Virus record (IMG/VR): IMGVR_UViG_3300005298_000010 | Location: 6,775 to 70,774 of that record | DNA length: 64,000 bases | Origin: a virus | Taxonomy: Duplodnaviria > Caudoviricetes | Reading direction: 5' to 3' (one strand) | Part shown: in pieces, positions 1 to 64,000 of the stretch | Numbering within the stretch: position 1 is the stretch's first letter | How the letters are laid out: each line of letters opens with the position of its first letter | Notes under the pieces: generated by a model | Seen by the model: the letters and a program-made list of their open reading frames with translations, nothing else | The model's database searches: none | Told to the model about the DNA's origin: nothing | Position numbers and translations under genes: made by a program

Positions 1-348
1 TGTGGAGTTTTTCTATTTGTTCCAGAAACTGCTATATGGTGTTTTGGATCCCCATTTTTTCGTAACAGGCTCCACCGGATCGTCGTCGAACTGATTCTGA
101 GAAAATATCCGGAGCGTTGCCTGGACAAATCTTGGACAGCTACGGTTTATCGTCACTGGGCTTTGATGCTTATCCGCGAGCAGGATCGCCTTCTGGTAAG
201 GTTGGGTTATCTTATAGGAAAGCCTTCATTGGAGGCTGCCCGTATGTTAGAGGAAGTGCTCCGGTATCCTATGACCCTCGAACAAATTATCGACATGGTC
301 CTCCGTGAAAAGCGACATGAATCGCAAAAACCCTCTCGAACTGATTGA
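1..348 (+). CDS. Hypothetical protein, 5'-truncated by the window edge
   Basis: The frame of track ORF 163..348 has no stop back to base 1; its 3' end overlaps the start of the next gene. Confidence 0.5.
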   Translation, partial: CGVFLFVPETAIWCFGSPFFRNRLHRIVVELILRKYPERCLDKSWTATVYRHWALMLIREQDRLLVRLGYLIGKPSLEAARMLEEVLRYPMTLEQIIDMVLREKRHESQKPSRTD

Positions 349-1570
349 AATTGAACAGACGATAGCTCCTCTCTTGGAGGATCGACCGAAAATTGACTTC
401 TCCTTAAATATCCCTACAGCCCCTGATTTTAAGCTCGATGGTTTTGTTGAGGTCACCGATACAGAAAACGTTAAAATCGACTTCCCTAATCCGCCCAGAT
501 CAGTACCTGACCTTAAACTAGCAGGTCCCCTAGAGACAATCGACATCGAGCCTCCAAAGCTCGAATCACCTGTAACCATCCCCTCCCAATCAGATCTCAA
601 ATTAGCCAATCTCCCAGAGACAATCGACATCGAGCCTCCAAAGCTCGAATCACCTGTAACCATCCCTCCTCAGCCGGATTTTAAACCGCTCGAATTTCCA
701 GAGATCGCAGATACCAAGCTGCCAAGTATCCAAATCCCCATAAACGAGCCCGCACAAATTGCGGAGACCAATCCGTTAAAATTCGAACCCCGAGAGATTT
801 CTACCGAATCCAATATCGATATCCCAGAACCACCCGAATCCATTGAAACGGAACCATTCGAAATCCCGCCTATCCTTAGACCCCGAACACCTCCACTTTT
901 TAGAAATCTCCGATTCGACCAAACACCCTCAGCGGCAACGCTTCCGCTTTCAGATATTTCCGTACCCACAGCTCCCGAGAACCCTCGCTTAGAAAACCTA
1001 CGAATTCCGACGTCAGAAACCACAATCGCTGCATTGAACATTCCCGTGCTAGAACCTCGTCAATTTGAGGATATCTTACCTATTCGGCTTGAGCCTCAAA
1101 GGGTACCAGCGTTCGAAGCTCCCTTTGTTCGTGCGAATCTACCACCCCTTTTCAATATCAAAGTCCCCGAAGAGCCCATCGATGACCTATTACCACCACA
1201 ACCCGAAATAGATCAAGAAGTTCCCTTACGCCCCGAAGGCCTCCAACAGGAAGCCTTAGTTAAACAAGACGAGCAGTTAATCCCTGAAATAATACAAGCT
1301 CCTGACATAGAAATTGATCTCAGACCCCCACAGGTAGATGCAGCACTTGGTCAGATACCGCATGTTTATTCCGATATAGGTCAAATACCGACCACAAATG
1401 CAGAACTTGTACCCGAGGTCCGTAATGCTTCCGCAACGGTTCCAATGGGAACAGGCCAGCCATCCGGAAGTTTGACAGCAGGTCTTACACCTAACGTAGT
1501 CCGTTTAGCACCTGGAACACGTTTTTCCGTTCGAATTGGTGAACATTTTGGTGTGATTTCGTTGATATAG
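317..1570 (+). CDS. Pro/Glu/Ile-rich low-complexity protein, possibly virion-associated
   Basis: Track ORF 305..1570, with the ATG at 317 (MNRKNP) the likelier start; internal duplication ETIDIEPPKLESPVTIP; packed against the next gene. Confidence 0.7.
   Translation: MNRKNPLELIEIEQTIAPLLEDRPKIDFSLNIPTAPDFKLDGFVEVTDTENVKIDFPNPPRSVPDLKLAGPLETIDIEPPKLESPVTIPSQSDLKLANLPETIDIEPPKLESPVTIPPQPDFKPLEFPEIADTKLPSIQIPINEPAQIAETNPLKFEPREISTESNIDIPEPPESIETEPFEIPPILRPRTPPLFRNLRFDQTPSAATLPLSDISVPTAPENPRLENLRIPTSETTIAALNIPVLEPRQFEDILPIRLEPQRVPAFEAPFVRANLPPLFNIKVPEEPIDDLLPPQPEIDQEVPLRPEGLQQEALVKQDEQLIPEIIQAPDIEIDLRPPQVDAALGQIPHVYSDIGQIPTTNAELVPEVRNASATVPMGTGQPSGSLTAGLTPNVVRLAPGTRFSVRIGEHFGVISLI
532..666 (+). 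repeat. Two 51-bp direct repeats (532-582, 616-666), period 84 bp, in frame
   Basis: agagacaatcgacatcgagcctccaaagctcgaatcacctgtaaccatccc occurs twice. Confidence 0.9.
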
Positions 1571-1572
1571 CC

Positions 1573-2133
1573 ATGCCTGCATTGTTTCTAAATCATGCTC
1601 AAGGAACATTAATCTATGCCGGAGAGGACTCCGGTTTTCCTGCTTTATTTAAGTTTGGGACTCTTGATGTCGAGCTAGTGTATCCCATTTTTTATCCCCC
1701 GTTTTTCGATCCTCGACAAATTGTTCTCACCGAACACGATCAGCGGACAACGGGAGCGATTATCAATTACCTTAAAATCGAGGGGATCGTAGCGGCAACG
1801 GCCAATACGACTATCTCGGGCGACACCTATGTTCATGTATTCGGACAAAAGCCTTTAACTGTCTACGTCGGAGGTTCGGCTTTCGTTAAGGTCTGTGATC
1901 CAGAGAAGGGACGAGAAGGCGAAGAAATTCATCCTCTAGATTACCTTCTAAACCTTGCTGACGCGACAGCGGCTTCAGTGCTGAATAAACTGTTATACGT
2001 CCAGCTGGGAGATTTGTATCTGTATGGTCCATTAGTGCAAATCCAGACACAAGTTAACACTGGCCAAACCCCCCTCTTTTACGACTTCATGTTAACCTTT
2101 TGGGCTAAAAGTACTCGTGTCACGTCGTCATAG
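1573..2133 (+). CDS. Hypothetical protein, beta-rich, possibly tail-associated
   Basis: 186 aa ORF separated by 2 bp from each neighbour; function inferred from context only. Confidence 0.65.
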   Translation: MPALFLNHAQGTLIYAGEDSGFPALFKFGTLDVELVYPIFYPPFFDPRQIVLTEHDQRTTGAIINYLKIEGIVAATANTTISGDTYVHVFGQKPLTVYVGGSAFVKVCDPEKGREGEEIHPLDYLLNLADATAASVLNKLLYVQLGDLYLYGPLVQIQTQVNTGQTPLFYDFMLTFWAKSTRVTSS

Positions 2134-2135
2134 CT

Positions 2136-3905
2136 ATGTACATTACCAAAGGGCGAGCTTTTTTGCAATTTATAACCGGAGAGACATTCGATGTCTCACG
2201 GTTTAAGTGCACTTACGATCTGATTACAGAGCCAGACGTCGGGCGTATTCCAAGAGCGGAAGTTACTATCCCTTTGGGCACAAGCATACAAACCGGTACC
2301 ACAAATGCTGGAGTAGCTCTTGTCGAGAATTTTGAATACTTCCGCTTCAACATCTGCTCATTATTTGTCGACACGGATACTGCTGCCTTTCAAAATCCGC
2401 AATGGACAAATTCAAAAATCGGAACATATAGGTACCAATTATTTGTCGGTTTTCCCATTGCCGTAGCGGAATCATTTGTTGGTCAGAATGAAATAACGGT
2501 TGTCCTTATACACTGGTTGGCATTCCTAGCTGCTCCTTATATCTTCAATCTCGTCATTCCTCATTTGGCCATCGGAGAGCTAAGTCGCATCTATCCGAAT
2601 CTGGGTGTTGTTGTTCCCGAGGATGTACATATCCTTATAAAGCTTTCCCAGATACCACAAGCTCTATTCCGGAAAATGACCCGTGAGGTGGATAGAAGCC
2701 AGTGGGACCTGTGGTGGCATGTCTTATTCCCGATTCTTGATATCATCATTCGTCTAGCCACGGTGGTTGCCTCTAGATGGAGAGTCGACAATCGTGACAT
2801 AACCTTCCGATATCTAGGTACCCTTGCTCGCAGAGCATTATGGTCAACCAATCGTGTCCTTTCTAGCATTCCTATCCATTTTTCTCATATTGAAAATAAT
2901 CCCGAGATTCCGAAGCTCTTGCGGCGGATGTTACCTGGTTATGCAGGAGGATTCCGTAAGGTCATCCGGAAGATGGTCGATGTCATCCGTCGAAATATGA
3001 TTTCCGATATTGGAACAATGTTGGCAGCGGTGCAGACTAACGAACAAGCTCAAAACTACGCAAGCCCACTTTTATTCCTTTTAACGTGTCTCCAGCACTT
3101 TCATTGTGCTCTTGTTCCATACCCTACTTTCTATGGAATCATCCCGTTCTGTCTCGGACTTCAGGATTATTGGAAGCCTAATAACAAGGTTACGGTCCTT
3201 CCAGGCGACATTTACCATCTAAATCTAAGTCGCCAACAAGACATAAGTATGCTGCCACCGAGGATTATCCTCGCCATTCAACCTGAGACCTCTAGTGTCG
3301 GGAATCCAGCTGAGGAACATCTTGCCCTTGTGTCAGTCTCTGGATTCTACAAGTCAAAATTCTGGAAGTTCGGATACATTCGGTCGGTCATTCTTCCATT
3401 CTTTTACCGTAACATCAAAAGCATTGATATAAAGACAATCGACGACGATTTTGAGAAAAAATTGTTACAGTTGGCCAATGAAGAAGAGAAAGATCTGCAG
3501 CGACGAGCTCAACTTCGAAAGGAAGATAAAGCCATAAGCCTTGTGGCCCGCATCTTTGCGGACCTCTATGCTCATTACAGCTATATTCTTCATCAGATCC
3601 AGAATCGGGTCATTCAAGTTACAACGCCTTTCCGAGGAGATATCGCTCCGGGTTCGACCATTCGCATTCAAATCGCCCATCCGTATGATTTAACAGATAA
3701 TCGTACTGTTTGTCACCTACAAGGAACCGTTTCACAGGTACAATACCTTGGGGATAGCCAACAAGGGCTTTTCTCTAATTACACGGTCATAGGTTGGCGT
3801 ATCCTGCCTGAGGTTTATCATCCCGATTTTTCAACAGCCATACATCCGATATACGGCACCTTCTGGAAGGGCGAAAATCATTTGTTATCAATACCATTAT
3901 CTTAG
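2136..3905 (+). CDS. Putative baseplate hub/tail protein (gp27/gpD-like)
   Basis: 589 aa; the C-terminal IQVTTPFRGDIAPGSTIRI...LQGTVSQVQY resembles the end of baseplate hub proteins. The ORF is solid, the function tentative. Confidence 0.45.
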   Translation: MYITKGRAFLQFITGETFDVSRFKCTYDLITEPDVGRIPRAEVTIPLGTSIQTGTTNAGVALVENFEYFRFNICSLFVDTDTAAFQNPQWTNSKIGTYRYQLFVGFPIAVAESFVGQNEITVVLIHWLAFLAAPYIFNLVIPHLAIGELSRIYPNLGVVVPEDVHILIKLSQIPQALFRKMTREVDRSQWDLWWHVLFPILDIIIRLATVVASRWRVDNRDITFRYLGTLARRALWSTNRVLSSIPIHFSHIENNPEIPKLLRRMLPGYAGGFRKVIRKMVDVIRRNMISDIGTMLAAVQTNEQAQNYASPLLFLLTCLQHFHCALVPYPTFYGIIPFCLGLQDYWKPNNKVTVLPGDIYHLNLSRQQDISMLPPRIILAIQPETSSVGNPAEEHLALVSVSGFYKSKFWKFGYIRSVILPFFYRNIKSIDIKTIDDDFEKKLLQLANEEEKDLQRRAQLRKEDKAISLVARIFADLYAHYSYILHQIQNRVIQVTTPFRGDIAPGSTIRIQIAHPYDLTDNRTVCHLQGTVSQVQYLGDSQQGLFSNYTVIGWRILPEVYHPDFSTAIHPIYGTFWKGENHLLSIPLS

Positions 3906-3920
3906 TGATCTAGGTCAACC

Positions 3921-4625
3921 ATGCCCAACGAACAACTACAAGAGCTTCTGAATCAGTACCGCCAGACGAAAGACAAACAGGTACTCAATCAAATTATGGA
4001 CATCTTAAACCCGCTGATCACGAAAGGAGTTAGAACCTTCGGCGGGGGAGGAGATGAGGCTTATTTAAACGCCCGTGCGAGACTAATCGTTAAACGGGCG
4101 ATTGATAACTATGATCCTAAGAAAGGTCGTCTAGAAAACTACATTATGCTAAGTCTTCAAGAACTCAGACGTAGAGCGGCCGAGAGTAAAAGTGTCTTAA
4201 GTTCGTCAGAATATATGAGGCTTCAGCAAAAGAAATTGTATGAGTCCGAGAAGGAACTGGAAGACCGTCTAGGAAGACCACCATCAGATCAAGAGCTCGC
4301 TGACTATTTGGGCGTATCCTTAAGTAAAATCAGCCGTCTACGCAGTGCCCAAGGAGGGTCTGTGGGTAGTAGTGTCGGAGAGATGGCTGTCAAACTTCCT
4401 CAATTCGGAGAATTAAATGAAGCCCAGCGACTATGGCTTGATACAGTCTATTTGGATGCCTCGCCAGAAGATAAGGTGATTATGGAACATTATTTTGGTC
4501 TCCGAGGTAGAAAACCGGCTACTTTCGAAGAAATCGCTAAGCGACTGAAAAAATCCATTGGTTACGTGCATGGGCGTGTCCAAAAAATCAACAACGAGCT
4601 GTCGCTGCTTGAAAGTCTACGGTAA
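3921..4625 (+). CDS. RNA polymerase sigma70-family factor (FliA/SigF-like architecture)
   Basis: Region 2 AIDNYDPKKGRLENYI, region 3 LGRPPSDQELADYLGVS, region 4 HTH YFGLRGRKPATFEEIAKRL. Confidence 0.85.
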   Translation: MPNEQLQELLNQYRQTKDKQVLNQIMDILNPLITKGVRTFGGGGDEAYLNARARLIVKRAIDNYDPKKGRLENYIMLSLQELRRRAAESKSVLSSSEYMRLQQKKLYESEKELEDRLGRPPSDQELADYLGVSLSKISRLRSAQGGSVGSSVGEMAVKLPQFGELNEAQRLWLDTVYLDASPEDKVIMEHYFGLRGRKPATFEEIAKRLKKSIGYVHGRVQKINNELSLLESLR

Positions 4626-5113
4626 TGCCCGAGCAGGAACGTAAAAATCCACACACATCCGAAGTAATTAATAGTCTTCAGGACCACCAGAAGTTTTTAT
4701 TTTACGTTCTTAACAACCAGTTCCGACAGTTCAAGCTAGATTCCCTCATTGAAAAAAGTGCCGTCAACTTTGATTTTCCCCTCAAGACCTGGTTTTACCA
4801 TCCAACTCAGGATGATATGAGTAAGGACCTTAAGAAATTCAAACGGGATCAAATAAACCAGGAACGATTCGATCAATACTATGAAGAAGAAGGAAACCTG
4901 ATTACACTTTGGGCACTTACGCTAGAGCAGGCAATTCTGGACCATATTGAACGTGCATATCACGATAAATGTAAAACTCCAAATCGAGCCATCGCCCACA
5001 TGGCAGCTCGTTTACGGATACATGGTAGCAAGCATGGTTATTGGCAATGGTTACACGACATTCTGGACCAGCTGTATAACGAAGAACCGTTCCCATTAGA
5101 GGGTTCGGATTAA
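4625..5113 (+). CDS. Hypothetical protein
   Basis: 162 aa; start and stop overlap both neighbours (translational coupling). Confidence 0.7.
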   Translation: MPEQERKNPHTSEVINSLQDHQKFLFYVLNNQFRQFKLDSLIEKSAVNFDFPLKTWFYHPTQDDMSKDLKKFKRDQINQERFDQYYEEEGNLITLWALTLEQAILDHIERAYHDKCKTPNRAIAHMAARLRIHGSKHGYWQWLHDILDQLYNEEPFPLEGSD

Positions 5114-7785
5114 TGGGTTATGCAGTTTGTTACTTTCAATGCATTAATGGTCGTTGGGTAAACCGCTCATCTTTTAGTTGCTGTTATTGGCTCTCCGACG
5201 ATCCTTCAGGACAATCGTGCGATCAGGAAGGATCGTTCACTCATAGACTCTGCTGGGATCCTTCTATTCCCGACGAACCTCGTTGCTTCTTCGTCTGCTA
5301 TGACAATGTCTGGTACTATCTTCTTTATCCAAGTCTAAGGACTAATTGTATTTACGGTGACCCGTTTTATGAAAAGATAGGAGTTTATCATCACTGCTGC
5401 GTCACTAATATCCCCGCCTGCATTAATGGATTTCTCTATTCTGTACCTTGCCACAGTGGACGACCCACAACTGACTGTGAACGCTCGGTCATTGATTGGC
5501 AGTGTGTCGAACAGATTCATCGTATTCCTTGGGAAAATGAAATCATTGAAGAGAGTATCTTTTCTTGGAAAAAGATTCAAGGAAATTGTCCCCAAGGTTG
5601 CCGAGAAGTACCGCCTTCAGTTCCGTGCAATGCAGATATCAAAGATCAAGTTATTACAACTCCATGCGAAAGCTCCTCGAATTGTAAGACATCCTGTTTC
5701 AACTATAGCTGCATTTTCGTATGTAAAGAAGTTGATGGTCGCCCTACGCTTGTTAAAGCCTTCGATACCTGTGCTCTAGGTTTTAAGTGTGCCTGCCCCA
5801 ATATAGATCAAACGGACTACAGTCAGTATCTATGTAATGAGCATAATCTTAGAAACGTTTACACCTTCAATTGCATTCCTCTCTTAGATATCTCAGACCC
5901 CCGCGTTAAGTGCGAAATATCAAGATGCCTCTGGTTATATGAAAATCAAGCTTGGATCGAACTGCAAGGTTGTGAGGATTTCGTAGACGAACTACATACT
6001 ACGACTTCTTCAACAACGTCAACCACGTCAACAACCACATCGACCACCAGTACCACAACTTCCACTACCACAAGTACAACGGAAGAACCACCCGAGGGAA
6101 CGTGTCTGTTCATGTGGGACACGGGAACATTACGCTATGTGCTAGTCTCTTCCGCCTGTGCTCAAGGTTATGTCTGTCCAATACTCTGTGAATATCAAGG
6201 CGATGTTGTAATCGTACCTTGTGTGCAGACACCGGAAACAGCAGAGTGCTATTGTCTTAATTGTGGCGTCCAATTGTATCAAGAGCCCAACCGCGGGCAT
6301 GATTATTATCATTACAAATTATCTCGCAATCCTTGTCATTCTGTCGGTTGTGGTTGCGTCTTTACAGAAGTTCCTGTTAAGCTTTTGATGTATACTAGAG
6401 ACGATCACTGGGAGGATACAACAGGATTAGACGCAGCACCTCTTCCAGCCACACCGCAATACCTACTATTTGGCGGTTATCGCTACCTTACACCAGATCA
6501 TGAACCATACTATATAGCTCTTGAGTTTCCAGATAACGTTTATTTCCGTTGCCGATCTCAAGAGTCCAATGTTCATGACTGTCTGGCTTGGACAGAAGCC
6601 GAAATAGATTTAAGATACTGTTGGGAGTTTAGCCGTCCACGAGGATGTCCGACCGGCTGTATGCCTGATTGTCGAAATATTGAGAACTTGGCAGGCACGC
6701 AGCTTTCGAAGGTTCTGCTTCGTTGTATTTCGAAAGAATACGCTGTTCAATTAGGTTATCCGTGGTATGCAAGGGACAATCATCAATGGCTTTATCAACC
6801 AGAAGGTAATAACTGGGAGTATGATCCAGATTATTGGGCCAGCCCTTGTATGTGTCCTGCACGTTGCCGCTTCCGTGCAGTCCGCATGACACAACACAAC
6901 TTACTTGTCTGGCAATTCGTTGATTTTGTAATTCCGCAGGGAATTGTTCTAACAAAAACCCTCGAAGCTGGATGTCAATGTGTTTATCCTGATCGTCCAC
7001 CCACTAGAGAAGGTGAGACAATCACCGTCCAGGCCCTTTGGAGACAGGCCCCTTGGGGAAATCCCCCTTGGCAGGAGTCGCGACTCACTTACGACACAAT
7101 GGTCGGCATGGCATATTGCATCTACACTAATGTTTGGGGCACATTTATAGATATTCACGCAGAGCCTATAGCGGAAAGTGATTTCGGCGATCTATGTCGT
7201 CCACTTCCTATGTTACCGGCCACATATGGACCTTGTATCGTTGTGGACGGAGAACTTCCTCCCACTACGTCGACAACGACCTCCACAACATCATCATCCA
7301 CCACAGAAGAACCCACATCCTCAACATCATCATCCACCACAGAAGAGCCCACATCCTCAACATCATCATCCACCACAGAAGAGCCCACATCCTCAACAAC
7401 ATCATCCACCACAGAAGAGCCCACATCCTCAACAACATCATCCACCACAGAAGAACCCACATCCTCGACGACATCCTCTACCACAGAAGAACCCACATCC
7501 TCGACAACATCCTCTACCACAGAAGAGCCCACATCCTCAACGACGTCTTCAACAACATCATCCACTACAGGAGAACCGATGTCTTCAACAGGTGAAAGTT
7601 ATGGATGCTCAGATTGTGCTTGTGAATGGATTTCGGAATACGACTGGGAAACTGGTGAAGTTTATTGGATGTTGTCGGCTTGGTGCTCAATTGGTTACGA
7701 TTGTACAGGATGCAATTACTGTCCCGAACCTTCATTCCCGCCAGAATATTCCGGGCAAATTACCTATACTCAATGTAGTCCATAG
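5113..7785 (+). CDS. Large Cys/Trp-rich protein with two Thr/Ser-rich mucin-like linkers; putative virion fibre/decoration protein
   Basis: 890 aa, very high Cys content, repeated C-x-W...W...C...C modules, TTTSSTTSTT tract and STTEEPTSSTxS repeats. Confidence 0.7.
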   Translation: MGYAVCYFQCINGRWVNRSSFSCCYWLSDDPSGQSCDQEGSFTHRLCWDPSIPDEPRCFFVCYDNVWYYLLYPSLRTNCIYGDPFYEKIGVYHHCCVTNIPACINGFLYSVPCHSGRPTTDCERSVIDWQCVEQIHRIPWENEIIEESIFSWKKIQGNCPQGCREVPPSVPCNADIKDQVITTPCESSSNCKTSCFNYSCIFVCKEVDGRPTLVKAFDTCALGFKCACPNIDQTDYSQYLCNEHNLRNVYTFNCIPLLDISDPRVKCEISRCLWLYENQAWIELQGCEDFVDELHTTTSSTTSTTSTTTSTTSTTTSTTTSTTEEPPEGTCLFMWDTGTLRYVLVSSACAQGYVCPILCEYQGDVVIVPCVQTPETAECYCLNCGVQLYQEPNRGHDYYHYKLSRNPCHSVGCGCVFTEVPVKLLMYTRDDHWEDTTGLDAAPLPATPQYLLFGGYRYLTPDHEPYYIALEFPDNVYFRCRSQESNVHDCLAWTEAEIDLRYCWEFSRPRGCPTGCMPDCRNIENLAGTQLSKVLLRCISKEYAVQLGYPWYARDNHQWLYQPEGNNWEYDPDYWASPCMCPARCRFRAVRMTQHNLLVWQFVDFVIPQGIVLTKTLEAGCQCVYPDRPPTREGETITVQALWRQAPWGNPPWQESRLTYDTMVGMAYCIYTNVWGTFIDIHAEPIAESDFGDLCRPLPMLPATYGPCIVVDGELPPTTSTTTSTTSSSTTEEPTSSTSSSTTEEPTSSTSSSTTEEPTSSTTSSTTEEPTSSTTSSTTEEPTSSTTSSTTEEPTSSTTSSTTEEPTSSTTSSTTSSTTGEPMSSTGESYGCSDCACEWISEYDWETGEVYWMLSAWCSIGYDCTGCNYCPEPSFPPEYSGQITYTQCSP
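7297..7548 (+). repeat. Coding tandem repeat, about 7 x 36 bp (STTEEPTSSTxS)
   Basis: Unit tccaccacagaaga(a/g)cccacatcctcaac... repeats in frame with synonymous variation. Confidence 0.9.
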
Positions 7786-7807
7786 TTCATTATGTCTTTG
7801 ACGAACC

Positions 7808-9301
7808 ATGAATAACTGGAAATGCCTTTGTTGGATTCCAGAAATTCCCAGTCCGCGTGACGGTGCGGTTTACATTACCGATTGTAGTTACATTCAAGCA
7901 ACGCCCTGTGGGACTTCTTGCCAATGGTATTGTGACCCTCAAACCTTTACATGGATATTACAACGTCCTTGTCAAGAAGGATGCGAATGTGATCTTCCTC
8001 CTCATGATTGCACTTGTGATAATATCTGCGAGACCTTCTTCAGCACGTGCTTCGGCTATGTTACAACCACAACAACCACCTCAACCACGACAACTACTCA
8101 AGAACCTCCAGATTGTGGTCAATGTACCTGGTATTGTGGTTGTAAAGAGGTTGATGGCGTTATTACTTGGTATTGGCTACAAACCAAAGCATGTGCATTT
8201 CCAGATGCCTGTGACTGTCCTCTTCCGGAAGAAGAATGTACGGTAGAAAAAGCCTGCGAGACGAGGAAGCTAGATTGCACATTATCTGATGAGTGGTATC
8301 TTATCTCGGAACCAACAGGTCCTTGTGGTGTTTGCAAATACCGGAAGGTTGACCTCTATAGCTATACCATAGAAGCATACGGCTGCATTCTTACATGTGA
8401 CTGTCCGACCGGCTTCTCGAATATCCGTATCCGTAACCCCGTTTTCTGGATCGTTTGTGACCCAGGCGGCGGACTTTGGAAATTCACTTTTGACCAAACC
8501 TACCGCGTTGACGATCCCTTCATTGTCTATAGCTACGATATCTTTGCCTTCTTCCCGTCCTTAGAGCAGGACTATCACATAACCGCCGGGACCTTCGTTG
8601 TCAACGAATTTTCGGCATCAATTCAACAGGACTATGTAATTAGTGGTGGTCGGTTCCCTGAGCCCGGCATCTTGGACTTTACAGGAAGCGTGACGGAAAC
8701 AGAGGTTATCGAGGATCACGAATTTGAGTCTGTCTTTTTGACGCTAGACTTTAGCTTCGATGCATATTACGATCCCGTCCCAACTGTAGAGTTTATCGTC
8801 CCAGATCCCATCGAGATTGACACCTATGTCGATGAAACTTACATCCTCGATGGGGGTGAATTCAGCATTTACGATCCATGTGCAACCGGCGTTTGCCTAT
8901 ATGTTTGGTATAATGACACTTGGTACCTTGTCGAGAATCTCTGTCCTTGCTCTTGTTATCCTCCTACTGTCGCGGGACAATATAATGGAGAATTAAAACG
9001 AGGCATTTGTAAGATCATTCCACCTAGCCGAATTCGTGAGGGAGTCATTCAAGAATACGTATTGGATTCTGGAAGTGTCGAGATCTGGGAACTTTCAGGG
9101 GTCCTTGAAACGGAGCAAACCTATGAAATCATTGGAGGTACCTTTACACTCGAAGAGCCTGAAAGATGTGTTGGATGGTGTATCTACATTTGGAATGGGC
9201 AGGAATGGCTCGAAGCCAGTAACTTCTGCTCCTGTAACTGCTACCCACCAGAAACCTCAGGCAATTACTACGGAGAAATCCGATATGGAACCTGCAGCTA
9301 A
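7808..9301 (+). CDS. Cys/Trp-rich protein sharing the module of 5113..7785
   Basis: 497 aa; CLYVWYNDTWYLVENLCPCSCYPP and CIYIWNGQEWLEASNFCSCNCYPP duplicated; poly-Thr linker. Confidence 0.7.
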   Translation: MNNWKCLCWIPEIPSPRDGAVYITDCSYIQATPCGTSCQWYCDPQTFTWILQRPCQEGCECDLPPHDCTCDNICETFFSTCFGYVTTTTTTSTTTTTQEPPDCGQCTWYCGCKEVDGVITWYWLQTKACAFPDACDCPLPEEECTVEKACETRKLDCTLSDEWYLISEPTGPCGVCKYRKVDLYSYTIEAYGCILTCDCPTGFSNIRIRNPVFWIVCDPGGGLWKFTFDQTYRVDDPFIVYSYDIFAFFPSLEQDYHITAGTFVVNEFSASIQQDYVISGGRFPEPGILDFTGSVTETEVIEDHEFESVFLTLDFSFDAYYDPVPTVEFIVPDPIEIDTYVDETYILDGGEFSIYDPCATGVCLYVWYNDTWYLVENLCPCSCYPPTVAGQYNGELKRGICKIIPPSRIREGVIQEYVLDSGSVEIWELSGVLETEQTYEIIGGTFTLEEPERCVGWCIYIWNGQEWLEASNFCSCNCYPPETSGNYYGEIRYGTCS

Positions 9302-11072
9302 GAAATTAACCATTGGAATGGCAACCTATGATGACTATAATGGTGTCTATTTCACCGTTAAGGCATTACAGATTTATCATCCTCATATCGTCAACCAAAG
9401 CGAGATCTTAATTGTAGACAATAATCCCGACAGTCTTCAGGGGAAGGCCATAAAAGAGTTTGTTAATAAATTTAAGCGACTTGCAATCCGATATGTTCCA
9501 TATAAAGAGCGTATAGGCACCTCAGCCGCCCGGGAGCAGGTGGTTCAGAATGCCACCACGGACTGGGTACTTGTCTGCGATTGTCACGTTTTCTTTGAGA
9601 TCGGAGCACTTGATAGTCTCCTTGAATATATTGAAAAACATAATCCTGTCGACACACTTATCCAGGGTGTGATCCTAAATGAAGATGGAGAGTACGGATA
9701 CACCCATTATCTTCCCAAGTGGCGTGGGGGTCTGTATGGGATTTGGGCCCCTGTAGTCCCGAGGAGTGTTCTTGAAACCATGGAGCCTATGGAGATTTTG
9801 GGAACGGGTCTAGGAGTTTTTGTCTGCAATAAAAACTTCTGGCCCGGTTTTCATCCGCACCACAAAGGATTTGGAGGTGAAGAGATCTATATCCATGAGA
9901 AATATCGTCAAAAGGGCGGCCAGTGTATTCTGCTTCCGTCGCTTCGTTATTATCACAGATTTGGTTACAAATTCCTAGGTCGCCATCCCTATCTAGACAG
10001 CTATTATCATCGAGCCCGGAACTATGTCCTTGAATTCATGGAGCTTGGATGGGATATCGAAACTGTCCGTGAGTACTATGTCGGTCATGGTTACATCACG
10101 CCTAAAGATTGGGAACATCTTATTGCTGATCCCATAAATCATGATACTCACCCAGGGCATATTGCACCCGATGAAAAGCCAAAGACCGTTCCTGCAGCGA
10201 GTATCCCTCAATCAGATAAAGCTCCAGTTCCTACAGAAACGTCTATATCCCCCCAAGACCAAAGACGCATCCAACTTGAGCAGCAAATCAAGGCCGTTCA
10301 GCAATTAGCAGAAGAAATTGTTAAGACTCAAGATCTTGATGAGGTTCTTCAGAAGTACGGTACCCGCAAAGAGAAGGTGCCTTTTAACGATCTTAACCTC
10401 CAAAAAACTCTTATTATTTCCGCGGATGCCCTCGATCTACCCCTTCAGCTGTTATTCCATGCCCCCGCTCAAAGCCTTTTTGTTGTTCTCAGTAACCGCA
10501 TGACGGACATGATCATTCTTGATGCCCTCATGAAAAAGGTCGCAGGGTATATGGACCTCCGCCATAGCAATTATCCCCTTCTTGAAATCTACCAGCCCGC
10601 GGATGACTGTACCCTCCTTGCCATCGATCTTACCAATCAGGATGAAAGCCTACTGTCATTCCTAGAGAAATTTGTCCCGCGAACGCAGCAGGTCTTATTC
10701 TATAACATCGAAAGAAACCCCGAAATCACTGATAAGCTTAGCACCTTTATGCTGAACAAGTTCCCGAACTTTGCTGTTCGGGAGGCCGAATCACACCTTT
10801 ATATTCTGTTTGATCGGAATGGCCCCAACCTGAGTCTCCCCACGATCTTTACACGGCTTTTGACTTATTCCAAATCGATAGGAAAACGACTTACGGGCGA
10901 GTCGCAACGGGTTCCTGATGAGGAAGTTCAAAGGCGGTTATCCATCTGTGGGCGTTGTGAGTATCGGAGGGGAACCAAATGTACGATCTGCGGCTGCTAT
11001 CTTATCAATGGTTTAGCAAACGACGGGAAGGTCTTTTGGTCCGCCGAGAAATGCCCAAAAGACAAGTGGTAA
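9285..11072 (+). CDS. GT2-family glycosyltransferase with C-terminal extension and terminal Cys cluster
   Basis: Start moved to ATG 9285 (MEPAAKK), overlapping the upstream stop; TIGMATYD, ILIVDNNPD, WVLVCDCHV (DxD-like), GFGGEE; C-terminal CGRC...CTICGC...CPKDKW. Confidence 0.8.
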   Translation: MEPAAKKLTIGMATYDDYNGVYFTVKALQIYHPHIVNQSEILIVDNNPDSLQGKAIKEFVNKFKRLAIRYVPYKERIGTSAAREQVVQNATTDWVLVCDCHVFFEIGALDSLLEYIEKHNPVDTLIQGVILNEDGEYGYTHYLPKWRGGLYGIWAPVVPRSVLETMEPMEILGTGLGVFVCNKNFWPGFHPHHKGFGGEEIYIHEKYRQKGGQCILLPSLRYYHRFGYKFLGRHPYLDSYYHRARNYVLEFMELGWDIETVREYYVGHGYITPKDWEHLIADPINHDTHPGHIAPDEKPKTVPAASIPQSDKAPVPTETSISPQDQRRIQLEQQIKAVQQLAEEIVKTQDLDEVLQKYGTRKEKVPFNDLNLQKTLIISADALDLPLQLLFHAPAQSLFVVLSNRMTDMIILDALMKKVAGYMDLRHSNYPLLEIYQPADDCTLLAIDLTNQDESLLSFLEKFVPRTQQVLFYNIERNPEITDKLSTFMLNKFPNFAVREAESHLYILFDRNGPNLSLPTIFTRLLTYSKSIGKRLTGESQRVPDEEVQRRLSICGRCEYRRGTKCTICGCYLINGLANDGKVFWSAEKCPKDKW

Positions 11073-11082
11073 AAATACGCTT

Positions 11083-11787
11083 ATGATAAGCTTTTACCGC
11101 AAAATTATTACCGAGTGTAAGATCCTCAAGAAACACGAACTTGTTGAATTATGGAAACGGTGGAAGCAGCACAAAGACGAAGATGCTTATCACCAGCTCA
11201 TTTTCTCCCAGCTTCGCCTCGCCTACCAAATTGCCGACCGTCTGAAACGTTTTTATCCACATGAATGCGAGGATGATGTCAAGTCGGAAGCGACACTAGC
11301 CGTTATAAATGCCCTCAAATGGTGGGACCCCAAAAAGGGGAACCTATCAACCATTACAACCATTGTCTGCTATCAAAGGATCTGTAAGTACCTTTTGGTT
11401 AACCGTTACATCATTCGCATTCCCTATCATGTCTTGCGGCAGATTAACAAACTAGAAAAGGTCGTCCATCCGGAGGTTCAGGAATTAATTAAAAACCTAT
11501 CTTATCTTAATGAACATACTCAAGTTCGCTCAGACTCTTCTCCTCTTGATAACCTAATAACTGCCGAAAGTAACGAACGTCTAAGGGCGGCTTTGGATAA
11601 GTTACCTCCTCTCAAAAAAGAGATTATCCAGCAATATTACGGCTTTTTTGGTGCACCAAAAACTGTCCAAACATTAGCTAAAAAATATAATATGAGTGAG
11701 TCGGACATGCTTAAGCTGCTTTCCGACTGTCATGAAGAATTGAAAAGGAATATAGTCAACGAGCTCCAGAAGGACGAGCAACAGTAA
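11083..11787 (+). CDS. Second RNA polymerase sigma70-family factor
   Basis: AYHQLIFSQLRLAYQIA (region 2.1), WWDPKKGNLST, YIIRIPYH, region 4 LDKLPPLKKEIIQQYYG...TLAKKYNMS. Confidence 0.85.
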   Translation: MISFYRKIITECKILKKHELVELWKRWKQHKDEDAYHQLIFSQLRLAYQIADRLKRFYPHECEDDVKSEATLAVINALKWWDPKKGNLSTITTIVCYQRICKYLLVNRYIIRIPYHVLRQINKLEKVVHPEVQELIKNLSYLNEHTQVRSDSSPLDNLITAESNERLRAALDKLPPLKKEIIQQYYGFFGAPKTVQTLAKKYNMSESDMLKLLSDCHEELKRNIVNELQKDEQQ

Positions 11788-11880
11788 AATCCCGGTGTAA
11801 TTGTTGTTCGTTGTATGACGATAGTCCTGTGGACTTTCGCAGAAAGCTAGGTCATCATTAGTGGACGGAGGGAAGAAGTC

Positions 11881-12096
11881 GTGTTAAGATTAAAACGTTA
11901 TCGTGGTCAAGGTGTTCACATTGGGGAGAATATCTATATCAAGATCATTAGAATCGATAAGGATGGTTGTGTAGAATTGGGTATTAGTGCCCCAGAGGAT
12001 GTCAAGATCCTTAGGACTGAATTAAAATATCGGATGAAGGCGAACGGGAAAATATCAGAAACCACAGTCACCACACCTGCTAAGGAGGATAAATAG
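11881..12096 (+). CDS. csrA: Carbon storage regulator CsrA/RsmA homologue
   Basis: MLRLKRYRGQGVHIGENIYIKII...VELGISAPEDVKILRTEL follows the CsrA pattern (MLxLxR..G..I.IG...V.LGI.AP..V.I.R.E); GTG start after GGAGGG. Confidence 0.9.
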   Translation: MLRLKRYRGQGVHIGENIYIKIIRIDKDGCVELGISAPEDVKILRTELKYRMKANGKISETTVTTPAKEDK

Positions 12097-12108
12097 GGGA
12101 GCCTGTTT

Positions 12109-12402
12109 ATGAAGATCGTGAAGATTGCCGCTGCTGAAACCCTCGGAGAAGGTTTGGATCTTAACTTCGCCAAGAAGCTTAAGGTGATTATTGAGGCGGA
12201 GAACTATAGGGATCTTTTACATTTTGAAAAGGTCACTAGGACGGTTTATGATGCCCTTGGAGAACGCATAAGCTTCGAATCGCTAGGTCGTCCCGACAGG
12301 ATCTATTTCGTTGATGAAGAAGGAAACGATATCCCAATGGATAATCATCCTCCAAAATCGCCCTATAAAATCCGGGGTGAATTCACAGTACATCGTCTCT
12401 AA
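12109..12402 (+). CDS. Hypothetical protein
   Basis: 97 aa ORF with upstream GGGGAG RBS; stop overlaps the convergent gene. Confidence 0.65.
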   Translation: MKIVKIAAAETLGEGLDLNFAKKLKVIIEAENYRDLLHFEKVTRTVYDALGERISFESLGRPDRIYFVDEEGNDIPMDNHPPKSPYKIRGEFTVHRL

Positions 12403-13973
12403 TGGCTTGACATTAACAGTTTTAAGTTGAACGGAGGTAGGGAGAAAGGAAAGTCCTCCAGACAGAAGTGGGGGGCCTTCTTATCCTCCGTTATAACGAT
12501 CTCCCGCCCTAGAGCTGGCCAGTTTGTGTGGTCAGCTCTTATTTTTGTAATCCAGAACTTAGCCAAGACCCGCTCTGCAACCTCCTGACGAGGACAGTAC
12601 AAGAGCCACTGTTGGCTTTTACCCTCCAAAACAGCTTCCAAAATGTTCCTTAACCAACGCAAGAACGGATTGAACTGCAAGGAAAGGATCTCAGGGGAGG
12701 ATAAGGCTCGAATAGGAACCCAACCGAAAGGATAATCACTAAGGTAGAAATAATTCTGACGAATCTCATCTCGAAAGCTTACATAGGGAAGGAATATCTC
12801 CTTAAGCTGAGCATGATAACCAAATAGTGGCTCCACAGCCTGAGTACAACTGGTTTTATAAAGATCCATGAGAATAGACATAAAATATGGACTTATTCGC
12901 TTATGAACAAAACAAGGGATCTGTTCGGAGGCACAAGCAAACTGAATCCACCTTAAAGCCAAGGAAGGAGAATCAAAACCCACATCGACTCGACGGCCAC
13001 CATACTCTAGATAGCCTCGATAGATCGTCTTTGTTTCATAGTGTAGAATATGCGTCAATACAAAGGGTATCTGAGCCAGGATCTCGCCGGTCTTCGCATG
13101 TCGCCATATTTGTTGGTTGAAATCCACGATTATAGGAGGTGTCTTAGGTAGCATGACGAGGGGGTATGAAGTCGCCGGACGCTTTTGTAATTTATTTACT
13201 TGGAAAAGAAGACTCGGTCCATGCCAAGATTTAAGCCAGCTCCGAACCACATAGGGCAAAGAAAGCTTCTTAAGCTGCTGGAGGGTCGTAAGATTTTCCT
13301 CCTCAATAATTGCGATTGCAGGATTGGGTGCCCAGAGATGAAGACCGGCAATAGATAGCTGAGGATGGGCTAGGATAGGAACAAGGGTGTGCGTTTCCAG
13401 GTTCCGGTTAATAAGCTTAAGGGCATTTAATAAGTCCTGGAAAAGCAAAAAGGGCTTGTCGGCGGTAACTTGTTGATAAATAAGGTGAAAAAAGGCTTGT
13501 CCGAAGGGATGCCACGAGATGCTTCGAATACGCCTACGACCAATAAACCAGACTCCGGTAATATAGCCTGGGACGGTCTTGGTGATAATAAGGTGCTTAG
13601 GGCGAATCGGTTGCGACTGACCCTTAAGAGCGGCAGCAAACGATTTCGGATCCCCAAGTCCTACTGTCCAAGGAAGCAAATCCGGAGGGATGTTTGAAAT
13701 CAAGTGGTTATAGGGGCTGTTTTGTAGGAATTTTTGAGTCTGTTTAAGGTACTGGAAGGCCTCCTGTGATTTTTTAACGGCAAATGTCTTGTGCTGCTCA
13801 AGAAAGGTAATATAATCTTCAGGTTGTGGATCTAATAGAGGCAAAATTAGCTGAATAGGTTTAACTCCGCATTCACAGGCAGCAAACCCTGCAAGGAATC
13901 GAACTAATTGGAGGCAGCTCTTGCAACAGTATGCCGACAGCTCTGATCCCATTGATTTTCTTGTCCTTGTCAA
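12399..13973 (-). CDS. Hypothetical protein with N-terminal Cys cluster; possibly a degenerate primase-like protein
   Basis: 524 aa; CCKSC...CECG, then VPGYITGVWFIGR and FLLFQDLLNAL loosely recall DnaG/TOPRIM. Function uncertain. Confidence 0.55.
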   Translation of the reverse strand: MTRTRKSMGSELSAYCCKSCLQLVRFLAGFAACECGVKPIQLILPLLDPQPEDYITFLEQHKTFAVKKSQEAFQYLKQTQKFLQNSPYNHLISNIPPDLLPWTVGLGDPKSFAAALKGQSQPIRPKHLIITKTVPGYITGVWFIGRRRIRSISWHPFGQAFFHLIYQQVTADKPFLLFQDLLNALKLINRNLETHTLVPILAHPQLSIAGLHLWAPNPAIAIIEEENLTTLQQLKKLSLPYVVRSWLKSWHGPSLLFQVNKLQKRPATSYPLVMLPKTPPIIVDFNQQIWRHAKTGEILAQIPFVLTHILHYETKTIYRGYLEYGGRRVDVGFDSPSLALRWIQFACASEQIPCFVHKRISPYFMSILMDLYKTSCTQAVEPLFGYHAQLKEIFLPYVSFRDEIRQNYFYLSDYPFGWVPIRALSSPEILSLQFNPFLRWLRNILEAVLEGKSQQWLLYCPRQEVAERVLAKFWITKIRADHTNWPALGREIVITEDKKAPHFCLEDFPFSLPPFNLKLLMSSH

Positions 13974-14045
13974 AGATTAAAATTTGATGTAGAAATGTCC
14001 TAAATCATTTCGATATGAACATCGACTTTAGTAGCCCTTGGAGGA

Positions 14046-14963
14046 TTGTGTATGACTTACCCCGAGTTGGTTGCAGCTGTTAAGAAACTAGCCAGCTCTC
14101 GGAAGCAGTTGTCTCGAGATCAATACGAACAACAGGCTGAAAGGCTTATTAAAGCCGCCGAACCTTATGGGATGGCCGGACTTATTCGGTCTTTATTATT
14201 TGCACCTACGGGTATGGAGAAACAGGCAAGCCCCATAACATTCTACGGCCGTGACTACTACCCTATCCGAAACCAAACCGAGGCCGAGGCGGCTTATAGC
14301 TATATCCAGACATATCGGGACCGGCTGCCTTTGACCTTCTGCACCAAACTTGCTCGGAAGATTATCGCCAAACACAGCCAAGGCGTTTGCTATTTTGAGG
14401 ACGAGAAGCTAAATCAGTTGTTCAAAATCGCAGGATTCGGAATCGCTCCCAAGGAGACGGTTCTGGCAGGGCTTAATTCCCGCCATCAGCTGTATCTTAG
14501 CCATGGTAAAAAACAATATGCCGCGTTGATAAAGGAGGCGATCGACAACATCGAACGAAGCGGTGTTGAAGACTTCTACACCAGCGGGACTATGGATAAG
14601 CTAGCTTTGCTTATTGATAAAGCTGACCGCGATACCGGAATTTGTAATTATTATGGTCGCGGCGTCACGCCTCCTGAAGAATTCCTGTTCAACACAACGA
14701 TCAAAGAAATAGAGGACTTTAAACGTGGTATTGTGGAGAATGTAAAGACGGGGAAAGCTTATCATGTTTCGGATCTAAATCGAGTGGATGTTGTTTTCTT
14801 AAGGAACCTGCTCGGAGATCAGCCCTTTATGGTTGATTCACGGTCTATTGATCCCGAGCACTTCCGGCAATGGCTTAAAGAAGCCGGAACCCATGAAGCG
14901 GAGTTAGTGGATCAGGTCTTCGAATGGTCAGGAATTAAACCGGTAGGGGTCCGAGTCCGATGA
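14046..14963 (+). CDS. Hypothetical protein
   Basis: 305 aa, GGAGG RBS upstream (ATG at 14052), ATGA overlap with the next gene. Confidence 0.7.
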   Translation: MCMTYPELVAAVKKLASSRKQLSRDQYEQQAERLIKAAEPYGMAGLIRSLLFAPTGMEKQASPITFYGRDYYPIRNQTEAEAAYSYIQTYRDRLPLTFCTKLARKIIAKHSQGVCYFEDEKLNQLFKIAGFGIAPKETVLAGLNSRHQLYLSHGKKQYAALIKEAIDNIERSGVEDFYTSGTMDKLALLIDKADRDTGICNYYGRGVTPPEEFLFNTTIKEIEDFKRGIVENVKTGKAYHVSDLNRVDVVFLRNLLGDQPFMVDSRSIDPEHFRQWLKEAGTHEAELVDQVFEWSGIKPVGVRVR

Positions 14964-15655
14964 ATATTGAATTATTTGAGAGGCGGCGTAAAATCCTCCA
15001 GGGGGATTGTTACGCCACGACAGCCATTCTTATCGCCTGTTCCGACTTAAGCATCCGCTGTTTGGAATGGCTACCAGAGACAATTCTTAAGCACCTGGAT
15101 GCTATTTATGGCGATCTACCAATAACCACTTACAATAAACTCTTTGCCGCTCAGACCGTCATCAATACCAACTTCTATTATCGTCTCCTCGATCACTTCC
15201 ACGTCATTAACAACTCTCTCTTCCATGGTACCATGGATGATGCTATCACCGACTCCGTGGAATTCGGATGGGGCTTGCTAGAAACCCAACTACTAATGCC
15301 CCATCCCATTCCCTATGATCCTGGAGATCTCTTCTCGCGAGATATCTTGGACTACCTTGAGTACCTGTGGCAGCAAGAAGGAATCCTTAAAGCCCCAGAC
15401 GTCTATAGCATTGGCGGCTTCGTTTTTAACAATATTGATACGGTCCTAGGGGCTTTTGCAGGCGACCCTCTAATGTATGAGGGTATGTATAAGGCGGCTA
15501 TGGAGAAGTCGAATTTGATTGACGCAATTTGCCGAGAAAAAGTTCATGAGCTCGTCTATGAATTAAATTCCGCAGGCTTTCCATTTACACTACAACAAGT
15601 CCTCGATATCTTATCCGGGCAAGGCACGACGCTTTATCCGCTGGGACAGATTTAG
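14960..15655 (+). CDS. Hypothetical protein
   Basis: 231 aa ORF coupled to the upstream gene. Confidence 0.7.
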   Translation: MNIELFERRRKILQGDCYATTAILIACSDLSIRCLEWLPETILKHLDAIYGDLPITTYNKLFAAQTVINTNFYYRLLDHFHVINNSLFHGTMDDAITDSVEFGWGLLETQLLMPHPIPYDPGDLFSRDILDYLEYLWQQEGILKAPDVYSIGGFVFNNIDTVLGAFAGDPLMYEGMYKAAMEKSNLIDAICREKVHELVYELNSAGFPFTLQQVLDILSGQGTTLYPLGQI

Positions 15656-15978
15656 TCTATAAAGCTATCATCATTCTGCCGAGGGATATTTCTCTTGCCT
15701 GTCTCCGACCGTAAGACGTTCTGAGCCTTACTGTCCTTTGATTTTTCAAGTCCATATGCAATCCTCCATTCTTGTGCCCTCTGCAAGAGGTTATCTATCG
15801 TATAGGATGCCAGACATGGACCACGCTCGACAGCCCCTGTTGGCAAAGAAGACACCTTTTGGAGCTTGATTAGGATGGGAATATAAAGCTGTCCTACCAC
15901 CCCCGCCTGATAAATTTCACCTCGATCTCGAACATAATACTCAACCTTGGATCCTTTCCTGTATTCGTAAACGATCAT
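15652..15978 (-). CDS. Hypothetical protein
   Basis: 108 aa with AGGAGG RBS; last gene of the leftward run. Confidence 0.65.
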   Translation of the reverse strand: MIVYEYRKGSKVEYYVRDRGEIYQAGVVGQLYIPILIKLQKVSSLPTGAVERGPCLASYTIDNLLQRAQEWRIAYGLEKSKDSKAQNVLRSETGKRNIPRQNDDSFID

Positions 15979-16016
15979 GGCTCTACCTCCTTCTAATCCT
16001 TTACAGTACCACGTCT

Positions 16017-16673
16017 TTATTTACCTTTTCCTGCCTCCAATTGTTTGATAGCCTCCGCGAAACGTGCCGTCCCGTTGTAAGCCAAACCCAATAGTAGGCA
16101 TAAGATTGCATCGGCAGTATGATGCTTCACTTCGATTCCGAACCGCTTCTTAACAAATGTCACGGCAGCCATCTTCTTTGTCAAATTGCTCTCTCGAGGA
16201 TTCTTGAATTCATTGACTTCCTTTCTTAAAAAAGCAGTGATTTTGCTTGGGTTTACTCCTTCGACCGAAATCATGTTATGCGAAGCCCATAATTGCAGGA
16301 TTGTCCTTAGAGAGACAAGGATGTCCCGACTAACAAAACGCCCCCAAGTGGATTCCTTCTTTCTCGGGGTATAATATAACTCCTCATAAAAGATTCGTCC
16401 CGGTTTAATTTTTTCCAAAAAGTCCCAGAACTTGATAAAGGCCGTTGCATAAACTTCATTCTTCCGTAGCCTCAGGTTCAAAACACCTACATGGTCCTTA
16501 TTGATATTCCACTGACCTGTCTCTTTATCTCGCTCCGCCACAGCATATCCTAGTTCAAGTCCGAGGTCTAACCCCAAGGCCCGGTCAGCGTTGGTGACCA
16601 ACGAAGATATTTTCTCTTCAACGGGAGCTTCTATGAAAGTGATCATAAGCTCGGACTCTCGGAAACAGCTCAA
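16017..16673 (-). CDS. ruvC: RuvC-like Holliday junction resolvase
   Basis: ALGLDLG, IFYEE, VNPSKI and HHTADAI give the RuvC acidic motif order; the true start is probably MITFIEAP. Confidence 0.75.
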   Translation of the reverse strand: MSCFRESELMITFIEAPVEEKISSLVTNADRALGLDLGLELGYAVAERDKETGQWNINKDHVGVLNLRLRKNEVYATAFIKFWDFLEKIKPGRIFYEELYYTPRKKESTWGRFVSRDILVSLRTILQLWASHNMISVEGVNPSKITAFLRKEVNEFKNPRESNLTKKMAAVTFVKKRFGIEVKHHTADAILCLLLGLAYNGTARFAEAIKQLEAGKGK

Positions 16674-17274
16674 GCATCAACTGCAACCGTACACACGGAT
16701 CGCACAATCTAAGTTGCGTCATATCATATCCGAAGGCCATAAGCATATCCTTGAATGACCAACCTCTAATTCCATAATATGGGACCAGATCCACATCGTC
16801 CGAAAGATTCAAGCACTTCCTTAACCATAACTCATTTAGACAGATCACAGGAATCCTTGCCTTTAACTCCTCAGCCCTAATCTCTTTCAGGAAATTATGA
16901 ATTCTTAAACCCAGTAGCTGGACAGGGACCCCGGAATTGTGTGCTTGGACACCCTGAACGATACGTTGTAGATACCGCCCGAGTTGATGCAAGGACAAGC
17001 TGGGCCTACCAGAATAGAACTCAATTTCCGGGAAGCGTTGAAGTTGCAGGACTTTTTGCGTATAGGCGTTTGGTGCCAAGGCTAATCGGTACATCATAGG
17101 CTCAGATACGTACAGGAGTTGTCTCCTATTATACACAGCCAGACAGCACCCGGCACCATATAGGATCCTGTGTGGAATGCTAGTGGAATAGATGATCCCA
17201 AGTACCAGCTCATCCGCTAATTTCAATACGGTTGCCAAATGGTGAGCTTGCCGTTGCAATGATGACTGATCCAT
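16618..17274 (-). CDS. Hypothetical protein, possibly a degenerate DnaQ-like exonuclease fold
   Basis: 218 aa between SbcC and RuvC; only loose resemblance, catalytic acids not evident. Confidence 0.5.
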   Translation of the reverse strand: MDQSSLQRQAHHLATVLKLADELVLGIIYSTSIPHRILYGAGCCLAVYNRRQLLYVSEPMMYRLALAPNAYTQKVLQLQRFPEIEFYSGRPSLSLHQLGRYLQRIVQGVQAHNSGVPVQLLGLRIHNFLKEIRAEELKARIPVICLNELWLRKCLNLSDDVDLVPYYGIRGWSFKDMLMAFGYDMTQLRLCDPCVRLQLMLELFPRVRAYDHFHRSSR

Positions 17275-19270
17275 TGTACTTCTCCATTAATTCCACAAAT
17301 GCCGACCTATTTCCACTATCAAGTCCTATTAAAGGTTCATCCAGTAGTAGGAATTGTTGCACCGGCAGAAGCTTATGAAGGGTCAAAAGGAATAACAATG
17401 AAACAAACACCTTTTGACCAAACGACAAATAATCGAGCGGAATCACTGCCCCATTGAGGAATTTTGCCACAAACCCAAAAGGATTCTCTCGTAGTTCAAT
17501 CACAAACCCGCAGTCGCTCTTGAGGAGATACTCATTTATTACTTGAATCAGATAATCCCGAATAAACTGAAGACTGCATTCGGTAAATACCATTCGGAAG
17601 TCATTAATGAATGTATTTGTCTCTTCATGAATTCGCTGCCGATACTTAACTTCCTGTAATTTGCCCTCCAGCTCTTGGATCTTCGTCTTTAATTCGTCCA
17701 CACTTTTCTTTGCATATTGGTACTGTTGATACTCGGGTTCAATCTGGTTCAATTCCTTACGCAGTTGTTCCCTTTTCTCGAAGAGTTCATAAGGATCGAA
17801 AGTTAGAGGGACATCAGGATGGTTACTTACGATTTCCTCTACAACGGACGCTTGAGCCTTTGCCCTCCGTAATTTGTCCTCGGTATCCCTTATCTTCTGC
17901 TTAACATCTTCATAAGCATTACACAGTTTCACAGCTTGATTGGCCCAGTTCAGGATCTCCTCATGGGTCGCACTAACATCCAATGTCTGCAACACGAGCT
18001 CCTTGAATCTTTTTCTTAAGATCCTAAACTGCTGACGGATATCTATGCGTTTCTGAGCAATATCAACTAGTTCCTTGTAGAGCGGTTCCCACTTATTTTT
18101 TTCTGCCTCAAGCCTCTGATATTGTGAGAAGATATGAGACCTATGTTCTGGCGATATTGCTTGATGGCATGTGGGGCAGATGTCTTCTCGGCACGCATCC
18201 AGGTTCTCCAGTACCTTCTGATATCGTAGCAGCTCTTTCCGTAAGTCTTCATACTTACTCCTTATCCACCTTGCGTTCTGGGGATAATTTGGTCTATTCC
18301 GGAACAGCTCTACAGCCTTCCTAAGGATTTTTTGGGTCTCAATCTTAGCCTGATAAGACAGCTGTAACCTTTTGGCTATAGCGTTAATCCCTTCCTGTGA
18401 TATTTCCTTGACATCGGAGGGGATATATTTGGCATAAGGGCTGAACAGTTCGCGAAGCTGTTGGATGGTCGCCTGTTCTTCCCTTTTCAGCTGTTCCAGG
18501 ATCTGCTCGTTAGTCTCAATGTCCTGCCTAATATCCTTATAACGTTGATGAGCAATATGGATTTTGACCTCGGGGACCTGGATCTGGGCCTCTATGGTCG
18601 TTAGGGCATCACGTATCCTATTATACTTAGAAACCAGCTCTTCGCAAGACAGTATTTGAAGAAAACTCTGAAGCTGAGCACGAGCGTCTTCTAGCCGAGT
18701 ACTATAGGTTAATTCCTTATCTCGTTCAGTGGTAATGGAAACAATTCCTCGCCACTTATAGTACAGTTCATGGAAGTCATCGAGGGGGGTTAACCCGAAT
18801 AATGTCTCCACGAAGTTCAGGACCTTATTCCTTGATGTCATTGTCCCTAGATGGTGGATAAGCAAGGCAATACTTGCCTGCGTTACATACCACCAGCTCG
18901 GACTTACCTTTCCAATCCCTAGGTCCTTCAGATAGGCAACGATGTTTTTTATGCCACGAATCCTTCCTTGAGGGGTCTCGAGAATAGCCGCAGTGCCCTT
19001 TACTTTTCGAAGACTTTTCTGCAAGAAATAGGTTTCCTTGCCGAGGGTAAATTCGACTTCAATTACCGACCCAGAGGTACCATAACGGATTAGCTCTTTA
19101 TCATAAGAGTCGGCAGAAAAGGCCGTATAGATAGCATCAAGGACGCTGGTTTTCCCGACGCCGTTACGACCATACAGTACATTAACCGTAGGATAGAAGT
19201 TCAGCTCTAGATCGCGAATACACTTGAAATCCGTGATATGAACTCGTTTAAGGATGGCCTGAAGGTGCAT
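17210..19270 (-). CDS. sbcC: SbcC/Rad50/gp46-like ATPase
   Basis: Walker A GRNGVGKTS, coiled coil with CPTC zinc hook, signature LSFGQK, Walker B LLLDEP. Confidence 0.92.
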   Translation of the reverse strand: MHLQAILKRVHITDFKCIRDLELNFYPTVNVLYGRNGVGKTSVLDAIYTAFSADSYDKELIRYGTSGSVIEVEFTLGKETYFLQKSLRKVKGTAAILETPQGRIRGIKNIVAYLKDLGIGKVSPSWWYVTQASIALLIHHLGTMTSRNKVLNFVETLFGLTPLDDFHELYYKWRGIVSITTERDKELTYSTRLEDARAQLQSFLQILSCEELVSKYNRIRDALTTIEAQIQVPEVKIHIAHQRYKDIRQDIETNEQILEQLKREEQATIQQLRELFSPYAKYIPSDVKEISQEGINAIAKRLQLSYQAKIETQKILRKAVELFRNRPNYPQNARWIRSKYEDLRKELLRYQKVLENLDACREDICPTCHQAISPEHRSHIFSQYQRLEAEKNKWEPLYKELVDIAQKRIDIRQQFRILRKRFKELVLQTLDVSATHEEILNWANQAVKLCNAYEDVKQKIRDTEDKLRRAKAQASVVEEIVSNHPDVPLTFDPYELFEKREQLRKELNQIEPEYQQYQYAKKSVDELKTKIQELEGKLQEVKYRQRIHEETNTFINDFRMVFTECSLQFIRDYLIQVINEYLLKSDCGFVIELRENPFGFVAKFLNGAVIPLDYLSFGQKVFVSLLFLLTLHKLLPVQQFLLLDEPLIGLDSGNRSAFVELMEKYNGSVIIATASSPFGNRIEISG

Positions 19271-19291
19271 GCCGCCTAGCCTGTCCTTCTC

Positions 19292-20380
19292 TCACATGCT
19301 GAGATTTTCAAAGGACGAAAAGAATCGACGCCATAACTCCGCGTCTGACGGGTTACTATAAAGACTAAAAAGCAGGTTGGTTAGGACTTCACGGTTTCCA
19401 TGAAGCTTTTGAAATTCCTTTTTAACCCATCCAACAAAGTCCACTCCATCAAAGGAGCTAAGCTCGACGCGGTCTTCAATGACGGTGGTTTTCTTGGGAA
19501 GAAACTTCCAATAGACCTGAGTTAGATTCTGGCTTGCTTCTCGTAGGGTCGTCAGCTCTTCGTACCCTGTTTCAATCACAATGATAGGAATGTCAACATC
19601 AGGGATACAAAATTGCCGAATAGCCTCAAGAGTGGTCTTGGATTTCTCTAGAACTTCCTCATAGATATTCTGCAGGTTTTCAGGAGAGGATTGATAACGG
19701 TAGATCGGTCTTTGTAAAAGCTTAAGGGGCTCGATGGTCAGATCTTCATGAAGGACCAAAACATGCTTGTCAATAAGACGAGAGGCCTCTGAGGCCGTAT
19801 GACAAAAAGGTCCTATCGAAACCAAACGACGCCCTTTATCTAAAGGTAGGATCTCAAAACGATGAAAATCGCCGGTTAATGTAAGGTGGACGCTATCTGG
19901 GATATCCGCCGATGATACACCCTCGGCCTCTGGAATAAAGTCCGTCCAAACCTGATGTGTCAACAGGACGGGCGTGTGAATCTCTTTTAGTTTCTGCCTT
20001 GCTTCAAGGGAAAAGTCCAGTCCTGAAATCGTAATAGGTCCTAGATCAACCTGTTGTTCATGAAGATGGACTAGCCACGGAAACACAACAAGCCATGGAG
20101 GTGTTCGGCTATCGTGTTGACCATTGACATAAAAGACCCGAACCCCCAACCGGTAAAGTGGTTCCAAGAAATGCCGTTGAAGGTTTTCAAGGCAATCGGC
20201 AGTGATTCTAGGGGTATCGAAGATATCCCCTGCGATTAAGACATTTTGAATGCCTTGTCTTTCGAGAATCTGCCGAAGCTGAATCGAAGAGAGAATGAAA
20301 TCATTATACGGTTTATGATTATACCAAAGTTTCAGACCGGGTTTAATATGAAAGTCTGAAACGACTGCCGCCAAAGGCAT
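19292..20380 (-). CDS. sbcD: SbcD/Mre11/gp47-like metallophosphoesterase nuclease
   Basis: SDFH, AGDIFD, NGQHD, LTHQ, GDFH motifs; adjacent to SbcC. Confidence 0.92.
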   Translation of the reverse strand: MPLAAVVSDFHIKPGLKLWYNHKPYNDFILSSIQLRQILERQGIQNVLIAGDIFDTPRITADCLENLQRHFLEPLYRLGVRVFYVNGQHDSRTPPWLVVFPWLVHLHEQQVDLGPITISGLDFSLEARQKLKEIHTPVLLTHQVWTDFIPEAEGVSSADIPDSVHLTLTGDFHRFEILPLDKGRRLVSIGPFCHTASEASRLIDKHVLVLHEDLTIEPLKLLQRPIYRYQSSPENLQNIYEEVLEKSKTTLEAIRQFCIPDVDIPIIVIETGYEELTTLREASQNLTQVYWKFLPKKTTVIEDRVELSSFDGVDFVGWVKKEFQKLHGNREVLTNLLFSLYSNPSDAELWRRFFSSFENLSM

Positions 20381-20398
20381 TGGTGTCCTCGGCTAAGG

Positions 20399-20854
20399 TT
20401 AAGAGTTTCTCTGATTTTGCTGTTTTTCCTCTTCCTTTTCTTGTAAATAAAACCACACCGCCCTTCCTACATCAAACACAATCACATGTATGCCGGAGGT
20501 ATTGATCTCTGACAGTTCCTCTCCGCTGTCCACACGAAAAGCCTTCGCTCCTATACCTTCCCCATAACCATTTGTGGCATAAACATGGAGAAATTCTAGG
20601 TCGAAAAGAGAAAAGATAAGGCTTGCTTGCTTACCTTCCTTAATTTCGTTCCACCAAGCTAGAACAAGATCGCGGGCCTTTGCTAAACCCAGTTCAATTC
20701 CTTCTAGAGGAAAAGCCCAGATATAATCTTTTAGGACAGCCGTGAACGTATCCTTAAAATCCTGAGGGTAGTCCACCAAGCGAAACAAGGTCGTTATTTC
20801 CATGTCTTGGACCTCGGACTGTCGCAAGAAATGGCAAGCACTCATACGGCACAT
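20399..20854 (-). CDS. Hypothetical protein
   Basis: Likely start MEITT at 20803 after GAGG; acidic/polar tail. Confidence 0.6.
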   Translation of the reverse strand: MCRMSACHFLRQSEVQDMEITTLFRLVDYPQDFKDTFTAVLKDYIWAFPLEGIELGLAKARDLVLAWWNEIKEGKQASLIFSLFDLEFLHVYATNGYGEGIGAKAFRVDSGEELSEINTSGIHVIVFDVGRAVWFYLQEKEEEKQQNQRNS

Positions 20855-21149
20855 AAAACAGCAATTCCCACGTTATAAGATAGCCATCCATCGCAAGAAA
20901 TCATCTTTATTTTACGGTCTCGTCAGACAAGAAGAAGACAGAAAAGTGAAAATTATCATCGATAAAGACCTTCCATTCGATCTGGCGGTCTACACCCTCG
21001 CGGAGGAAGTTGCCCATCTAAAAAGAGGAATCAAAAAAACCTTCGAAAAGAATCACGATGACAGATGGGGGCAACTTTATGCGTTTTATCTAAGAGAGTT
21101 TACCAACTTTCTGAAGTTATACGAAGATCAAAAACACCGACATAGCTAA
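20802..21149 (+). CDS. Small SprT/M48-like metalloprotease-fold protein with EEVAH in place of HExxH
   Basis: YTLAEEVAH followed by NHDDRWGQLY resembles HE.xH...H...F/W zincins. Confidence 0.5.
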   Translation: MSWTSDCRKKWQALIRHIKQQFPRYKIAIHRKKSSLFYGLVRQEEDRKVKIIIDKDLPFDLAVYTLAEEVAHLKRGIKKTFEKNHDDRWGQLYAFYLREFTNFLKLYEDQKHRHS

Positions 21150-21171
21150 AAGAAAAAGCCATCCGTGGCTT
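21146..21171 (-). terminator. Putative intrinsic terminator
   Basis: aagcc-atccgt-ggctt hairpin followed on the minus strand by TTTCTTTT, just downstream of 21204..21554. Confidence 0.5.
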
Positions 21172-21203
21172 GAAATAGAACGGTCTGGGGAGCGCACCTA
21201 CGC

Positions 21204-21554
21204 TTAGGTTTCGATTATCTTGTCAATAACCTCCCGGAGGATGTCGTCTAGTCGACGAAGCACCTCCGGGTCTTTATACTTTTGCTTTAGTGACTTTATT
21301 TGCGCGATTAGCCTCAGCGGCCGCGTAGTTGCCTTCGCAACCGCTGATTCAATTTTCTCTAAATCGCGCCTTACCAATTCCTTCTCATTTAGTCCTCCCT
21401 CGACCTGGAGGACGATTTTCGGGACCCCAGAGAGCTGTTCATCAAACAGCTCTTTGTCCTCTTCTCGGAAAACAAGAAGAGGCCCGAAGGCCCAGCTTTT
21501 AAGCCGAAGCACCTTCGGCAGCCGACGCTTAGTCAGTAAATAGTAGGCTTTCAT
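21204..21554 (-). CDS. Hypothetical protein
   Basis: 116 aa with AAGGAGG RBS. Confidence 0.7.
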   Translation of the reverse strand: MKAYYLLTKRRLPKVLRLKSWAFGPLLVFREEDKELFDEQLSGVPKIVLQVEGGLNEKELVRRDLEKIESAVAKATTRPLRLIAQIKSLKQKYKDPEVLRRLDDILREVIDKIIET

Positions 21555-21661
21555 GTCGTGGCCTCCTTATCATTCGTAACCGACTCTGCCAACACCTTGA
21601 ACAAAACCGCCATACAGCTTACCAAGATCGTCATGAGCAATTTACCCCAATAATTGTTCAT
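21551..21661 (-). CDS. Small 36-aa membrane peptide, absent from the ORF track
   Basis: MNNYWGKLLMTILVSCMAVLFKVLAESVTNDKEATT; AAGGAGG RBS; its TGA overlaps the next ATG (ATGA). Confidence 0.7.
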   Translation of the reverse strand: MNNYWGKLLMTILVSCMAVLFKVLAESVTNDKEATT

Positions 21662-21735
21662 CGTCAATCCTCCTTTCTTAAGAAAGACCCTAATTACTCA
21701 ACAACCCAACGCTCCCCAGACCGCAAATCGTCCCT

Positions 21736-23388
21736 ATGATTACTACTGGAAAGGAGATATTTATGGCTACTAAGATTCTAAACGTGCTGCCCCAGCTTTT
21801 TCATATCCGCAATGATACCCCTTTTGTTCCTTATCGGCCGTTCCAGGAGCTTTTTGTTGATTATCACAAGAACCCGTTTGTGATAATCAAAAGTGGACGG
21901 CAAGTCTCCAAAACGACCTCAGCCATTATCCATACCCTCTGTCATGCATTGCGTTACCCCCACTTCTATACCTTAATCATCACTCCCCTTGAGATCCAAG
22001 CCCGTCGTTTGACGACGGACTTTCTACTGCCAATCATCAAGGCTTCACCGATCTTTAAGGTCTGCCGTTATACCAATTCCGCCTTCAAAGTGCGTTTGTA
22101 TAATGGCTCAACCATTGAAGCCTCATACTCCTCAACCTCCAAAGAGGCAGAAGATACCAAACGCATTCGCGGTATCTCTGCCGATAAGTTACACTTAGAT
22201 GAAGTCCAAGACATTCCTTACAACGCTATTCCAGCAATCCGTGAGTGTCTCTCGGCCTCAAAATACCAATACCTCCTTTTTACTGGAACACCGAGGACAC
22301 TCAACAACACCCTTCAATACCTATGGGAACGTTCCACGGCAAACGAGTGGTGCATTCCCTGTAGGCATTGCGGGCATAATAATATTTGCTGTGTTGAAGA
22401 GGATCTGCTGAGAATTATCGGACCCTATCGTGATGACATTTGTGAAGAGCGGCCAGCCACATGCTGTAGCCGCTGTGGTGGGATCATTTATCCACAAGAG
22501 GGATTCTGGTTACCGAAACACCCCACAAATTCGTGGGTCGGTTACCACATCCCTCAGGTGATCATTCCTACCCATTATGCCAACCCCAAAAATTGGAAGG
22601 TTTTGCTGGATAAACAAAACCTCCAAGGCTATACGTTGGCCGACTTTTACCGAGAAGTTCTTGGCGAAGCTTATGACGTCGCCACAAGACTTGTGTCTGT
22701 GACGACGTTGCGTAAGGCTGCTACTTTGGGTCCGAGGGATAAAGACTTCAAGGAATTGTTACACAAATGGATACCTCGTTATAGGATGACAGCTTTAGGA
22801 ATAGACTGGGGCGGAGGCGGTGAAGAAGGCAATTATACCACCATCGCTCTCTGTGGCATCACCTACGATGGGATCATTGAGGTGCCTTGGGCTTATGAGT
22901 CCCCGACACCTCACGACCACATCGGTGAAGCCCGTCTAATCCTACACCTGTTGACCGAGCTGAAACCCAACCTCATTGCCCACGACTACTCGGGGGCAGG
23001 AGCACTCCGCGAAACGATCCTCATTCAAAGCGGAGTGCCTATTGATTGTATCTGTCCTGTTCGCTATGTGGGCAATCAAGGTGTGGCCCTGCGAATCGTG
23101 CCCGCCACACCTGACCACCCCCGTACGTTGATTCAAGTCGATAAGAACAAATGTCTGCTCTATGTGATCGGAGCATTAGCCCAGCAGAAATTGTACCTAT
23201 TTGATGACTTTGATGCTCCGAAATCACTAATCAAACAATTCCTATCGTTAATTGACGAAAAACACAGTTATCCTGAAAAGTACAGGATTATCCCGGAGCC
23301 AGGAGCACGGGATGAGTTTCCTCAAGCCGTGCTCCTGGGCTCCGTCGTCCTATGGCATATCGTTGGTTTCCCAACGTTTCTGCCGTAG
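21736..23388 (+). CDS. terL: Terminase large subunit (lambda GpA-like)
   Basis: KSGRQVSKTT Walker A, LHLDEVQD Walker B, TGTP coupling motif, CRHC...CSRC Zn ribbon, nuclease ALGIDWG. Confidence 0.88.
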   Translation: MITTGKEIFMATKILNVLPQLFHIRNDTPFVPYRPFQELFVDYHKNPFVIIKSGRQVSKTTSAIIHTLCHALRYPHFYTLIITPLEIQARRLTTDFLLPIIKASPIFKVCRYTNSAFKVRLYNGSTIEASYSSTSKEAEDTKRIRGISADKLHLDEVQDIPYNAIPAIRECLSASKYQYLLFTGTPRTLNNTLQYLWERSTANEWCIPCRHCGHNNICCVEEDLLRIIGPYRDDICEERPATCCSRCGGIIYPQEGFWLPKHPTNSWVGYHIPQVIIPTHYANPKNWKVLLDKQNLQGYTLADFYREVLGEAYDVATRLVSVTTLRKAATLGPRDKDFKELLHKWIPRYRMTALGIDWGGGGEEGNYTTIALCGITYDGIIEVPWAYESPTPHDHIGEARLILHLLTELKPNLIAHDYSGAGALRETILIQSGVPIDCICPVRYVGNQGVALRIVPATPDHPRTLIQVDKNKCLLYVIGALAQQKLYLFDDFDAPKSLIKQFLSLIDEKHSYPEKYRIIPEPGARDEFPQAVLLGSVVLWHIVGFPTFLP

Positions 23389-23399
23389 GAAGTTAGAAT

Positions 23400-23876
23400 C
23401 TATGTGTCTAGAAATTCCATGGACTTTCTTAACAACTCCTCCTGAAGCCGTTTTAAATCCTCCAGCACCGACAGGTCCAACATTGAAAACATCTTACACA
23501 TGTTGGACCTTGCTTCGGCATTTTGCGTCCCCCGGCAGAGCTCTTGAATCGCAGGCTTTAGAGCCCTCAAGAGGGACGCCAGTACAGAGATCTTGACTGT
23601 TAATGACGTGCTCGTCGTGTTGTCATAGACGGAGCACGTGTTCCCTATGACAACCGGAACAATCGTCCCATAGCCTGATAGAGCCAGGAGAACGTGTATC
23701 TCGTCCCCTCCATTGGGATCGATGATACACAGGTCCCCCGGCTCCAGCGACAGGTCCTGAAACACCAGGACCGTGTCGCTGAAAACTCGAATGATTTGGG
23801 ACGGCTCTGTCCGTCCTAGCTTTTGTAGGATGTCCTTAACTTCTTTATCGTGAAGATAATTTGTTATTATCTTCAT
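23400..23876 (-). CDS. Hypothetical protein
   Basis: 158 aa with AGGAGG RBS. Confidence 0.65.
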   Translation of the reverse strand: MKIITNYLHDKEVKDILQKLGRTEPSQIIRVFSDTVLVFQDLSLEPGDLCIIDPNGGDEIHVLLALSGYGTIVPVVIGNTCSVYDNTTSTSLTVKISVLASLLRALKPAIQELCRGTQNAEARSNMCKMFSMLDLSVLEDLKRLQEELLRKSMEFLDT

Positions 23877-24225
23877 TTTGAACCTCCTGATAAAGTCCGT
23901 GGTCTTCTACTACGTACCTTAACGCGAGCTTTTTATTCAAACTCGCCACAAACAACCTATTCGCCTTACACTTGAAGAGAAATTCTTCCCGGAAGTTACT
24001 ATTTCCCGGGAAGAAATGGACGCCTACGTATTCTCGCACACCATCGGTTGCAACCACGAGGCGTGCGGGACAATATGAGACTACCTCCACGGGCTCATAG
24101 TACGAGAGACGTCCAAGAATCTCTTCGTACTTAGCCTTGAACATCACTACAGTGAAAAGTTTCTTAACCAAATTACCTGCGCAATCCGTGCGCAGGTATC
24201 CTGGTTCAACAATAGGCAACTTCAT
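23845..24225 (-). CDS. Hypothetical protein
   Basis: 126 aa with AAGGAG RBS. Confidence 0.65.
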   Translation of the reverse strand: MKLPIVEPGYLRTDCAGNLVKKLFTVVMFKAKYEEILGRLSYYEPVEVVSYCPARLVVATDGVREYVGVHFFPGNSNFREEFLFKCKANRLFVASLNKKLALRYVVEDHGLYQEVQNEDNNKLSSR

Positions 24226-24227
24226 GG

Positions 24228-25442
24228 TTATTTCTCCTTAATAAACCTTGCCACTCGGATATACTCCGGAACGGCGACATCCCCACTGTCCCGAATCAGC
24301 CAACAGTAAAGCCTGCTGTGCTTTGGCGGCTTCGGCCAGGATGTTTCGCCGTCCGTGACCATTATTATGTGCCTAAATCGCTCGGAGGCATCTAAACGGT
24401 CCACAATTGGACCAAGATCGGTGCCTCCACCGACGGGTACTTCCTTGACCCGCTCGGGATAGAAGTTTCTCTCCTCCGTGATAATTTCCACATCGCAGTA
24501 GTAAACAACCAGAGCGCCCGGGAAGGCCTCAGCTAAGCCATAAAGGGCTCTAGCTAAGTCTTCCAGAAACGGCTGAACGCTCTGGGAGACGTCAAATACT
24601 ACTGCGATGGGCTCTTGGTTAGTACGCAGGTGGGCCGGTATAACAATACTGGAGCTATACCGGCGGTTAGGCCTCGCAAAAGATTGGCGTCGGAACTCAC
24701 TCTGTGCACCGAGCTGTGCGTTTACAAACTGCAGCAGCTCGTCAAATGGATTCCGGAGAGGGCTTCCCACTTCCATGGCTCGGCGGACATCAGCCAGGCC
24801 CGACAGCCCTGCCCGCTGAGCCGTCTGAAGGGCCTGCTCGACTGCTTCTCGCAACGCAGCCTCGGTAACAAGCCCTCGGTCGAGCTCAATTCCATCGACC
24901 TCGATAGATTCTTCGGAGGTGTCACCCTCCCCTTCTTCACCCTCTCCGAATAGATCTACGGCCACTTCGTGGCCTTCTTCCAGTTGCTCCATATGCTCAC
25001 GGAGGAGCTTGTAATAGGCCTCCACGGACAGGTCAGGAGGAAATCCGAAACTGGCCGCGGAAGCGAAATTTTTCGGAACTTGTATGAAATGCTCAAGCAC
25101 CTCCGTGCGTGCAATCTCCGACGCTAAGTTCCATAACGCCCTATCATTATGGGATGCAAGTAATTGCCCAGCACGGTCCCGGTGCTTGAGAATGTAAGCC
25201 AAAACCGCATGGGCTACGTAAATGGGTTTTAAATCATCATCAATGTGCTTATTGATGATGATTTTGTTGTGATGTGTGATAATTAAAGGCTGGGATGCAT
25301 TTGCTTGGGTATCGTCCTCACCCCTTTCCTCTATCGGAATCAGGAAAATGAACCTGCCGCCGAATTTCAGAATGTCAAACACCTGTTTCCGCAATCCGAT
25401 CATGGTTATCCTCCTTTCAAAAAGGAAAGTCAAAGAACCCAC
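24228..25442 (-). CDS. DUF2201-like metallopeptidase-fold + VWA domain protein
   Basis: RRQSFARPNRR, VFDVSQS (MIDAS), GGGTD, MVTDG; likely start MIGLRK after AAGGAGG; paired with the AAA ATPase. Confidence 0.82.
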   Translation of the reverse strand: MGSLTFLFERRITMIGLRKQVFDILKFGGRFIFLIPIEERGEDDTQANASQPLIITHHNKIIINKHIDDDLKPIYVAHAVLAYILKHRDRAGQLLASHNDRALWNLASEIARTEVLEHFIQVPKNFASAASFGFPPDLSVEAYYKLLREHMEQLEEGHEVAVDLFGEGEEGEGDTSEESIEVDGIELDRGLVTEAALREAVEQALQTAQRAGLSGLADVRRAMEVGSPLRNPFDELLQFVNAQLGAQSEFRRQSFARPNRRYSSSIVIPAHLRTNQEPIAVVFDVSQSVQPFLEDLARALYGLAEAFPGALVVYYCDVEIITEERNFYPERVKEVPVGGGTDLGPIVDRLDASERFRHIIMVTDGETSWPKPPKHSRLYCWLIRDSGDVAVPEYIRVARFIKEK

Positions 25443-25469
25443 CCACCCACCACTTTTACCTAGATACCT

Positions 25470-26534
25470 CTATGTCACCTGTTGGAGAAGCTGGAAGACT
25501 TCCGGAGGAAATAGACCCCGGTGCTTCGATCTCGCGGCGGTCTTGAGAAGGCACAGGATGTATTCCTGATACCTTCCCTCCTTGAGATAATCATTCAAAT
25601 AATCGACCGCCCGTTTCCAAATATCCTTTCCGACCTCCTCCGGGAGAGTCTCGATATAGCTGAAGACCTCGTTGAACAACACAAATACCAACGAGCCCTC
25701 TCTCCGGCGGTCGTTAAACGGGTACCTCAAGCCCTCGTTGAGGTACTCCTCGATGAATTCCTCCACTCGCGGCAATTCCATCGAGCGGAGGAACGACGAC
25801 AACTCAGCACTGAAGGCCTGTCCGCAGCAGGCCGTGCTGACGTACAGCAAGTCGGACAGGCTCTTCCGTCCCAGAGCCGCCATTGCTGCCCATCCGCGGA
25901 TGGTATAATCACATCCGCGAAGGGTCGCATATGCGAACTGCTCGTCCTGAGCAGGCTCCAAGAGCACGCTAGGACGGCTCTGGAGAAATATCCACATTAA
26001 ATTCCTTGCCCACCCAATATTTTCCTCCCAATTGGGCGGTAGCTTAATGAAGTTATTACTGAACGCACCCTCCGAGAGGTACTTCAAGTACCCCTGGATG
26101 TTTGGCGTCATCGGGACCCACGCCATTCTTGTCCTCAACATGCGGCTCATAGCATGGGTCCCCAAATCCTCCTGATTGCACGTTCCCACAATATACGTGC
26201 TGTTTGGGATCGCGAAGATCCCTCTTTCGCGATCCACCAATTGGCACAGGAGTGCCTGCACCTTGTCGGGAGGCACCCTGTTCACCTCATCCAGTAATAA
26301 CATCGTGTTTGGCTCTCTCAACCGGCTGATAAACTCCGGCTCGGCAAATTTCATCTTCCCCCCCTCGATATACGGATACCCGATAAAATCTACGGGTTCC
26401 ACCCCGAGGAGAGGCAATTTGATCAGCCGGAGATTTAAGAATTCCGCAAGCGCCCCAATGGTCGCAGTCTTGCCGATACCGTTGGGGCCTACAAGAACGA
26501 CCGGGATACCTGACTGTACTAACACCTCAAACAT
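25470..26534 (-). CDS. MoxR-like AAA+ ATPase
   Basis: GPNGIGKT, DFIGYP, LLLDEVNR, VGTCN, LRTRM. Confidence 0.88.
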   Translation of the reverse strand: MFEVLVQSGIPVVLVGPNGIGKTATIGALAEFLNLRLIKLPLLGVEPVDFIGYPYIEGGKMKFAEPEFISRLREPNTMLLLDEVNRVPPDKVQALLCQLVDRERGIFAIPNSTYIVGTCNQEDLGTHAMSRMLRTRMAWVPMTPNIQGYLKYLSEGAFSNNFIKLPPNWEENIGWARNLMWIFLQSRPSVLLEPAQDEQFAYATLRGCDYTIRGWAAMAALGRKSLSDLLYVSTACCGQAFSAELSSFLRSMELPRVEEFIEEYLNEGLRYPFNDRRREGSLVFVLFNEVFSYIETLPEEVGKDIWKRAVDYLNDYLKEGRYQEYILCLLKTAARSKHRGLFPPEVFQLLQQVT

Positions 26535-27585
26535 GTCTTTTCTCCTTTAATTGAATCACCTCTATGTCACATCGACAGTTTTTCAACTCCGTCGCGTAAA
26601 GAACTCTGCCATATGGGAGTCGTTGCACTTCGTGTGACGTTATTTTTACGAGACGGAGCTGAAAATCCCGTAAGTCCACACAGATTACCAATAACTCTTC
26701 TTCATCCGTGAGATCAAGCGGGGCCAACCGAGCCCGCCCGACACAGCCTACGGTCCTATAAAGGAACCGCAGTTCCTCAGCTTGCATTATGACCACGACG
26801 CAGTCATGAAGGAGCCGATTAAAGTCGGCATCGGGTATCTGCCCCCTTAAACATTCAGCTCCAAAGACATAAGGTAAGGGAAGGTTTAGCAGCGAGGGCA
26901 GAACCTTTATCGCAAAATACGGTACATACGGCTCTTCAGGACTCAAACGCGTTACTCCCGCGTACAAATAGACAAGTCCCAAAGAACCGCGGACCGTAAA
27001 TGGAACGATTGTCCCGGATACATGGAGATAGTAACAATCTCCATAATCGGGATAAAAAATAAACATCCTGTTTAGATGCTGGATATCCTCCATGACAATG
27101 GCTGCCCGCGTCCAGAACGGGACGAAATCTTTAAGTGTTGGAACTGGAGAATCCCAGTACCAATATTTGATTTGGCCTTCTTTGTCCCGTTCGACGACAC
27201 ATAATTCACAGTAGCGGTCCCATATCAGGTACGTTCGGGAACCCAGTACTACTGCTCTTGCTAAATGGAAGTTGGTTTCTTTTTTCGCGAGCTCCACTAA
27301 CGAACTTAGATATCCGTGATATTTATCCGCCTCCTGAGGAGGCGGTCTCATAAGTTCGAGCAAGACACGATCGAGTCGCTCGAACTTACCCTCCTGGTTC
27401 AGGATACCAGGTCGAAGTAGCCTAAGGTCGGTGACCCCTAGGCTGAATGCCAACCTCATATCCTTATCCGTAATGAGGATCTTCTCCGTCTTAGTAGGGT
27501 CATCCATGCGAATAAAATAGACGGCGGCTTCTGAACCGAACACCCAATAGCCGTCGATAACACTATACAGCCTCTCCATTCTCAT
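26527..27585 (-). CDS. Hypothetical beta-rich protein
   Basis: 352 aa, aromatic and beta-strand rich; weak resemblance to the 59-62.5 kb family. Confidence 0.65.
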   Translation of the reverse strand: MRMERLYSVIDGYWVFGSEAAVYFIRMDDPTKTEKILITDKDMRLAFSLGVTDLRLLRPGILNQEGKFERLDRVLLELMRPPPQEADKYHGYLSSLVELAKKETNFHLARAVVLGSRTYLIWDRYCELCVVERDKEGQIKYWYWDSPVPTLKDFVPFWTRAAIVMEDIQHLNRMFIFYPDYGDCYYLHVSGTIVPFTVRGSLGLVYLYAGVTRLSPEEPYVPYFAIKVLPSLLNLPLPYVFGAECLRGQIPDADFNRLLHDCVVVIMQAEELRFLYRTVGCVGRARLAPLDLTDEEELLVICVDLRDFQLRLVKITSHEVQRLPYGRVLYATELKNCRCDIEVIQLKEKRHV

Positions 27586-28630
27586 CCTGTACCTCCCTTA
27601 TTCCGAATTCGAAGACCCTTGCATATGCCTCGGCTGATCTGAACCAGACAAGCTCGTGTTTAGCAAGCTTATGGTACCGCTGTCGAGGTGGATCAAATAG
27701 ACTGTCCACCTCCTCACTAACTACCTGACGAAACGTTCTCCGAGTAATGTCGAGGAACACCAGCTGAATCCGCGTTGCGAAATCGGCAACGCTACGTCCG
27801 GCCATTACCGCCTGGAAACTACCCCAGGCGGAATAACCGCTATGGTTACGAATGTAGTAGTTATACGCATCCGTGACTTCCCCATGATGAATCAGCGTGA
27901 TGACAACTCGTGGGGATAGTGCCCTCATAGAAGCTCGGTAAGAAACTGCTTTGTTGGCCTGCATACAGTGACTTGTAAAAGGGATCCAATCTACGGTAAG
28001 TGAGCCTTCGCGAGCGTGGACGATAATCAAACCGATAAACTCCACACCCGAAAAAATGGGCATCACCTCGTAGTTTAACAACATCGGCTTTTCGACTCCC
28101 GCTGCAAATAGCCATTCACTGCGATCCCACAGATAGATCGCTGTGGGATTGTACCAGCACAGGTAAGGACCTTGCAGCGGAAAGTCGTAAGCAAATAAAT
28201 CCAGCCGCGGGCTTTGGTCATTAACGACATAGTCCTGGGGGATGAGATTCTCAAAGCAGTAGACCCGCCCGCTGAACGAATTTGCCAGCGTCAAGAGGTA
28301 AAAACAATGGTCTTTAGTGGTTCGGACACCGACAAAACCATCTGGTAGCTCCCACCAGATGGCTCCAGAAAGGAGAGAGCTATTGATGTCTTTGCTCCCC
28401 TTATCGATCCACACCTCTGGCGGTAAGGGACGGATGAGACATCCAATCGAATCCGTCCCTTTTTTACCAAAGGTGTTGCAATTGTACTGCAAGCTACCGT
28501 CATTCAAATCTAAACAATTGACGGTATATTCTCGAATGAACGGTTGCTGCCATACAAGTTTCCTGTTGACGAGACAGCAAAATTTAACTGTGGACATTTT
28601 TACCTTCATCTCCGTGTCCTCCTTTATCAA
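27563..28630 (-). CDS. Hypothetical beta-rich protein
   Basis: 355 aa; likely start MKVK after AAAGGAGG. Confidence 0.65.
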   Translation of the reverse strand: MIKEDTEMKVKMSTVKFCCLVNRKLVWQQPFIREYTVNCLDLNDGSLQYNCNTFGKKGTDSIGCLIRPLPPEVWIDKGSKDINSSLLSGAIWWELPDGFVGVRTTKDHCFYLLTLANSFSGRVYCFENLIPQDYVVNDQSPRLDLFAYDFPLQGPYLCWYNPTAIYLWDRSEWLFAAGVEKPMLLNYEVMPIFSGVEFIGLIIVHAREGSLTVDWIPFTSHCMQANKAVSYRASMRALSPRVVITLIHHGEVTDAYNYYIRNHSGYSAWGSFQAVMAGRSVADFATRIQLVFLDITRRTFRQVVSEEVDSLFDPPRQRYHKLAKHELVWFRSAEAYARVFEFGIREVQDENGEAV

Positions 28631-28697
28631 AGGGGCCTACTTTGTGCCTTCTACCATAGCTAAAAAAGATTGGTCTAAGGCCTTTCTTACTCCATGT

Positions 28698-28726
28698 ATT
28701 AATGCGTGATCCACTACCCTTTTTCA
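28698..28726 (-). promoter_or_regulatory. Putative phage promoter TGAAA-N16-GCATTAA
   Basis: Minus strand TGAAAAAG-ggtagtggatcac-GCATTAAT, upstream of the leftward operon starting near 28630. Confidence 0.65.
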
Positions 28727-28729
28727 GGG

Positions 28730-29400
28730 CACAAAGCGGCTTCCCTTGGGATAACCGACAAGGATGTCCTTAGGAAATGCTTTTAGGAAAGGTAAGGATT
28801 TAAGAGCTACTATTAGCTCTAGCTATCTCAGATACCTATCACAGCATAAGGATAGGTATTAAGACAGCTATAACAAACATCACCAAGAAGGTTAACAACC
28901 TTCTGCCAAAAGGGGGGTATTGATCGGCTTTTTGGTGATGTTTGTAAGCATACCTAAGCTCCTTGTGATTATCCTGCGAAAATTAGGAGGTTGGTCTTAG
29001 GCTTGGTTTGGTTTTACGACCTTAGCGGATCTTATGACACGGGATTTTTAGGATGAAGAGTTATCCCAAATGGACCAGGACGTAGCCGCTTTGTGGTGGA
29101 TCAACTACCACCCCGTTGCCTGGAAAACCTATCTCAACCCGGAAAAGGAAGAGCTGAGATAGGAACCCCGATTTCGACCCACTAGAGGTCAACCTCCATC
29201 CAAGGGAACCGAGGGTTACGTCCTCCATGAGTAACTCCTCTAACCGGTTTACCTTAGCCTAAGCACGGTAAAGGAAACCGGAAAAGGACCGCTTCCCAAC
29301 CTCCACGGTGGATGGATTGAGTTATTTTAGGAAGCTAGTTATCTAAGGGTAAGAAAGGGTCGCATGGTCCCTCATGGGCTGAAGAACCATGCGACCCCAG
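28730..29400. other. ORF-free, hairpin-dense non-coding tract (structured RNA or origin candidate)
   Basis: No track ORF; at least six inverted repeats of 7-14 bp, e.g. 28873-28886/28932-28945. Confidence 0.6.
29350..29397 (-). terminator. Intrinsic terminator of 29424..30425
   Basis: 12-bp stem gggtcgcatggt/accatgcgaccc, then TTTCTT on the minus strand. Confidence 0.7.
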
Positions 29401-29423
29401 TATAACAGATAGGCAAAGGGATG

Positions 29424-30425
29424 TCAAGGGTTTTGGGGATTTTTAAGGATCCGGGCGAAAGTGTAGTAGGAGATATTGGTAGAAGGATCCTGGTAGTGGA
29501 ACCAGGCTAGGGTAGGAGTGGTAGAAATTTGGATGTCTTGAGGGGAAAGATGGAAAAGAGGATCATAAGTAAAGTTAACGGAAAAGGAATTAAGGGTGCC
29601 GCGGAGAGGGAGGGAAATTTGGTGATATCGCCCGGAAAGGTGAATAAAGGGATCGGGATCAGAGGAGGGAGTGAAGCGGGTGATTTCAAAGGGCCAAGGA
29701 TTAAGCTGCCCAAGGGGAGATTGGGCAGTAGGAGAGGGGGGATCAAGGAGGGTAGAACGGGGGAGAGGAAGACTGGGAGTGTAACTAAAGCAAGGGATAA
29801 GAAAATGATGATCCTGGTAGCGGATATAAAGGGAGCGGTGATAGCGGGTATGGTGAAAGGCAAGATGGACCGAAGAGGCCTTAGGATCTGAAGAGGCAAG
29901 AAGGGCAAGGGGGATAAAATGGTGCCAAGGGTGCCCAAAGGTGCGGCGAAGCAAGGATTCAGGAGGGGCTTGCCGCAGCGGAATGACAATCAGGCGACCC
30001 ATATAGTAGTTATCCTTGAGAAGAAGTAAGGCGTTTCCCCAGAGAGGATGGTCTTTGACGATAAGGTGAATAATGTCCCCGGGAGCCTGAATCAGATGAT
30101 CAAAATGCAGCCGAAGAAGCGAAGCTTTAAGTTGGAAGGCGTTGCTGGGAGGGTCAAAGGGGCGAGGGGAAAGGGAATGCAGACAGACTGCGGATAAGGA
30201 GCGACCAGATTGATAGTTCTGAAGGATCGCAAGCCCCTCATCGGAAGAAAAAACTAGAGGGGCCTTAAGATCGGAAAAAGAGATATCATCCTGAAGGGCA
30301 ATATCCATATAGGCCTCATGGGCATCAAAGGCCGTAAGCCGCCAGGTTTGACGCTTTTGGTAAAGATAAACATGCTGAGAAAGGGCCGAGGCCATCTGAA
30401 GGGCAGTCTGAAGGGGGATCCTCAT
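29424..30425 (-). CDS. Hypothetical protein, paralogue of 30757..31542; strongly pyrimidine-biased coding strand
   Basis: Start moved to ATG 30425 (MRIPLQ) after GGGAGG; shares LL..H...L...H..W..AL.L...LIV.PL...L.RR.F with the next gene. Confidence 0.7.
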   Translation of the reverse strand: MRIPLQTALQMASALSQHVYLYQKRQTWRLTAFDAHEAYMDIALQDDISFSDLKAPLVFSSDEGLAILQNYQSGRSLSAVCLHSLSPRPFDPPSNAFQLKASLLRLHFDHLIQAPGDIIHLIVKDHPLWGNALLLLKDNYYMGRLIVIPLRQAPPESLLRRTFGHPWHHFIPLALLASSDPKASSVHLAFHHTRYHRSLYIRYQDHHFLIPCFSYTPSLPLPRSTLLDPPSPTAQSPLGQLNPWPFEITRFTPSSDPDPFIHLSGRYHQISLPLRGTLNSFSVNFTYDPLFHLSPQDIQISTTPTLAWFHYQDPSTNISYYTFARILKNPQNP

Positions 30426-30451
30426 GGTAAAACCTCCCATAGCTAAAGGTT

Positions 30452-30480
30452 TGAAAGGTCCGGCGAATTCCTGCATTAAT
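30452..30480 (+). promoter_or_regulatory. Plus-strand copy of TGAAA-N16-GCATTAA
   Basis: TGAAAGGT-ccggcgaattcct-GCATTAAT. Confidence 0.5.
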
Positions 30481-30756
30481 TTATGATAAAGGAGTGTTGG
30501 TCATGGAGGAAGGGTAAAAGAGTTTCTTTTGCTTTTTAGCAAAGGAGAAGGAAAAGGAGAAGGAAATGGTGGTTATATTACTGCTTCTCGTGGTCCTCGC
30601 AAGTTGAGGACCAATAAAAAAAACATGGTTGCGACCCTATCTGGTCGCAACCAGCTAAAAAAATGGGAGCGTTATGCTTTGGAGTCGGGGCCAGCTAGGC
30701 CCCGACTCCAAATTCTCTTGAAGCACAGTCCTGCTGCCTTCTTTAGCTATGTCGCC

Positions 30757-31542
30757 TTAATGTGCGGGAAAGACCGCATAATAGTGAATCCCTGCCTCAT
30801 AGTGATGGTACCAGAGATTCTCTGCTTTTATGGCGACTTCTGGCTTTTCTGCAAATGGCCAAAGGTCAGTTTCAGAAGGGAGGGTGAGTTTAAATTTTGG
30901 TGGATGTAAAATCCTTTTGGGAGGGATCCGCTTTGGTTTACCCCTCAACACAAAATACGAATCGGCATGCTTAATATAAAGCTCATCGCCATTGACCGTA
31001 AAGCCCAAATCCGTGGGTCCGTCAGGAAGCTCTGACCTTAAAAGCGTCAGAGCAATATAGGGCGCAATATGGGATGTGAACACCCTCCGCTTCAGATATG
31101 AAAACCCCTCCAGAAACTGTAGCGGAAGGACGATAAGGATTGTGTGCTTGGAGCCCTCACCAATAAGCACGAGGGCATCCTTCCAGACTTTGTGTCTGAT
31201 CGTTATAATGTGGGTCACTTCCGCACTACAGTTGGCAAGAAGTTCCAGGTGTGCCTTAAGGAGAGGCACTTGGAACTGATAAAGCTCAGGGGGCTGAAAA
31301 ACAGCCGATTCGTGGTTTGAGGGGCTTATCGAGAAACTGCCGGACCCAAGCAAAGGAAAAAGCTCAGGTGCAAACTCGGGATAGGGCTCAGATCCAAAAT
31401 GCTTAGGATCAATCGGCATATCGAATTGGACATGCCGATCCCGGATCCCTCTAACTCTGGTAAGTCCCTTCTCGTCACGATATATATGAAGGGTGCAATT
31501 CATCCAAAAGCCTAGGGTGCCGATGATCGAATTCATAGGCAT
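30757..31542 (-). CDS. Hypothetical protein, paralogue of 29424..30425
   Basis: 261 aa with AAGGAGG RBS; visual alignment as above. Confidence 0.7.
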   Translation of the reverse strand: MPMNSIIGTLGFWMNCTLHIYRDEKGLTRVRGIRDRHVQFDMPIDPKHFGSEPYPEFAPELFPLLGSGSFSISPSNHESAVFQPPELYQFQVPLLKAHLELLANCSAEVTHIITIRHKVWKDALVLIGEGSKHTILIVLPLQFLEGFSYLKRRVFTSHIAPYIALTLLRSELPDGPTDLGFTVNGDELYIKHADSYFVLRGKPKRIPPKRILHPPKFKLTLPSETDLWPFAEKPEVAIKAENLWYHHYEAGIHYYAVFPAH

Positions 31543-31630
31543 TCCTCCTTACAAAGAAAGGTTCCTTTTCGCCTCTCACCTGGAAAGCCTGCTTCTTAAG
31601 GAGTAAAATTGGGAGGGAAGCGACATAGTT

Positions 31631-31668
31631 AAAAAGATCCTGCTTTGGAGAGTTTTCTCCAAGCAGGA
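31631..31668 (-). terminator. Intrinsic terminator
   Basis: tcctgctttggaga-gttt-tctccaagcagga hairpin, then TCTTTTT on the minus strand, after 31697..31918. Confidence 0.75.
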
Positions 31669-31696
31669 CTCGACGGTCGGGTGTCAGTTCAACGCT

Positions 31697-31918
31697 TTAC
31701 TCTTCCTTGACCATGTTGAAAAGTCGGGCCAGCCTTTGGCAGGCCCTGAAGAACTCAATCAGCTGCACTGTTGCCTCCCCCCTCATTTCTGGGGGCATCC
31801 GGTCCAAGAGTTCTTGGACCTCGTCCTGGACCGCTTTTGGACACTCTCCTGCGATCTCCTCAAGACGCCTGATTTCTTGTTTCAATTCTTCAAACAAGAA
31901 AAGGTTCACGCTGTTCAT
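31697..31918 (-). CDS. Small helical protein
   Basis: 73 aa with AAGGAGG RBS, between a promoter and a terminator. Confidence 0.75.
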   Translation of the reverse strand: MNSVNLFLFEELKQEIRRLEEIAGECPKAVQDEVQELLDRMPPEMRGEATVQLIEFFRACQRLARLFNMVKEE

Positions 31919-32010
31919 GGTCTTCCTCCTTTTTTGTTTGTAGTTCAGACAAAACCTTACTTACCTATCCAAACCTTACCTCAACAAGGCAAACCTCTGC
32001 TACCCGACCG

Positions 32011-32178
32011 TCACTTTTTAATGCAAAAATTTCGATAAATTTTCACGGTTTGTAGGGGGGCTTTTTAGCATTAAAAACCTTCATTTTCACATAGCTAAAA
32101 GAAGCGACCTGGTTCCCAGGACCCCTTCCTTTCAAGTTCTTTGGAATCCTTAGGGTGAAAGCTTTACTCTTCCTCTGA
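32011..32178 (-). repeat. Cassette copy A (gene tail + hairpin + promoter)
   Basis: 32011-32050 and 32109-32178 closely match 32795-32835 and 32863-32933. Confidence 0.85.
32017..32045 (-). promoter_or_regulatory. Putative phage promoter TGAAAATT-N13-GCATTAAA
   Basis: Minus strand TGAAAATT-tatcgaaattttt-GCATTAAA, upstream of 31918. Confidence 0.7.
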
Positions 32179-32440
32179 CAGAAAATAGCCTTGAAAACTC
32201 CACTTTAAGGGAACCGATAAGATGCTTGTTCTGATTAACATTTGTCCTATAGCTGATATAGGGTGAAAAGTATGCAATTGGAGGAGGTATCTTGGGATAG
32301 AAAATCTGAAGTAGTAGTGGGGTTGGGACCCGCCAGACTCGTGATTTAAAGCATATCCCTCTGTGGGTATGAATATCAGTGCCCTGCGGTAAGAATCCCA
32401 TCTTCTTCAAAGAAGAGATTGAAAGGAAGCGATATAGCTA

Positions 32441-32480
32441 AAAGAGATCGGCTTCCGCCGCCAGGCGGGAGGCGGGAGCC
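32441..32480 (-). terminator. Intrinsic terminator
   Basis: GC-rich stem ggcttccgcc/ggcgggagcc, then gatctCTTTT on the minus strand, after 32503..32694. Confidence 0.7.
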
Positions 32481-32502
32481 ACGCGAGCCTTGACCGAGTC
32501 GA

Positions 32503-32694
32503 CTAATTCAGCTCGGTCAATGCTCTTCTTATCTCTCTCGCTGCGTCGATCATCGACTCTAACATTGAAAGAATCTTGGCTTTTGTCCGCGGATCGAGAG
32601 CGGCTGCATATTGCAGCCACTCTCGAATCTGGCTGGGTACGTACGCTTCGACTTCCTTCTCGAGCTCTTCGATTTTCAGCAAAACTTCGTCCAT
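32503..32694 (-). CDS. Small helical protein, possible paralogue of 31697..31918
   Basis: 63 aa with AAAGGAG RBS; same cassette context. Confidence 0.7.
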   Translation of the reverse strand: MDEVLLKIEELEKEVEAYVPSQIREWLQYAAALDPRTKAKILSMLESMIDAAREIRRALTELN

Positions 32695-32794
32695 ATTTCG
32701 ACTCCTTTGTAGGAAGAGACTTGAGAAACTGTTCCCACCAACCCACCCACCACTGGCCTCCCGCCCTCCTAACCAACGACCTATTCCTCCTTCC

Positions 32795-32933
32795 TCACTT
32801 TTTAATGCAAAAATCCTAATAAATTTTCACGGTTTTTAAGGGGTCCTGAAAGAGCCAGCAATCTGGTTTCCAGGACCCCTTCCTTTCACGTTTTTTGGAA
32901 TCCTTCGGATGGCTGCTTTTACTCTTCTTCTGA
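32795..32933 (-). repeat. Cassette copy B
   Basis: See copy A; includes the 10-bp stem aggggtcctg (32839-32848)/caggacccct (32871-32880). Confidence 0.85.
32801..32829 (-). promoter_or_regulatory. Putative phage promoter TGAAAATT-N13-GCATTAAA
   Basis: Minus strand TGAAAATT-tattaggattttt-GCATTAAA, upstream of 32694. Confidence 0.7.
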
Positions 32934-33701
32934 GATCGTTTTTATAGGTCGAATTAGTAATCGACCTTTGTATGTCACAATGTAATCCTCAGATATCCCT
33001 AGCTCTGCTCCTTGCAAGGCCCAAATGATTTTGGCTTTTAGGGCCTCGAGGGCTTCCTGTTCCTTCTTTATGTTTTTCTGATGCTCTAAATAATCCCGGA
33101 TATGCATAATGGTTTCCTCCTTAAGTTCGACCTTTGTTTTGACTGTCGGAAGCCTTCTTAGGAGAGGAGTTGGGGCGATATCTTCTTCTCGAATATCTCC
33201 CGCAAGCATCCTCTCCCATCGTTTTCTTGCCATTTCGATTATCTTTTCAACACTTTGGGACGGTTCGATGGTGTGGAACTCAAACCCCCTTGCTCCAACA
33301 AGGGCAGCCAAATATCCTCGCTTTGCCCTTGTCAGATTTATGTAAATTTCCACCTCAAGCTGTTTATAGTCCGGAATGGGCGTCCAAAGCTTGTACATGG
33401 GCGATGTGATGCCCGAGGAAGAAATCACAATCGGACACCCTTCCGCATCCATATCACAGACCCCCTCTATCTGCCTCTGCTCGTCCCTTATCACCACATC
33501 AGGCTTTACTTCTAGCTTATGTGTCGTTGTGTACCATTCTCGTATAAGTGGTTTCAGGACTTCATGGATCTTTAGATTCCATGAAACCTCAGAAATCCCG
33601 AGATGGCGTTCAAGATAAAGCTCCAGTGGTTTTTTGTAAGGAACAGCACCTACCAAAACACAAATGTCACTTGGCGTTAACATCTCTAGGCCCTCCGTCA
33701 T
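32919..33701 (-). CDS. YqaJ/lambda-exonuclease-like protein with degenerate active site
   Basis: LTPSDICVLVGAVPYKKPLELYLE and YLAALVGARGFEFHTIE...RWERML match the YqaJ layout; the ExK motif reads VISS. Confidence 0.75.
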   Translation of the reverse strand: MTEGLEMLTPSDICVLVGAVPYKKPLELYLERHLGISEVSWNLKIHEVLKPLIREWYTTTHKLEVKPDVVIRDEQRQIEGVCDMDAEGCPIVISSSGITSPMYKLWTPIPDYKQLEVEIYINLTRAKRGYLAALVGARGFEFHTIEPSQSVEKIIEMARKRWERMLAGDIREEDIAPTPLLRRLPTVKTKVELKEETIMHIRDYLEHQKNIKKEQEALEALKAKIIWALQGAELGISEDYIVTYKGRLLIRPIKTISEEE

Positions 33702-33738
33702 ATCTAAAAAATTTCGGACATAACCCTTTTCCTCATAG

Positions 33739-33767
33739 TTTAATGCTGGGGTTTCTGAGAATTTTCA
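33739..33767 (-). promoter_or_regulatory. Putative phage promoter TGAAAATT-N13-GCATTAAA
   Basis: Minus strand TGAAAATT-ctcagaaacccca-GCATTAAA, upstream of the YqaJ-like gene. Confidence 0.7.
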
Positions 33768-34091
33768 GTGAAGGTATAATAAATCAGATCAATGTGGAAC
33801 GGATCGGCTGTGTCGCTCTTGTTATAACCTTTGACTTACTGCGGTTGCAATGGGCATTTTCGGTTTTAAGATTCAGATAAGATGCTAGCATGATAAGCTT
33901 CTGGTCTTATTGGCCTATGAAGGTCCCGAGCCTTTAGATTCGATATCTTTACGGTGGATTCTATAACTTTGTCTGATGGTTTCGTTTATCGATTTGAATT
34001 GCCCCTGTTAAGACTAAAATTCTGACGAGCAGCGAGGCTATCCTGACCTAATTTTTAATGGTAATCATGATCATCATCGAGGTGAATAAAT

Positions 34092-34802
34092 ATGGGTTTT
34101 GTTGATTCGAGGAGGCATCTTCGGTTTCGTCTAGGTACAAAGGAAGAAGAGGATGCCTATCTTGCGACCTATTCGCAGATCGGACCTGAGGATTTCGATG
34201 CGGAGAAGGTTTGGGTCGTTTTTGGTGGAAGAAGTGCATTGGTAAGGAAAGAGGATCTGCTGGAGGCTTTATTCGGGAAAAATTCTTCTTCAGACAAACC
34301 AAATCTCGAACGGGTAGAGAATATCGTAAATATGGGATCTAGGTCGGAGTCTAATTGGTCAGCTCCTATCAATGCGGATAAATCCAATAACACCGGAAAA
34401 CAGGAAACCACGTCTACAAAAGAGGATGTTATGCATCAGCTGCATGTCCCCACGGAATCTTTAGCCTTAATCATGCCGGAGGATGGACTGGTAAGGACAT
34501 GCTACTTTCATGAGATAATTTTGGAAGGAAACAGGCTTACTTTAGTGTGGGATACACGGGCTGTCGGTTTTCATAAGACTTATCCTTTGCCCGGGAAAAG
34601 ATTTTTGGTTCGTTGTTTATCCAGAGGATTAATCGATGTTCCGGTTGTGTCCATAGGTTATCTTTTTACGCATGGAGTTTACGAATATTACCTTCTGGTT
34701 TTACTTCCAAGAACACAAGACACCAACATAACTAGAACATCGGAAACTTCGGATAACTCTCAGCCCCAAGACTCTGAAGGTGTAAAAGCCGAGGCAATAT
34801 GA
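34092..34802 (+). CDS. Hypothetical protein
   Basis: 236 aa, GAGGTG RBS, ATGA overlap with the portal gene. Confidence 0.7.
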   Translation: MGFVDSRRHLRFRLGTKEEEDAYLATYSQIGPEDFDAEKVWVVFGGRSALVRKEDLLEALFGKNSSSDKPNLERVENIVNMGSRSESNWSAPINADKSNNTGKQETTSTKEDVMHQLHVPTESLALIMPEDGLVRTCYFHEIILEGNRLTLVWDTRAVGFHKTYPLPGKRFLVRCLSRGLIDVPVVSIGYLFTHGVYEYYLLVLLPRTQDTNITRTSETSDNSQPQDSEGVKAEAI

Positions 34803-36712
34803 GTCTACCATCCTCTTTTGAAACCCAAAGCTTTTTTTACATTCCTGCTCCTTGGCACGATCCGATCCGTCGAAGGGCACCAAGGAGTATAAAGGAAGTT
34901 TTTGCATGGTGCGAATTTATTGTTCTTTCGAATCAAATCTTAAATGCTGCTCTTCAACGGCTTGTTTCGTACTTCATAACCGAGATTGAAGTTCTCGATG
35001 TCGAACTAAAGGAAGAGGAAAAGATAAAGCAATACCTCTACGATCGACTTTCGATCGATACGGTCCTTTACAGCATTGGAATGGATTATTTGACTTATGG
35101 GAATGTTTTTGTTACGGTACATTTTCCTGTCTATAAATCTGTAAGTTGTCCAAAGTGTGGGTTTGGGACGCCTTTCGAGCCTTACGCTTCACGACCGGAG
35201 ACAGAGTTTGAATTCAAGGATTTTAAGATTAAATTGAAATGCCTTCAGTGTGGATATAGTGGCTTCTGGAACGTTGTCGAGCACGTCAGTACCAAGGAAG
35301 AGGATGTCTCGATTATTCGTTGGAATGTGCATGATATTGATATCGTCTATGAACCTTTTTCAGGAACGACCGACTATATATGGACCATCCCAGCCGAGAT
35401 AAAACAGCAAATCCTTAAGGGAAGTGTAATTCATGTAAATCGAGCCCAACAGGATGTTCTAGAGGCAATCGCAACCGGGGCAAATCGCATCAAACTAGAT
35501 CGGGATCAGGTCCTTCATTTACGAGAAGATCACCTATGTGGGTTGAGGCTTAATGGTTGGGGCCTTAGTCCCATTATAGCGAATTTCAGTCAAACTTGGC
35601 TTGTAGAAAATCTAAGAAGGGCAACTCAAGCGGTTGCAATTGATTCGATTGTGCCCTTAAGGATTATCTCTCCTCAGGCCAGACAGGCTCCGGGAGTTTA
35701 TGGGGATGCAGCTTTAAGTTTGGGACTAGATGTCGTAGAGTCCCGACTCCAGGCAATTATTAGGGACTGGCGAAGAAATCCCTACGGCTGGTACACGTGT
35801 CCTTTCCCACTTTTATACCAACCTCTCGGAGGAGAAGCAAATCGGCTTTTACCTTCACAAATTATCGAACAGGCTAATTTGGATCTGGTGAATGGTCTAA
35901 ATATTCCTATGGAATTTTTCCGAGGCACCTTGACAGCTCAAGGTGCACCGCTTGCCTTAAGAATCCTCGAAGGGGTTTGGGGAAGATTGCTTAAGGTCTA
36001 TAATCGCTTCCTTTCCTTCTTGGCTCAGAAGCTTGCAAGCCATTTCCGCTGGGATCAATTTCGACTGCGAATGGCTCGACCAACGCACGTGGACGATCTG
36101 CAGCGGCAGATGGCTCGGATGCAGCTGGCTATGAGTGGTGCCATCAGTATGACGACTGGACTGAAGGCTGTAGGTCTGGATTACGCCGAGGAGCTAAGAC
36201 GACAACTTGCGGAACAGAAACTCCAGACCATGGAATATCAAAAGCTCCAGGACGAGATGGAACAAGCCTCCTTGAAATATCAAATGACTCAACCGCCTCA
36301 GCCCGCAGAAGGAGGAGGGGATTTAATGAGTATGCTGATGGGTGGACTTGCTGGAGGAGCAGCTGGAGGCGGTGGAGGAGGAGCCGAAGCCGCTGCGGCA
36401 ATGGCTGGAGGAGCACAAAGTCCTATGACCATTATCGATCAAGCGGTGGCTCAGGTCTCTGGAAAGAGCGGCGAGCCTGTTTCGCTTGATCTTCTGACAC
36501 AGTATGCTCAGCAGTTAGCACAACAATTAATAGGCATGCATCCTTCGGAGCGGCGATCGGCCTTGCTACGGCTTAAGCAAAAGCATGAAGTGCTTCATGC
36601 TTTGACAAGACAGGCCATGGAAGATCTGTATCGTCAAGGCGAATTGCAAGGTCGTATTCAAGTTCAACAACAAAGTGCTGGTCAATCTCCTGGTGTAAGT
36701 TTACCTATTTAA
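34799..36712 (+). CDS. Portal protein with Zn-ribbon insertion
   Basis: DYLTYGNVFV, IRWNVHDIDI, QVLHLRED...GWGLSPII are typical portal motifs; CPKC...CLQC insertion; Gly/Ala/Gln-rich tail. Confidence 0.75.
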   Translation: MSLPSSFETQSFFYIPAPWHDPIRRRAPRSIKEVFAWCEFIVLSNQILNAALQRLVSYFITEIEVLDVELKEEEKIKQYLYDRLSIDTVLYSIGMDYLTYGNVFVTVHFPVYKSVSCPKCGFGTPFEPYASRPETEFEFKDFKIKLKCLQCGYSGFWNVVEHVSTKEEDVSIIRWNVHDIDIVYEPFSGTTDYIWTIPAEIKQQILKGSVIHVNRAQQDVLEAIATGANRIKLDRDQVLHLREDHLCGLRLNGWGLSPIIANFSQTWLVENLRRATQAVAIDSIVPLRIISPQARQAPGVYGDAALSLGLDVVESRLQAIIRDWRRNPYGWYTCPFPLLYQPLGGEANRLLPSQIIEQANLDLVNGLNIPMEFFRGTLTAQGAPLALRILEGVWGRLLKVYNRFLSFLAQKLASHFRWDQFRLRMARPTHVDDLQRQMARMQLAMSGAISMTTGLKAVGLDYAEELRRQLAEQKLQTMEYQKLQDEMEQASLKYQMTQPPQPAEGGGDLMSMLMGGLAGGAAGGGGGGAEAAAAMAGGAQSPMTIIDQAVAQVSGKSGEPVSLDLLTQYAQQLAQQLIGMHPSERRSALLRLKQKHEVLHALTRQAMEDLYRQGELQGRIQVQQQSAGQSPGVSLPI

Positions 36713-36728
36713 TCGAGGTGATTAAACC

Positions 36729-37127
36729 ATGAAACAACCTAGATTTTATGGTATTCCAGATTTAGATATTCGCGTTCAACATTTGTATCGTCAAATGATG
36801 GCTGAAAAGAATGAAGTCGAGGAGGTTGTACCGGAAAAGCAAGAGACGGTAGAGGAGACCACAGAAGAAAAGGTTCAAGAGGCAGTACAGGAACAGCAGC
36901 AAGTGAGTGAAGAGGTTAAAGAAGAAAAGGTTCAAGAGGTGGTGGAGGAAGTTGTGCAGGAGCAGCAGGAAACTACAAAACAGGAAACCGTCGATACTGT
37001 AGATGACGAGGACGTCGAAGACGACGATGATGATGACAATGTAGAGTCAGATACAAAAAAGCGGCGGACTCGTCGAACGAGCAAGCGGAAAACAGCTAGC
37101 GAACCGACAGTCGATCAAAATCCATAG
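36729..37127 (+). CDS. Glu/Gln-rich acidic protein with basic C-terminus
   Basis: 132 aa; EEKVQE repeats, poly-Asp, KKRRTRRTSKRK. Confidence 0.7.
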   Translation: MKQPRFYGIPDLDIRVQHLYRQMMAEKNEVEEVVPEKQETVEETTEEKVQEAVQEQQQVSEEVKEEKVQEVVEEVVQEQQETTKQETVDTVDDEDVEDDDDDDNVESDTKKRRTRRTSKRKTASEPTVDQNP

Positions 37128-37135
37128 GTGAGTCT

Positions 37136-40063
37136 ATGCCGTTACCTCCTAGTTTTCCTGGAGATAAAAAACCACCAAATCGTAAACCTTCGAAGCCAAT
37201 TGATTATTCGAAAATCATGCCCGAGATCCTTCCCGACCCGAGTGGAAAGATTATCGGTCGTGATTGGTTGAGGATTTATAAAAGACCTCCGCTGCCTAAG
37301 GCGGCTTCGTATGATTATGCCGTTTATAGGCTTTTCGTTAAAGCTTCTTCAGAGCAGCCAAGTCCTATCTTTGGATTTTGGCCGGGCTTGGAAAAGATTG
37401 CCGAACCAGTCCCCGGGACACCTCCGCAGCCCGTAGGAATGGCTCAGCCTAAGAAGCCCCAGGTTCCGGTTCCGACTCCACCAGCAGCTAAACCTCCTGG
37501 ACAGCCTCCTACACCGAAGCCGCCTACGCAAGCCGCCCCTCCAAAACCGGCGACACCTCCATCACAGACTCCACCACCACAACAACCTCCCAAACCACAA
37601 GCTCCGCCACCACAGCAGCAACAACCACCTAAACCACAAACCCCGCCACCACAGCAGCAACCTCCCAAACCACAAACTCCACCTCCAGAACAACCTAAAG
37701 CTCAAACTCCGCCCAAACCACAAACACCTCAAACTGCACCTCCGCAGCAAACAGAGCAAAAGGCTCCTACACCGCAACAATCGCCAGCATCACAGGCTCC
37801 GCCACCTCAACAGCCACCTACACCGCAAACCCAGCCTCCACAACAGCCATCTGCTCCACAGCCTGCAGCGACTCCGCAAGCTCCGTCTCCAGAGCAACCG
37901 CAAACTCCGGAAACACCTTCTTCAGCAACGACGCAGGTTGTGGAGCCTATTCAGAGATTTGACGTAAGTTCCATTAAAAACAAGGATGATTATAACCGAT
38001 TTCTTATCGGACTTCGTCAATCAGTGGAGCTGATGCCTCATTTCAATAAGAGCCGGATGGGCGAGCTGCGGGCCTATATGGATGTGCTTCATGAGGATCC
38101 GACGAAATGGCAACAAATTAAACCCAAGATACTCGGGATGATGAATTATGAGGCGGTTAAACAAGATACGGATCGATTGAATGCAATGCGAGCTCGTCGA
38201 GGACAGATTGCGAATCTCCGACAGCAGTGGCAGGATTTTGGTCGGTTAGTTAATGTGGAGAATCCTTACGATGCCGAACAAGCAATGGTGAGTCTCCTTA
38301 CGACCCTCCGGAATGGGCTTGAGCAGATAGGGGCGGATGATGCTGTAAGAGAAATAGATGATCTATCTCGCAGACTCTATCATCGTTCCATTAGTGCCGG
38401 TGAGGCTTATACAGAGGTAGGTAATCTGCTGAACAACTTGATGGTAGAGTCGGCGGTAGAGCAAGTTGATCCTGGATTATGGCGGGCCCAGAACATAAGG
38501 GATTATGTGACTTTGTTGGATGCTGGAAATTGGACGGATGAGCAGAAGCAATATCTTTTAGGACGGTTTAATCAAGAGAAGCAAGCTTTAGTCGGGAATA
38601 TTCGCTCATTGCTTGCTAGGAAGGATGACACGAGGATTTGGAGAACAAAAGATCTTAATGTGGATCAATATGAGGCGATTCTTCAAAGGATCGAGAACGC
38701 CAGGAGCATGGATGACTTCCGTCGTGAGATGTCCGTATTAAGGGATTATCTGAATCGTGACTTACAACGTGGGGCATTTGCTTATCGAGCAAACGAAGTA
38801 AAGCAGGCAGCGGAGGGGCTTCAGAATCTTCGTACATATCGTGATCAGATCTCTACGGCAATCAACCAACTAAATCGGATGAATATGATCGAGGCACCCC
38901 CTTCGCCAAAGCAGGTTGAGGGGGTTATTCAGCAATTAGATGGGCATTATAACGCTACCATCAATCATTTAAGGAGCATAGGAGAGGAAGATGCAGCAAG
39001 GAGGCTTGAGACAACATGGAATAATGTCAAAGCATTTTATCAAAACCGTCTCCATCCTCCGCCTAGTCATCCTGGTTTCGGTTATACTCCAACTTCTGCC
39101 AGGGGAAATCGTCCCGTTCAGGATCGTGAAATTCAACAACAACTTCGGAACTTGCATGATGTCACGAATCAGGTCTTTCAGGAAGTAGAGAATAAGCAGA
39201 ATGATGAACTGCAGCGGTTGGTGGCGATGCAAGATTTCTATAACTCGGTTTACAGTCTGCATCGCCTTTCGCGGGCTGTGAACATTATGGGACCTAGTGA
39301 GGGACCAGCTGAATCTGAGGTTCCGGTTGGTCCTGCTCTTGCCGAGACTGCTCAGCCTCCAGGTGCTGCAGAAGGTGCTCAGGCTCCTCAAGCTCAAGCT
39401 CCCGCTGCAGAAACGGCACCTGAGGAACCTCCGCTTTCACCTCAAGAAGAATTAAGGCGAATGCTTTCGCCCGATGAAGGGCGAGATGTTCCTGAAATTC
39501 CATATCTTGATCGGATCATTACCGACCCGCGGGCTGCGGCGGAAATTGAATCGGCCTTCCGCTGGTCTGTTCAAACCTTCGGAAAGCCGCCTTTACCAAT
39601 GCTCCGGGCCTTACAACAGATTTATAACGATTACATCAACATGGGCGAAATTCAAACCGAAGAGCAGGCCCGGGCATTTAATCGTCGAGTCTGGAATCAG
39701 ATTGCAATCTTAAAGTTACAAGCAGCCTCTTTAAATGAAGCTCGTAGGTTGATTGAAGAGAACTTCGATGTTTTCGCTCCAATTTTTCAGGATGTCGTTC
39801 CCACTGAGGCTAATATACAAAGGAGGAGGTTAGAGGCTTTAGGTACGGCTTTAGCTCTTGTGGAATATAATCGGATCTATCGGCTGTATGCTCAAAATAA
39901 GGCTTTAAACCGCTTTAATGCTCGGGCGGCTTACCAGCGGGCCTTGCAGCGTGCCCTTTATGATACACTTGGAATTCGCGATCCAGAAATCGCTCGCCGG
40001 ATTCAGGCCAATATTGCACGTTTCTCTCGCGAAAAGGTTCAAATCCGTAGGCCGACTTTCTGA
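37136..40063 (+). CDS. Large helical protein with Pro/Gln-rich N-terminal tract; putative internal virion protein
   Basis: 975 aa; PPKPQ(T/A)PPPQQQ repeats at about 37.4-37.9 kb; downstream of portal. Confidence 0.65.
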   Translation: MPLPPSFPGDKKPPNRKPSKPIDYSKIMPEILPDPSGKIIGRDWLRIYKRPPLPKAASYDYAVYRLFVKASSEQPSPIFGFWPGLEKIAEPVPGTPPQPVGMAQPKKPQVPVPTPPAAKPPGQPPTPKPPTQAAPPKPATPPSQTPPPQQPPKPQAPPPQQQQPPKPQTPPPQQQPPKPQTPPPEQPKAQTPPKPQTPQTAPPQQTEQKAPTPQQSPASQAPPPQQPPTPQTQPPQQPSAPQPAATPQAPSPEQPQTPETPSSATTQVVEPIQRFDVSSIKNKDDYNRFLIGLRQSVELMPHFNKSRMGELRAYMDVLHEDPTKWQQIKPKILGMMNYEAVKQDTDRLNAMRARRGQIANLRQQWQDFGRLVNVENPYDAEQAMVSLLTTLRNGLEQIGADDAVREIDDLSRRLYHRSISAGEAYTEVGNLLNNLMVESAVEQVDPGLWRAQNIRDYVTLLDAGNWTDEQKQYLLGRFNQEKQALVGNIRSLLARKDDTRIWRTKDLNVDQYEAILQRIENARSMDDFRREMSVLRDYLNRDLQRGAFAYRANEVKQAAEGLQNLRTYRDQISTAINQLNRMNMIEAPPSPKQVEGVIQQLDGHYNATINHLRSIGEEDAARRLETTWNNVKAFYQNRLHPPPSHPGFGYTPTSARGNRPVQDREIQQQLRNLHDVTNQVFQEVENKQNDELQRLVAMQDFYNSVYSLHRLSRAVNIMGPSEGPAESEVPVGPALAETAQPPGAAEGAQAPQAQAPAAETAPEEPPLSPQEELRRMLSPDEGRDVPEIPYLDRIITDPRAAAEIESAFRWSVQTFGKPPLPMLRALQQIYNDYINMGEIQTEEQARAFNRRVWNQIAILKLQAASLNEARRLIEENFDVFAPIFQDVVPTEANIQRRRLEALGTALALVEYNRIYRLYAQNKALNRFNARAAYQRALQRALYDTLGIRDPEIARRIQANIARFSREKVQIRRPTF

Positions 40064-40072
40064 GGGTAAGAT

Positions 40073-40798
40073 ATGTTTGACCTTATTAAATCTGCCGATC
40101 TCAACCCAAACATGCCCTCTGACAACGATATTCCGGCTGCCGATGAGACAGCCCAGAAGATCGTTTCTGCCTTGGGGGATAGGGACTATGGAGCTATTCA
40201 AAAGGTGCTACGCTCATTTGAGGCTGGTGATTTGACGGATGCTCTCGAGGATCCTGATGCCAAGAAATATTTGAATGCAATCTTTTATATCAAGCAAAAA
40301 GGACTTGATCGGAAAGGACCCGACGTTATTCATCAGCTTGATCTTAATACGGATGAGGGACGCTACGCCTTGGCACAATTTCAAAGGTTATTTCGTCTGG
40401 CTGTTGTAAGGCGGCTTCAAAGTTCAGATCAGCCTTTTGAAGAACTAAAATCGGTTTTACGGAAAGCTCTTGCTCCGAATCCGAATTTTACCGAACAGGA
40501 TATTCACATGATAATGGAATCGATTAGGGATTCTGGGATCAACATTAATGTCCCTCAGCTTCCTGAGCAAAAGAAATCTTCCAATCTTTACAACTTCTTT
40601 ATGTCCTTAAGTCCTCTTGCTAAGGTTGCCGTGTTGGCAGGGATTCCTATTACACTTGTGGGTGCTTATCAGATGTTAACGGATAAGATCTCAGGTAGGT
40701 CGGTTGGTACGACGCTTGCTGGTATTTTGCTGTTTGCCATGGGTTTGTATCATCGTGATCAATCATCCAATCCGTCTGGGCAAGGTAACGTCAGATGA
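40073..40798 (+). CDS. Membrane protein with C-terminal TM hairpin, paralogue of 40795..41793
   Basis: FTEQDIHMIMESIRDSGI...SLSPLAKVAVLAGIPITLVGAYQ. Confidence 0.75.
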   Translation: MFDLIKSADLNPNMPSDNDIPAADETAQKIVSALGDRDYGAIQKVLRSFEAGDLTDALEDPDAKKYLNAIFYIKQKGLDRKGPDVIHQLDLNTDEGRYALAQFQRLFRLAVVRRLQSSDQPFEELKSVLRKALAPNPNFTEQDIHMIMESIRDSGININVPQLPEQKKSSNLYNFFMSLSPLAKVAVLAGIPITLVGAYQMLTDKISGRSVGTTLAGILLFAMGLYHRDQSSNPSGQGNVR

Positions 40799-41793
40799 GT
40801 GGTTTTGATGTCAAATTAACGACAAACGTCCTTTATTACATTGCTACTTCGGGCTCTAAGCGTGGTTTTTGGAAGGTTGCCGAAGATCTGAATCAATTCG
40901 GAGATAATCAACCGGATTTCTCGCAAATACCTTCAGAGCCTGATTTTAACGAACCGACGACCACCACTCCAGAATTTCCGTTTCCTTATTCGCCTTTTAC
41001 TCCGACCAGTACAACCGAGCTTCCTGAAATTGAGACAGAATTTGAATCGGGCTTGGAACCGGAATTCGAAACTCCAACGGAAATTCGTCCTGCGGAACCA
41101 TCCCTTCCGATAGATTGGCTTCATGCTAAGGTGCAATCCATTCCTCGCTTTAATCAATTGCTGAATGATCTAAAGAATCCGGCTCGAAGTAGCGAAGCTT
41201 GGAAGACCCTCAATGCTGAGTTTCCGGATTTCGTTAGGGCATTCAATTTCTTCCGGCGAAACAATATTCATATCTACGATCCCGATCGAATGTATGGGAT
41301 CGTGAATGATCCTAAGCTTGCCAGTGAGGCTCGGAGTCACTTCCAGACACTTACACGATATGCTGTTGCCAAGAGGATTTTCGAGCGGGCAGCTGCACGA
41401 GGCGATATTGATATTCAAAAGGCAGATAAAAGCGTATTGGCGGAACTTATCAAGAATGAAACAAGCGATATTGTAGCGAAAGTTTCCGGAACTGGTAAAC
41501 TAACGGAGCAGGATTATCGTGAGATTGTTAATGTCTTTCGCGATGCAGGTTTGATTTCCGGTCAGGTACCTCCGGCAGAGCAAGCTGCCAAGATGCCCGG
41601 GATTCTCTCCTATTTCGCTTCACTAAGTCCGCTTGCGAAAGCGGCGGTGCTTTTGGGAATTCCTTTGGGTTTGATTGGGGCATATCAAGCTTTAAACACC
41701 AATAGCAAAACCGGCTATATTATGTTAGGAGTGGGCGGTCTGGCGGCAGCATTAGGTTTAAGTGGTCTTCTTGGGCAAACGAAAACGCAGTGA
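40795..41793 (+). CDS. Membrane protein with C-terminal TM hairpin
   Basis: LTEQDYREIVNVFRDAGL...SLSPLAKAAVLLGIPLGLIGAYQ. Confidence 0.75.
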   Translation: MSGFDVKLTTNVLYYIATSGSKRGFWKVAEDLNQFGDNQPDFSQIPSEPDFNEPTTTTPEFPFPYSPFTPTSTTELPEIETEFESGLEPEFETPTEIRPAEPSLPIDWLHAKVQSIPRFNQLLNDLKNPARSSEAWKTLNAEFPDFVRAFNFFRRNNIHIYDPDRMYGIVNDPKLASEARSHFQTLTRYAVAKRIFERAAARGDIDIQKADKSVLAELIKNETSDIVAKVSGTGKLTEQDYREIVNVFRDAGLISGQVPPAEQAAKMPGILSYFASLSPLAKAAVLLGIPLGLIGAYQALNTNSKTGYIMLGVGGLAAALGLSGLLGQTKTQ

Positions 41794-41808
41794 TTTTTAT
41801 AACTAGCA

Positions 41809-43311
41809 ATGCCTAGATCTATGCCTGCAGCCAGCTATTTTTACTATCCTACCGTAAAGGCAGCAAAACAGCCTATTGTTTATCGTAGGGTGCCGCATGT
41901 TTATTTTGTGGGGTATCCTCTTGAATATGGATTTATGGAAAAGGAAGCAGGGTGGCCACTACTTGCTCTTAGTGGAGCCTTGACACTTGCACCGTTGGCT
42001 GCAAAGGCTGCTCCTTATATTACTAGAGCTCTTCCTCATATTCCTAAAGCCCTTTCTGGAGCATGGAGGGCGGCGAATGTTGCTGCACCGTATTTGTTTC
42101 TTGGAAGTCTAGGGTATGATATTGGTAAAAGTCTTGGACCTGTATGGTCCAAACCAAAACAGCCTCGTCAAGCAACGCAGCAACCTGAAAAACCTCAAGA
42201 AAGTGTAGTTTCTCCTGAAACACCTGCACCCGAAGAACCAGCTAAACAACCTACACCTAAGCTAGAAACTCCAGAGGTTGATCCTCACGCTCAGGTTTCG
42301 ATCGATCAGGCCGCTACGAAGGCTCAGATTGATACAAGTCAGTTTCGACAGCTTGCGAAATTCGTTGGGGTTCCCCTTCTTGCCTTTTCTGCCTTGTCTC
42401 TCTTGGATGGAAAAGCTGGAATTGGTTCTTTTCTTGGACTTACAGTCGGATTGTTGGGAACGATGTACGGTCTTGGTTTTTTGGATAAGCTCGGAATAGA
42501 TGTTGATAGCTTTCTTAGTCGCTTCTTACCTCAAAGTCCTATACCTGCTTTTTCATCGTCGACAACACAAGAACAGCCAGCACCTCAAGAGCAACCAACT
42601 GAGTCGGAAATTCCTATAAGTGTTAAGATGGATCTTAAGACCCCGCTTGCTTCTGTTCCTGCGGGGCATTTGATTCGCACTCAAGAATTTCGAGCCCTTC
42701 GAGAAGCTTCTTCGAAGGGTATGAGTCTACTGGCTTCAGCGGCGTCTTCGAATCCAGAGATTCAGAGTTTTGCAAATCATCTAAAGGCTGCAGTTAATGA
42801 TCCGAATCACGCTCGTCATACTGAAGCAGTTATTCTTTCTAATATGATCCTTTTGTCGGTGGTGAATCGGGCTTTCGAAACGGACAAACCTGCAGATCAG
42901 CGACGTTTGTCTTGGGCGGTCTCTGGAGGAATCAACTATCGTGATGCTGTACAACGGCAGCTGTCGGCGATGGTCACTGAAGAGCTAAGCAAATGGGCCA
43001 ATATTGCTCGTACACAAGGAATGGAAGCTTTGTGGAATCGAGTCCGTCAAGAGATGACCAGCGGACAATTTTCTAATTTCCAGAATATCATGTCTCAATG
43101 GACACAAACCATCAATAAGGCATGGGCGGGAGGTGGTGCTGAAGGGACGGCTCCTCTTATTGCTGGGATTTTGAGGTTCTTAGGCCCGAATGTTGTCAAT
43201 CGGCTGTTAATGGATCCGAATCTTGCACGAAATGTGTTGTCGCATAGGTCCTTGGTAGCTGATAATGTGGCGTCGAGTTTATCTCAAGCTTATCAATCCG
43301 CTAGGGGATAA
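41809..43311 (+). CDS. Membrane-associated protein
   Basis: 500 aa; hydrophobic LAKFVGVPLLAFSALS...GLTVGLLGTMYGLG resembles the TM hairpin of the two upstream genes. Confidence 0.7.
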   Translation: MPRSMPAASYFYYPTVKAAKQPIVYRRVPHVYFVGYPLEYGFMEKEAGWPLLALSGALTLAPLAAKAAPYITRALPHIPKALSGAWRAANVAAPYLFLGSLGYDIGKSLGPVWSKPKQPRQATQQPEKPQESVVSPETPAPEEPAKQPTPKLETPEVDPHAQVSIDQAATKAQIDTSQFRQLAKFVGVPLLAFSALSLLDGKAGIGSFLGLTVGLLGTMYGLGFLDKLGIDVDSFLSRFLPQSPIPAFSSSTTQEQPAPQEQPTESEIPISVKMDLKTPLASVPAGHLIRTQEFRALREASSKGMSLLASAASSNPEIQSFANHLKAAVNDPNHARHTEAVILSNMILLSVVNRAFETDKPADQRRLSWAVSGGINYRDAVQRQLSAMVTEELSKWANIARTQGMEALWNRVRQEMTSGQFSNFQNIMSQWTQTINKAWAGGGAEGTAPLIAGILRFLGPNVVNRLLMDPNLARNVLSHRSLVADNVASSLSQAYQSARG

Positions 43312-43314
43312 AAA

Positions 43315-43773
43315 ATGCCTTATTGGGAACAGCAACCACAACAACCACAGCAACCAACGCAACCGGGCAATAGAAGTCAAATTGTTCCTTTAATTCGCAA
43401 AGTCAAACAGCTTCTCAGTCTTCCTCCGGATCAGCTTGAATCGGGAAGGCGATTATGGAGAGAAGTGGCTAAAAACCCACAAATAGCTTCTCAATTAGGA
43501 CCTGCACATAAAGATAAGATTATGGCAGCCGTCCTAAAGGATTACGTTCTACCACAGGTCAAGGATCCTAACCGAGCTAAGGAATTCGTCTCAAGGTTGC
43601 AGGCTGCTGTCTCCCAGTTTGCTAATCAAGCACCTCAATCTCAGCAGCCTCCCCCTCCACAGCCTTCCTCTCCACCCCCTCCTCCTCAAAATGTTAAGCA
43701 AGGTTCTTGGCTATGTGACCTTTTTAAAAATCCTCCTGGGGCTCTTGACAAGTCGTGGTGGGATATGCTATAA
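43315..43773 (+). CDS. Pro/Gln-rich hypothetical protein
   Basis: 152 aa, last gene of the structural run. Confidence 0.65.
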   Translation: MPYWEQQPQQPQQPTQPGNRSQIVPLIRKVKQLLSLPPDQLESGRRLWREVAKNPQIASQLGPAHKDKIMAAVLKDYVLPQVKDPNRAKEFVSRLQAAVSQFANQAPQSQQPPPPQPSSPPPPPQNVKQGSWLCDLFKNPPGALDKSWWDML

Positions 43774-43774
43774 T
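43745..43774 (+). promoter_or_regulatory. Consensus sigma70/sigmaA promoter
   Basis: TTGACA (43745-43750), 18-nt spacer ending TGC (extended -10), TATAAT (43769-43774); GGAGGG RBS and ATG at 43798 follow. Confidence 0.85.
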
Positions 43775-43797
43775 GTCGATTTATCGGAGGGTAAGCT

Positions 43798-44901
43798 ATG
43801 CTGCTCCTGGGTGCTGTAGGTCAGGACTTTAAGATTGTCGGACGCAACGGAAATAGGATAGAACCGGTTTTTGTCTCTTCGATGATTGATGATCTTATTG
43901 ATTTCGTTGACAATCTTTCTGGAGAAAAGTTATACCTGGTTGTTAATGAAAAATCTGCAATTTTCTTGGAAATTTTGTACGGATCTCATTCGAAAGGTAA
44001 GGTGCAGATCTTCCCTGTTTCCTCTTGGACTCTCGATCGATTGGTTGCTGATGAGGTCAAAAAAGAAAATCTAGATTCGTATAACGTTATCGATAAGGTT
44101 CGTTTAGGTTATGAAATTTGTGAGAAGGGTTTCCCTCGCAGCATAGGTGGTCCGAGACCTTTCCGACTCGAAGATAATCTTTATGGACAATATTGGTGGT
44201 CGCGTGTATTGGGTTTAGCTACAGATTCCTTTTACGAGCTAACGAAATTCCATGTTGGATTTTTGCCTTTTGAGCCTTTTGTTGCAAGTCGACGTTCGCT
44301 CGGCAGTCTGATTGCCAGTATTGGTGATGTGCGTTGGTACATGTACAAATGCGGGAATTTGTTTAAACGGTTTAAACGTATTTTCGACTGGAATTCCGAG
44401 AAGTTTTTGGATGCGATTTTTGATCCTCTAAATGGTTTCCATACGATCTATTGGAACGCACAGCATGCCTGGTATAACGCTTCCATAGCAGCCCAGTGTT
44501 TTTCGAACTATCGTAGATTTGGAGTTGATTTTATTCGTGATGCCGATGATGTAGGATTTCGTCTTGGAGATGCTTTTTATCGTATCTATTATCAGGAACA
44601 AATCAAACATCCCGAGCATATCGCCCTTTATCGAACGACGACTGCCTTTGTGAAATTTGTCCTTGGTGTGCTCCATTGGGCCTTTGAAAACTCCGAAAGA
44701 GATAACTACCGTAACGACGTAAGCTTTGAATTTCTGGACGTTCTATTGCCGACGGAAGAGGAAAGAGAGGAGTACATAAAGTATCTTAAACTTTTAACAC
44801 CGGATAGAGAGGAATTTGAAGATGCGGTGGTTCCGTGCGGGCAGATTTCTGAGGACAAGGTACAGTCAATGTCCGTCGTCTTTATTATCCCGACTCGTTA
44901 A
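43798..44901 (+). CDS. IS110-transposase/Nop-like protein, apparently domesticated
   Basis: VVNEKSAIF...KKENLDSYNVIDKVRLG parallels IS110 mE.Tg...KtD..DA..ia; LIASIGDVRWY parallels laeiGD..rF; YYQEQ...HIALYR...FVKFV parallels the C-terminal helix. Recognised by eye only. Confidence 0.5.
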   Translation: MLLLGAVGQDFKIVGRNGNRIEPVFVSSMIDDLIDFVDNLSGEKLYLVVNEKSAIFLEILYGSHSKGKVQIFPVSSWTLDRLVADEVKKENLDSYNVIDKVRLGYEICEKGFPRSIGGPRPFRLEDNLYGQYWWSRVLGLATDSFYELTKFHVGFLPFEPFVASRRSLGSLIASIGDVRWYMYKCGNLFKRFKRIFDWNSEKFLDAIFDPLNGFHTIYWNAQHAWYNASIAAQCFSNYRRFGVDFIRDADDVGFRLGDAFYRIYYQEQIKHPEHIALYRTTTAFVKFVLGVLHWAFENSERDNYRNDVSFEFLDVLLPTEEEREEYIKYLKLLTPDREEFEDAVVPCGQISEDKVQSMSVVFIIPTR

Positions 44902-46237
44902 AAAATTTCAAACAACTATTCGAGAACGTAACTATATCACTGAGGAAACTGTTACATACGAAGAGAAATATATCCGTATCGATCCTCAAAGGGATGTCAT
45001 TGATATTTACGTTGGTCTAACGCATCGTTTAACTCAAATCTGTGAAAAGTTAGACATCCCTTGCGACATCTTCCTAAACTTCCCGCCTCTTCATGTCGAT
45101 CGTTCTGTTCTTGAGAATGGTAACTTTCGTTCTTTCCAAGTCGAGTTCCTAAACAGCATCATTAATGCTGTAATTAACGGAACTGGTGGAATTTACGTCG
45201 CTCCTCCTGCCTTTGGGAAGACGATTCTTATAGGAACAATTGTCAAGCTTTTTCCAAAGGCCAAGATTGATATTGTCTCCAGCAGAAGGGACGTCATTAA
45301 AAAGGCTTATGATTATCTTTCGGAATCTGGGATTTCTGCTGGTTTAGTGACTACAGGTTCTCGTCATTACGATCGTGTTACGCTTTATACAGTTAAAAGC
45401 CTAAGACACAGCTCATTCGATGCGGATTTGGTTATTCTGGATGAGGCCCATGAGCTGGTAACAGATCAAAATTTTCAGCTGCTTTTAAATTACAGAGACG
45501 CTCGATTTATTGCACTTACGGCAACTCCAGATACCCGCTATGATAACAAACACGAGCGGTTGAAGGCCCTTGTGGGACCTGTTTTGTTCCAGATATCGTA
45601 CAAAAGAACATTGCAGGCAGGTTTAAACGTTCCAGTGGTGGTAAGGTGGTATGCTGCTACAGAAGGATATGTACCTGAGGATTGTAAAATCAGTGAGATT
45701 AAGAAATTTGGTTTGTGGAGGAACGAGCGTTTTAATCGACTGGTGGCACAAGTGGCTCGGAAATATTTGGATGAAGGAAAGCAAGTCCTAATTCTCGTCG
45801 ATACAGCAGAACATGCTGAGAACTTATCTAAGCAGCAACTGCTATCGGATTTTGAAGTTATTATTGCCTCTCGCAGCAAAAATGCCAGCTTAGATCCTTG
45901 TACAAGGAAGGAAAGGGAGCGTGTAAGGAAGGCATTTGAAAGACGGGAAATTATGGGAGTTATTGCTACGAAGATTTGGTCGACAGGTGTCAGTTTTAAT
46001 GATCTTGAGGTTCTTGTTCGGGCCGATTGTACGGCCTCACATACTGAGAGTATTCAGATTCCTGGACGAGTCTCTCGGGTACCAGAGTTGACGGATAAAG
46101 AATACGGAATTGTGGTGGATTTTGCTCCTGTCTTTAATGCTTGGTTAGAGCGTAGTGCCAGGAAGCGAATGAAGTATTACAAGGAATATGGTTGGTCTCA
46201 GATTCTGCCTGATGGAAGGATTATTAAGCCTGAGTGA
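44816..46237 (+). CDS. Superfamily 2 DNA helicase (UvsW-like)
   Basis: APPAFGKT, ILDEAH, LTAT, WSTGVS, QIPGRVSR. Confidence 0.9.
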   Translation: MKMRWFRAGRFLRTRYSQCPSSLLSRLVKKFQTTIRERNYITEETVTYEEKYIRIDPQRDVIDIYVGLTHRLTQICEKLDIPCDIFLNFPPLHVDRSVLENGNFRSFQVEFLNSIINAVINGTGGIYVAPPAFGKTILIGTIVKLFPKAKIDIVSSRRDVIKKAYDYLSESGISAGLVTTGSRHYDRVTLYTVKSLRHSSFDADLVILDEAHELVTDQNFQLLLNYRDARFIALTATPDTRYDNKHERLKALVGPVLFQISYKRTLQAGLNVPVVVRWYAATEGYVPEDCKISEIKKFGLWRNERFNRLVAQVARKYLDEGKQVLILVDTAEHAENLSKQQLLSDFEVIIASRSKNASLDPCTRKERERVRKAFERREIMGVIATKIWSTGVSFNDLEVLVRADCTASHTESIQIPGRVSRVPELTDKEYGIVVDFAPVFNAWLERSARKRMKYYKEYGWSQILPDGRIIKPE

Positions 46238-46817
46238 CTTTTTAAGCACGACTCGTCAATTTGATTTAAAGCCAGATCTACCAGAGCAGGAGCTAGCACG
46301 AAGGGTAGGGAGGGCGTATTGGTTGATTAAAGAAGGGTCGGGTTTTCGCCCGAAAGTTGGTCCGAAATGGTTTAAGGCTGCAAGGTTTTTAGTAGACCAT
46401 AAGGTTCAAAACGCATTGTCCTATTGTCATGTTGTTAAGTTGATTAAAAGGAGGATTTTTCCGAACTTTCTATGGAGTGAGAAGGTCTATCAGGATGTTG
46501 AAAAATTTTTACGAAACTGGTCCGCCGAGCGGCTGCTAGAATTGTATTGCCAGTGTCGAGTGTTGGCACATGAGATAGAATTATGCCGTCGGATAAAGAA
46601 TTGTGATGACTGCGATGCGGCCTTAGAGGTTGTTCGGAATGCGACGTGGTTGGATCCTGTGCTAAGGGTCATCGTTTACGGTTTTACCGAAACAACACCA
46701 CCAGAGGATCTTCTTCAACAAGCGTGGCACGAATATTTGATTTCACCTGTTCTTTTTGACAATATTGTAGGAAGTCAGCCTTATGTCCGAGAGTCTGGAA
46801 CAGAGGCTTTATTCTGA
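46188..46817 (+). CDS. Hypothetical protein
   Basis: 209 aa between the two helicases. Confidence 0.65.
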   Translation: MVGLRFCLMEGLLSLSDFLSTTRQFDLKPDLPEQELARRVGRAYWLIKEGSGFRPKVGPKWFKAARFLVDHKVQNALSYCHVVKLIKRRIFPNFLWSEKVYQDVEKFLRNWSAERLLELYCQCRVLAHEIELCRRIKNCDDCDAALEVVRNATWLDPVLRVIVYGFTETTPPEDLLQQAWHEYLISPVLFDNIVGSQPYVRESGTEALF

Positions 46818-48249
46818 GAAGTATTTGTCGCTTGTTCCAGAACTGGAAATCATCACAAAAGGAGCTCTTCAAGATGAATCCATATTTCAGTTGGTGGTCA
46901 GGCAGCTTAATGGCGATTTCCTCCGCTGCGATGAATGCATGCATCTTTACTACATATGGGCACCTTTGATCGAGACCTACAATAAATGTGGGAAGCGGTT
47001 GAGTTGTGACTTTTTACTAGCGAAGTTAGCTGCTTTTCTTCAAAAAAGCCCTGGTTCTAAAGCTCATCATCGGGCTTACAATCTGATTAAAGAAGCGAAA
47101 GAAGGTCCGAAGGTTGAACCAGGTCCTGCGGAAGTTATTTTAGAGCGGCTTGCTTTACTTGCTGAACTTTATTATCGTCGTCTTCTTAATTTTGAGCTTT
47201 CATCGGTCAATGGTAAGGTAGGTGCTTTAGCTGAAATTATCAATCGAATCGAGCCGCATTATAGGAGGTCTATAAGTCGTCCAGCTCAGGATATAGGCGA
47301 GATTGATCTTTTTGCATTTCAGGACCAAAGCGTCGTCATAAGGCATCCCTATTATGTGGAGTTTGTCGATTATCTTTTGGATCGTGGAAGTGTTCATCCA
47401 GAAGTATGTTTGCTAATCGGACCTACCGGCTCAGGAAAATCATTCTTATCTTTACAACTTTGCACCCAATGGGCTTTGGCCAATAAGGATCCCAATAAGA
47501 TATGTGCTTATTTTAGCTACGAGCTGGACCTGCCTAAACTAATCCCTCGAATAGGGGCTCAGCTTTGTCGGATTTCTATAGAGGAGTTTGAACAGATTCG
47601 ACGCATTCCTGCGGAACAGCTTGACGATGAGACCCGTCGCAAACTAGAGCTTGCTACGGAGGCTAAACAATATATTCGCTGTTATGATTTCTCTGGTTAT
47701 TTTCATGCAAAACAAGCTGGGGTAGATGATCCGATTTATGTTTATGGTTGCGGTGGAATCCCGGAAGTTGTAACCATGCTTGAGCAGGAAGTTGAAAAAG
47801 GCAAGAAAATTGAGTTTGTCATAATTGACTGGGTCGGGGCGGCGATTTTAGCTCAAAATCAGTCCATTAAGGACAACAGCGTCTTTATTCGATTGCATCA
47901 AGATTTTGCTGTTCAAGCCTTACGACATATTGCAGCACCTTTCGATTGTGCTGTTTGGTTAGTCCATCAGGTTGCAGGTGCTCGGGAATCAAAAGGTTCT
48001 CGTGTGCCTATTCATCATTCGGAAGCCTCTTGGTCTAAAAATATGGCTCAGGTGGTCAGTAATGCTATAACTTTAAGCAAAGCCAATAATCAGGGAATTC
48101 AGGTGCTTATTGCCAGCAAAACACGGAACGCTAGCCGTCGGAATCCTGTCTGTATTCAATTTAATCCCGTCACAACTCTATTTGAACGAGCGGATAAATC
48201 CTTCGGAATTGATTATGACAGCAATATCTTGGTTGAAATCCCGGGGTAG
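46783..48249 (+). CDS. dnaB: DnaB-like (SF4) replicative helicase
   Basis: GPTGSGKS, YFSYEL, VIIDWV, LVHQV, KTRN; adjacent to primase. Confidence 0.87.
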   Translation: MSESLEQRLYSEKYLSLVPELEIITKGALQDESIFQLVVRQLNGDFLRCDECMHLYYIWAPLIETYNKCGKRLSCDFLLAKLAAFLQKSPGSKAHHRAYNLIKEAKEGPKVEPGPAEVILERLALLAELYYRRLLNFELSSVNGKVGALAEIINRIEPHYRRSISRPAQDIGEIDLFAFQDQSVVIRHPYYVEFVDYLLDRGSVHPEVCLLIGPTGSGKSFLSLQLCTQWALANKDPNKICAYFSYELDLPKLIPRIGAQLCRISIEEFEQIRRIPAEQLDDETRRKLELATEAKQYIRCYDFSGYFHAKQAGVDDPIYVYGCGGIPEVVTMLEQEVEKGKKIEFVIIDWVGAAILAQNQSIKDNSVFIRLHQDFAVQALRHIAAPFDCAVWLVHQVAGARESKGSRVPIHHSEASWSKNMAQVVSNAITLSKANNQGIQVLIASKTRNASRRNPVCIQFNPVTTLFERADKSFGIDYDSNILVEIPG

Positions 48250-48254
48250 CTGTC

Positions 48255-49295
48255 ATGCTTAATGATCGCCTGTATCAAAGGCTTCTCGCTGTCTTCCACG
48301 ACGTTAAGGTCAGCAATATGGGGGAGCGTTTGGTTTGGGAGTTAGTTCCTGGTCCTTTTGGCTCTCGTACTAGGATTGAGATCAAGCATTGGGGCGAGAC
48401 CTATAGTGTAAACTGTCCGTTTTGTCACGAGTTTGTTGGGAGGCCGGATCGTCACCATCGACTTTATATCAGCCATGCCTGGTACGGTGAGATTCGCGGC
48501 AGGCGACTCTGGTGGCTTGTTAAATGTCACAACGAAGATTGTTTTAGACGTAATCCGGATAATATTGGTCGTCTTCGGACCATGCTTTTCTATTCTCGAC
48601 CGGAAGTGGCTCCGATTCCGGAACCGACAGACTCTACCCCTGAACCTCTTAAGCCCGTCCGGCTTCCTCGTCATATTCCGACAGCGGCTCTCCCTGATGA
48701 CCATCCGGCTGTCAGGTATCTTTTAAATAGGGGTATTGACAAAGAGCTTCAGGTTCGCTATAATATAGGTTATTGCTACGAGCAGGATCCGGACTATCCG
48801 ACCGCTCACAACAGGATATTGTTTCCAATTTACATGAATCATGTCTTGGTTTCTTGGCAAGCTCGCAGTCTCGGGAACGCCTTACAGAAGTACTATAACT
48901 GTCCTGGAACGAAAGTTTCTAATATCCTCTATGGCTGGGATTTAATCTCCGACGATAGCTATTGCATCTTAGTCGAAGGAATCTTTGACGCGATCCGTGT
49001 AGGTCCTCCAGCCTTAGCTTTGTTCGGCAAATCCATCTCTGACGCTCAAGCGAGACTTTTAAGACGATTTAAGGTTGTATTTTATCTCCCTGACAGTGAT
49101 GTAACCAAAGAAGAAAAACAACACTATTTATCGATTCTGAGAAGATACAATATCCGCTGTTGTCCTATAAACTGTCGATCTGTCAAAGATCCTGGCGAAA
49201 TGACTAAGGAACAGATTAGGATTTTGCACGAGGTCGCAAAGGAGCGTGCTAATGGTTCCTATCAAGAAGTTGCACTTGAACTCTGTGGATCCTGA
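48255..49295 (+). CDS. dnaG: DNA primase (Zn finger + TOPRIM)
   Basis: CPFCHE...H...CHNEDC, YLLNRGI, RILFPI, KYYN, LVEGIFDAI, KDPGE. Confidence 0.9.
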   Translation: MLNDRLYQRLLAVFHDVKVSNMGERLVWELVPGPFGSRTRIEIKHWGETYSVNCPFCHEFVGRPDRHHRLYISHAWYGEIRGRRLWWLVKCHNEDCFRRNPDNIGRLRTMLFYSRPEVAPIPEPTDSTPEPLKPVRLPRHIPTAALPDDHPAVRYLLNRGIDKELQVRYNIGYCYEQDPDYPTAHNRILFPIYMNHVLVSWQARSLGNALQKYYNCPGTKVSNILYGWDLISDDSYCILVEGIFDAIRVGPPALALFGKSISDAQARLLRRFKVVFYLPDSDVTKEEKQHYLSILRRYNIRCCPINCRSVKDPGEMTKEQIRILHEVAKERANGSYQEVALELCGS

Positions 49296-52161
49296 AATCC
49301 TTTCTCTTGTTGCAAATCCAATCGAAACCGATGATCCTCAGAAAAGTGCTTGGAATATTGTAGATCGTTTTTTAAAAGCAAAAAAAGGTACACTTGTTTA
49401 TTACCGCGGCATATCTTATTCTTATATCGGCGGACATCCTTATCGCGATACTGTAGATTTTCTTAACAACAACGAGAATCCTCGGCTTAAGGAGCTAAAA
49501 GTCGCCAATTACATTTATGGTCCCGACAAAACTTACTCGATTCTTATCCTTGGCGAAAGTCCTTCTGCTCAAGAAGAGGACAAAGGTTTAAATTTTGTCG
49601 GGGATTTTGGGGAGGCCTTATATCAGGCTTTGGCTGATTGTGGTTTCGATCGTTTCGATGATTGTTACGCTGCCAATTTAATCCGCGTCTATCCTAGGCC
49701 TGCCCATAAGGCTCCGATGCGAAATCTTTGGCTTCCTTTTCTTCTCAAGGAGCTTCTTGTTCTTCGACCTTCTGTAATCATCTGCTTGGGCACCTCTGCC
49801 CTACGTGTTTTTACCACGAAAGCTCTAAATGCTGTCATAGAGCAACCATTGCGTTTGACGTTGGATATCAAAGTTGGTGATGACGAGGCAGATTCTTTCG
49901 ATACTGTTGTTTATGCTGCTCCTCTTAGTGCCTTGAGGGAGCGATCGGAGTTTTTCCGCTTTAGAAACGCAGTTGCTAGTATTGTTAATGCCATTAACCA
50001 CAAGGATACCATTGTCCCTTCGGGATCCGTATCAGGTGTCCTTCGGGAGGTACCTGTTCCGCCTATTAAAGAGATTTACGATGCCCAGGAGCTTAAGAAT
50101 CTTGTTGACGCGATTGTACAAGCTGCCGAAGAGAAACTTCAGCTTGTAACTTGTGACCTGGAATGGAGCGGTCGATTTCCGTGTTATAAGGGTGCCTTCC
50201 TGCGGGTTATTGGGTTGTATTGGGATGGAGATGGAATTGCCCATGCCATTGTCATGTCTGATCCGGAGGGCAATCCAGTTCAAGATCCGATCCTAGTCGC
50301 CCACCAGCTTGACCGTCTTTTCGCTCATCCTAATGTACAGATCATTGGTCACTATTTCATTTCCGATGCCGCTTGGTTAATGGCTATTGGATGCTCTAAG
50401 GTTATAGAGAAGTTTTTGATTCCTCCCGACACTTGTACGCCAGAATATGGCGGTATCTTCGACACCCTTTCTGCTCATCACGCTTACGATGAGACTGGCG
50501 AATTTAACCTTAAGGAGGCTGCCAAATTACTTTTAGGTTATGAACCCTGGAATAAAGAGGTTCTAAATTTTGTTCGAAATGATTCGGGGTTTGGGGCCGT
50601 TCCCAATCATATTCTTCTTCCTTATCTGGCTAGGGATCTTTATGTAACCCGTGAGTTTCGAGACTATCACATAAGGTTCTTAAACCAGGACCAAAATGGT
50701 AGGAATTGTTGGCGGGCTTACGTCCTGAATGTCCGCTCGTTGGCAGCCTATTTGGAGATGATGTATCATGGTGTTGCAGTGGACGTTCGTTATGTAAAAC
50801 GCTTGCAGGAATCATATCAGCTGGTGCTAAAGGATCTTGAGGAGGAGCTTCGTTCTATTTCAGGTTGGTCTGACTTTAATCCGAAATCGTATGATCATAA
50901 GGTAGTTTTGTTATTCGGACCAGAATTTCTTGTTGGCGGTAAAGGTCGAAAGCTTCCTATCCGCTCGGCTCGTCTAAAACCTTTTAAAACGACTTCAGGT
51001 GATGATTGGGATCCTTCCTTTTGCGGTCGTGAAAAGCCCTCGACGGATTTTGAAAGTCTGGAATTCCTCGCCAGTCAAAGTGAGGCTGCTAGGCTTTTAA
51101 GGGACTATTCTGCCATTAGTCAATTACTTAAGACCTTTCTAGGCCCTAACGGTCTTATCAAATTTGTCTGTAACGAAGAGGTTCCACGTATCCATCCTAT
51201 GTACTTCCCTTATCTTGAAACCCGGAGGGCGAGTTCCTCTAAACCAAACATGCAGAATCTACCTGGTCCAGAGAAGGAAGCAAAGTACCAACAGATTGCT
51301 AAATCTCGTTATATCGGAGCCATTAGGCGTGCTTTTATTCCTGATGATGGTCACATATTTGTTAGTGCAGACTATGTTGCCGCTGAGTTGTTGATGCTTG
51401 GTGTTGTATCTCAGGACGAGCAGCTTCTTGAGGATTATCAGTGTATTAATTTGCCGGACGGTGATCCTAAGAAATTGGACATCCATTCGAATGTGGCTGT
51501 TTTGGCCTTTCGTTTAGATTGTCCTCCAACCAAAGAGGCCTTGAAGTCATTGGGGCTTGAACACCTTCGTTTGGCTGCAAAAAGAATTATTTTCGGCCTA
51601 AATTACGGGCGTTCTGCTGAATCGATTCACCGTCAACTTCGTAGCTCTGGAGTAGATATAACGCTGGAAGAAGTCAATCAAATTATCACAACCATTTACA
51701 CGCGTTATCCAAAGGTAAAAGAATTTCAGGATAAGGTAAGGGAGAGAATCCGTGAAGGAGCCGAGAATCCGACTTCCAACATCCGCTGGTTGGCTAATTG
51801 TTTTGGCAGCTGTCGACGATTCTGTGGAGGGCGGTCAGCCAGTATTGTGTCTGAACAGGAGCGGGAAGCCTTAAATTTCACTTGTCAATCAGGGGTCGCC
51901 GATGCCATCGCTATTGCTATGGCCAACTTTATGTCCCATCCGCTAAAGGAGGTGATTGGCTATAAGTTGGTCATGCAGCTACATGACGCCCTGATCTTTA
52001 TGGTGCCCATGGACAAATATGACGCTTTCCGTCCTGTCATCAGGGAGTGTATGGTTGACAAGGTTGTCTTACATCCACTTAAAGATTTAGAAGGAACGGT
52101 CATCGAGGACAAAAGTTATCACTTTGAGGTGTCAATTAAAGCTTTAGACGTATTTTCGTAA
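49246..52161 (+). CDS. polA: Family A DNA polymerase with N-terminal uracil-DNA-glycosylase-like domain
   Basis: GESPSAQEEDKGLNFVG (UDG family 4-like); exo CDLE, YLARD; PNMQNLP; motif A SADYVAAEL, B AKRIIFGLNYG, C QLHDAL. Confidence 0.92.
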   Translation: MLMVPIKKLHLNSVDPEILSLVANPIETDDPQKSAWNIVDRFLKAKKGTLVYYRGISYSYIGGHPYRDTVDFLNNNENPRLKELKVANYIYGPDKTYSILILGESPSAQEEDKGLNFVGDFGEALYQALADCGFDRFDDCYAANLIRVYPRPAHKAPMRNLWLPFLLKELLVLRPSVIICLGTSALRVFTTKALNAVIEQPLRLTLDIKVGDDEADSFDTVVYAAPLSALRERSEFFRFRNAVASIVNAINHKDTIVPSGSVSGVLREVPVPPIKEIYDAQELKNLVDAIVQAAEEKLQLVTCDLEWSGRFPCYKGAFLRVIGLYWDGDGIAHAIVMSDPEGNPVQDPILVAHQLDRLFAHPNVQIIGHYFISDAAWLMAIGCSKVIEKFLIPPDTCTPEYGGIFDTLSAHHAYDETGEFNLKEAAKLLLGYEPWNKEVLNFVRNDSGFGAVPNHILLPYLARDLYVTREFRDYHIRFLNQDQNGRNCWRAYVLNVRSLAAYLEMMYHGVAVDVRYVKRLQESYQLVLKDLEEELRSISGWSDFNPKSYDHKVVLLFGPEFLVGGKGRKLPIRSARLKPFKTTSGDDWDPSFCGREKPSTDFESLEFLASQSEAARLLRDYSAISQLLKTFLGPNGLIKFVCNEEVPRIHPMYFPYLETRRASSSKPNMQNLPGPEKEAKYQQIAKSRYIGAIRRAFIPDDGHIFVSADYVAAELLMLGVVSQDEQLLEDYQCINLPDGDPKKLDIHSNVAVLAFRLDCPPTKEALKSLGLEHLRLAAKRIIFGLNYGRSAESIHRQLRSSGVDITLEEVNQIITTIYTRYPKVKEFQDKVRERIREGAENPTSNIRWLANCFGSCRRFCGGRSASIVSEQEREALNFTCQSGVADAIAIAMANFMSHPLKEVIGYKLVMQLHDALIFMVPMDKYDAFRPVIRECMVDKVVLHPLKDLEGTVIEDKSYHFEVSIKALDVFS

Positions 52162-52173
52162 TGGAGGTGAGCT

Positions 52174-53184
52174 ATGCCTTTCAAGAAGCAAAGTCTCTCT
52201 CTTAATGGTGAAACCCGTCGTGCCTTTCGTAATTTGAAAGACGCATTTTCCCGGGCTTTGGATTTTAATCATAACACCGTCGTCATCCCGCTTCCTGTGT
52301 GGGATCGCGAGCTTAATAGCTTAACACCTACAACAATACGGGGAGCTTTAGGGGATTGGATGAGGAAATTTCCTCGTGTAAGGGTAACAGGTCCGGAAGG
52401 GGATGCGATTTGGATTCCTTATGATCCAGATGAGGTTAATCCCGAGAATCCGGTGGCGATTATTCGTCAATTCTTGTGGAGGAAGAATGATCCCATTATT
52501 CAGAAGCACGCCCATTTGTTTGATGTAGCTTCTCGCGGAATTTTTCGCTATGACGAAACGCGGTACTTTTTCTTTGGCATCCTGATTATGAGTGGAGGTA
52601 AGGTTTTGGATAACTTTTTAGGCGTTGATAAGCCTTTGCTGTTTGATGTACCAAAAACAGCAGGCGAGGCGATTATGGTCGAGGCCAGGAAATCCCGTGG
52701 CTTCCTAGCCCATGAGAATTTGACTTTCTTAGAGTTTGTTCCCAGGCGGTCTGATGCCCAATCGTTATCGAAGTTTGAGGTTGGCTTGAGACCTTTTGAG
52801 GCCTTTTGTAACCTTTACAACATTGATCAAAATCGTATTCGCGAAGCCGTCCAAAGGCGTTTGAATGAGATTTCCAGCGGCAAATTGACTTGGGATCATT
52901 TTGTCGATGTTTATCCGGATGAACGCCAATTTGAGGAAATTGTCTCAGCTTTTATTATTTACCCATCGCTTTTAGTTCATTTGTTTGAGAAGTCGGTTTG
53001 GAGGTCAAAATTGCCTGCTAGTGTTCTTGACATCGGGGAAAAGGAGCGGGACGATATTCTCAGCGAGCATAAAAGGGATGCCGATGATGCGGACGAGGAT
53101 GATTTCGAGGATGATGCTATTGATCTAGATAGCTTTTGGGAACAAAAACCTGTCAATGAGTCCTCAGGGCGAGTTAACCATTGA
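52174..53184 (+). CDS. Probable single-stranded DNA-binding protein
   Basis: Sits between PolA and RecA; strongly acidic C-terminal tail DADDADEDDFEDDAIDLD. No direct family motif. Confidence 0.45.
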   Translation: MPFKKQSLSLNGETRRAFRNLKDAFSRALDFNHNTVVIPLPVWDRELNSLTPTTIRGALGDWMRKFPRVRVTGPEGDAIWIPYDPDEVNPENPVAIIRQFLWRKNDPIIQKHAHLFDVASRGIFRYDETRYFFFGILIMSGGKVLDNFLGVDKPLLFDVPKTAGEAIMVEARKSRGFLAHENLTFLEFVPRRSDAQSLSKFEVGLRPFEAFCNLYNIDQNRIREAVQRRLNEISSGKLTWDHFVDVYPDERQFEEIVSAFIIYPSLLVHLFEKSVWRSKLPASVLDIGEKERDDILSEHKRDADDADEDDFEDDAIDLDSFWEQKPVNESSGRVNH

Positions 53185-54299
53185 CCTTTGTCCTTAGGGC
53201 GTTAGTTATGTCTAGCGATATTGGTGCTTCTGTTGCAAGGAAAGTCAAAATTCCTTTTTTGATGAGGATTTTGCTGAATTTGGAAGCCTTACCTTTGGGT
53301 AGAGTTATTCAGATTATGGGTCCGCAGGCTTCCCTAAAAAGTACATTCGCTGCCGAGATCGTCAGGTGGCATCTTTGTGAGGGTGGGAGGGCGGCTTTTT
53401 TTGAAACAGAAGGTAAGCCTGCGGCGTTTGTTTATATGTGTTTGATCGAGACTTTTGGTAAGGAGGTTGTTAGGATTTGTCGAGTTAAGAGGATGGAAAA
53501 ATGGATGCAGGAGATTTCTAAACAGATTCGAAAAGGAGAGGAGCTTTTGGAACAAGGGGTGAATCTGCCGCCTATGGTTTTTGTGGTCGATAGTGTGCTG
53601 GGCTGTAACAGCATGCAGACCATCTCGGATGTAGATGAGCGAGGATACCCCAGTGAAAGATTCGCCTCAGAATCGAGACGCATTACGGATTTTCTACGTT
53701 CATATTCCAGCCGGATTGCGGATCTTCCATTAACCCTAATTATGGTTAACCATGTCAAGCTCCGCCCGACTGGATTTACGATTCAAAAGGCGACTGTTGG
53801 TGGGGTAGATCTTCGTTATCGTGCGACCTTTGAACTGGAATTGAAGAGGGAAAAGTCGACCAGCTATCTAGGTGGTCCGTGTGAAAATTTACTGACCATT
53901 AGCGTAGAAAAGAATTCTTTCGGACCGGATGTTACGTCTATTTCCGTACCGGTCATTTTCGACAATAGGGATCGTAAGATTTATTTCGATTGGTACTCGC
54001 CGCTTACGCGTTGGCTATGTGATCTTCGAACCGATTATGTTAAGCCAAAGCCCGCACCTTCTGTGTTAGAACAAATCCGAGGGCTTTTTGGGATATCGGT
54101 TCGCTCTGGCGGTCCGAAAGGTAAGCTTTATTACTGCGAATCTATCGGGATTGAGAAGGAGAATGCCTTACCGGCCCATGAATTTGGTAAGTTTTTGGAG
54201 GAGAATTGTCAGGATAAATTGGCCGTTCTTTCGGAGATTATTGGGATTCGGACTGTGGATGATATCGTTAGTGAAGAGTCTATTGATTTCGAGCATTAA
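53181..54299 (+). CDS. recA: RecA/UvsX-like recombinase
   Basis: GRVIQIMGPQASLKST, AAFFETEG, FVVDSV, IMVNHV, GGVDLRYRAT, VEKNSFGP follow the RecA motif order. Confidence 0.88.
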   Translation: MTFVLRALVMSSDIGASVARKVKIPFLMRILLNLEALPLGRVIQIMGPQASLKSTFAAEIVRWHLCEGGRAAFFETEGKPAAFVYMCLIETFGKEVVRICRVKRMEKWMQEISKQIRKGEELLEQGVNLPPMVFVVDSVLGCNSMQTISDVDERGYPSERFASESRRITDFLRSYSSRIADLPLTLIMVNHVKLRPTGFTIQKATVGGVDLRYRATFELELKREKSTSYLGGPCENLLTISVEKNSFGPDVTSISVPVIFDNRDRKIYFDWYSPLTRWLCDLRTDYVKPKPAPSVLEQIRGLFGISVRSGGPKGKLYYCESIGIEKENALPAHEFGKFLEENCQDKLAVLSEIIGIRTVDDIVSEESIDFEH

Positions 54300-54319
54300 T
54301 ATTTGATGAAAGAACAGGT

Positions 54320-54664
54320 TTGGCTATTTTTTTAGATATGGCTTCGGAACAAGAGAAAAAGAAGTATTGGCTTCCATATGCGGAAGTCAATTCGGTTCAG
54401 TTGGAAGATGAAGCTGTCATCTGGGACTGGCTTCAAGGTAAGACAGAGCAGCTTGAAAGCATAGTCTTTAAGGATGGCAGCTTCATTCCCACCATCTTTG
54501 AGGTAAAAGGAAATCGGTATATTCTCTTACCTGTGCCGCATTTATGGCTTACAGTTCTGTCGCCGCTTTCGGCGGTATATCTAAAGGTCCGCTCGTGGTA
54601 CTTTGTGTTGGTCTCATTGGAGGTTTTTGCTTGTGAAGAGGATAAGTCATCGTCTGACAGTTAA
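54320..54664 (+). CDS. Hypothetical protein
   Basis: 114 aa; ATG at 54338 is a possible start. Confidence 0.6.
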   Translation: MAIFLDMASEQEKKKYWLPYAEVNSVQLEDEAVIWDWLQGKTEQLESIVFKDGSFIPTIFEVKGNRYILLPVPHLWLTVLSPLSAVYLKVRSWYFVLVSLEVFACEEDKSSSDS

Positions 54665-55250
54665 TGAGCGGACTGTTGAAGTCACGGACATCGAGACTCT
54701 CTGGCGGATCGGCAAAGAGATCTTAAAGGGAAGCAGGGTCTATGGGGCCCATCGGAGCTATTTGGCTTTTTGTAGGAATCTGGCCCTGCGAGTCTCGAAG
54801 TCGGAGCTAAAGTGGCTGAGGAATGTTCCTCGTCCGTTTTTGGGATTTGTAACTCGGCTTCCCGAGCGGACAAGGAAACACATATATAACCTGCTTGATC
54901 GCCCGTGGACTGTTGAAAATTTTCTCATGTCGAGAATCCCTACACTAAGCCACCTCAGTTTTCATGATAATATCAGGTCTATGGTGGTCTTGCTTGAGGC
55001 CCTTGTCGATTGTCTCCAGCAAGGGCTGCCATATGACTATGTTTCGCCTAGCTTGTATCAGGATTTGATGAGGCTGAAGGAATTGTGTAATGAGCTATGT
55101 GCGAAGATCGGAAACATCGATGCAAATACGTTGGGCACAGATAAGGTCGTGGCTAAATGGTATAACAGGTATCGTAAAAAAGTACCAGGGGAAGGTTCTC
55201 GACAAGAAGGACGTCGAAAGGCTATATCGGGCGATCAACAAAAGGCTTAG
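54603..55250 (+). CDS. Hypothetical protein; probably the 5' half of a frameshifted gene
   Basis: Overlaps 55090..55659 by 161 bp across an A6 run. Confidence 0.55.
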   Translation: MCWSHWRFLLVKRISHRLTVNERTVEVTDIETLWRIGKEILKGSRVYGAHRSYLAFCRNLALRVSKSELKWLRNVPRPFLGFVTRLPERTRKHIYNLLDRPWTVENFLMSRIPTLSHLSFHDNIRSMVVLLEALVDCLQQGLPYDYVSPSLYQDLMRLKELCNELCAKIGNIDANTLGTDKVVAKWYNRYRKKVPGEGSRQEGRRKAISGDQQKA

Positions 55251-55659
55251 CAACCTTGGGGCTCATGCTCCTGAGGGCCTTTTGTTTGAGTCGCTATTTG
55301 TTGACTCGTTGGTGGTGGAATCGGTCTCTTGTAGTATCGTCTCTTCCGTGCTGAAATGGCCTCATGACGAACCTATTCTCGAGGTCAGAGATTTCCAAGC
55401 CGTAAAGACGTTGAAGGATAAACCAGCCTATCTTATGAATGCCAAAGTCTTGCTTGGCTCTCCTGCTGGTTTAGTTCAGCCCTATCTGGTTCTTCTTCCG
55501 ACTTTGATCGTAATGTGCAAGAAAGCCTACGGTAAAAGGAAGTACCTCCACGAAGGGATTCGTTTGGAGCGGCTTTCTGGCACAGTGTTTTGGGTACAAC
55601 TGGTTTTAGGAAAAGTACCTCTGGTTAAGGGAGTAATTAAATGTCTGAAACAATCGTAG
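55090..55659 (+). CDS. Hypothetical protein; probably the 3' half of a frameshifted gene
   Basis: See the finding at 55176. Confidence 0.55.
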   Translation: MSYVRRSETSMQIRWAQIRSWLNGITGIVKKYQGKVLDKKDVERLYRAINKRLSNLGAHAPEGLLFESLFVDSLVVESVSCSIVSSVLKWPHDEPILEVRDFQAVKTLKDKPAYLMNAKVLLGSPAGLVQPYLVLLPTLIVMCKKAYGKRKYLHEGIRLERLSGTVFWVQLVLGKVPLVKGVIKCLKQS

Positions 55660-56240
55660 GATTTCAGTGTCTGAAAAGGATGCACTACGTTCCCGAATAT
55701 TCTCCGGGGACAGACCTGAAATACTGCGGAAAAAAGCTCTTGGAGTACACCATCGATATTTGCCTAGAGCAGGCATGGTTGGAATCTTGGTGGGTGTATC
55801 GACTTCTTACTTGGTGGAAACCGAGTTGGTTTCGGGATCTGCTAAGACAATTTGAAGTCGATATCCCCAGGTTTCGCAAAGGTCTTTTATCTTTGAGGAA
55901 GGAAATAGAGGACCCTGCGGCTGTCGAAGTCCCGCTTGCGGATCGGGACGTTGCTGTATTTTCAATCTTTATCGCGGTGTTTCTTAAGGTGTATATGATT
56001 GCTTGTAATGTTGCTGGGCTTCAGCCGACTGCAGAAGGCACTTTGCCCATTAAAAGTTGGCATGATCCTCAGCAATTTTTGTTTGAGGTCCAGAAACGTG
56101 TCGAGAAACTTCTGGGAATAGACAGAAGATGGAGGAGGTTGTATGTTGGAGTACAGAAAAAATGGAATGCTGTTTTACAATCCCTTCAGAGAATTGCGGG
56201 TTTTATTCTTCCTAATGTTAAAGGCCATGGAGGACAGTGA
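55641..56240 (+). CDS. Hypothetical protein
   Basis: 199 aa with AAGGGAG RBS. Confidence 0.65.
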   Translation: MSETIVGFQCLKRMHYVPEYSPGTDLKYCGKKLLEYTIDICLEQAWLESWWVYRLLTWWKPSWFRDLLRQFEVDIPRFRKGLLSLRKEIEDPAAVEVPLADRDVAVFSIFIAVFLKVYMIACNVAGLQPTAEGTLPIKSWHDPQQFLFEVQKRVEKLLGIDRRWRRLYVGVQKKWNAVLQSLQRIAGFILPNVKGHGGQ

Positions 56241-56418
56241 TTTCGAGGGGATCGAGGAGAGTCCTTTTAAATGCGACCCGCAATCGAGAAGGGAGGCGGT
56301 TCTGAATCTACTCAAAGAGGCTTACTGTCCCTCGGGGACGGTGGAATATGATCCATGGAAGGCAATCCTAGGAACAAGGATTTTTGCGGAGATTGTTTCT
56401 TATGGAGTGGACAACTAA
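56227..56418 (+). CDS. Small hypothetical protein
   Basis: MEDSDFEGIEES..., in-frame ATG of track ORF 56143..56418 overlapping the end of the upstream gene. Confidence 0.55.
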   Translation: MEDSDFEGIEESPFKCDPQSRREAVLNLLKEAYCPSGTVEYDPWKAILGTRIFAEIVSYGVDN

Positions 56419-57250
56419 TTTTGAGATCCTTCCGGATATTGCTACAGTATCGATTGGAAAAGCTTCACTTCGTTTTTGGTATGCGAGAAATCCGCCTTAT
56501 AGGGCGGATTTTTTGTTCGGGTTTAGTTCAACGCTCGGCTCGCATGCTGGGCATGTGCTTTATCGTTATTCACGTAAGCCCACTTGTTGGGTGGACCACG
56601 CGATTGCTGCTGGGTCCAATATTTGGAAGTGTGGTTATGGTCCCTATCGGATTTCGACTTTAGGGATCCCGACGGATAAGGAGCTAGACTGTTTGCTCTT
56701 TCAGACAAACTTTATGCTAGTTCCGAAGAAAAGAAAGCTGCTTTTACCGGAGACGCTCGGTGTACAAAGCGTTCCGGTTGAGCAGTTTAATGTGGCCGTC
56801 GGGATAAGAGCCCGGGACCAGATCATGCAGGGGTATTATTTCCTTTCGTATTTCTATTTTTATCGTTGGGCTGACGAGCTTCCCCGCACGCTCGAGACCC
56901 ATATCAAGGGGCTTGTTCAGGGTTGTCCTGTGAGAGGTTTAGACCCTCGACCGTTCGTGCTTGCGGGGTTTGCGGTCGGCATCTACAGTTTTTCTTTCGT
57001 ACTATATGGTTGGTTCTTGGAACCAGGGTTCTTCTTGAATATCTACTGGTTCCAGGGATCATATCCGAATATTTCGGTAATTAGGGACTTCTTTTGTCCC
57101 GTTCAGGAATTTTTGTTGTCCTGGGCACCGGTTTGTGCCTACATTCCGAAAAATATCCGGATACAAGTCAGACGTGTTCCGGATCATAGCGTAGCTGAGG
57201 TGGAGGCTAAGTCGGATTTGTCACGATGGACAAGATTTTTGGAGGGCTGA
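56384..57250 (+). CDS. Hypothetical protein, paralogue of 57226..58125
   Basis: YSRKPTCW...DKELDCL...PVEQFNVAVGIR...GYYFLSY; likely start ATG 56402. Confidence 0.7.
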   Translation: MRRLFLMEWTTNFEILPDIATVSIGKASLRFWYARNPPYRADFLFGFSSTLGSHAGHVLYRYSRKPTCWVDHAIAAGSNIWKCGYGPYRISTLGIPTDKELDCLLFQTNFMLVPKKRKLLLPETLGVQSVPVEQFNVAVGIRARDQIMQGYYFLSYFYFYRWADELPRTLETHIKGLVQGCPVRGLDPRPFVLAGFAVGIYSFSFVLYGWFLEPGFFLNIYWFQGSYPNISVIRDFFCPVQEFLLSWAPVCAYIPKNIRIQVRRVPDHSVAEVEAKSDLSRWTRFLEG

Positions 57251-58125
57251 ATATGTTTGACTGGAAGATAAAAAGAGCTGGATCGTTTTTGACAATAGAC
57301 ATCCAAGGCTCCGAAATCGAGCTGCGGCTTTGTGACAAGCCGCCCACGCGAGCTGATATTTTAGGAGCATGTCAGTCATATCAAGACTGGACGAGCTCAC
57401 ATATGATCTTCGAATATACCCGGGATCCGACATCCTGGGCGAAGTATATTCAATATAATCCGACAATGGTTTGTGCTTGCAAATTGGACGACCAATTGTT
57501 GGCTCCTCAGGGGCATTATTGTGATCGGGAGCTGGACTGGCTGACACTTACCATGGCCTCTATGCCCCAACCATGGGAAAAGAGGATTGTTATCCTTGAC
57601 CCTGTATTGGGCTCTGTAGAGGCCCCGGTAGAGCGATTAAACGCGGTGATAGGTATTCGTTTAGTCGAGGAAACTGCAAGGGGCTATTACCTGGTTTCTT
57701 ATGCTACTATCTACCGGATTAAAGACAGTAATAAGCTTGAAAATGCCCGTTGGTTGTATAGCCTATTGAATTTTATTCTTCGTAAAGGACGAGGGTGCAG
57801 AGATTGTGCCCTCGGCTGCTATACAAGGTTTCTGGTTGTGGGTTTTGTGGGTGGTGCTGTGGGCTCCGCCTACTTACTTCACAACTGGTTTTCGAACCAA
57901 CAACTATTCATGAATTTCTACAACTTTTTGGAAACTCCCTTGGAGGCGGCTAGGATTTACGATTTCCTTGTGCCAACAAGGGAGGTATTTTTGGATTGGG
58001 GCAATTTGATGCTCCCTGCAAAAAGTTTTCAGATATCCGTTCGTGATGTGGGAAATATGGAGTTGGCTAAGCGGATGCTGGTGGAGGATGTTAGTAGGTT
58101 TTTTGTACAAGGAGGCGATGTATGA
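57226..58125 (+). CDS. Hypothetical protein, paralogue of 56384..57250
   Basis: YTRDPTSW...DRELDWL...PVERLNAVIGIR...GYYLVSY; likely start ATG 57253. Confidence 0.7.
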   Translation: MDKIFGGLNMFDWKIKRAGSFLTIDIQGSEIELRLCDKPPTRADILGACQSYQDWTSSHMIFEYTRDPTSWAKYIQYNPTMVCACKLDDQLLAPQGHYCDRELDWLTLTMASMPQPWEKRIVILDPVLGSVEAPVERLNAVIGIRLVEETARGYYLVSYATIYRIKDSNKLENARWLYSLLNFILRKGRGCRDCALGCYTRFLVVGFVGGAVGSAYLLHNWFSNQQLFMNFYNFLETPLEAARIYDFLVPTREVFLDWGNLMLPAKSFQISVRDVGNMELAKRMLVEDVSRFFVQGGDV

Positions 58126-58547
58126 AGGAGCTATTTGGTAAGAGTGAACTGGAGTTGCTACAAGAGGCTAAGCAATGTCAGAAGTCGCTCGGCGAGGTCT
58201 TGGTCGATAACTATGTAAAGACGACCAAGAAACCTCTACCTCGCCCTCAAACCTTCGCTGAGCTGCTTGTTAAGGTGCTAGAAGGAGCAGCTCAGCGTAT
58301 TGTGTCTGAAAATCTTCGAGGGCTACGTACGGGAGAGGAGACCACAAGCCTTGCCGAGTACTATCCTGATAGACTTATGAGGATCTCGGTTCAATCGTAC
58401 GTCGATGTTGCGTTGAAACTGATAAGCGATGCCATGACGGGATACGAGTTTCTAAATGGCGTGGAAAAGGTGGTGTTTGTACGGGCGGTGGTAACAGAGT
58501 TAAAGAAGGAGGTCGACTATGAATCTGTTGAAAAGGCCGGTGAATGA
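58122..58547 (+). CDS. Hypothetical protein
   Basis: 141 aa with AAGGAGG RBS and ATGA overlap. Confidence 0.7.
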   Translation: MKELFGKSELELLQEAKQCQKSLGEVLVDNYVKTTKKPLPRPQTFAELLVKVLEGAAQRIVSENLRGLRTGEETTSLAEYYPDRLMRISVQSYVDVALKLISDAMTGYEFLNGVEKVVFVRAVVTELKKEVDYESVEKAGE

Positions 58548-59001
58548 GTTAACACGGTACTATCTCATTTTGGAAGAGGCCGTACGCGAATTGGTGCGGC
58601 GAGTGCCCGAGCTGGATTTGGATTCCATGTTCAGTGATCTCCACGTGCAGATCATTGAGGCTGCAAATGCAGCTCGGGCTTATAGGCTGATTGTTGGCCT
58701 TGCACCGACATATACAGCCGAAGATTTGGAGGAGGTTTACCATGCTCCATGGAAATGGACAGTTTCTGCAACGGACCTTAGTTACATCTTTAAAACCATT
58801 GAGCGTTACGACGAATGTCCGGAGCTCAGGGCACTCAAATGGCTAAATGAAAAGCTAAGTGAAACAAAGTTTTCCATGGATGTCGTTGCAAAGATCATTG
58901 TGGAGGCAGCAGATCGCATGAGTGCGCAGGATCGCTTGCGGGCGATTTCTGCCTCCAAGGAAGAGCCCCTTGGAGTGCTGGGGCTCTATTTGCCGAAATA
59001 A
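58519..59001 (+). CDS. Hypothetical protein
   Basis: 160 aa with AAGGAGG RBS. Confidence 0.7.
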   Translation: MNLLKRPVNELTRYYLILEEAVRELVRRVPELDLDSMFSDLHVQIIEAANAARAYRLIVGLAPTYTAEDLEEVYHAPWKWTVSATDLSYIFKTIERYDECPELRALKWLNEKLSETKFSMDVVAKIIVEAADRMSAQDRLRAISASKEEPLGVLGLYLPK

Positions 59002-59018
59002 AAAGGCGTGTTGGTTAA

Positions 59019-60206
59019 TTGGAAGATGCCCCATCGCCCTTGCGGGCGGTGGGGCATCCTCTCTTTGGTCCTTTTTTCCATTTGGAGGGCGAGAAAATGA
59101 TTCTTTCACGATACCCATTTATAGCTAGGATTAAATCTTACGACTTCTTTTACAAGACCAATGATCGTGCACAGCCTTGTGATTTGTTGGTTTGTCCTCC
59201 CGGTGATCGGGTGGGACTAGTGCAGGTACCGTTCATTGACTTTTTCAATAGCCTGGGTCCGCTTCGTTATCACGTCCCTTGGTGGAAGCGAGGCGATTCG
59301 TCTTGCCTTTATTTCTTGGATGAGGCAGGGCGTCCTGTGGAATACAAATTGGACAGGGCGATCCGAGAGCGGTTCCAGGATAATTTCAAGGAGATCGTTA
59401 ACAAACCCATTGTTTATTGGCACGACCATCTATATTTCCTCTCCTTTACATACTTCTCTTTGAATATTGGGCGATATCATTTGCCCTCTCAGCGGATCGA
59501 CAGCTGTGTGATCGACTCTTTCTTCGGTGATCTCCGCTGCTATCCAATTTGGGGCGGAGACAACAAGCTTGTCTTCGTGGTTAATCGCCTCTCTGGTTTG
59601 TTCTTGCTTGATGAGAAGGCGATTACTCTTCTGCTTACAAATTTCACCTTTGTTCCTTCTATTCGCAGTACCATCTTTAGTGTCGTGCCAATATTGGACA
59701 CGCCTATCCGGGCTTTAGTTATGGCTTTCTACTATAGTGATCTGACTCAAGAGACCGTTCTTGAGGATGTCTATTATATCCCCGATGTCGACGGTACGAC
59801 GGCTTATCGACCCTCTGAGCCGATCTTTCGGCAGTTTTGGTCGCATAGGGCCGTAAGGGACCGTATCGGGCTTTTCGTCTTCAAGGACGGTCAGATTTAT
59901 CAGTGTTTTGTCTTTGGCGGTAGTAGGGCACCGTACCTTATACCTGTTTTCGACTACGGTGCCATCTATTATACGGATCTTGCACGTATAAGCTGGTATG
60001 CCTTCTGCTTGGACACCAAAAGCTTCTCTCTTTTGGATCCGCAGGAGGTAGGTCTGTGGTTCAAGCCTTGTGATGAGTGGGTCTCTGTCTGTGATGAAGC
60101 GAATTTTCACGCTTTGAATTCGACCGCTCTCACAGAGACGATTCCACTACCAGCTCACAAGGTACAATACGAGCTTTGTTGGAAGCGTGAGGAGGGCGAG
60201 ACATGA
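59019..60206 (+). CDS. Beta-rich protein, paralogue family member
   Basis: YHVPWWKR, PIWGG, TVLEDVYYIPDV; likely start MILSRY near 59097. Confidence 0.7.
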   Translation: MEDAPSPLRAVGHPLFGPFFHLEGEKMILSRYPFIARIKSYDFFYKTNDRAQPCDLLVCPPGDRVGLVQVPFIDFFNSLGPLRYHVPWWKRGDSSCLYFLDEAGRPVEYKLDRAIRERFQDNFKEIVNKPIVYWHDHLYFLSFTYFSLNIGRYHLPSQRIDSCVIDSFFGDLRCYPIWGGDNKLVFVVNRLSGLFLLDEKAITLLLTNFTFVPSIRSTIFSVVPILDTPIRALVMAFYYSDLTQETVLEDVYYIPDVDGTTAYRPSEPIFRQFWSHRAVRDRIGLFVFKDGQIYQCFVFGGSRAPYLIPVFDYGAIYYTDLARISWYAFCLDTKSFSLLDPQEVGLWFKPCDEWVSVCDEANFHALNSTALTETIPLPAHKVQYELCWKREEGET

Positions 60207-61390
60207 AGCTGGTCACGCGGTTTCAGTATGCTGGTCGGTTGGTAGGGTGCGATTTCGTTCATCGTACAAGGGATCTAGATGATCCCGTTGTGGATATTCT
60301 CGTTCTGAAGCCAGACGGGAATATCGTTACGGCGTATTGCCAGCAATGGCATTACCGAACGACCATTTATGGCCGTCTCTTTGACTATCATGTTCCCTGG
60401 ATACGCAAGGACGGCGATAAGTACTATATGTGCGCCATGGATGGTGACCGGCTAGTGGAACATGAAGTTAGACTTTGTGATATGGATGAAACAATAAAAT
60501 ACACGATCGACAGCTATAACAGTGCGCCATATTTTGGGCTTACGTATTTTTATCGTATGCCCTTTTGTTGGCGCGGAAGGTTGTATTTTATTGAATGCTG
60601 TCAGATCGCGATAGAGGTTCACCGGTTTACTATGGACGGAGTGCAGAGGTGCGAAAGGACTTCTATCGACGGAAACTTTTACGACCTCGCACTCCGTCCC
60701 ATTTGGGGCGGAGCCGATCAGGCTGTCTTCAGTTTGATCGACCTTAAGGGGATCTTGACGTTCTCCGAGGACCGGATCGATATTTTTCAAGGAAGAAGCC
60801 TCGCTCCGCATATCCCGGGTGTGGTTCTTCCCATCATGGAGGAACCTCTAGGAGCGTTGATATTTTTCTTGGACAAACAGATGGAGTACGATACGGTTAT
60901 CGAGGACGTCTACTACATCCCTAATGTCTATGAGAATGTAGCCTATCATTCACATAAATGTCAGGAAGCTTTAAGAGGCACGAAGTTCGTCCGTAACTAT
61001 GTTGTGATGATGGTCGCAAAAGGAGGTTGTTTGCGACAGATAGTTGGTTTTTCTGTGTCTCCGGAGGTCGTGTTTCGATCTCCGTCGGTTTTTAAATATC
61101 GTCCGGTTATTGACGATAAGGTGGTAACCGTCCATGACTTCGTAGACGGTGCTTTTTATTGCTTCGATATGGATGATCTGATTTTAACGGGTCTAGGTTA
61201 TAGCCGAGTGCGTGACTGGATGATGCATAGGCCTACATCTCTAGAAGATTACCCTCGCATTCTTGTGGATTCCTATTTGACTGCAGGACGCAAGACACTG
61301 GCCATGGTGAAGCTAGATACGGTCACGCAGGCACCCTGGACCCACAATACTTATCGGCTTCAGTGGTGGCCTTGGAAAGCGATAAGTTAA
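60203..61390 (+). CDS. Beta-rich protein, paralogue family member
   Basis: YHVPWIRK, PIWGG, TVIEDVYYIPNV. Confidence 0.72.
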   Translation: MKLVTRFQYAGRLVGCDFVHRTRDLDDPVVDILVLKPDGNIVTAYCQQWHYRTTIYGRLFDYHVPWIRKDGDKYYMCAMDGDRLVEHEVRLCDMDETIKYTIDSYNSAPYFGLTYFYRMPFCWRGRLYFIECCQIAIEVHRFTMDGVQRCERTSIDGNFYDLALRPIWGGADQAVFSLIDLKGILTFSEDRIDIFQGRSLAPHIPGVVLPIMEEPLGALIFFLDKQMEYDTVIEDVYYIPNVYENVAYHSHKCQEALRGTKFVRNYVVMMVAKGGCLRQIVGFSVSPEVVFRSPSVFKYRPVIDDKVVTVHDFVDGAFYCFDMDDLILTGLGYSRVRDWMMHRPTSLEDYPRILVDSYLTAGRKTLAMVKLDTVTQAPWTHNTYRLQWWPWKAIS

Positions 61391-61409
61391 GTTTTTCGGA
61401 GGTAAAGCT

Positions 61410-62525
61410 ATGAAAATCCAGCTGCTGCCTCATTGGCGTGTTGTTTGGGTACAACCGCCAACCTACTGTTTTCTTGACATTGACTACAGTACGGACTTGG
61501 ACCCGCGATACTGCAAAGGTGGTTCGCGGGTTTTTGTTTGTCCTTCCTTAGACTACGTCGACAACCATAAGGCTGTCTTTAGCGGCCTACCCCTGTTCCA
61601 TGTGCCGTATCATAGGGCATTATGGACAGTGCCTCGGACAGAGGTTAGCTTATTCGATTATACCGGGGCAGTTTATAGGCTCGGCTCAGCGGTTTTTTCG
61701 CGAGTCTTGAGCCGAGAAGGGGACTATCCTCCCGCTTATATGATGGAACTGCTTCAACGTAACTCGCAGCCGCAGATCGTTTTATCCTCCTATTTTGAGG
61801 AATATTTTGTGCAGAGTCATATCTCGCTTGAGGACTTAAGCGTTGAGCGTAGGGTAGCTTATAGTTCTCCAAGCGTGAATGTCTCTGCATTTCTCTCAGA
61901 GGTCAACCCTGGACATATTCTTCCTGTTTGGGGTTTGCCTCATGTTTATATATTCCATCGTCGCATTAACGCGACACATTTTTACTCTGTATGGGACTTA
62001 AGGAATCTTAAGGCCTATACATTCTTCATTCCTGAAGGATGTGCCCTGTCTCATCTTATCTCGGATGCCTCAGTGTCAGCACCCGTCAGGTTTCCTGGGG
62101 CATGTGTCTGGCTCTGGCCTCTTGTTCACGAAAGGCTGATTGGTTTCCTGCTTCTTGCCGATTTACAATCGCCTATGGAGCAGGATTCCTTTTATGTTGA
62201 GTACCTGCCCCTGGAGTCTGAGGCAGGTTATGGTTATACCATTTCCACCTCCTATTACAACCAGCTTGTAGTTGTCCAGGAGCAGTTGTTACTCATGTTT
62301 CCATTTGTCAGGCCTTTCGTGCGTCTTTTCTCTCCTAGTAATGCCTTTGTGGTCACCGATACCCTTTTGCTTGACCTTTCGAAGAATCGGTTACAATTTG
62401 GCTTTTGTGCCGCCGATTCACTACTAAAGCAGTCCGTTCCAGAAATTAACGTTATTCTGGAGCGGGACAGTGTGCCGGGATGTCTACGCTACCGGACGGA
62501 GCCGATATATGCAAGGTCCCTTTAG
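61410..62525 (+). CDS. Beta-rich protein, more distant family member
   Basis: FHVPYHR, PVWG, WPLVHERLIGFLLL; GGAGGT RBS. Confidence 0.68.
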   Translation: MKIQLLPHWRVVWVQPPTYCFLDIDYSTDLDPRYCKGGSRVFVCPSLDYVDNHKAVFSGLPLFHVPYHRALWTVPRTEVSLFDYTGAVYRLGSAVFSRVLSREGDYPPAYMMELLQRNSQPQIVLSSYFEEYFVQSHISLEDLSVERRVAYSSPSVNVSAFLSEVNPGHILPVWGLPHVYIFHRRINATHFYSVWDLRNLKAYTFFIPEGCALSHLISDASVSAPVRFPGACVWLWPLVHERLIGFLLLADLQSPMEQDSFYVEYLPLESEAGYGYTISTSYYNQLVVVQEQLLLMFPFVRPFVRLFSPSNAFVVTDTLLLDLSKNRLQFGFCAADSLLKQSVPEINVILERDSVPGCLRYRTEPIYARSL

Positions 62526-62560
62526 GCACTAAAATTAGGTTGAAGTTATAGGGGCCTCTT

Positions 62561-63937
62561 ATGTCGCCAAAGTCTAGGTTTGCTGTCGACATCCCGGACA
62601 AACAACAATACGGTGACCTATCCGAGATCCAACCCGGCCAGTTTCTGGACTGGGTTGTAAAGGAGCATATTTCTTCTCGTGCAGGTAAACATTATGACAT
62701 TCGCTTTGGTGGCCCAGGAGGTCTTTATTCCTGGGCCACCAAACATCAGCTTCCTCAATCTCCTGGGGAGCTGATTGCAGTTTTTCAACAACCTTTACAC
62801 GATTATTCTTTTTTTAGCTTTGAAGGAGAAATTCCTTCCGGTTATGGTAAGGGTCCTGTTAAGACGGTACAGCAGGGTCGGATTCTAGTGACGGATGTTT
62901 CTGAGAATTCTTTGGATTTTACCGTCGACAAGGGCCGCTGGGTTGAGCGTTACAAGCTGATTCGTAGCCCCCAGAAACGGAAATGGTATCTTCTTCGGAC
63001 TGGACCGGGGATTCAAGTTCCTGAAAAGAAAAAGTTTCAGCTTATCGACGAGGATGAAGCTCGTAACCTTATTCGAGAGGTTGGAAAAAATATCGTTTCG
63101 GTTCAACCCAAAGTCGATGGGGCTTTGACTTATGTAATGATTACACGCAGTGGCAAGGTGGAGCTTATATCGCCTCGGATTTCTTCCATAACTGGGGGAC
63201 CTATCTTTTATACTGAAAAATTTTCCCCAAAGGCGATTCGCACGGATATCCCTTCCAAAATGAGAGGGGTGATTCTGGCTGGAGAGCTTTATGGGGTTCA
63301 GAAGACCAAAGATGGGGAGCGGGTTATTCCTCCTGCCCTTTTGACAGCGATTCTTAATTCTGGAGTCGAGAATGCCCGCAAGATTTTGAACGAAAAGGGC
63401 ATTGACCTTCGGGTCATGCTTTTTGATGTTGTTGATGCACCTAAGGAGGGAATTACGGCAGACCAATATTTCAATGTGCCTTACGAACGGCGGCGGGAGC
63501 TTCTTACCCACTATCTTAAATTTCTTCCCGAGAAATTTCATTTACCCTCAGAGGCTACCACCGAACAAGACGCCAAACGTTTACTTCAGGCCATTATCAA
63601 GCGTCGGCATCCTCTTACGACAGAGGGCGTGATTCTGTATCCAGCTACTGGTGTACCTTATAAATTCAAGACCTATAAGGACGCCGATTTTTATGTTGTC
63701 GGTATTACACCCGGTCAAGGAAAATACCGGAACCGAGGAATTGGTGGGCTTTTAATCTCGGATAAACCTGGCGGCAAACCCATTGCCGTCGTTGGATCAG
63801 GTTTCACTGATGAGCTTAGAAAAATGATTTATGAGAATCCTGATCAATACATTGGTCGTAAAGTTACTGTAAAATTCCTAGAGAGGACTCCAACTGGTTC
63901 CTTACGAGCCCCGACATTTCTTTCATTTGCCGACTGA
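62561..63937 (+). CDS. ATP-dependent DNA ligase with N-terminal LigD-type 3'-phosphoesterase domain
   Basis: PE: EH...KHYDIRF...YSWAT...FEGEIPSGYGKG; ligase: QPKVDG, AGELY, LFDVV, EGVIL, KFK; OB: VGSGFTDE, LRAPTF. Confidence 0.9.
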   Translation: MSPKSRFAVDIPDKQQYGDLSEIQPGQFLDWVVKEHISSRAGKHYDIRFGGPGGLYSWATKHQLPQSPGELIAVFQQPLHDYSFFSFEGEIPSGYGKGPVKTVQQGRILVTDVSENSLDFTVDKGRWVERYKLIRSPQKRKWYLLRTGPGIQVPEKKKFQLIDEDEARNLIREVGKNIVSVQPKVDGALTYVMITRSGKVELISPRISSITGGPIFYTEKFSPKAIRTDIPSKMRGVILAGELYGVQKTKDGERVIPPALLTAILNSGVENARKILNEKGIDLRVMLFDVVDAPKEGITADQYFNVPYERRRELLTHYLKFLPEKFHLPSEATTEQDAKRLLQAIIKRRHPLTTEGVILYPATGVPYKFKTYKDADFYVVGITPGQGKYRNRGIGGLLISDKPGGKPIAVVGSGFTDELRKMIYENPDQYIGRKVTVKFLERTPTGSLRAPTFLSFAD

Positions 63938-64000
63938 TATTTCTATATGCCCCAAGTTCTGCCAAATATCCCAACGGATTTCCTTCGGACAGTCCTTTCC

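What the first reader, a model, noticed from the sequence alone, without database searches (positions are those of the whole stretch)
28698..33767. Novel bipartite promoter motif TGAAA-N16-GCATTAA with invariant spacing
Seen: five exact copies at 28698-28726 (-), 30452-30480 (+), 32017-32045 (-), 32801-32829 (-) and 33739-33767 (-), all intergenic; the four minus copies lie upstream of RBS-bearing genes. A one-mismatch copy (TGAAG) at 54272-54300 precedes 54320. A 12-base pattern is expected about 0.008 times in 128 kb of uniform sequence; two copies share a duplication, but three others have unrelated spacers. Inference: the -35/-10 pair for one phage sigma (or a host alternative sigma).
Basis: partly seen in the sequence, partly recalled or inferred. 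Interest (0 to 1): 0.75.

Follow-up and report, generated by a model that had tools for sequence, protein, structure and literature searches.

The report
Phage-specific promoter motif, six copies
An uncultivated hot-spring phage carries six copies of a two-part DNA signal (TGAAA, 16 bases, GCATTAA) placed like gene start switches, probably read by one of the phage's own two sigma factors; this is a familiar phage strategy with a new sequence.

Summary
Five exact TGAAA-N16-GCATTAA sites and one one-mismatch site exist, with coordinates off by one base. It is the only 5+7 dyad on the 70.8-kb phage contig with five copies. A profile search finds no weaker members.

After correcting for motif discovery, and counting the duplicated sites 3 and 4 as one, copy number alone is only about 0.1 significant. 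Placement carries the case:
- All five exact sites lie outside real genes.
- They point at downstream genes that have Shine-Dalgarno sites, or at a structured 235-nt unit.
- Two sit directly after terminator-like hairpins.
- In the duplicated pair, changes fall in the spacer and none in the boxes.
- An invariant TG lies 5-6 nt downstream, where a start site is expected.

The contig has perfect TTGACA/TATAAT promoters elsewhere, so this is a separate class. It encodes two 234-aa sigma-70-family proteins and no RNA polymerase.

Best reading: a promoter class for host core polymerase with a non-housekeeping sigma, probably a phage one (0.55). Which sigma is unresolved. There are no RNA data, no close relatives and no known host.

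The closest analogue is Salmonella phage 7-11, whose sigma reads GTAAtg-N16-aCTA. Verdict: new member of a known kind, modest interest.

The parts
28693..28726 (-). Site 1: TGAAA-N16-GCATTAA plus the downstream invariant TG. It lies about 83 nt upstream of the ATG at 28609, which has an AAGGAGG ribosome site. That is the first gene of a six-gene minus-strand operon running 28609 to 23400.
   Evidence: gene map; operon content (MoxR-like AAA ATPase, DUF2201)
30452..30485 (+). Site 2: the only plus-strand exact copy. It faces a 235-nt ORF-poor, strongly structured stretch (30484-30725) that ends at a hairpin followed by a T-rich tail. Candidate small RNA.
   Evidence: plus-strand terminator-like hairpin 30678-30712; fold z = -7.3
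32012..32045 (-). Site 3: follows a terminator-like hairpin (32108-32120) and lies about 95 nt upstream of a 73-aa gene (31697-31918) that has an AAGGAGG ribosome site.
32796..32829 (-). Site 4: paralogue of site 3, follows a long hairpin (32840-32880), upstream of a small gene (ATG 32694 or TTG 32776, ending 32503/32438). Of the six differences in the 49-nt repeat between sites 3 and 4, four lie in the spacer centre, two lie upstream of TGAAA, and none lies in either box.
33734..33767 (-). Site 5: at the divergent control region (33684-34091), about 50 nt upstream of the RecE-like exonuclease gene (ATG 33683 with a GGAGGG ribosome site, ending 32919).
   Evidence: phrog_434, E = 2.9e-18; database copy is 254 aa, so the start is 33683
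54272..54305 (+). Site 6: one mismatch (TGAAG). It overlaps the last codons and the stop of the UvsX-like gene 53505-54299 and lies upstream of a 108-aa ORF (54338-54664). It shares with site 5 the same 31-nt leader length up to a T-run followed by TAGATATG.
   Evidence: phrog_97; 27.9 bits
3921..4625 (+). Phage sigma-70-family gene 1 (234 aa), with regions 3 and 4. Its weak best matches are to SigF, FliA and RpoS types.
   Evidence: (Sigma70_r3 37.2 bits, r4 25.4 bits)
11083..11787 (+). Phage sigma-70-family gene 2 (234 aa). Its region 2 resembles primary, RpoH and RpoS sigmas, and it has region 4. A CsrA homologue follows at 11881-12096.
   Evidence: TIGR02937 61.4 bits, cut-off 42.9; phrog_351, E = 1.5e-19
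43745..43774 (+). Contrast class: perfect housekeeping-type promoter TTGACA-18-TATAAT with an upstream TG, ahead of the replication operon. A second perfect one is at 48736-48764(+) and an 11/12 match with TG at 29399-29427(-).

Best explanation
The six sites are one class of transcription promoters on a large uncultivated hot-spring phage. TGAAA acts as the -35-type box. GCATTAA acts as an extended -10-type box 16 nt downstream. Transcription is predicted to start at or just after the invariant TG, 6-7 nt past GCATTAA.

The promoters are read by the host's core RNA polymerase carrying a sigma other than the housekeeping one, most probably one of the two sigma-70-family proteins the phage encodes. 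They drive separate, insulated units:
- a six-gene operon with a MoxR-type ATPase;
- two small genes;
- a RecE-like exonuclease;
- a probable small RNA;
- a gene next to the UvsX-like recombinase.

Shown: the sites, their spacing, their placement, the sigma genes, and the separate housekeeping-type promoters. Inferred: that transcription starts there, and which sigma reads them.
For: 1. The motif is real and sharply bounded. There are five exact copies and one one-mismatch copy, all with N16. It is the only 5+7 dyad with 5 copies on the contig, and 0 of 40 Markov simulations reached 5. The profile search gives the six sites 24-30 bits and the next best 6.6 bits. At two mismatches or N15/N17 only background remains.

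2. Placement. All five exact sites lie outside real genes on a contig that is about 90% or more coding. Each points at a downstream gene with a Shine-Dalgarno site 20-100 nt away, or at a structured unit ending in a terminator-like hairpin. Sites 3 and 4 directly follow hairpins, so a new promoter is needed there.

3. In the duplicated pair, 4 of the 6 changes lie in the spacer and none in the boxes.

4. TG is invariant 5-6 nt after GCATTAA and is followed by a purine, which is where a start site is expected.

5. It is not the housekeeping class. No site passes the sigma-70 scan, whereas perfect TTGACA-17/18-TATAAT promoters stand at 43745, 48736 and 29427.

6. The contig encodes two sigma-70-family proteins, both with region 4, which is the part that reads a -35 box. 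It encodes no single- or multi-subunit RNA polymerase.

7. Precedent: phage 7-11 sigma gp47 reads eight promoters with the consensus GTAAtg-N16-aCTA, and transcription starts 6-9 nt downstream (PMC8948821).
Against: - There is no transcript evidence of any kind. No RNA run holds this DNA.
- There is no comparative support. The region has no relatives. The three related contigs that carry the sigma-2 homologue are short and lack the motif.
- With sites 3 and 4 counted once, some dyad with four copies arises in about 1 in 8 random contigs.
- All exact sites sit in one 5-kb stretch, so common descent of junction modules could explain part of the identity.
- Neither sigma gene is preceded by the motif, and nothing links the motif to either sigma.
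- The record is only about 41% complete, so an RNA polymerase or another regulator may lie in the missing part.
- The complete lack of degenerate copies is unusual for a promoter family.
Confidence: 0.55

Rival explanations
1. The sites are promoters as described, but a host alternative sigma (group 3, heat-shock-like or flagellar-like) reads them rather than a phage sigma. The phage would borrow a host stress or motility regulon signal.
For: - The -35 box matches 5 of 6 bases of the sigma-32 -35 consensus TTGAAA, and the -10 box shares CAT..T with CCCCATWT (PMC6687850).
- The overall span from -35 to the end of -10 (23 nt) equals that of sigma-28 promoters, TAAAGTTT-N11-GCCGATAA (PMC2859248).
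- No link to a phage sigma has been shown.
Against: - The sequence matches are partial. The C-tract is absent in 5 of 6 sites, and only 4 of 8 bases match the sigma-28 -10 box.
- The phage carries two sigma genes of its own that need cognate promoters.
- The host is unknown, so no host regulon could be scanned.
Confidence: 0.15
2. The two boxes are binding sites for a phage or host DNA-binding regulator (activator, repressor, or a MotA-like sigma appropriator), not the core promoter elements themselves.
For: - All 12 bases are exactly invariant with no degenerate members. That fits a sequence-specific regulator at least as well as a sigma.
- Sites 1, 5 and 6 have a second conserved element (a T-run followed by TAG(C/A)TATG) 31-34 nt downstream, which could be the true initiation signal.
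Against: - The boxes are unrelated to each other and not palindromic, which is unlike a dimeric regulator site.
- The spacing and strand bias are promoter-like.
- Sites 2, 3 and 4 have no second element downstream.
- No housekeeping-type -10 (TAnnnT) stands at a usable distance in sites 1, 3 and 4.
Confidence: 0.12
3. The sites are weak housekeeping-sigma promoters (nTGAAA, 17 nt, CATTAA) that look uniform only because they descend from one duplicated junction module.
For: - nTGAAA matches 4-5 of the 6 bases of TTGACA, and CATTAA keeps the key A at the second position.
- Sites 3 and 4 are a proven duplication.
- Sites 1, 5 and 6 share a leader layout.
Against: - CATTAA matches only 3 of 6 bases and lacks the final T, so no site passes the sigma-70 scan.
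- The G before CAT and the TTAA are invariant although the spacers are unrelated.
- The same contig uses perfect consensus promoters where it wants housekeeping transcription.
Confidence: 0.08
4. The sites are a chance or purely historical repeat with no present function.
For: Discovery-corrected copy number is weak once the duplicated pair is collapsed. Some dyad reached 4 copies in 5 of 40 simulated contigs. There are no functional data.
Against: - No dyad reached five copies in 40 simulations.
- All sites fall in the few per cent of non-coding DNA and are correctly oriented.
- The boxes are spared while the spacer changed in the duplicated pair.
- There is an extra invariant TG.
Confidence: 0.07

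Closest known systems
Late promoters of Salmonella phage 7-11, read by the phage sigma gp47 (GTAAtg-N16-aCTA; PMC8948821)
   Same: - A bipartite consensus with a fixed 16-nt spacer.
- A handful of near-identical copies (eight there, six here) in front of phage gene units.
- The phage sigma has region 4.
- Host-type sigma-70 promoters serve other genes of the same phage.
- Starts lie 6-9 nt downstream there, and here an invariant TG lies 5-6 nt downstream.
   Different: - The box sequences are unrelated.
- The 7-11 promoters were mapped by primer extension and in vitro transcription, whereas nothing is mapped here.
- This phage has two sigma genes and a thermophilic, unknown host.
Bacillus phage SPO1 sigma cascade (gp28 for middle genes, gp33/34 for late genes; PMC13401047)
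   Same: A large phage uses host core polymerase. Host sigma-A-type promoters drive the first genes and two phage sigma factors drive later classes.
   Different: - No homology or timing data exist here.
- Only one non-housekeeping bipartite class was found on the 41% of the genome available.
- The consensus sequences differ (SPO1 consensus known to me from memory only).
Bacterial group-3 sigma promoters: sigma-28 TAAAGTTT-N11-GCCGATAA (PMC2859248) and sigma-32 TTGAAA / CCCCATWT (PMC6687850)
   Same: - A short A-rich -35 box ((T/G)AAA or TGAAA).
- A long G/C-started -10 box ending in TAA or AT.
- The same overall span (23 nt for sigma-28).
- High sequence stringency.
- The phage sigmas score best, though weakly, against FliA/SigF (sigma 1) and RpoH/RpoS/RpoD (sigma 2) models.
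   Different: - Only 4 of 8 (sigma-28) or about 4 of 8 (sigma-32) -10 positions match.
- The C-tract of sigma-32 promoters is missing.
- The downstream genes are phage recombination genes and genes of unknown function, not flagellar or heat-shock genes.
phiEco32 gp36 and T4 gp55 single-element promoters (tAATGTAtA; TATAAATA)
   Same: A phage-specific, nearly invariant promoter element read by a phage sigma on host core polymerase.
   Different: Those promoters lack a -35 box because their sigmas lack region 4. Here there are two boxes, and both phage sigmas have region 4.

Membership tests
Sigma-70-family bipartite promoter (any sigma) | Two conserved blocks at a fixed spacing compatible with -35/-10 geometry | tested here: met
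   TGAAA and GCATTAA are separated by exactly 16 nt in all six sites. N15 or N17 variants are at background level.
Sigma-70-family bipartite promoter (any sigma) | Located upstream of, and co-oriented with, a transcription unit and outside coding sequence | tested here: met
   The five exact sites lie outside real genes. They sit 20-100 nt upstream of starts with ribosome sites, or of a structured 235-nt unit. Two follow terminator-like hairpins. Site 6 overlaps a stop codon.
Sigma-70-family bipartite promoter (any sigma) | Transcription starts 5-9 nt downstream of the -10 block | not testable with these tools
   No RNA run holds this DNA. The only indirect sign is an invariant TG followed by a purine 5-7 nt downstream.
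Sigma-70-family bipartite promoter (any sigma) | Activity depends on a particular sigma factor | not testable with these tools
   Two candidate phage sigma genes were found. No assay or co-variation data are available.
Housekeeping (sigma-70 / sigma-A) promoter | TTGACA-N16-18-TATAAT-like hexamers with A at position 2 and T at position 6 of the -10 | tested here: not met
   None of the six sites is reported by the consensus scan. The best reading, CATTAA, matches 3 of 6 bases and ends in A. Perfect consensus promoters exist elsewhere on the contig.
Sigma-28 (FliA) promoter | TAAA(GTTT)-N11/15-GCCGATAA | tested here: not met
   Aligned by eye to the consensus quoted in PMC2859248: GAAA against TAAA, and 4 of 8 -10 positions match. 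Only the overall span is the same.
Sigma-32 (RpoH) promoter | TTGAAA at -35 and CCCCATWT at -10 | tested here: inconclusive
   The -35 box matches 5 of 6 bases. The -10 box shares CAT and a following T, but the C-tract is present only in site 5. The sigma-32 spacing was taken from memory and not checked.
Sigma-54 promoter | GG and GC doublets 10 nt apart (TGGCAC-N5-TTGCW) | tested here: not met
   TTGCAT is present in sites 3 and 4, but there is no GG 12 nt upstream of the GC in any site (alignment).
Phage RNA polymerase promoter (T7-like or multi-subunit phiKZ/AR9-like) | The phage encodes its own RNA polymerase, and its promoter is one contiguous conserved block | tested here: inconclusive
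   There are no matches to PF00940, PF00623 or PF00562 on the contig, and the motif is bipartite with free spacers. However, the record is only about 41% complete, and divergent polymerases could escape Pfam.

The most novel reading that the evidence does not exclude
The phage runs a three-tier programme on host core polymerase with two sigma factors of its own:
- perfect housekeeping-type promoters for replication genes and a long non-coding RNA;
- the nearly invariant TGAAA-N16-GCATTAA class for an array of insulated promoter-gene-terminator cassettes, including an antisense small RNA;
- a third signal, a T-run followed by TAGCTATG, for the other sigma or for RNA processing.

The two phage signals would be stacked in some leaders, giving dual-phase expression. 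This would yield two new, highly stringent, thermostable sigma/promoter pairs.
Probability: 0.2. Interest if true: 0.55.

Novelty: new member of a known kind. Interest (0 to 1): 0.35.

Why it matters
If confirmed, the motif would give the first handle on gene regulation in a deep-branching, uncultivated hot-spring phage lineage. Most proteins of this phage that were scanned against Pfam or PHROGs matched no family. It would define a new sigma/promoter specificity, possibly usable as an orthogonal, heat-tolerant expression part. It would also let other contigs of this phage group be annotated into temporal classes by sequence alone. It does not change how phage transcription is understood, because phage sigmas with their own bipartite promoters are well established.

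Tried and rejected
- **Relatives of the motif region:**
  - The RecE-like protein found nothing in viral contigs and only itself among 5.8 billion proteins.
  - An extended DNA pattern in viral contigs gave 35 single hits at about chance level (my rough estimate, not computed by a tool). None is related by tblastn.
  - No look-alike windows exist in earlier scan notes.
- **Relatives through the sigma gene:**
  - Three proteins are 53-56% identical to sigma 2.
  - Three short metagenome contigs (L042-L044) carry the conserved GT2-sigma-CsrA block, but neither motif.
  - IMG/VR holds only relatives at 26-30% identity.
  - No cultured relatives were found.
- **RNA evidence:** no RNA holder is listed. 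Three DNA runs from hot-spring metagenomes hold the stretch. Read laying was not used because contigs cannot show transcript starts.
- **Host identification:**
  - Genome-contig scans with the sigma and CsrA alignments found nothing.
  - The protein atlas for the polymerase gave only viral clusters.
  - There are no tRNAs.
  - The test 'is the motif enriched in the host genome' could therefore not be run.
- **Rfam:** no family matched in the window or, at E up to 1, in 28000-34500.
- **Rejected readings:**
  - Sigma-54: no GG at the right distance.
  - An extended -10 built on the downstream TG: no TAnnnT follows it.
  - Start codons inside TTTAGCTATG: most open only tiny ORFs.
  - Attenuator hairpins in the leaders: none is convincing.
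- **Literature:** a full-text search for GCATTAA with 'promoter' and 'sigma' returned 59 papers. None of the 10 listed concerned such a promoter.


Full report
**What the record is**

The window is bases 6775-70774 of a single 70,774-bp virus record (IMG/VR, linear). CheckV rates it about 41% complete. The DNA occurs in hot-spring metagenomes.

It is a tailed phage with:
- a large terminase;
- a UDG-PolA fusion;
- helicases;
- an ATP-dependent ligase with a LigD-type phosphoesterase domain;
- an SbcCD-like pair;
- a RecE-like exonuclease;
- a UvsX-like recombinase.

Most other proteins scanned match no Pfam or PHROG family. No cultured phage is close.

**The observation**

TGAAA-N16-GCATTAA occurs exactly five times and once with one mismatch:

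| Site | Coordinates | Strand | Match |
|---|---|---|---|
| 1 | 28699-28726 | - | exact |
| 2 | 30452-30479 | + | exact |
| 3 | 32018-32045 | - | exact |
| 4 | 32802-32829 | - | exact |
| 5 | 33740-33767 | - | exact |
| 6 | 54272-54299 | + | one mismatch |

Shuffles of the window give 0.01 exact and 0.56 one-mismatch matches. The 6.7 kb of the record outside the window adds no copy.

Because the pattern was read off the data, I also asked the unbiased question. Among all 5-N(10-21)-7 dyads on the contig, with tandem repeats masked, this is the only one with five copies. In 40 second-order Markov simulations of the contig, no dyad reached five copies. Some dyad reached four copies in 5 of the 40.

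Sites 3 and 4 are a duplication: 49 nt at 88% identity plus a 63-nt upstream block. There are therefore only four independent exact sites. Copy number alone is not decisive after discovery correction (roughly 0.1).

The family is sharply bounded:
- With two mismatches or N15/N17 only background remains.
- A sequence profile built from the six sites scores them at 24-30 bits and the next best place in the window at 6.6 bits.

**What makes it convincing is placement**

The contig is about 90% or more coding, yet all five exact sites lie outside real genes:
- Site 2 overlaps only an N-terminal ORF extension upstream of the Shine-Dalgarno-preceded start at 30425.
- Site 3 overlaps only a spurious antisense ORF.

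Each minus-strand site points at a minus-strand gene with a strong ribosome site:
- Site 1 is about 83 nt from the ATG at 28609, the first of six genes running to 23400. These include a MoxR-type AAA ATPase and a DUF2201 protein.
- Site 3 is about 95 nt from a 73-aa gene.
- Site 4 precedes a 63- or 112-aa gene.
- Site 5 is about 50 nt from the RecE-like exonuclease. Its start is 33683, as in the 254-aa database copy.

Sites 3 and 4 sit directly after hairpins that end the preceding units, so a fresh promoter is needed there.

Site 2, the only plus-strand exact copy, faces a 235-nt ORF-poor stretch. That stretch folds far better than shuffles (z = -7.3) and ends at a hairpin followed by a T-rich tail. 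This is a plausible small-RNA unit.

Site 6 overlaps the stop codon of the UvsX-like gene. Alone it could be chance. However, it shares with site 5 the same leader layout up to a T-run followed by TAGATATG, exactly 31 nt downstream.

**Fine structure**

The alignment of the six sites shows these invariant positions:
- TGAA, plus A in five of six;
- GCATTAA;

If the A of GCATTAA is the -11 base, the purine after TG is +1.

In the duplicated pair, four of the six differences lie in the spacer centre, two lie upstream, and none lies in a box. That is the pattern expected under selection on the boxes.

**It is not the housekeeping class**

None of the sites passes the sigma-70 consensus scan. The best hexamer reading (nTGAAA, 17 nt, CATTAA) matches 3 of 6 bases in the -10 and lacks the final T.

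The same contig has perfect housekeeping-type promoters:
- TTGACA-17-TATAAT at 48736;
- TTGACA-17-TATACT with TG at 29427(-).

So the host's main sigma evidently uses the canonical consensus, and the phage uses that consensus where it wants it.

**Candidate readers**

The contig encodes two 234-aa sigma-70-family proteins:
- The gene at 11083-11787 has regions 2 and 4. It scores 61.4 bits on TIGR02937 (cut-off 42.9), matches SigA structures in PDB down to 1e-8, and matches phrog_351 at 1.5e-19.
- The gene at 3921-4625 has regions 3 and 4, with weak best matches to SigF, FliA and RpoS types.

Both proteins have region 4, the part that reads a -35 box.

No T7-like or multi-subunit RNA polymerase domain is found. 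The missing 59% of the genome limits that negative result.

Nothing assigns the motif to either sigma:
- The motif does not precede either sigma gene.
- Sigma 2's relatives (53-56% identical) lie on 2.8-5.1-kb metagenome contigs. These conserve the GT2-sigma-CsrA block but contain no copy of the motif.

**Comparison with known systems**

The closest analogue is Salmonella phage 7-11. Its sigma gp47, which has region 4, reads eight late promoters with the bipartite consensus GTAAtg-N16-aCTA. Starts lie 6-9 nt downstream, and host sigma-70 promoters serve the early genes (PMC8948821).

phiEco32 gp36 reads a single element, tAATGTAtA (same paper). SPO1 uses two phage sigmas in a cascade (PMC13401047).

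Among bacterial classes:
- The -35 box matches 5 of 6 bases of the sigma-32 TTGAAA, and the -10 box shares CAT..T with CCCCATWT (PMC6687850). The C-tract is missing.
- The overall span equals that of sigma-28 promoters, TAAAGTTT-N11-GCCGATAA (PMC2859248). Only half of the -10 positions match.
- Sigma-54 geometry is absent.

The motif is therefore a new sequence specificity within a well-known architecture.

**Verdict**

| Reading | Confidence |
|---|---|
| Promoter read by a phage sigma | 0.55 |
| Promoter read by a host alternative sigma | 0.15 |
| Weak housekeeping-sigma promoter | 0.08 |
| Sites for a separate DNA-binding regulator | 0.12 |
| No present function | 0.07 |

A promoter class of some kind is the best-supported reading (the first three rows together, about 0.78).

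The finding is a sound, modestly interesting annotation. It is a new member of a known kind, with interest about 0.35 rather than 0.75.

Noticed in passing
window 21141-21150(-), 28655-28664(-), 30438-30447(-), 30742-30751(+), 32090-32099(-); one-mismatch copies at 31624, 32433, 33699 (all -) and 54331(+); a related TTTCGATATG near 14013(+): A second recurrent motif, TTTAGCTATG, usually preceded by more T and often followed by TCGC(TTCC). There are 13 matches at up to 1 mismatch against 4 expected. It sits just after terminator-like hairpins, or 13-46 nt before start codons. In sites 1, 5 and 6 it lies 31-34 nt downstream of GCATTAA. It could be the other sigma's -10-only promoter or an RNA processing site. 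It is absent from the related contigs L042-L044.
   Followed up: partly
window 29399-29427(-) and 28740-29400: A near-perfect housekeeping-type promoter (TTGACA-17-TATACT with an upstream TG) fires into the 650-nt ORF-free, repeat-rich tract that ends just before site 1. This suggests a long early non-coding RNA. There is no Rfam match.
   Followed up: partly
window 30484-30725(+): The unit downstream of site 2 folds very stably (-96.5 kcal/mol, z = -7.3). It contains a 13-codon hydrophobic mini-ORF with a ribosome site. It runs antisense through the terminator of the convergent 261-aa gene. Candidate small RNA or micro-peptide.
   Followed up: partly
window 32011-32178 versus 32795-32933: The duplicated junction module includes the last codons and stop of the RecE-like gene, its hairpin and the promoter. 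In the site-3 copy this gene tail matches no listed ORF (40 aa or more). It looks as if a whole 'gene end-terminator-promoter' junction was copied or recombined between cassettes.
   Followed up: partly
window 9036-12096(+); L042, L043, L044: The block GT2 glycosyltransferase - sigma 2 - CsrA homologue is syntenic in three hot-spring metagenome contigs. Amino-acid identity is 46-49% for GT2, 53-56% for sigma 2 and 65-84% for CsrA. A phage-borne CsrA next to a sigma factor suggests combined transcriptional and translational takeover.
   Followed up: partly
window 32068-32074(+): An extra GCATTAA lies on the opposite strand 23 nt from site 3, forming a 15-nt inverted repeat with the site 3 box. 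It has no TGAAA partner. Its meaning is unknown.
   Followed up: no
window 25470-26534(-) and 24228-25403(-): A MoxR-type AAA ATPase (AAA_5) is followed by a DUF2201_N 'putative metallopeptidase' protein, after two unknown 350-aa proteins. This is the operon driven by site 1.
   Followed up: no

What the first reader, a model, noticed from the sequence alone, without database searches (positions are those of the whole stretch)
28730..29400. ~650 bp ORF-free tract packed with nested inverted repeats: candidate large ncRNA or origin
Seen stems: agagcta/tagctct (28803-28820); atacctatc/gataggtat (28832-28859); 14 bp acaaacatcaccaa/ttggtgatgtttgt (28873-28945) enclosing agaaggtt/aaccttct; cctatctca/tgagatagg (29128-29163); gagggttac/gtaactcctc (29211-29240); ccggttt/aaaccgg enclosing tttacc/ggtaaa (29244-29282). 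It is the largest ORF-free gap I found in an otherwise tightly packed window. Known: phages carry large structured RNAs (GOLLD, ROOL classes). Inference: a multi-branch ncRNA, possibly the partner of the IS110/Nop-like protein, or a replication origin.
Basis: partly seen in the sequence, partly recalled or inferred. Interest (0 to 1): 0.72.

Follow-up and report, generated by a model that had tools for sequence, protein, structure and literature searches.

The report
New pseudoknotted phage RNA family
The ORF-free tract most likely encodes a roughly 600-base, heavily folded non-coding RNA whose core recurs in at least 16 other lineages of phage-type DNA from many habitats and matches no catalogued RNA family, so it looks like a new class of large phage RNA of unknown function.

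Summary
Window 28710-29423 is the only stretch over 181 nt with no ORF of 60 aa or more. It holds the most structured 300-nt segment of the window.

It is not a lone oddity. A 46-nt core, CCAGGCAACGGG, a hairpin, then CUACGUCCUGGU, plus a distal GGGAA-helix strand, recurs in 17 distinct lineages counting the window (GC 33-63%): hot-spring phages, 13 IMG/VR lineages (16 loci) and one MAG contig. Four helix sets (P3, P4, P5, Pa) change in a compensatory way. Own-partner pairing beat all 20,000 partner permutations for each of the three tested (P4, P5, Pa). P4 and P5 cross Pa, which gives an H-type pseudoknot.

The window copy, about 29330-28731 on the minus strand, is an expanded hot-spring form of about 600 nt. 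Compact forms are 250-300 nt. Its core is about 97% identical to a phage whose proteins are only 39-44% identical.

No member matches any Rfam 15 family. Neighbouring genes vary, so it is neither an IS110 partner nor a fixed gene leader. Nothing typical of a replication origin was found.

Best reading: a stand-alone structured RNA gene of a new family. Transcription, the coding strand and the function are inferred, not shown.

The parts
29399..29427 (-). sigma-70-type promoter-like site: TTGACA, 17 nt, TATACT, with an extended TG. It overlaps the stop codon of the upstream ORF.
   Evidence: 11 of 12 matches. The same TTGACATCCC...TATAAC arrangement lies directly upstream of the homologous RNA in L032/L033. 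Activity is inferred.
29357..29397 (-). 18-bp hairpin followed by UUUCUU. It is either the terminator of ORF 29424..30476 or a 5' hairpin of the RNA. It is specific to the window phage.
   Evidence: (I2). It is absent from L031 and L032.
29128..29330 (-). 5' domain of the RNA. It contains the hairpins at 29282-29244 and 29240-29211, the motif GUCGAAA (29178-29172), the Pa 5' strands (29172-29164 and upstream) and the P2 hairpin (29163-29128).
   Evidence: Alignment A2; RNAalifold and pair counts (helices 1-7, 23 pairs with compensatory changes); coordinates.
29074..29123 (-). Family-wide core: CCAGG-CAACGGG, the P3 hairpin (29112-29095, loop UAGUUGAU), the P4 5' strand (29094-29085), then UACGU-CCUGG-U.
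   Evidence: Invariant in 17 lineages. P3 and P4 covary. The 37-mer 29094-29130 is a shared node of at least four different contigs in hot-spring assemblies.
29020..29069 (-). P5 5' strand (29069-29060), Pa 3' strands (29046-29038 and 29030-29020) and the conserved GUCAUAAG (29038-29031).
   Evidence: (I8). AUAAG recurs in 8 of 17 lineages.
28756..29019 (-). Expansion domain found only in the hot-spring clade. Conserved blocks are CGUAAAACCAAA (29018-29007), AAUCACAAG (28970-28962) and CAAUACCCCCCUUUUGGCAG (28922-28903).
   Evidence: This domain is 302-329 nt in the hot-spring clade and 80-239 nt elsewhere.
28731..28755 (-). P5 3' strand (28755-28746), the conserved GGGAA (28745-28741) and the P4 3' strand (28740-28731). 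This is the 3' edge of the conserved RNA.
   Evidence: (I3, I8).
28699..28726 (-). Bipartite motif TGAAA-N16-GCATTAA. It is a candidate phage-specific promoter of the next gene and lies outside the conserved RNA.
   Evidence: 6 matches (5 exact, 1 with one mismatch) against 0.56 expected. L031 has TAAAA-N16-GCATTAA at the same relative place.
27563..28624 (-). Downstream gene: RBS AAGGAGG at 28624-28618, ATG at 28609, 348 aa, an orphan protein.
   Evidence: only itself found among 5.8 billion proteins; Pfam gave nothing.

Best explanation
The tract is a gene for a large non-coding RNA of a previously uncatalogued family carried by diverse phages. The RNA is read on the minus strand. In this phage it probably starts at the sigma-70-type promoter at 29427-29399, and its conserved body runs from about 29330 to 28731.

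The fold is a long irregular helix (Pa) that encloses a nearly invariant core: CCAGG-CAACGGG, the P3 hairpin, the P4 strand, then UACGU-CCUGG. Two further helices (P5 and P4) pair strands inside that enclosure with strands downstream of it. This makes an H-type pseudoknot whose junction carries the invariant purine-rich stretches (CAACGGG, GGGAA, AUAAG, GUCGAAA). Hot-spring phages have added about 200-250 nt of peripheral arms to a 250-300 nt compact form.

What is shown: the conservation, the covariation and the pseudoknot topology. What is inferred: that the molecule acts as a folded RNA and not as DNA, that the minus strand is the active one, and that it works as a stand-alone, trans-acting RNA whose conserved junction is a binding or catalytic pocket for a partner common to many hosts. 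This is the same functional picture as the orphan phage RNAs ROOL and GOLLD.

My odds: about 75% that it is a conserved structured RNA family, the confidence given below. That splits roughly into 45% trans-acting RNA (an RNP, an RNA-only assembly or a ribozyme) and 20% cis-acting leader (processive antitermination or riboswitch-like). A further 12% goes to an origin or primer transcript (listed below as a separate rival), and the rest is other.
For: Homologues and conservation:
- L031 keeps the RNA with 74% mean column identity, and its roughly 70-nt core differs at 2-3 bases (about 97% identical). Its AAA ATPase and DUF2201 proteins are only 44% and 39% identical to the window's.
- L032/L033 carry the RNA in a rearranged gene context.
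- The pattern GGCAACGGG-N18-30-CTACGTCCTGG recovers 16 IMG/VR loci. A stricter pattern recovers one MAG contig.
- Features the pattern did not require are conserved across the 17 lineages: CCA before the core in 17 of 17, U after it in 16 of 17, the P3 loop UANUNGAU in 15 of 17, and GGGAA or a near variant before the P4 3' strand in all.

Covariation:
- One P4 position reads A-U, C-G, U-A and G-C in different lineages.
- The P4 body switches between GCGGC/GCCGC, GGGGC/GCCCC and ACCCC/GGGGU.
- P3 reads GUGG/CCAC, UAGG/CCUA, CGGA/UCCG, CCGC/GCGG and others.
- Partner-swap permutation tests give own against permuted duplex energies of -9.2 vs -4.3 (P4), -10.9 vs -5.7 (P5) and -22.8 vs -17.1 kcal/mol (Pa). 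In each case 0 of 20,000 permutations did as well.
- In the hot-spring clade, 76 pairs are 95.7% paired against 84.2% when shuffled and at most 48.7% when slid. 28 pairs show compensatory changes against 13.5 shuffled and 2-9 slid.

Structure signal in the window: z -14.5, and the top-ranked segment of the window.

Not coding: there is no ORF of 60 aa or more, and the 55-aa ORF is not conserved.

Strand:
- The sense strand runs the same way as at least one neighbouring gene in 16 of 17 lineages, and as both neighbours in 11-12.
- GNRA tetraloop hairpins number 7 on the sense strand and 2 on the antisense.
- Promoter-like sites scoring 10 of 12 or better occur upstream on the sense strand in 5 lineages and on the antisense side in 2.
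- The conserved unpaired stretches are purine-rich on this strand.

Stand-alone: neighbouring genes differ from lineage to lineage. They include an SF2 helicase, HNH, DnaB, DNA polymerase, integrase, methyltransferase, radical SAM and orphans. In L037 the next long ORF is convergent. In the window the next gene has its own promoter-like motif.
Against: There is no transcript evidence; no RNA run was available.

The strand is not proven. G-U against A-C counts and sense against antisense energies do not discriminate. Two lineages have an A-C mismatch inside P4 that would be G-U on the other strand.

No clear intrinsic terminator follows the RNA, so its 3' end is undefined and read-through into the next gene is possible.

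In the compact GC-rich clade the RNA sits inside an operon with no room for a promoter, and the HNH start codon lies 8-20 nt after P4. That arrangement would fit a cis role.

The hot-spring covariation rests on only three independent lineages, and part of that structure was derived from the same alignment.

The CCAGG/CCUGG helix never varies, so it cannot be tested.

No covariance model or R-scape test was run.
Confidence: 0.75

Rival explanations
1. It is a cis-acting leader. The RNA is made as the first part of, or an internal part of, an operon transcript. It controls downstream genes in one of two ways. It could modify the transcribing RNA polymerase, as the HK022 put RNA does in processive antitermination. 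Or it could act as a ligand- or factor-sensing fold that hides the ribosome-binding site.
For: In 14 of 17 lineages a gene in the same orientation starts within about 130 nt of the RNA's 3' end. In the window, L032, L042, L040 and L052 a sigma-70-like promoter precedes the RNA, so it would lead the transcript. In the L043-type clade the purine-rich GGGAA-GGGGU of P4 lies 8-20 nt before the HNH start codon and could serve as its Shine-Dalgarno sequence. A universally conserved partner such as RNA polymerase would explain invariant junction bases across hosts with 33-63% GC.
Against: The downstream genes have no common function. In L037 the next long ORF is convergent. In the window the next gene has its own promoter-like motif and its own RBS 100 nt further on. 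No terminator or anti-terminator alternative is conserved. At 250-680 nt with a pseudoknot, it is far larger than known put or EAR elements or riboswitch aptamers (the size comparison is from my own knowledge).
Confidence: 0.2
2. It is a replication-origin element. It would be either a structured primer transcript, by analogy with ColE1 RNA II, or a single-strand initiation signal folded in DNA. It would mark where phage DNA synthesis starts.
For: In relatives the element often lies in the replication module. An SF2 helicase is within 5 kb in 7 loci, and DnaB, DNA polymerase and a D5-like protein occur in others. Cumulative GC skew in the window is lowest at about 28-29 kb. The strand tests based on G-U pairs are inconclusive, so folding in DNA is not excluded.
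Against: There are no iterons or direct-repeat arrays and no AT-rich unwinding tract; GC is 0.40-0.51. The skew step comes from one abnormally purine-rich ORF at 29.4-30.5 kb, whereas the gene-orientation switch is at about 33.8-34.1 kb. In the window the element lies 15 kb from the helicase operon. Pseudoknotted helices around invariant unpaired purines, and GNRA loops on one strand, are hallmarks of RNA tertiary folds.
Confidence: 0.12
3. It is a ribozyme of a mobile or processing type: a degenerate group-I-like intron, a capping or cleaving ribozyme linked to homing-endonuclease genes, or a new self-cleaver that cuts the operon transcript.
For: The strand order is Pa 5', an enclosed domain, P5 5', Pa 3', an insert, then P5 3'. 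This resembles the P3-[P4-P6]-P7-P3'-P8-P7' pseudoknot order of group I introns, and a conserved AUAAG recalls J8/7 of the Tetrahymena intron (both comparisons from my own knowledge). In four lineages an HNH endonuclease gene starts directly after the RNA. The junction nucleotides are invariant.
Against: No Rfam ribozyme or intron model matches at E up to 10 in the five region-limited searches, including a compact member (E up to 5 for L036-L038). The element is not inside a gene: the flanking ORFs end with a stop and start with an RBS, so there are no exons to join. Most lineages have no endonuclease gene nearby.
Confidence: 0.1
4. It is chance structure or non-functional spacer DNA.
For: None beyond the lack of expression data.
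Against: The evidence against is the conservation across 17 lineages, the compensatory changes and the permutation tests.
Confidence: 0.02

Closest known systems
ROOL and GOLLD RNAs (Rfam families; cryo-EM in bioRxiv 10.1101/2024.12.08.627333)
   Same: They are large (about 580 and over 800 nt), multi-pseudoknotted, phage- or prophage-borne RNAs of unknown function with no fixed protein partner. GOLLD also has a universally conserved part and a variable part.
   Different: There is no sequence or structure match to either Rfam model at E up to 10. No tRNA genes lie nearby, whereas ROOL and GOLLD often sit near tRNA islands. The core motif is different. Oligomer or cage formation is untested.
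OLE RNA
   Same: It is about 600 nt, ornate, found in extremophiles, and has highly conserved unpaired stretches (abstracts listed).
   Different: OLE is a chromosomal gene of Bacillota with partner proteins OapA-C. There is no Rfam match here, and the context here is phage.
Group I introns
   Same: They have an interleaved long-range pseudoknot, a large variable peripheral insert, frequent occurrence in phages, and an occasional adjacent HNH gene (my own knowledge).
   Different: The element is not inserted in a gene, there is no match to the Rfam intron model, and no exon continuity exists.
IS110 bridge RNA
   Same: It is a structured non-coding RNA encoded by a mobile element.
   Different: Bridge RNAs are about 150-250 nt and lie directly beside their recombinase (my own knowledge). 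Here the proposed IS110-like ORF is 15 kb away with no Pfam support, and it is absent from the other loci that carry the RNA.
HK022 put / EAR processive antitermination RNAs
   Same: They are promoter-proximal, structured and phage- or operon-borne, and they would act on a universally conserved partner.
   Different: Those RNAs are 70-120 nt (my own knowledge). No similarity was tested or seen, and the context is not always promoter-proximal.

Membership tests
ROOL (Rfam) | Match to the family covariance model | tested here: not met
   No hit at gathering score in the window or in 12 loci. No hit at E up to 10 in five region-limited searches.
ROOL / GOLLD | Frequent location next to tRNA islands in phages or prophages | tested here: not met
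   ARAGORN finds no tRNA or tmRNA gene in the 64-kb window.
GOLLD (Rfam) | Match to the family covariance model | tested here: not met
   The same searches as for ROOL.
Group I intron | Match to the Rfam intron model and a conserved catalytic core | tested here: not met
   No hit at E up to 10.
Group I intron | Insertion within a gene whose exons join into one reading frame or one RNA | tested here: not met
   The upstream ORF ends with a stop at 29424 and has a complete shorter paralogue. The downstream ORF has its own RBS and ATG. In the L043-type loci the RNA lies between a complete helicase gene and an HNH gene.
IS110 bridge RNA | Encoded immediately beside an IS110-family (DEDD/RuvC-like plus Tnp) recombinase | tested here: not met
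   ORF 43798..44901 is 15 kb away and has no Pfam match at E 0.01 or better. No shared recombinase neighbour appears among the 17 lineages.
Replication origin | Iterons or initiator boxes plus an AT-rich unwinding element | tested here: not met
   The repeat finder gives only short two- or three-copy direct repeats. GC is 0.40-0.51 across the tract.
Replication origin | Strand-composition switch centred on the element | tested here: inconclusive
   The cumulative skew minimum is at 28-29 kb, but it is produced by a local anomaly at 29.4-30.5 kb. The record is only about 41% complete.
Riboswitch / cis-regulatory leader | Consistent position upstream of one functional class of genes, with an expression platform | tested here: not met
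   The downstream genes are unrelated to each other. No conserved terminator or alternative pairing was seen.
New family proposed here | Core CCAGGCAACGGG, P3 hairpin, P4 strand, UACGUCCUGGU, and a distal GGGAA-P4' strand closed by P5 | tested here: met
   The window has all of these elements at 29123-29074, 29069-29060 and 28755-28731.

The most novel reading that the evidence does not exclude
This is a new class of large, pseudoknotted phage RNA with a catalytic or self-assembling core: a new ribozyme, or an RNA-only particle like ROOL and GOLLD. It is spread across phages of many bacterial phyla. The roughly 600-nt form from a hot spring sampled at about 77 C would be naturally thermostable and well suited to structure determination.
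Probability: 0.25. Interest if true: 0.92.

Novelty: new variant of a known kind. Interest (0 to 1): 0.8.

Why it matters
Only a handful of large, highly structured bacterial and phage RNA classes are known, among them the ribosomal RNAs, RNase P, group I and II introns, OLE, ROOL, GOLLD, raiA and HEARO. Each has turned out to be a ribozyme, an RNP scaffold or an unprecedented RNA assembly.

The family found here combines several unusual properties:
- It has 12-nt and 11-nt invariant stretches.
- At least four helix sets covary.
- Its topology is interleaved into a pseudoknot.
- It occurs in phage DNA ranging from 33% to 63% GC.
- It has no entry in Rfam 15, and the text search found no paper quoting its motifs.

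That level of constraint implies a partner or a chemistry common to very different hosts. The family gives RNA biologists a concrete new target. It has a compact version of 250-300 nt and a thermophilic version of about 600 nt. It also gives phage biologists a new early-region gene to test.

Tried and rejected
- Expression: no RNA holder was listed for this stretch. The three DNA runs laid are contigs only, so expression could not be examined.
- Flanking proteins as handles: the two genes next to the RNA have no relatives in IMG/VR or in the 5.8-billion protein set. The AAA ATPase gave the useful relatives instead.
- Terminase relatives at about 30% identity (25 loci, 385 kb) contain no copy by nhmmer or by pattern.
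- blastn against 50,697 cultured phage records, using the window RNA and two compact members as queries, gave no match.
- The exact 24-mer and a first gapped pattern found nothing in IMG/VR. Only relaxing the P4 bases worked.
- 400 further genomes of the phylum of the MAG that carries L038 had no match among those searched.
- False positives: L041 and a relaxed-pattern hit in L034 lack the flanking features.
- Strand tests that did not discriminate: whole-RNA sense against antisense MFE (8 of 17), helix energies and G-U against A-C counts.
- MAFFT misaligned the 3' strands of the compact members. I therefore built no covariance model and used anchored helices and partner-swap permutations instead.
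- Hammerhead, HDV-like, hairpin-ribozyme, RNase P P4 and T-loop resemblances were checked by eye and dropped. The required core motifs or strand order are missing, and Rfam gives no hit.
- Literature: a full-text search for the 12-mer and 11-mer motifs found no paper that quotes them. Two phage or ncRNA discovery papers that I read do not describe this element.

Full report
**Setting.** The window is part of a 70.8-kb IMG/VR virus record that CheckV estimates to be about 41% complete. Near-identical contigs occur in four hot-spring assemblies, one labelled GBSSSed77C. The phage encodes a gpA-type large terminase, an AAA_5 ATPase and a DUF2201-like protein close to the tract.

**The observation.**
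- The tract lies between two minus-strand genes. The upstream ORF is 29424..30476. It is a real gene, or at least it has a paralogue at 30757..31542 with 30% identity and E 9e-12.
- The downstream gene really starts at ATG 28609 behind AAGGAGG.
- 28710-29423 is the only stretch longer than 181 nt in the whole window with no ORF of 60 aa or more on either strand.
- The minus strand folds at -302 kcal/mol, z -14.5. The plus strand gives z -7.6.
- Measured against the window itself (1276 segments of 300 nt), 28701-29000(-) is the most over-structured segment, z -4.0.
- Rfam 15 gives nothing at gathering score and only noise at E up to 10. There are no tRNA or tmRNA genes.

**Finding relatives.**
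- The flanking proteins are orphans.
- Laying Logan contigs on the region showed that a 37-mer, 29094-29130, is a shared graph node with depth about 35. It joins at least four different contigs in the same hot-spring samples. One of them is a 430-nt contig that matches two separate parts of the tract with a 120-nt insert in place of 138 nt. This pointed to a conserved core.
- An exact 24-mer from that core found one JGI contig, L031. It is a syntenic but divergent phage. Its AAA ATPase is 44% and its DUF2201-like protein 39% identical to the window's. Its intergenic tract nevertheless aligns over about 600 nt at 74% column identity, and the roughly 70-nt core differs at 2-3 bases, about 97% identity.
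- Relatives of the ATPase led to L032/L033. There the same RNA lies in a different gene neighbourhood and in the opposite orientation to the ATPase gene.
- Patterns built from the invariant bases then found two IMG/VR contigs and one MAG contig. After I freed the bases of one helix, a relaxed pattern found 17 IMG/VR loci, one of them a false positive.
- Together this makes 17 distinct lineages whose surrounding DNA ranges from 33% to 63% GC.

**Anatomy of the family.** Read on the sense strand, which is the window's minus strand, every member has the following order:
1. 5' strands of a long irregular helix (Pa), around a GUCGAAA-like stretch.
2. An optional hairpin (P2).
3. CCAGG-CAACGGG.
4. 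Hairpin P3 with 5-6 bp and loop UANUNGAU.
5. The 5' strand of P4.
6. UACGU-CCUGG-U.
7. The 5' strand of P5.
8. The 3' strands of Pa, around a conserved (C)AUAAG in about half the lineages.
9. A variable domain of 80-329 nt.
10. The 3' strand of P5.
11. (A)AGGGAA.
12. The 3' strand of P4.

Because the P4 and P5 5' strands lie inside Pa and their 3' strands lie outside it, the fold is an H-type pseudoknot with long stems. In the window the elements sit at 29178-29128 (Pa 5' and P2), 29123-29074 (core), 29069-29060 and 28755-28746 (P5), 29046-29020 (Pa 3' and AUAAG), and 28745-28731 (GGGAA and P4 3').

- 29128-29163 is P2.
- 29211-29240 and 29244-29282 are 5'-domain hairpins, and both covary. For example, CCGGUUU/AAACCGG in the window becomes CCGGCUU/AAGCUGG in L031 and CCGGAUU/AAUCCGG in L032.
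- 28803-28945 are lineage-specific arms of the expansion domain.

**Evidence that the helices are real.**
- P3 changes as GUGG/CCAC, UAGG/CCUA, CAGG/CCUG, CGGA/UCCG, CUGG/CCAG, CCGC/GCGG and CGGC/GCCG.
- P4 changes as GCGGC/GCCGC, ACGGC/GCCGU, GGGGC/GCCCC, CGGGC/GCCCG and ACCCC/GGGGU. The next position is A-U, C-G, U-A or G-C in different lineages.
- In partner-swap tests, the mean duplex energy of each lineage's own strands was -9.2 (P4), -10.9 (P5) and -22.8 (Pa) kcal/mol. Randomly re-paired lineages gave -4.3, -5.7 and -17.1. None of 20,000 permutations reached the observed value.
- On the hot-spring alignment, a 76-pair pseudoknotted structure is 95.7% paired, against 84.2% shuffled and at most 48.7% slid. 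It has 28 pairs with changes on both sides, against 13.5 shuffled and 2-9 slid.
- Caveats: that clade has only three independent lineages. Part of the structure came from RNAalifold on the same alignment. Relatedness inflates such shuffles.
- The CCAGG/CCUGG pairing never varies and so remains untested.

**RNA or DNA, and which strand.**
- Direct tests based on G-U pairs were inconclusive.
- The sense strand is favoured by local transcription direction. It runs the same way as at least one neighbour in 16 of 17 lineages and as both neighbours in 11-12.
- It is also favoured by GNRA-capped hairpins, 7 against 2, and by promoter-like sites scoring 10 of 12 or better, found upstream in 5 lineages against 2 on the other side.
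- The motif TTGACATCCC...TATA is shared by the window (29427-29399) and by L032/L033.
- The conserved unpaired stretches are purine-rich on this strand.
- In the window the fold z-score is much stronger on this strand.
- None of this replaces a transcript map.

**What it is not.**
- It is not coding.
- It is not a member of any Rfam 15 family. Eight searches covered the window and 15 loci, including a compact member searched alone at E up to 10.
- It is not an IS110 bridge RNA. The proposed partner is 15 kb away, has no Pfam support, and is absent elsewhere.
- It is not a classical origin. There are no iterons and no AT-rich tract, and the skew step is a local anomaly.
- It is not a leader of one gene family. 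The neighbours include an SF2 helicase (7 loci), an HNH endonuclease directly downstream (the L043-type clade), DnaB, DNA polymerase, integrase, DNA methyltransferase, radical SAM and many orphans.

**Most likely mechanism.** I read it as a stand-alone structured RNA gene. In this phage it would be expressed from a host-type promoter, and therefore early. Its conserved pseudoknotted junction would be the working part, and its peripheral arms are free to expand, most of all in the hot-spring clade.

The invariance of about 30 junction nucleotides across phages of very different hosts argues for one of three things: a partner common to all hosts (ribosome, RNA polymerase, an RNA-processing enzyme or a small molecule), self-assembly, or catalysis. 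That is how ROOL and GOLLD are currently understood. The resemblance is functional, not a claim of membership.

A cis-acting role (antitermination or control of the adjacent gene) is the main rival. It is most plausible in the compact clade, where the P4 3' strand could double as the HNH ribosome-binding site. An origin-linked primer transcript and a mobile or processing ribozyme are lesser rivals.

**Novelty.** No Rfam family matches. A full-text search found no paper quoting the motifs. No cultured phage record matched by blastn. The family may sit unnamed among bulk predictions of phage structured RNAs, but I found no description of it. I rate it a new family within the known kind 'large ornate phage RNAs of unknown function'.

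Noticed in passing
window 28699-28726, 30452-30479, 32018-32045, 32802-32829, 33740-33767, 54272-54299: The bipartite motif TGAAA-N16-GCATTAA occurs 5 times exactly and once with one mismatch, against 0.56 expected. Most copies lie upstream of genes, so it is a candidate phage-specific promoter. L031 has TAAAA-N16-GCATTAA at the equivalent place after its RNA.
   Followed up: partly
window 29424-30476 (minus ORF): The plus strand here is extremely purine-rich (GC skew up to 0.65, AT skew up to 0.39). The 350-aa product is therefore rich in Pro, Leu, Ser and His. It is nevertheless a paralogue of ORF 30757..31542 (30% identity, E 9e-12). This stretch alone creates the apparent GC-skew minimum near 29 kb.
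   Followed up: partly
L031 1654-6967: The related phage carries five tandem ORFs of about 350 aa downstream of the RNA, and at least three of them are mutual paralogues. The window has two ORFs of this size in that position (26527..27585 and 27563..28609). None has a Pfam or PHROG match. This looks like a fast-evolving, expanding gene family next to the RNA.
   Followed up: partly
window 29094-29130: In Logan assemblies of two hot-spring runs the phage contig breaks exactly here. The reason is that this 37-mer is shared, at depth about 35, by at least four different contigs. So several distinct carriers of the RNA core coexist in one community. A G>A variant is seen at 29093.
   Followed up: partly
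window 28430-28466 (plus strand): A terminator-like hairpin, GGGACGGAT...ATCCGTCCC followed by TTTTTT, lies on the plus strand inside the minus-strand gene 27563..28609. What it is for is unknown.
   Followed up: no
window 30501-30800 and 23101-23900: These are the other segments that are most over-structured relative to the window background (z -3.8 to -2.7, on both strands). They may hold terminators or further RNA elements.
   Followed up: no
The overlapping next ORF (44816..46237) is an SF2 helicase (ResIII and Helicase_C). This is the same kind of helicase that flanks the RNA in seven other phage loci.
   Followed up: partly
L043, L045, L048, L049 (compact GC-rich clade): A 133-147 aa HNH endonuclease gene starts 8-40 nt after the RNA's last helix. 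The purine-rich GGGAA-GGGGU of that helix lies where its Shine-Dalgarno sequence should be. A PDDEXK nuclease and a SprT-like ORF follow.
   Followed up: partly
L038 / G001 contig C220: The only genome-collection hit is a 6-kb contig of an Acidobacteria MAG (UBA6911). None of 400 other genomes of that phylum searched has the motif, so the contig is probably phage DNA binned with the MAG.
   Followed up: partly
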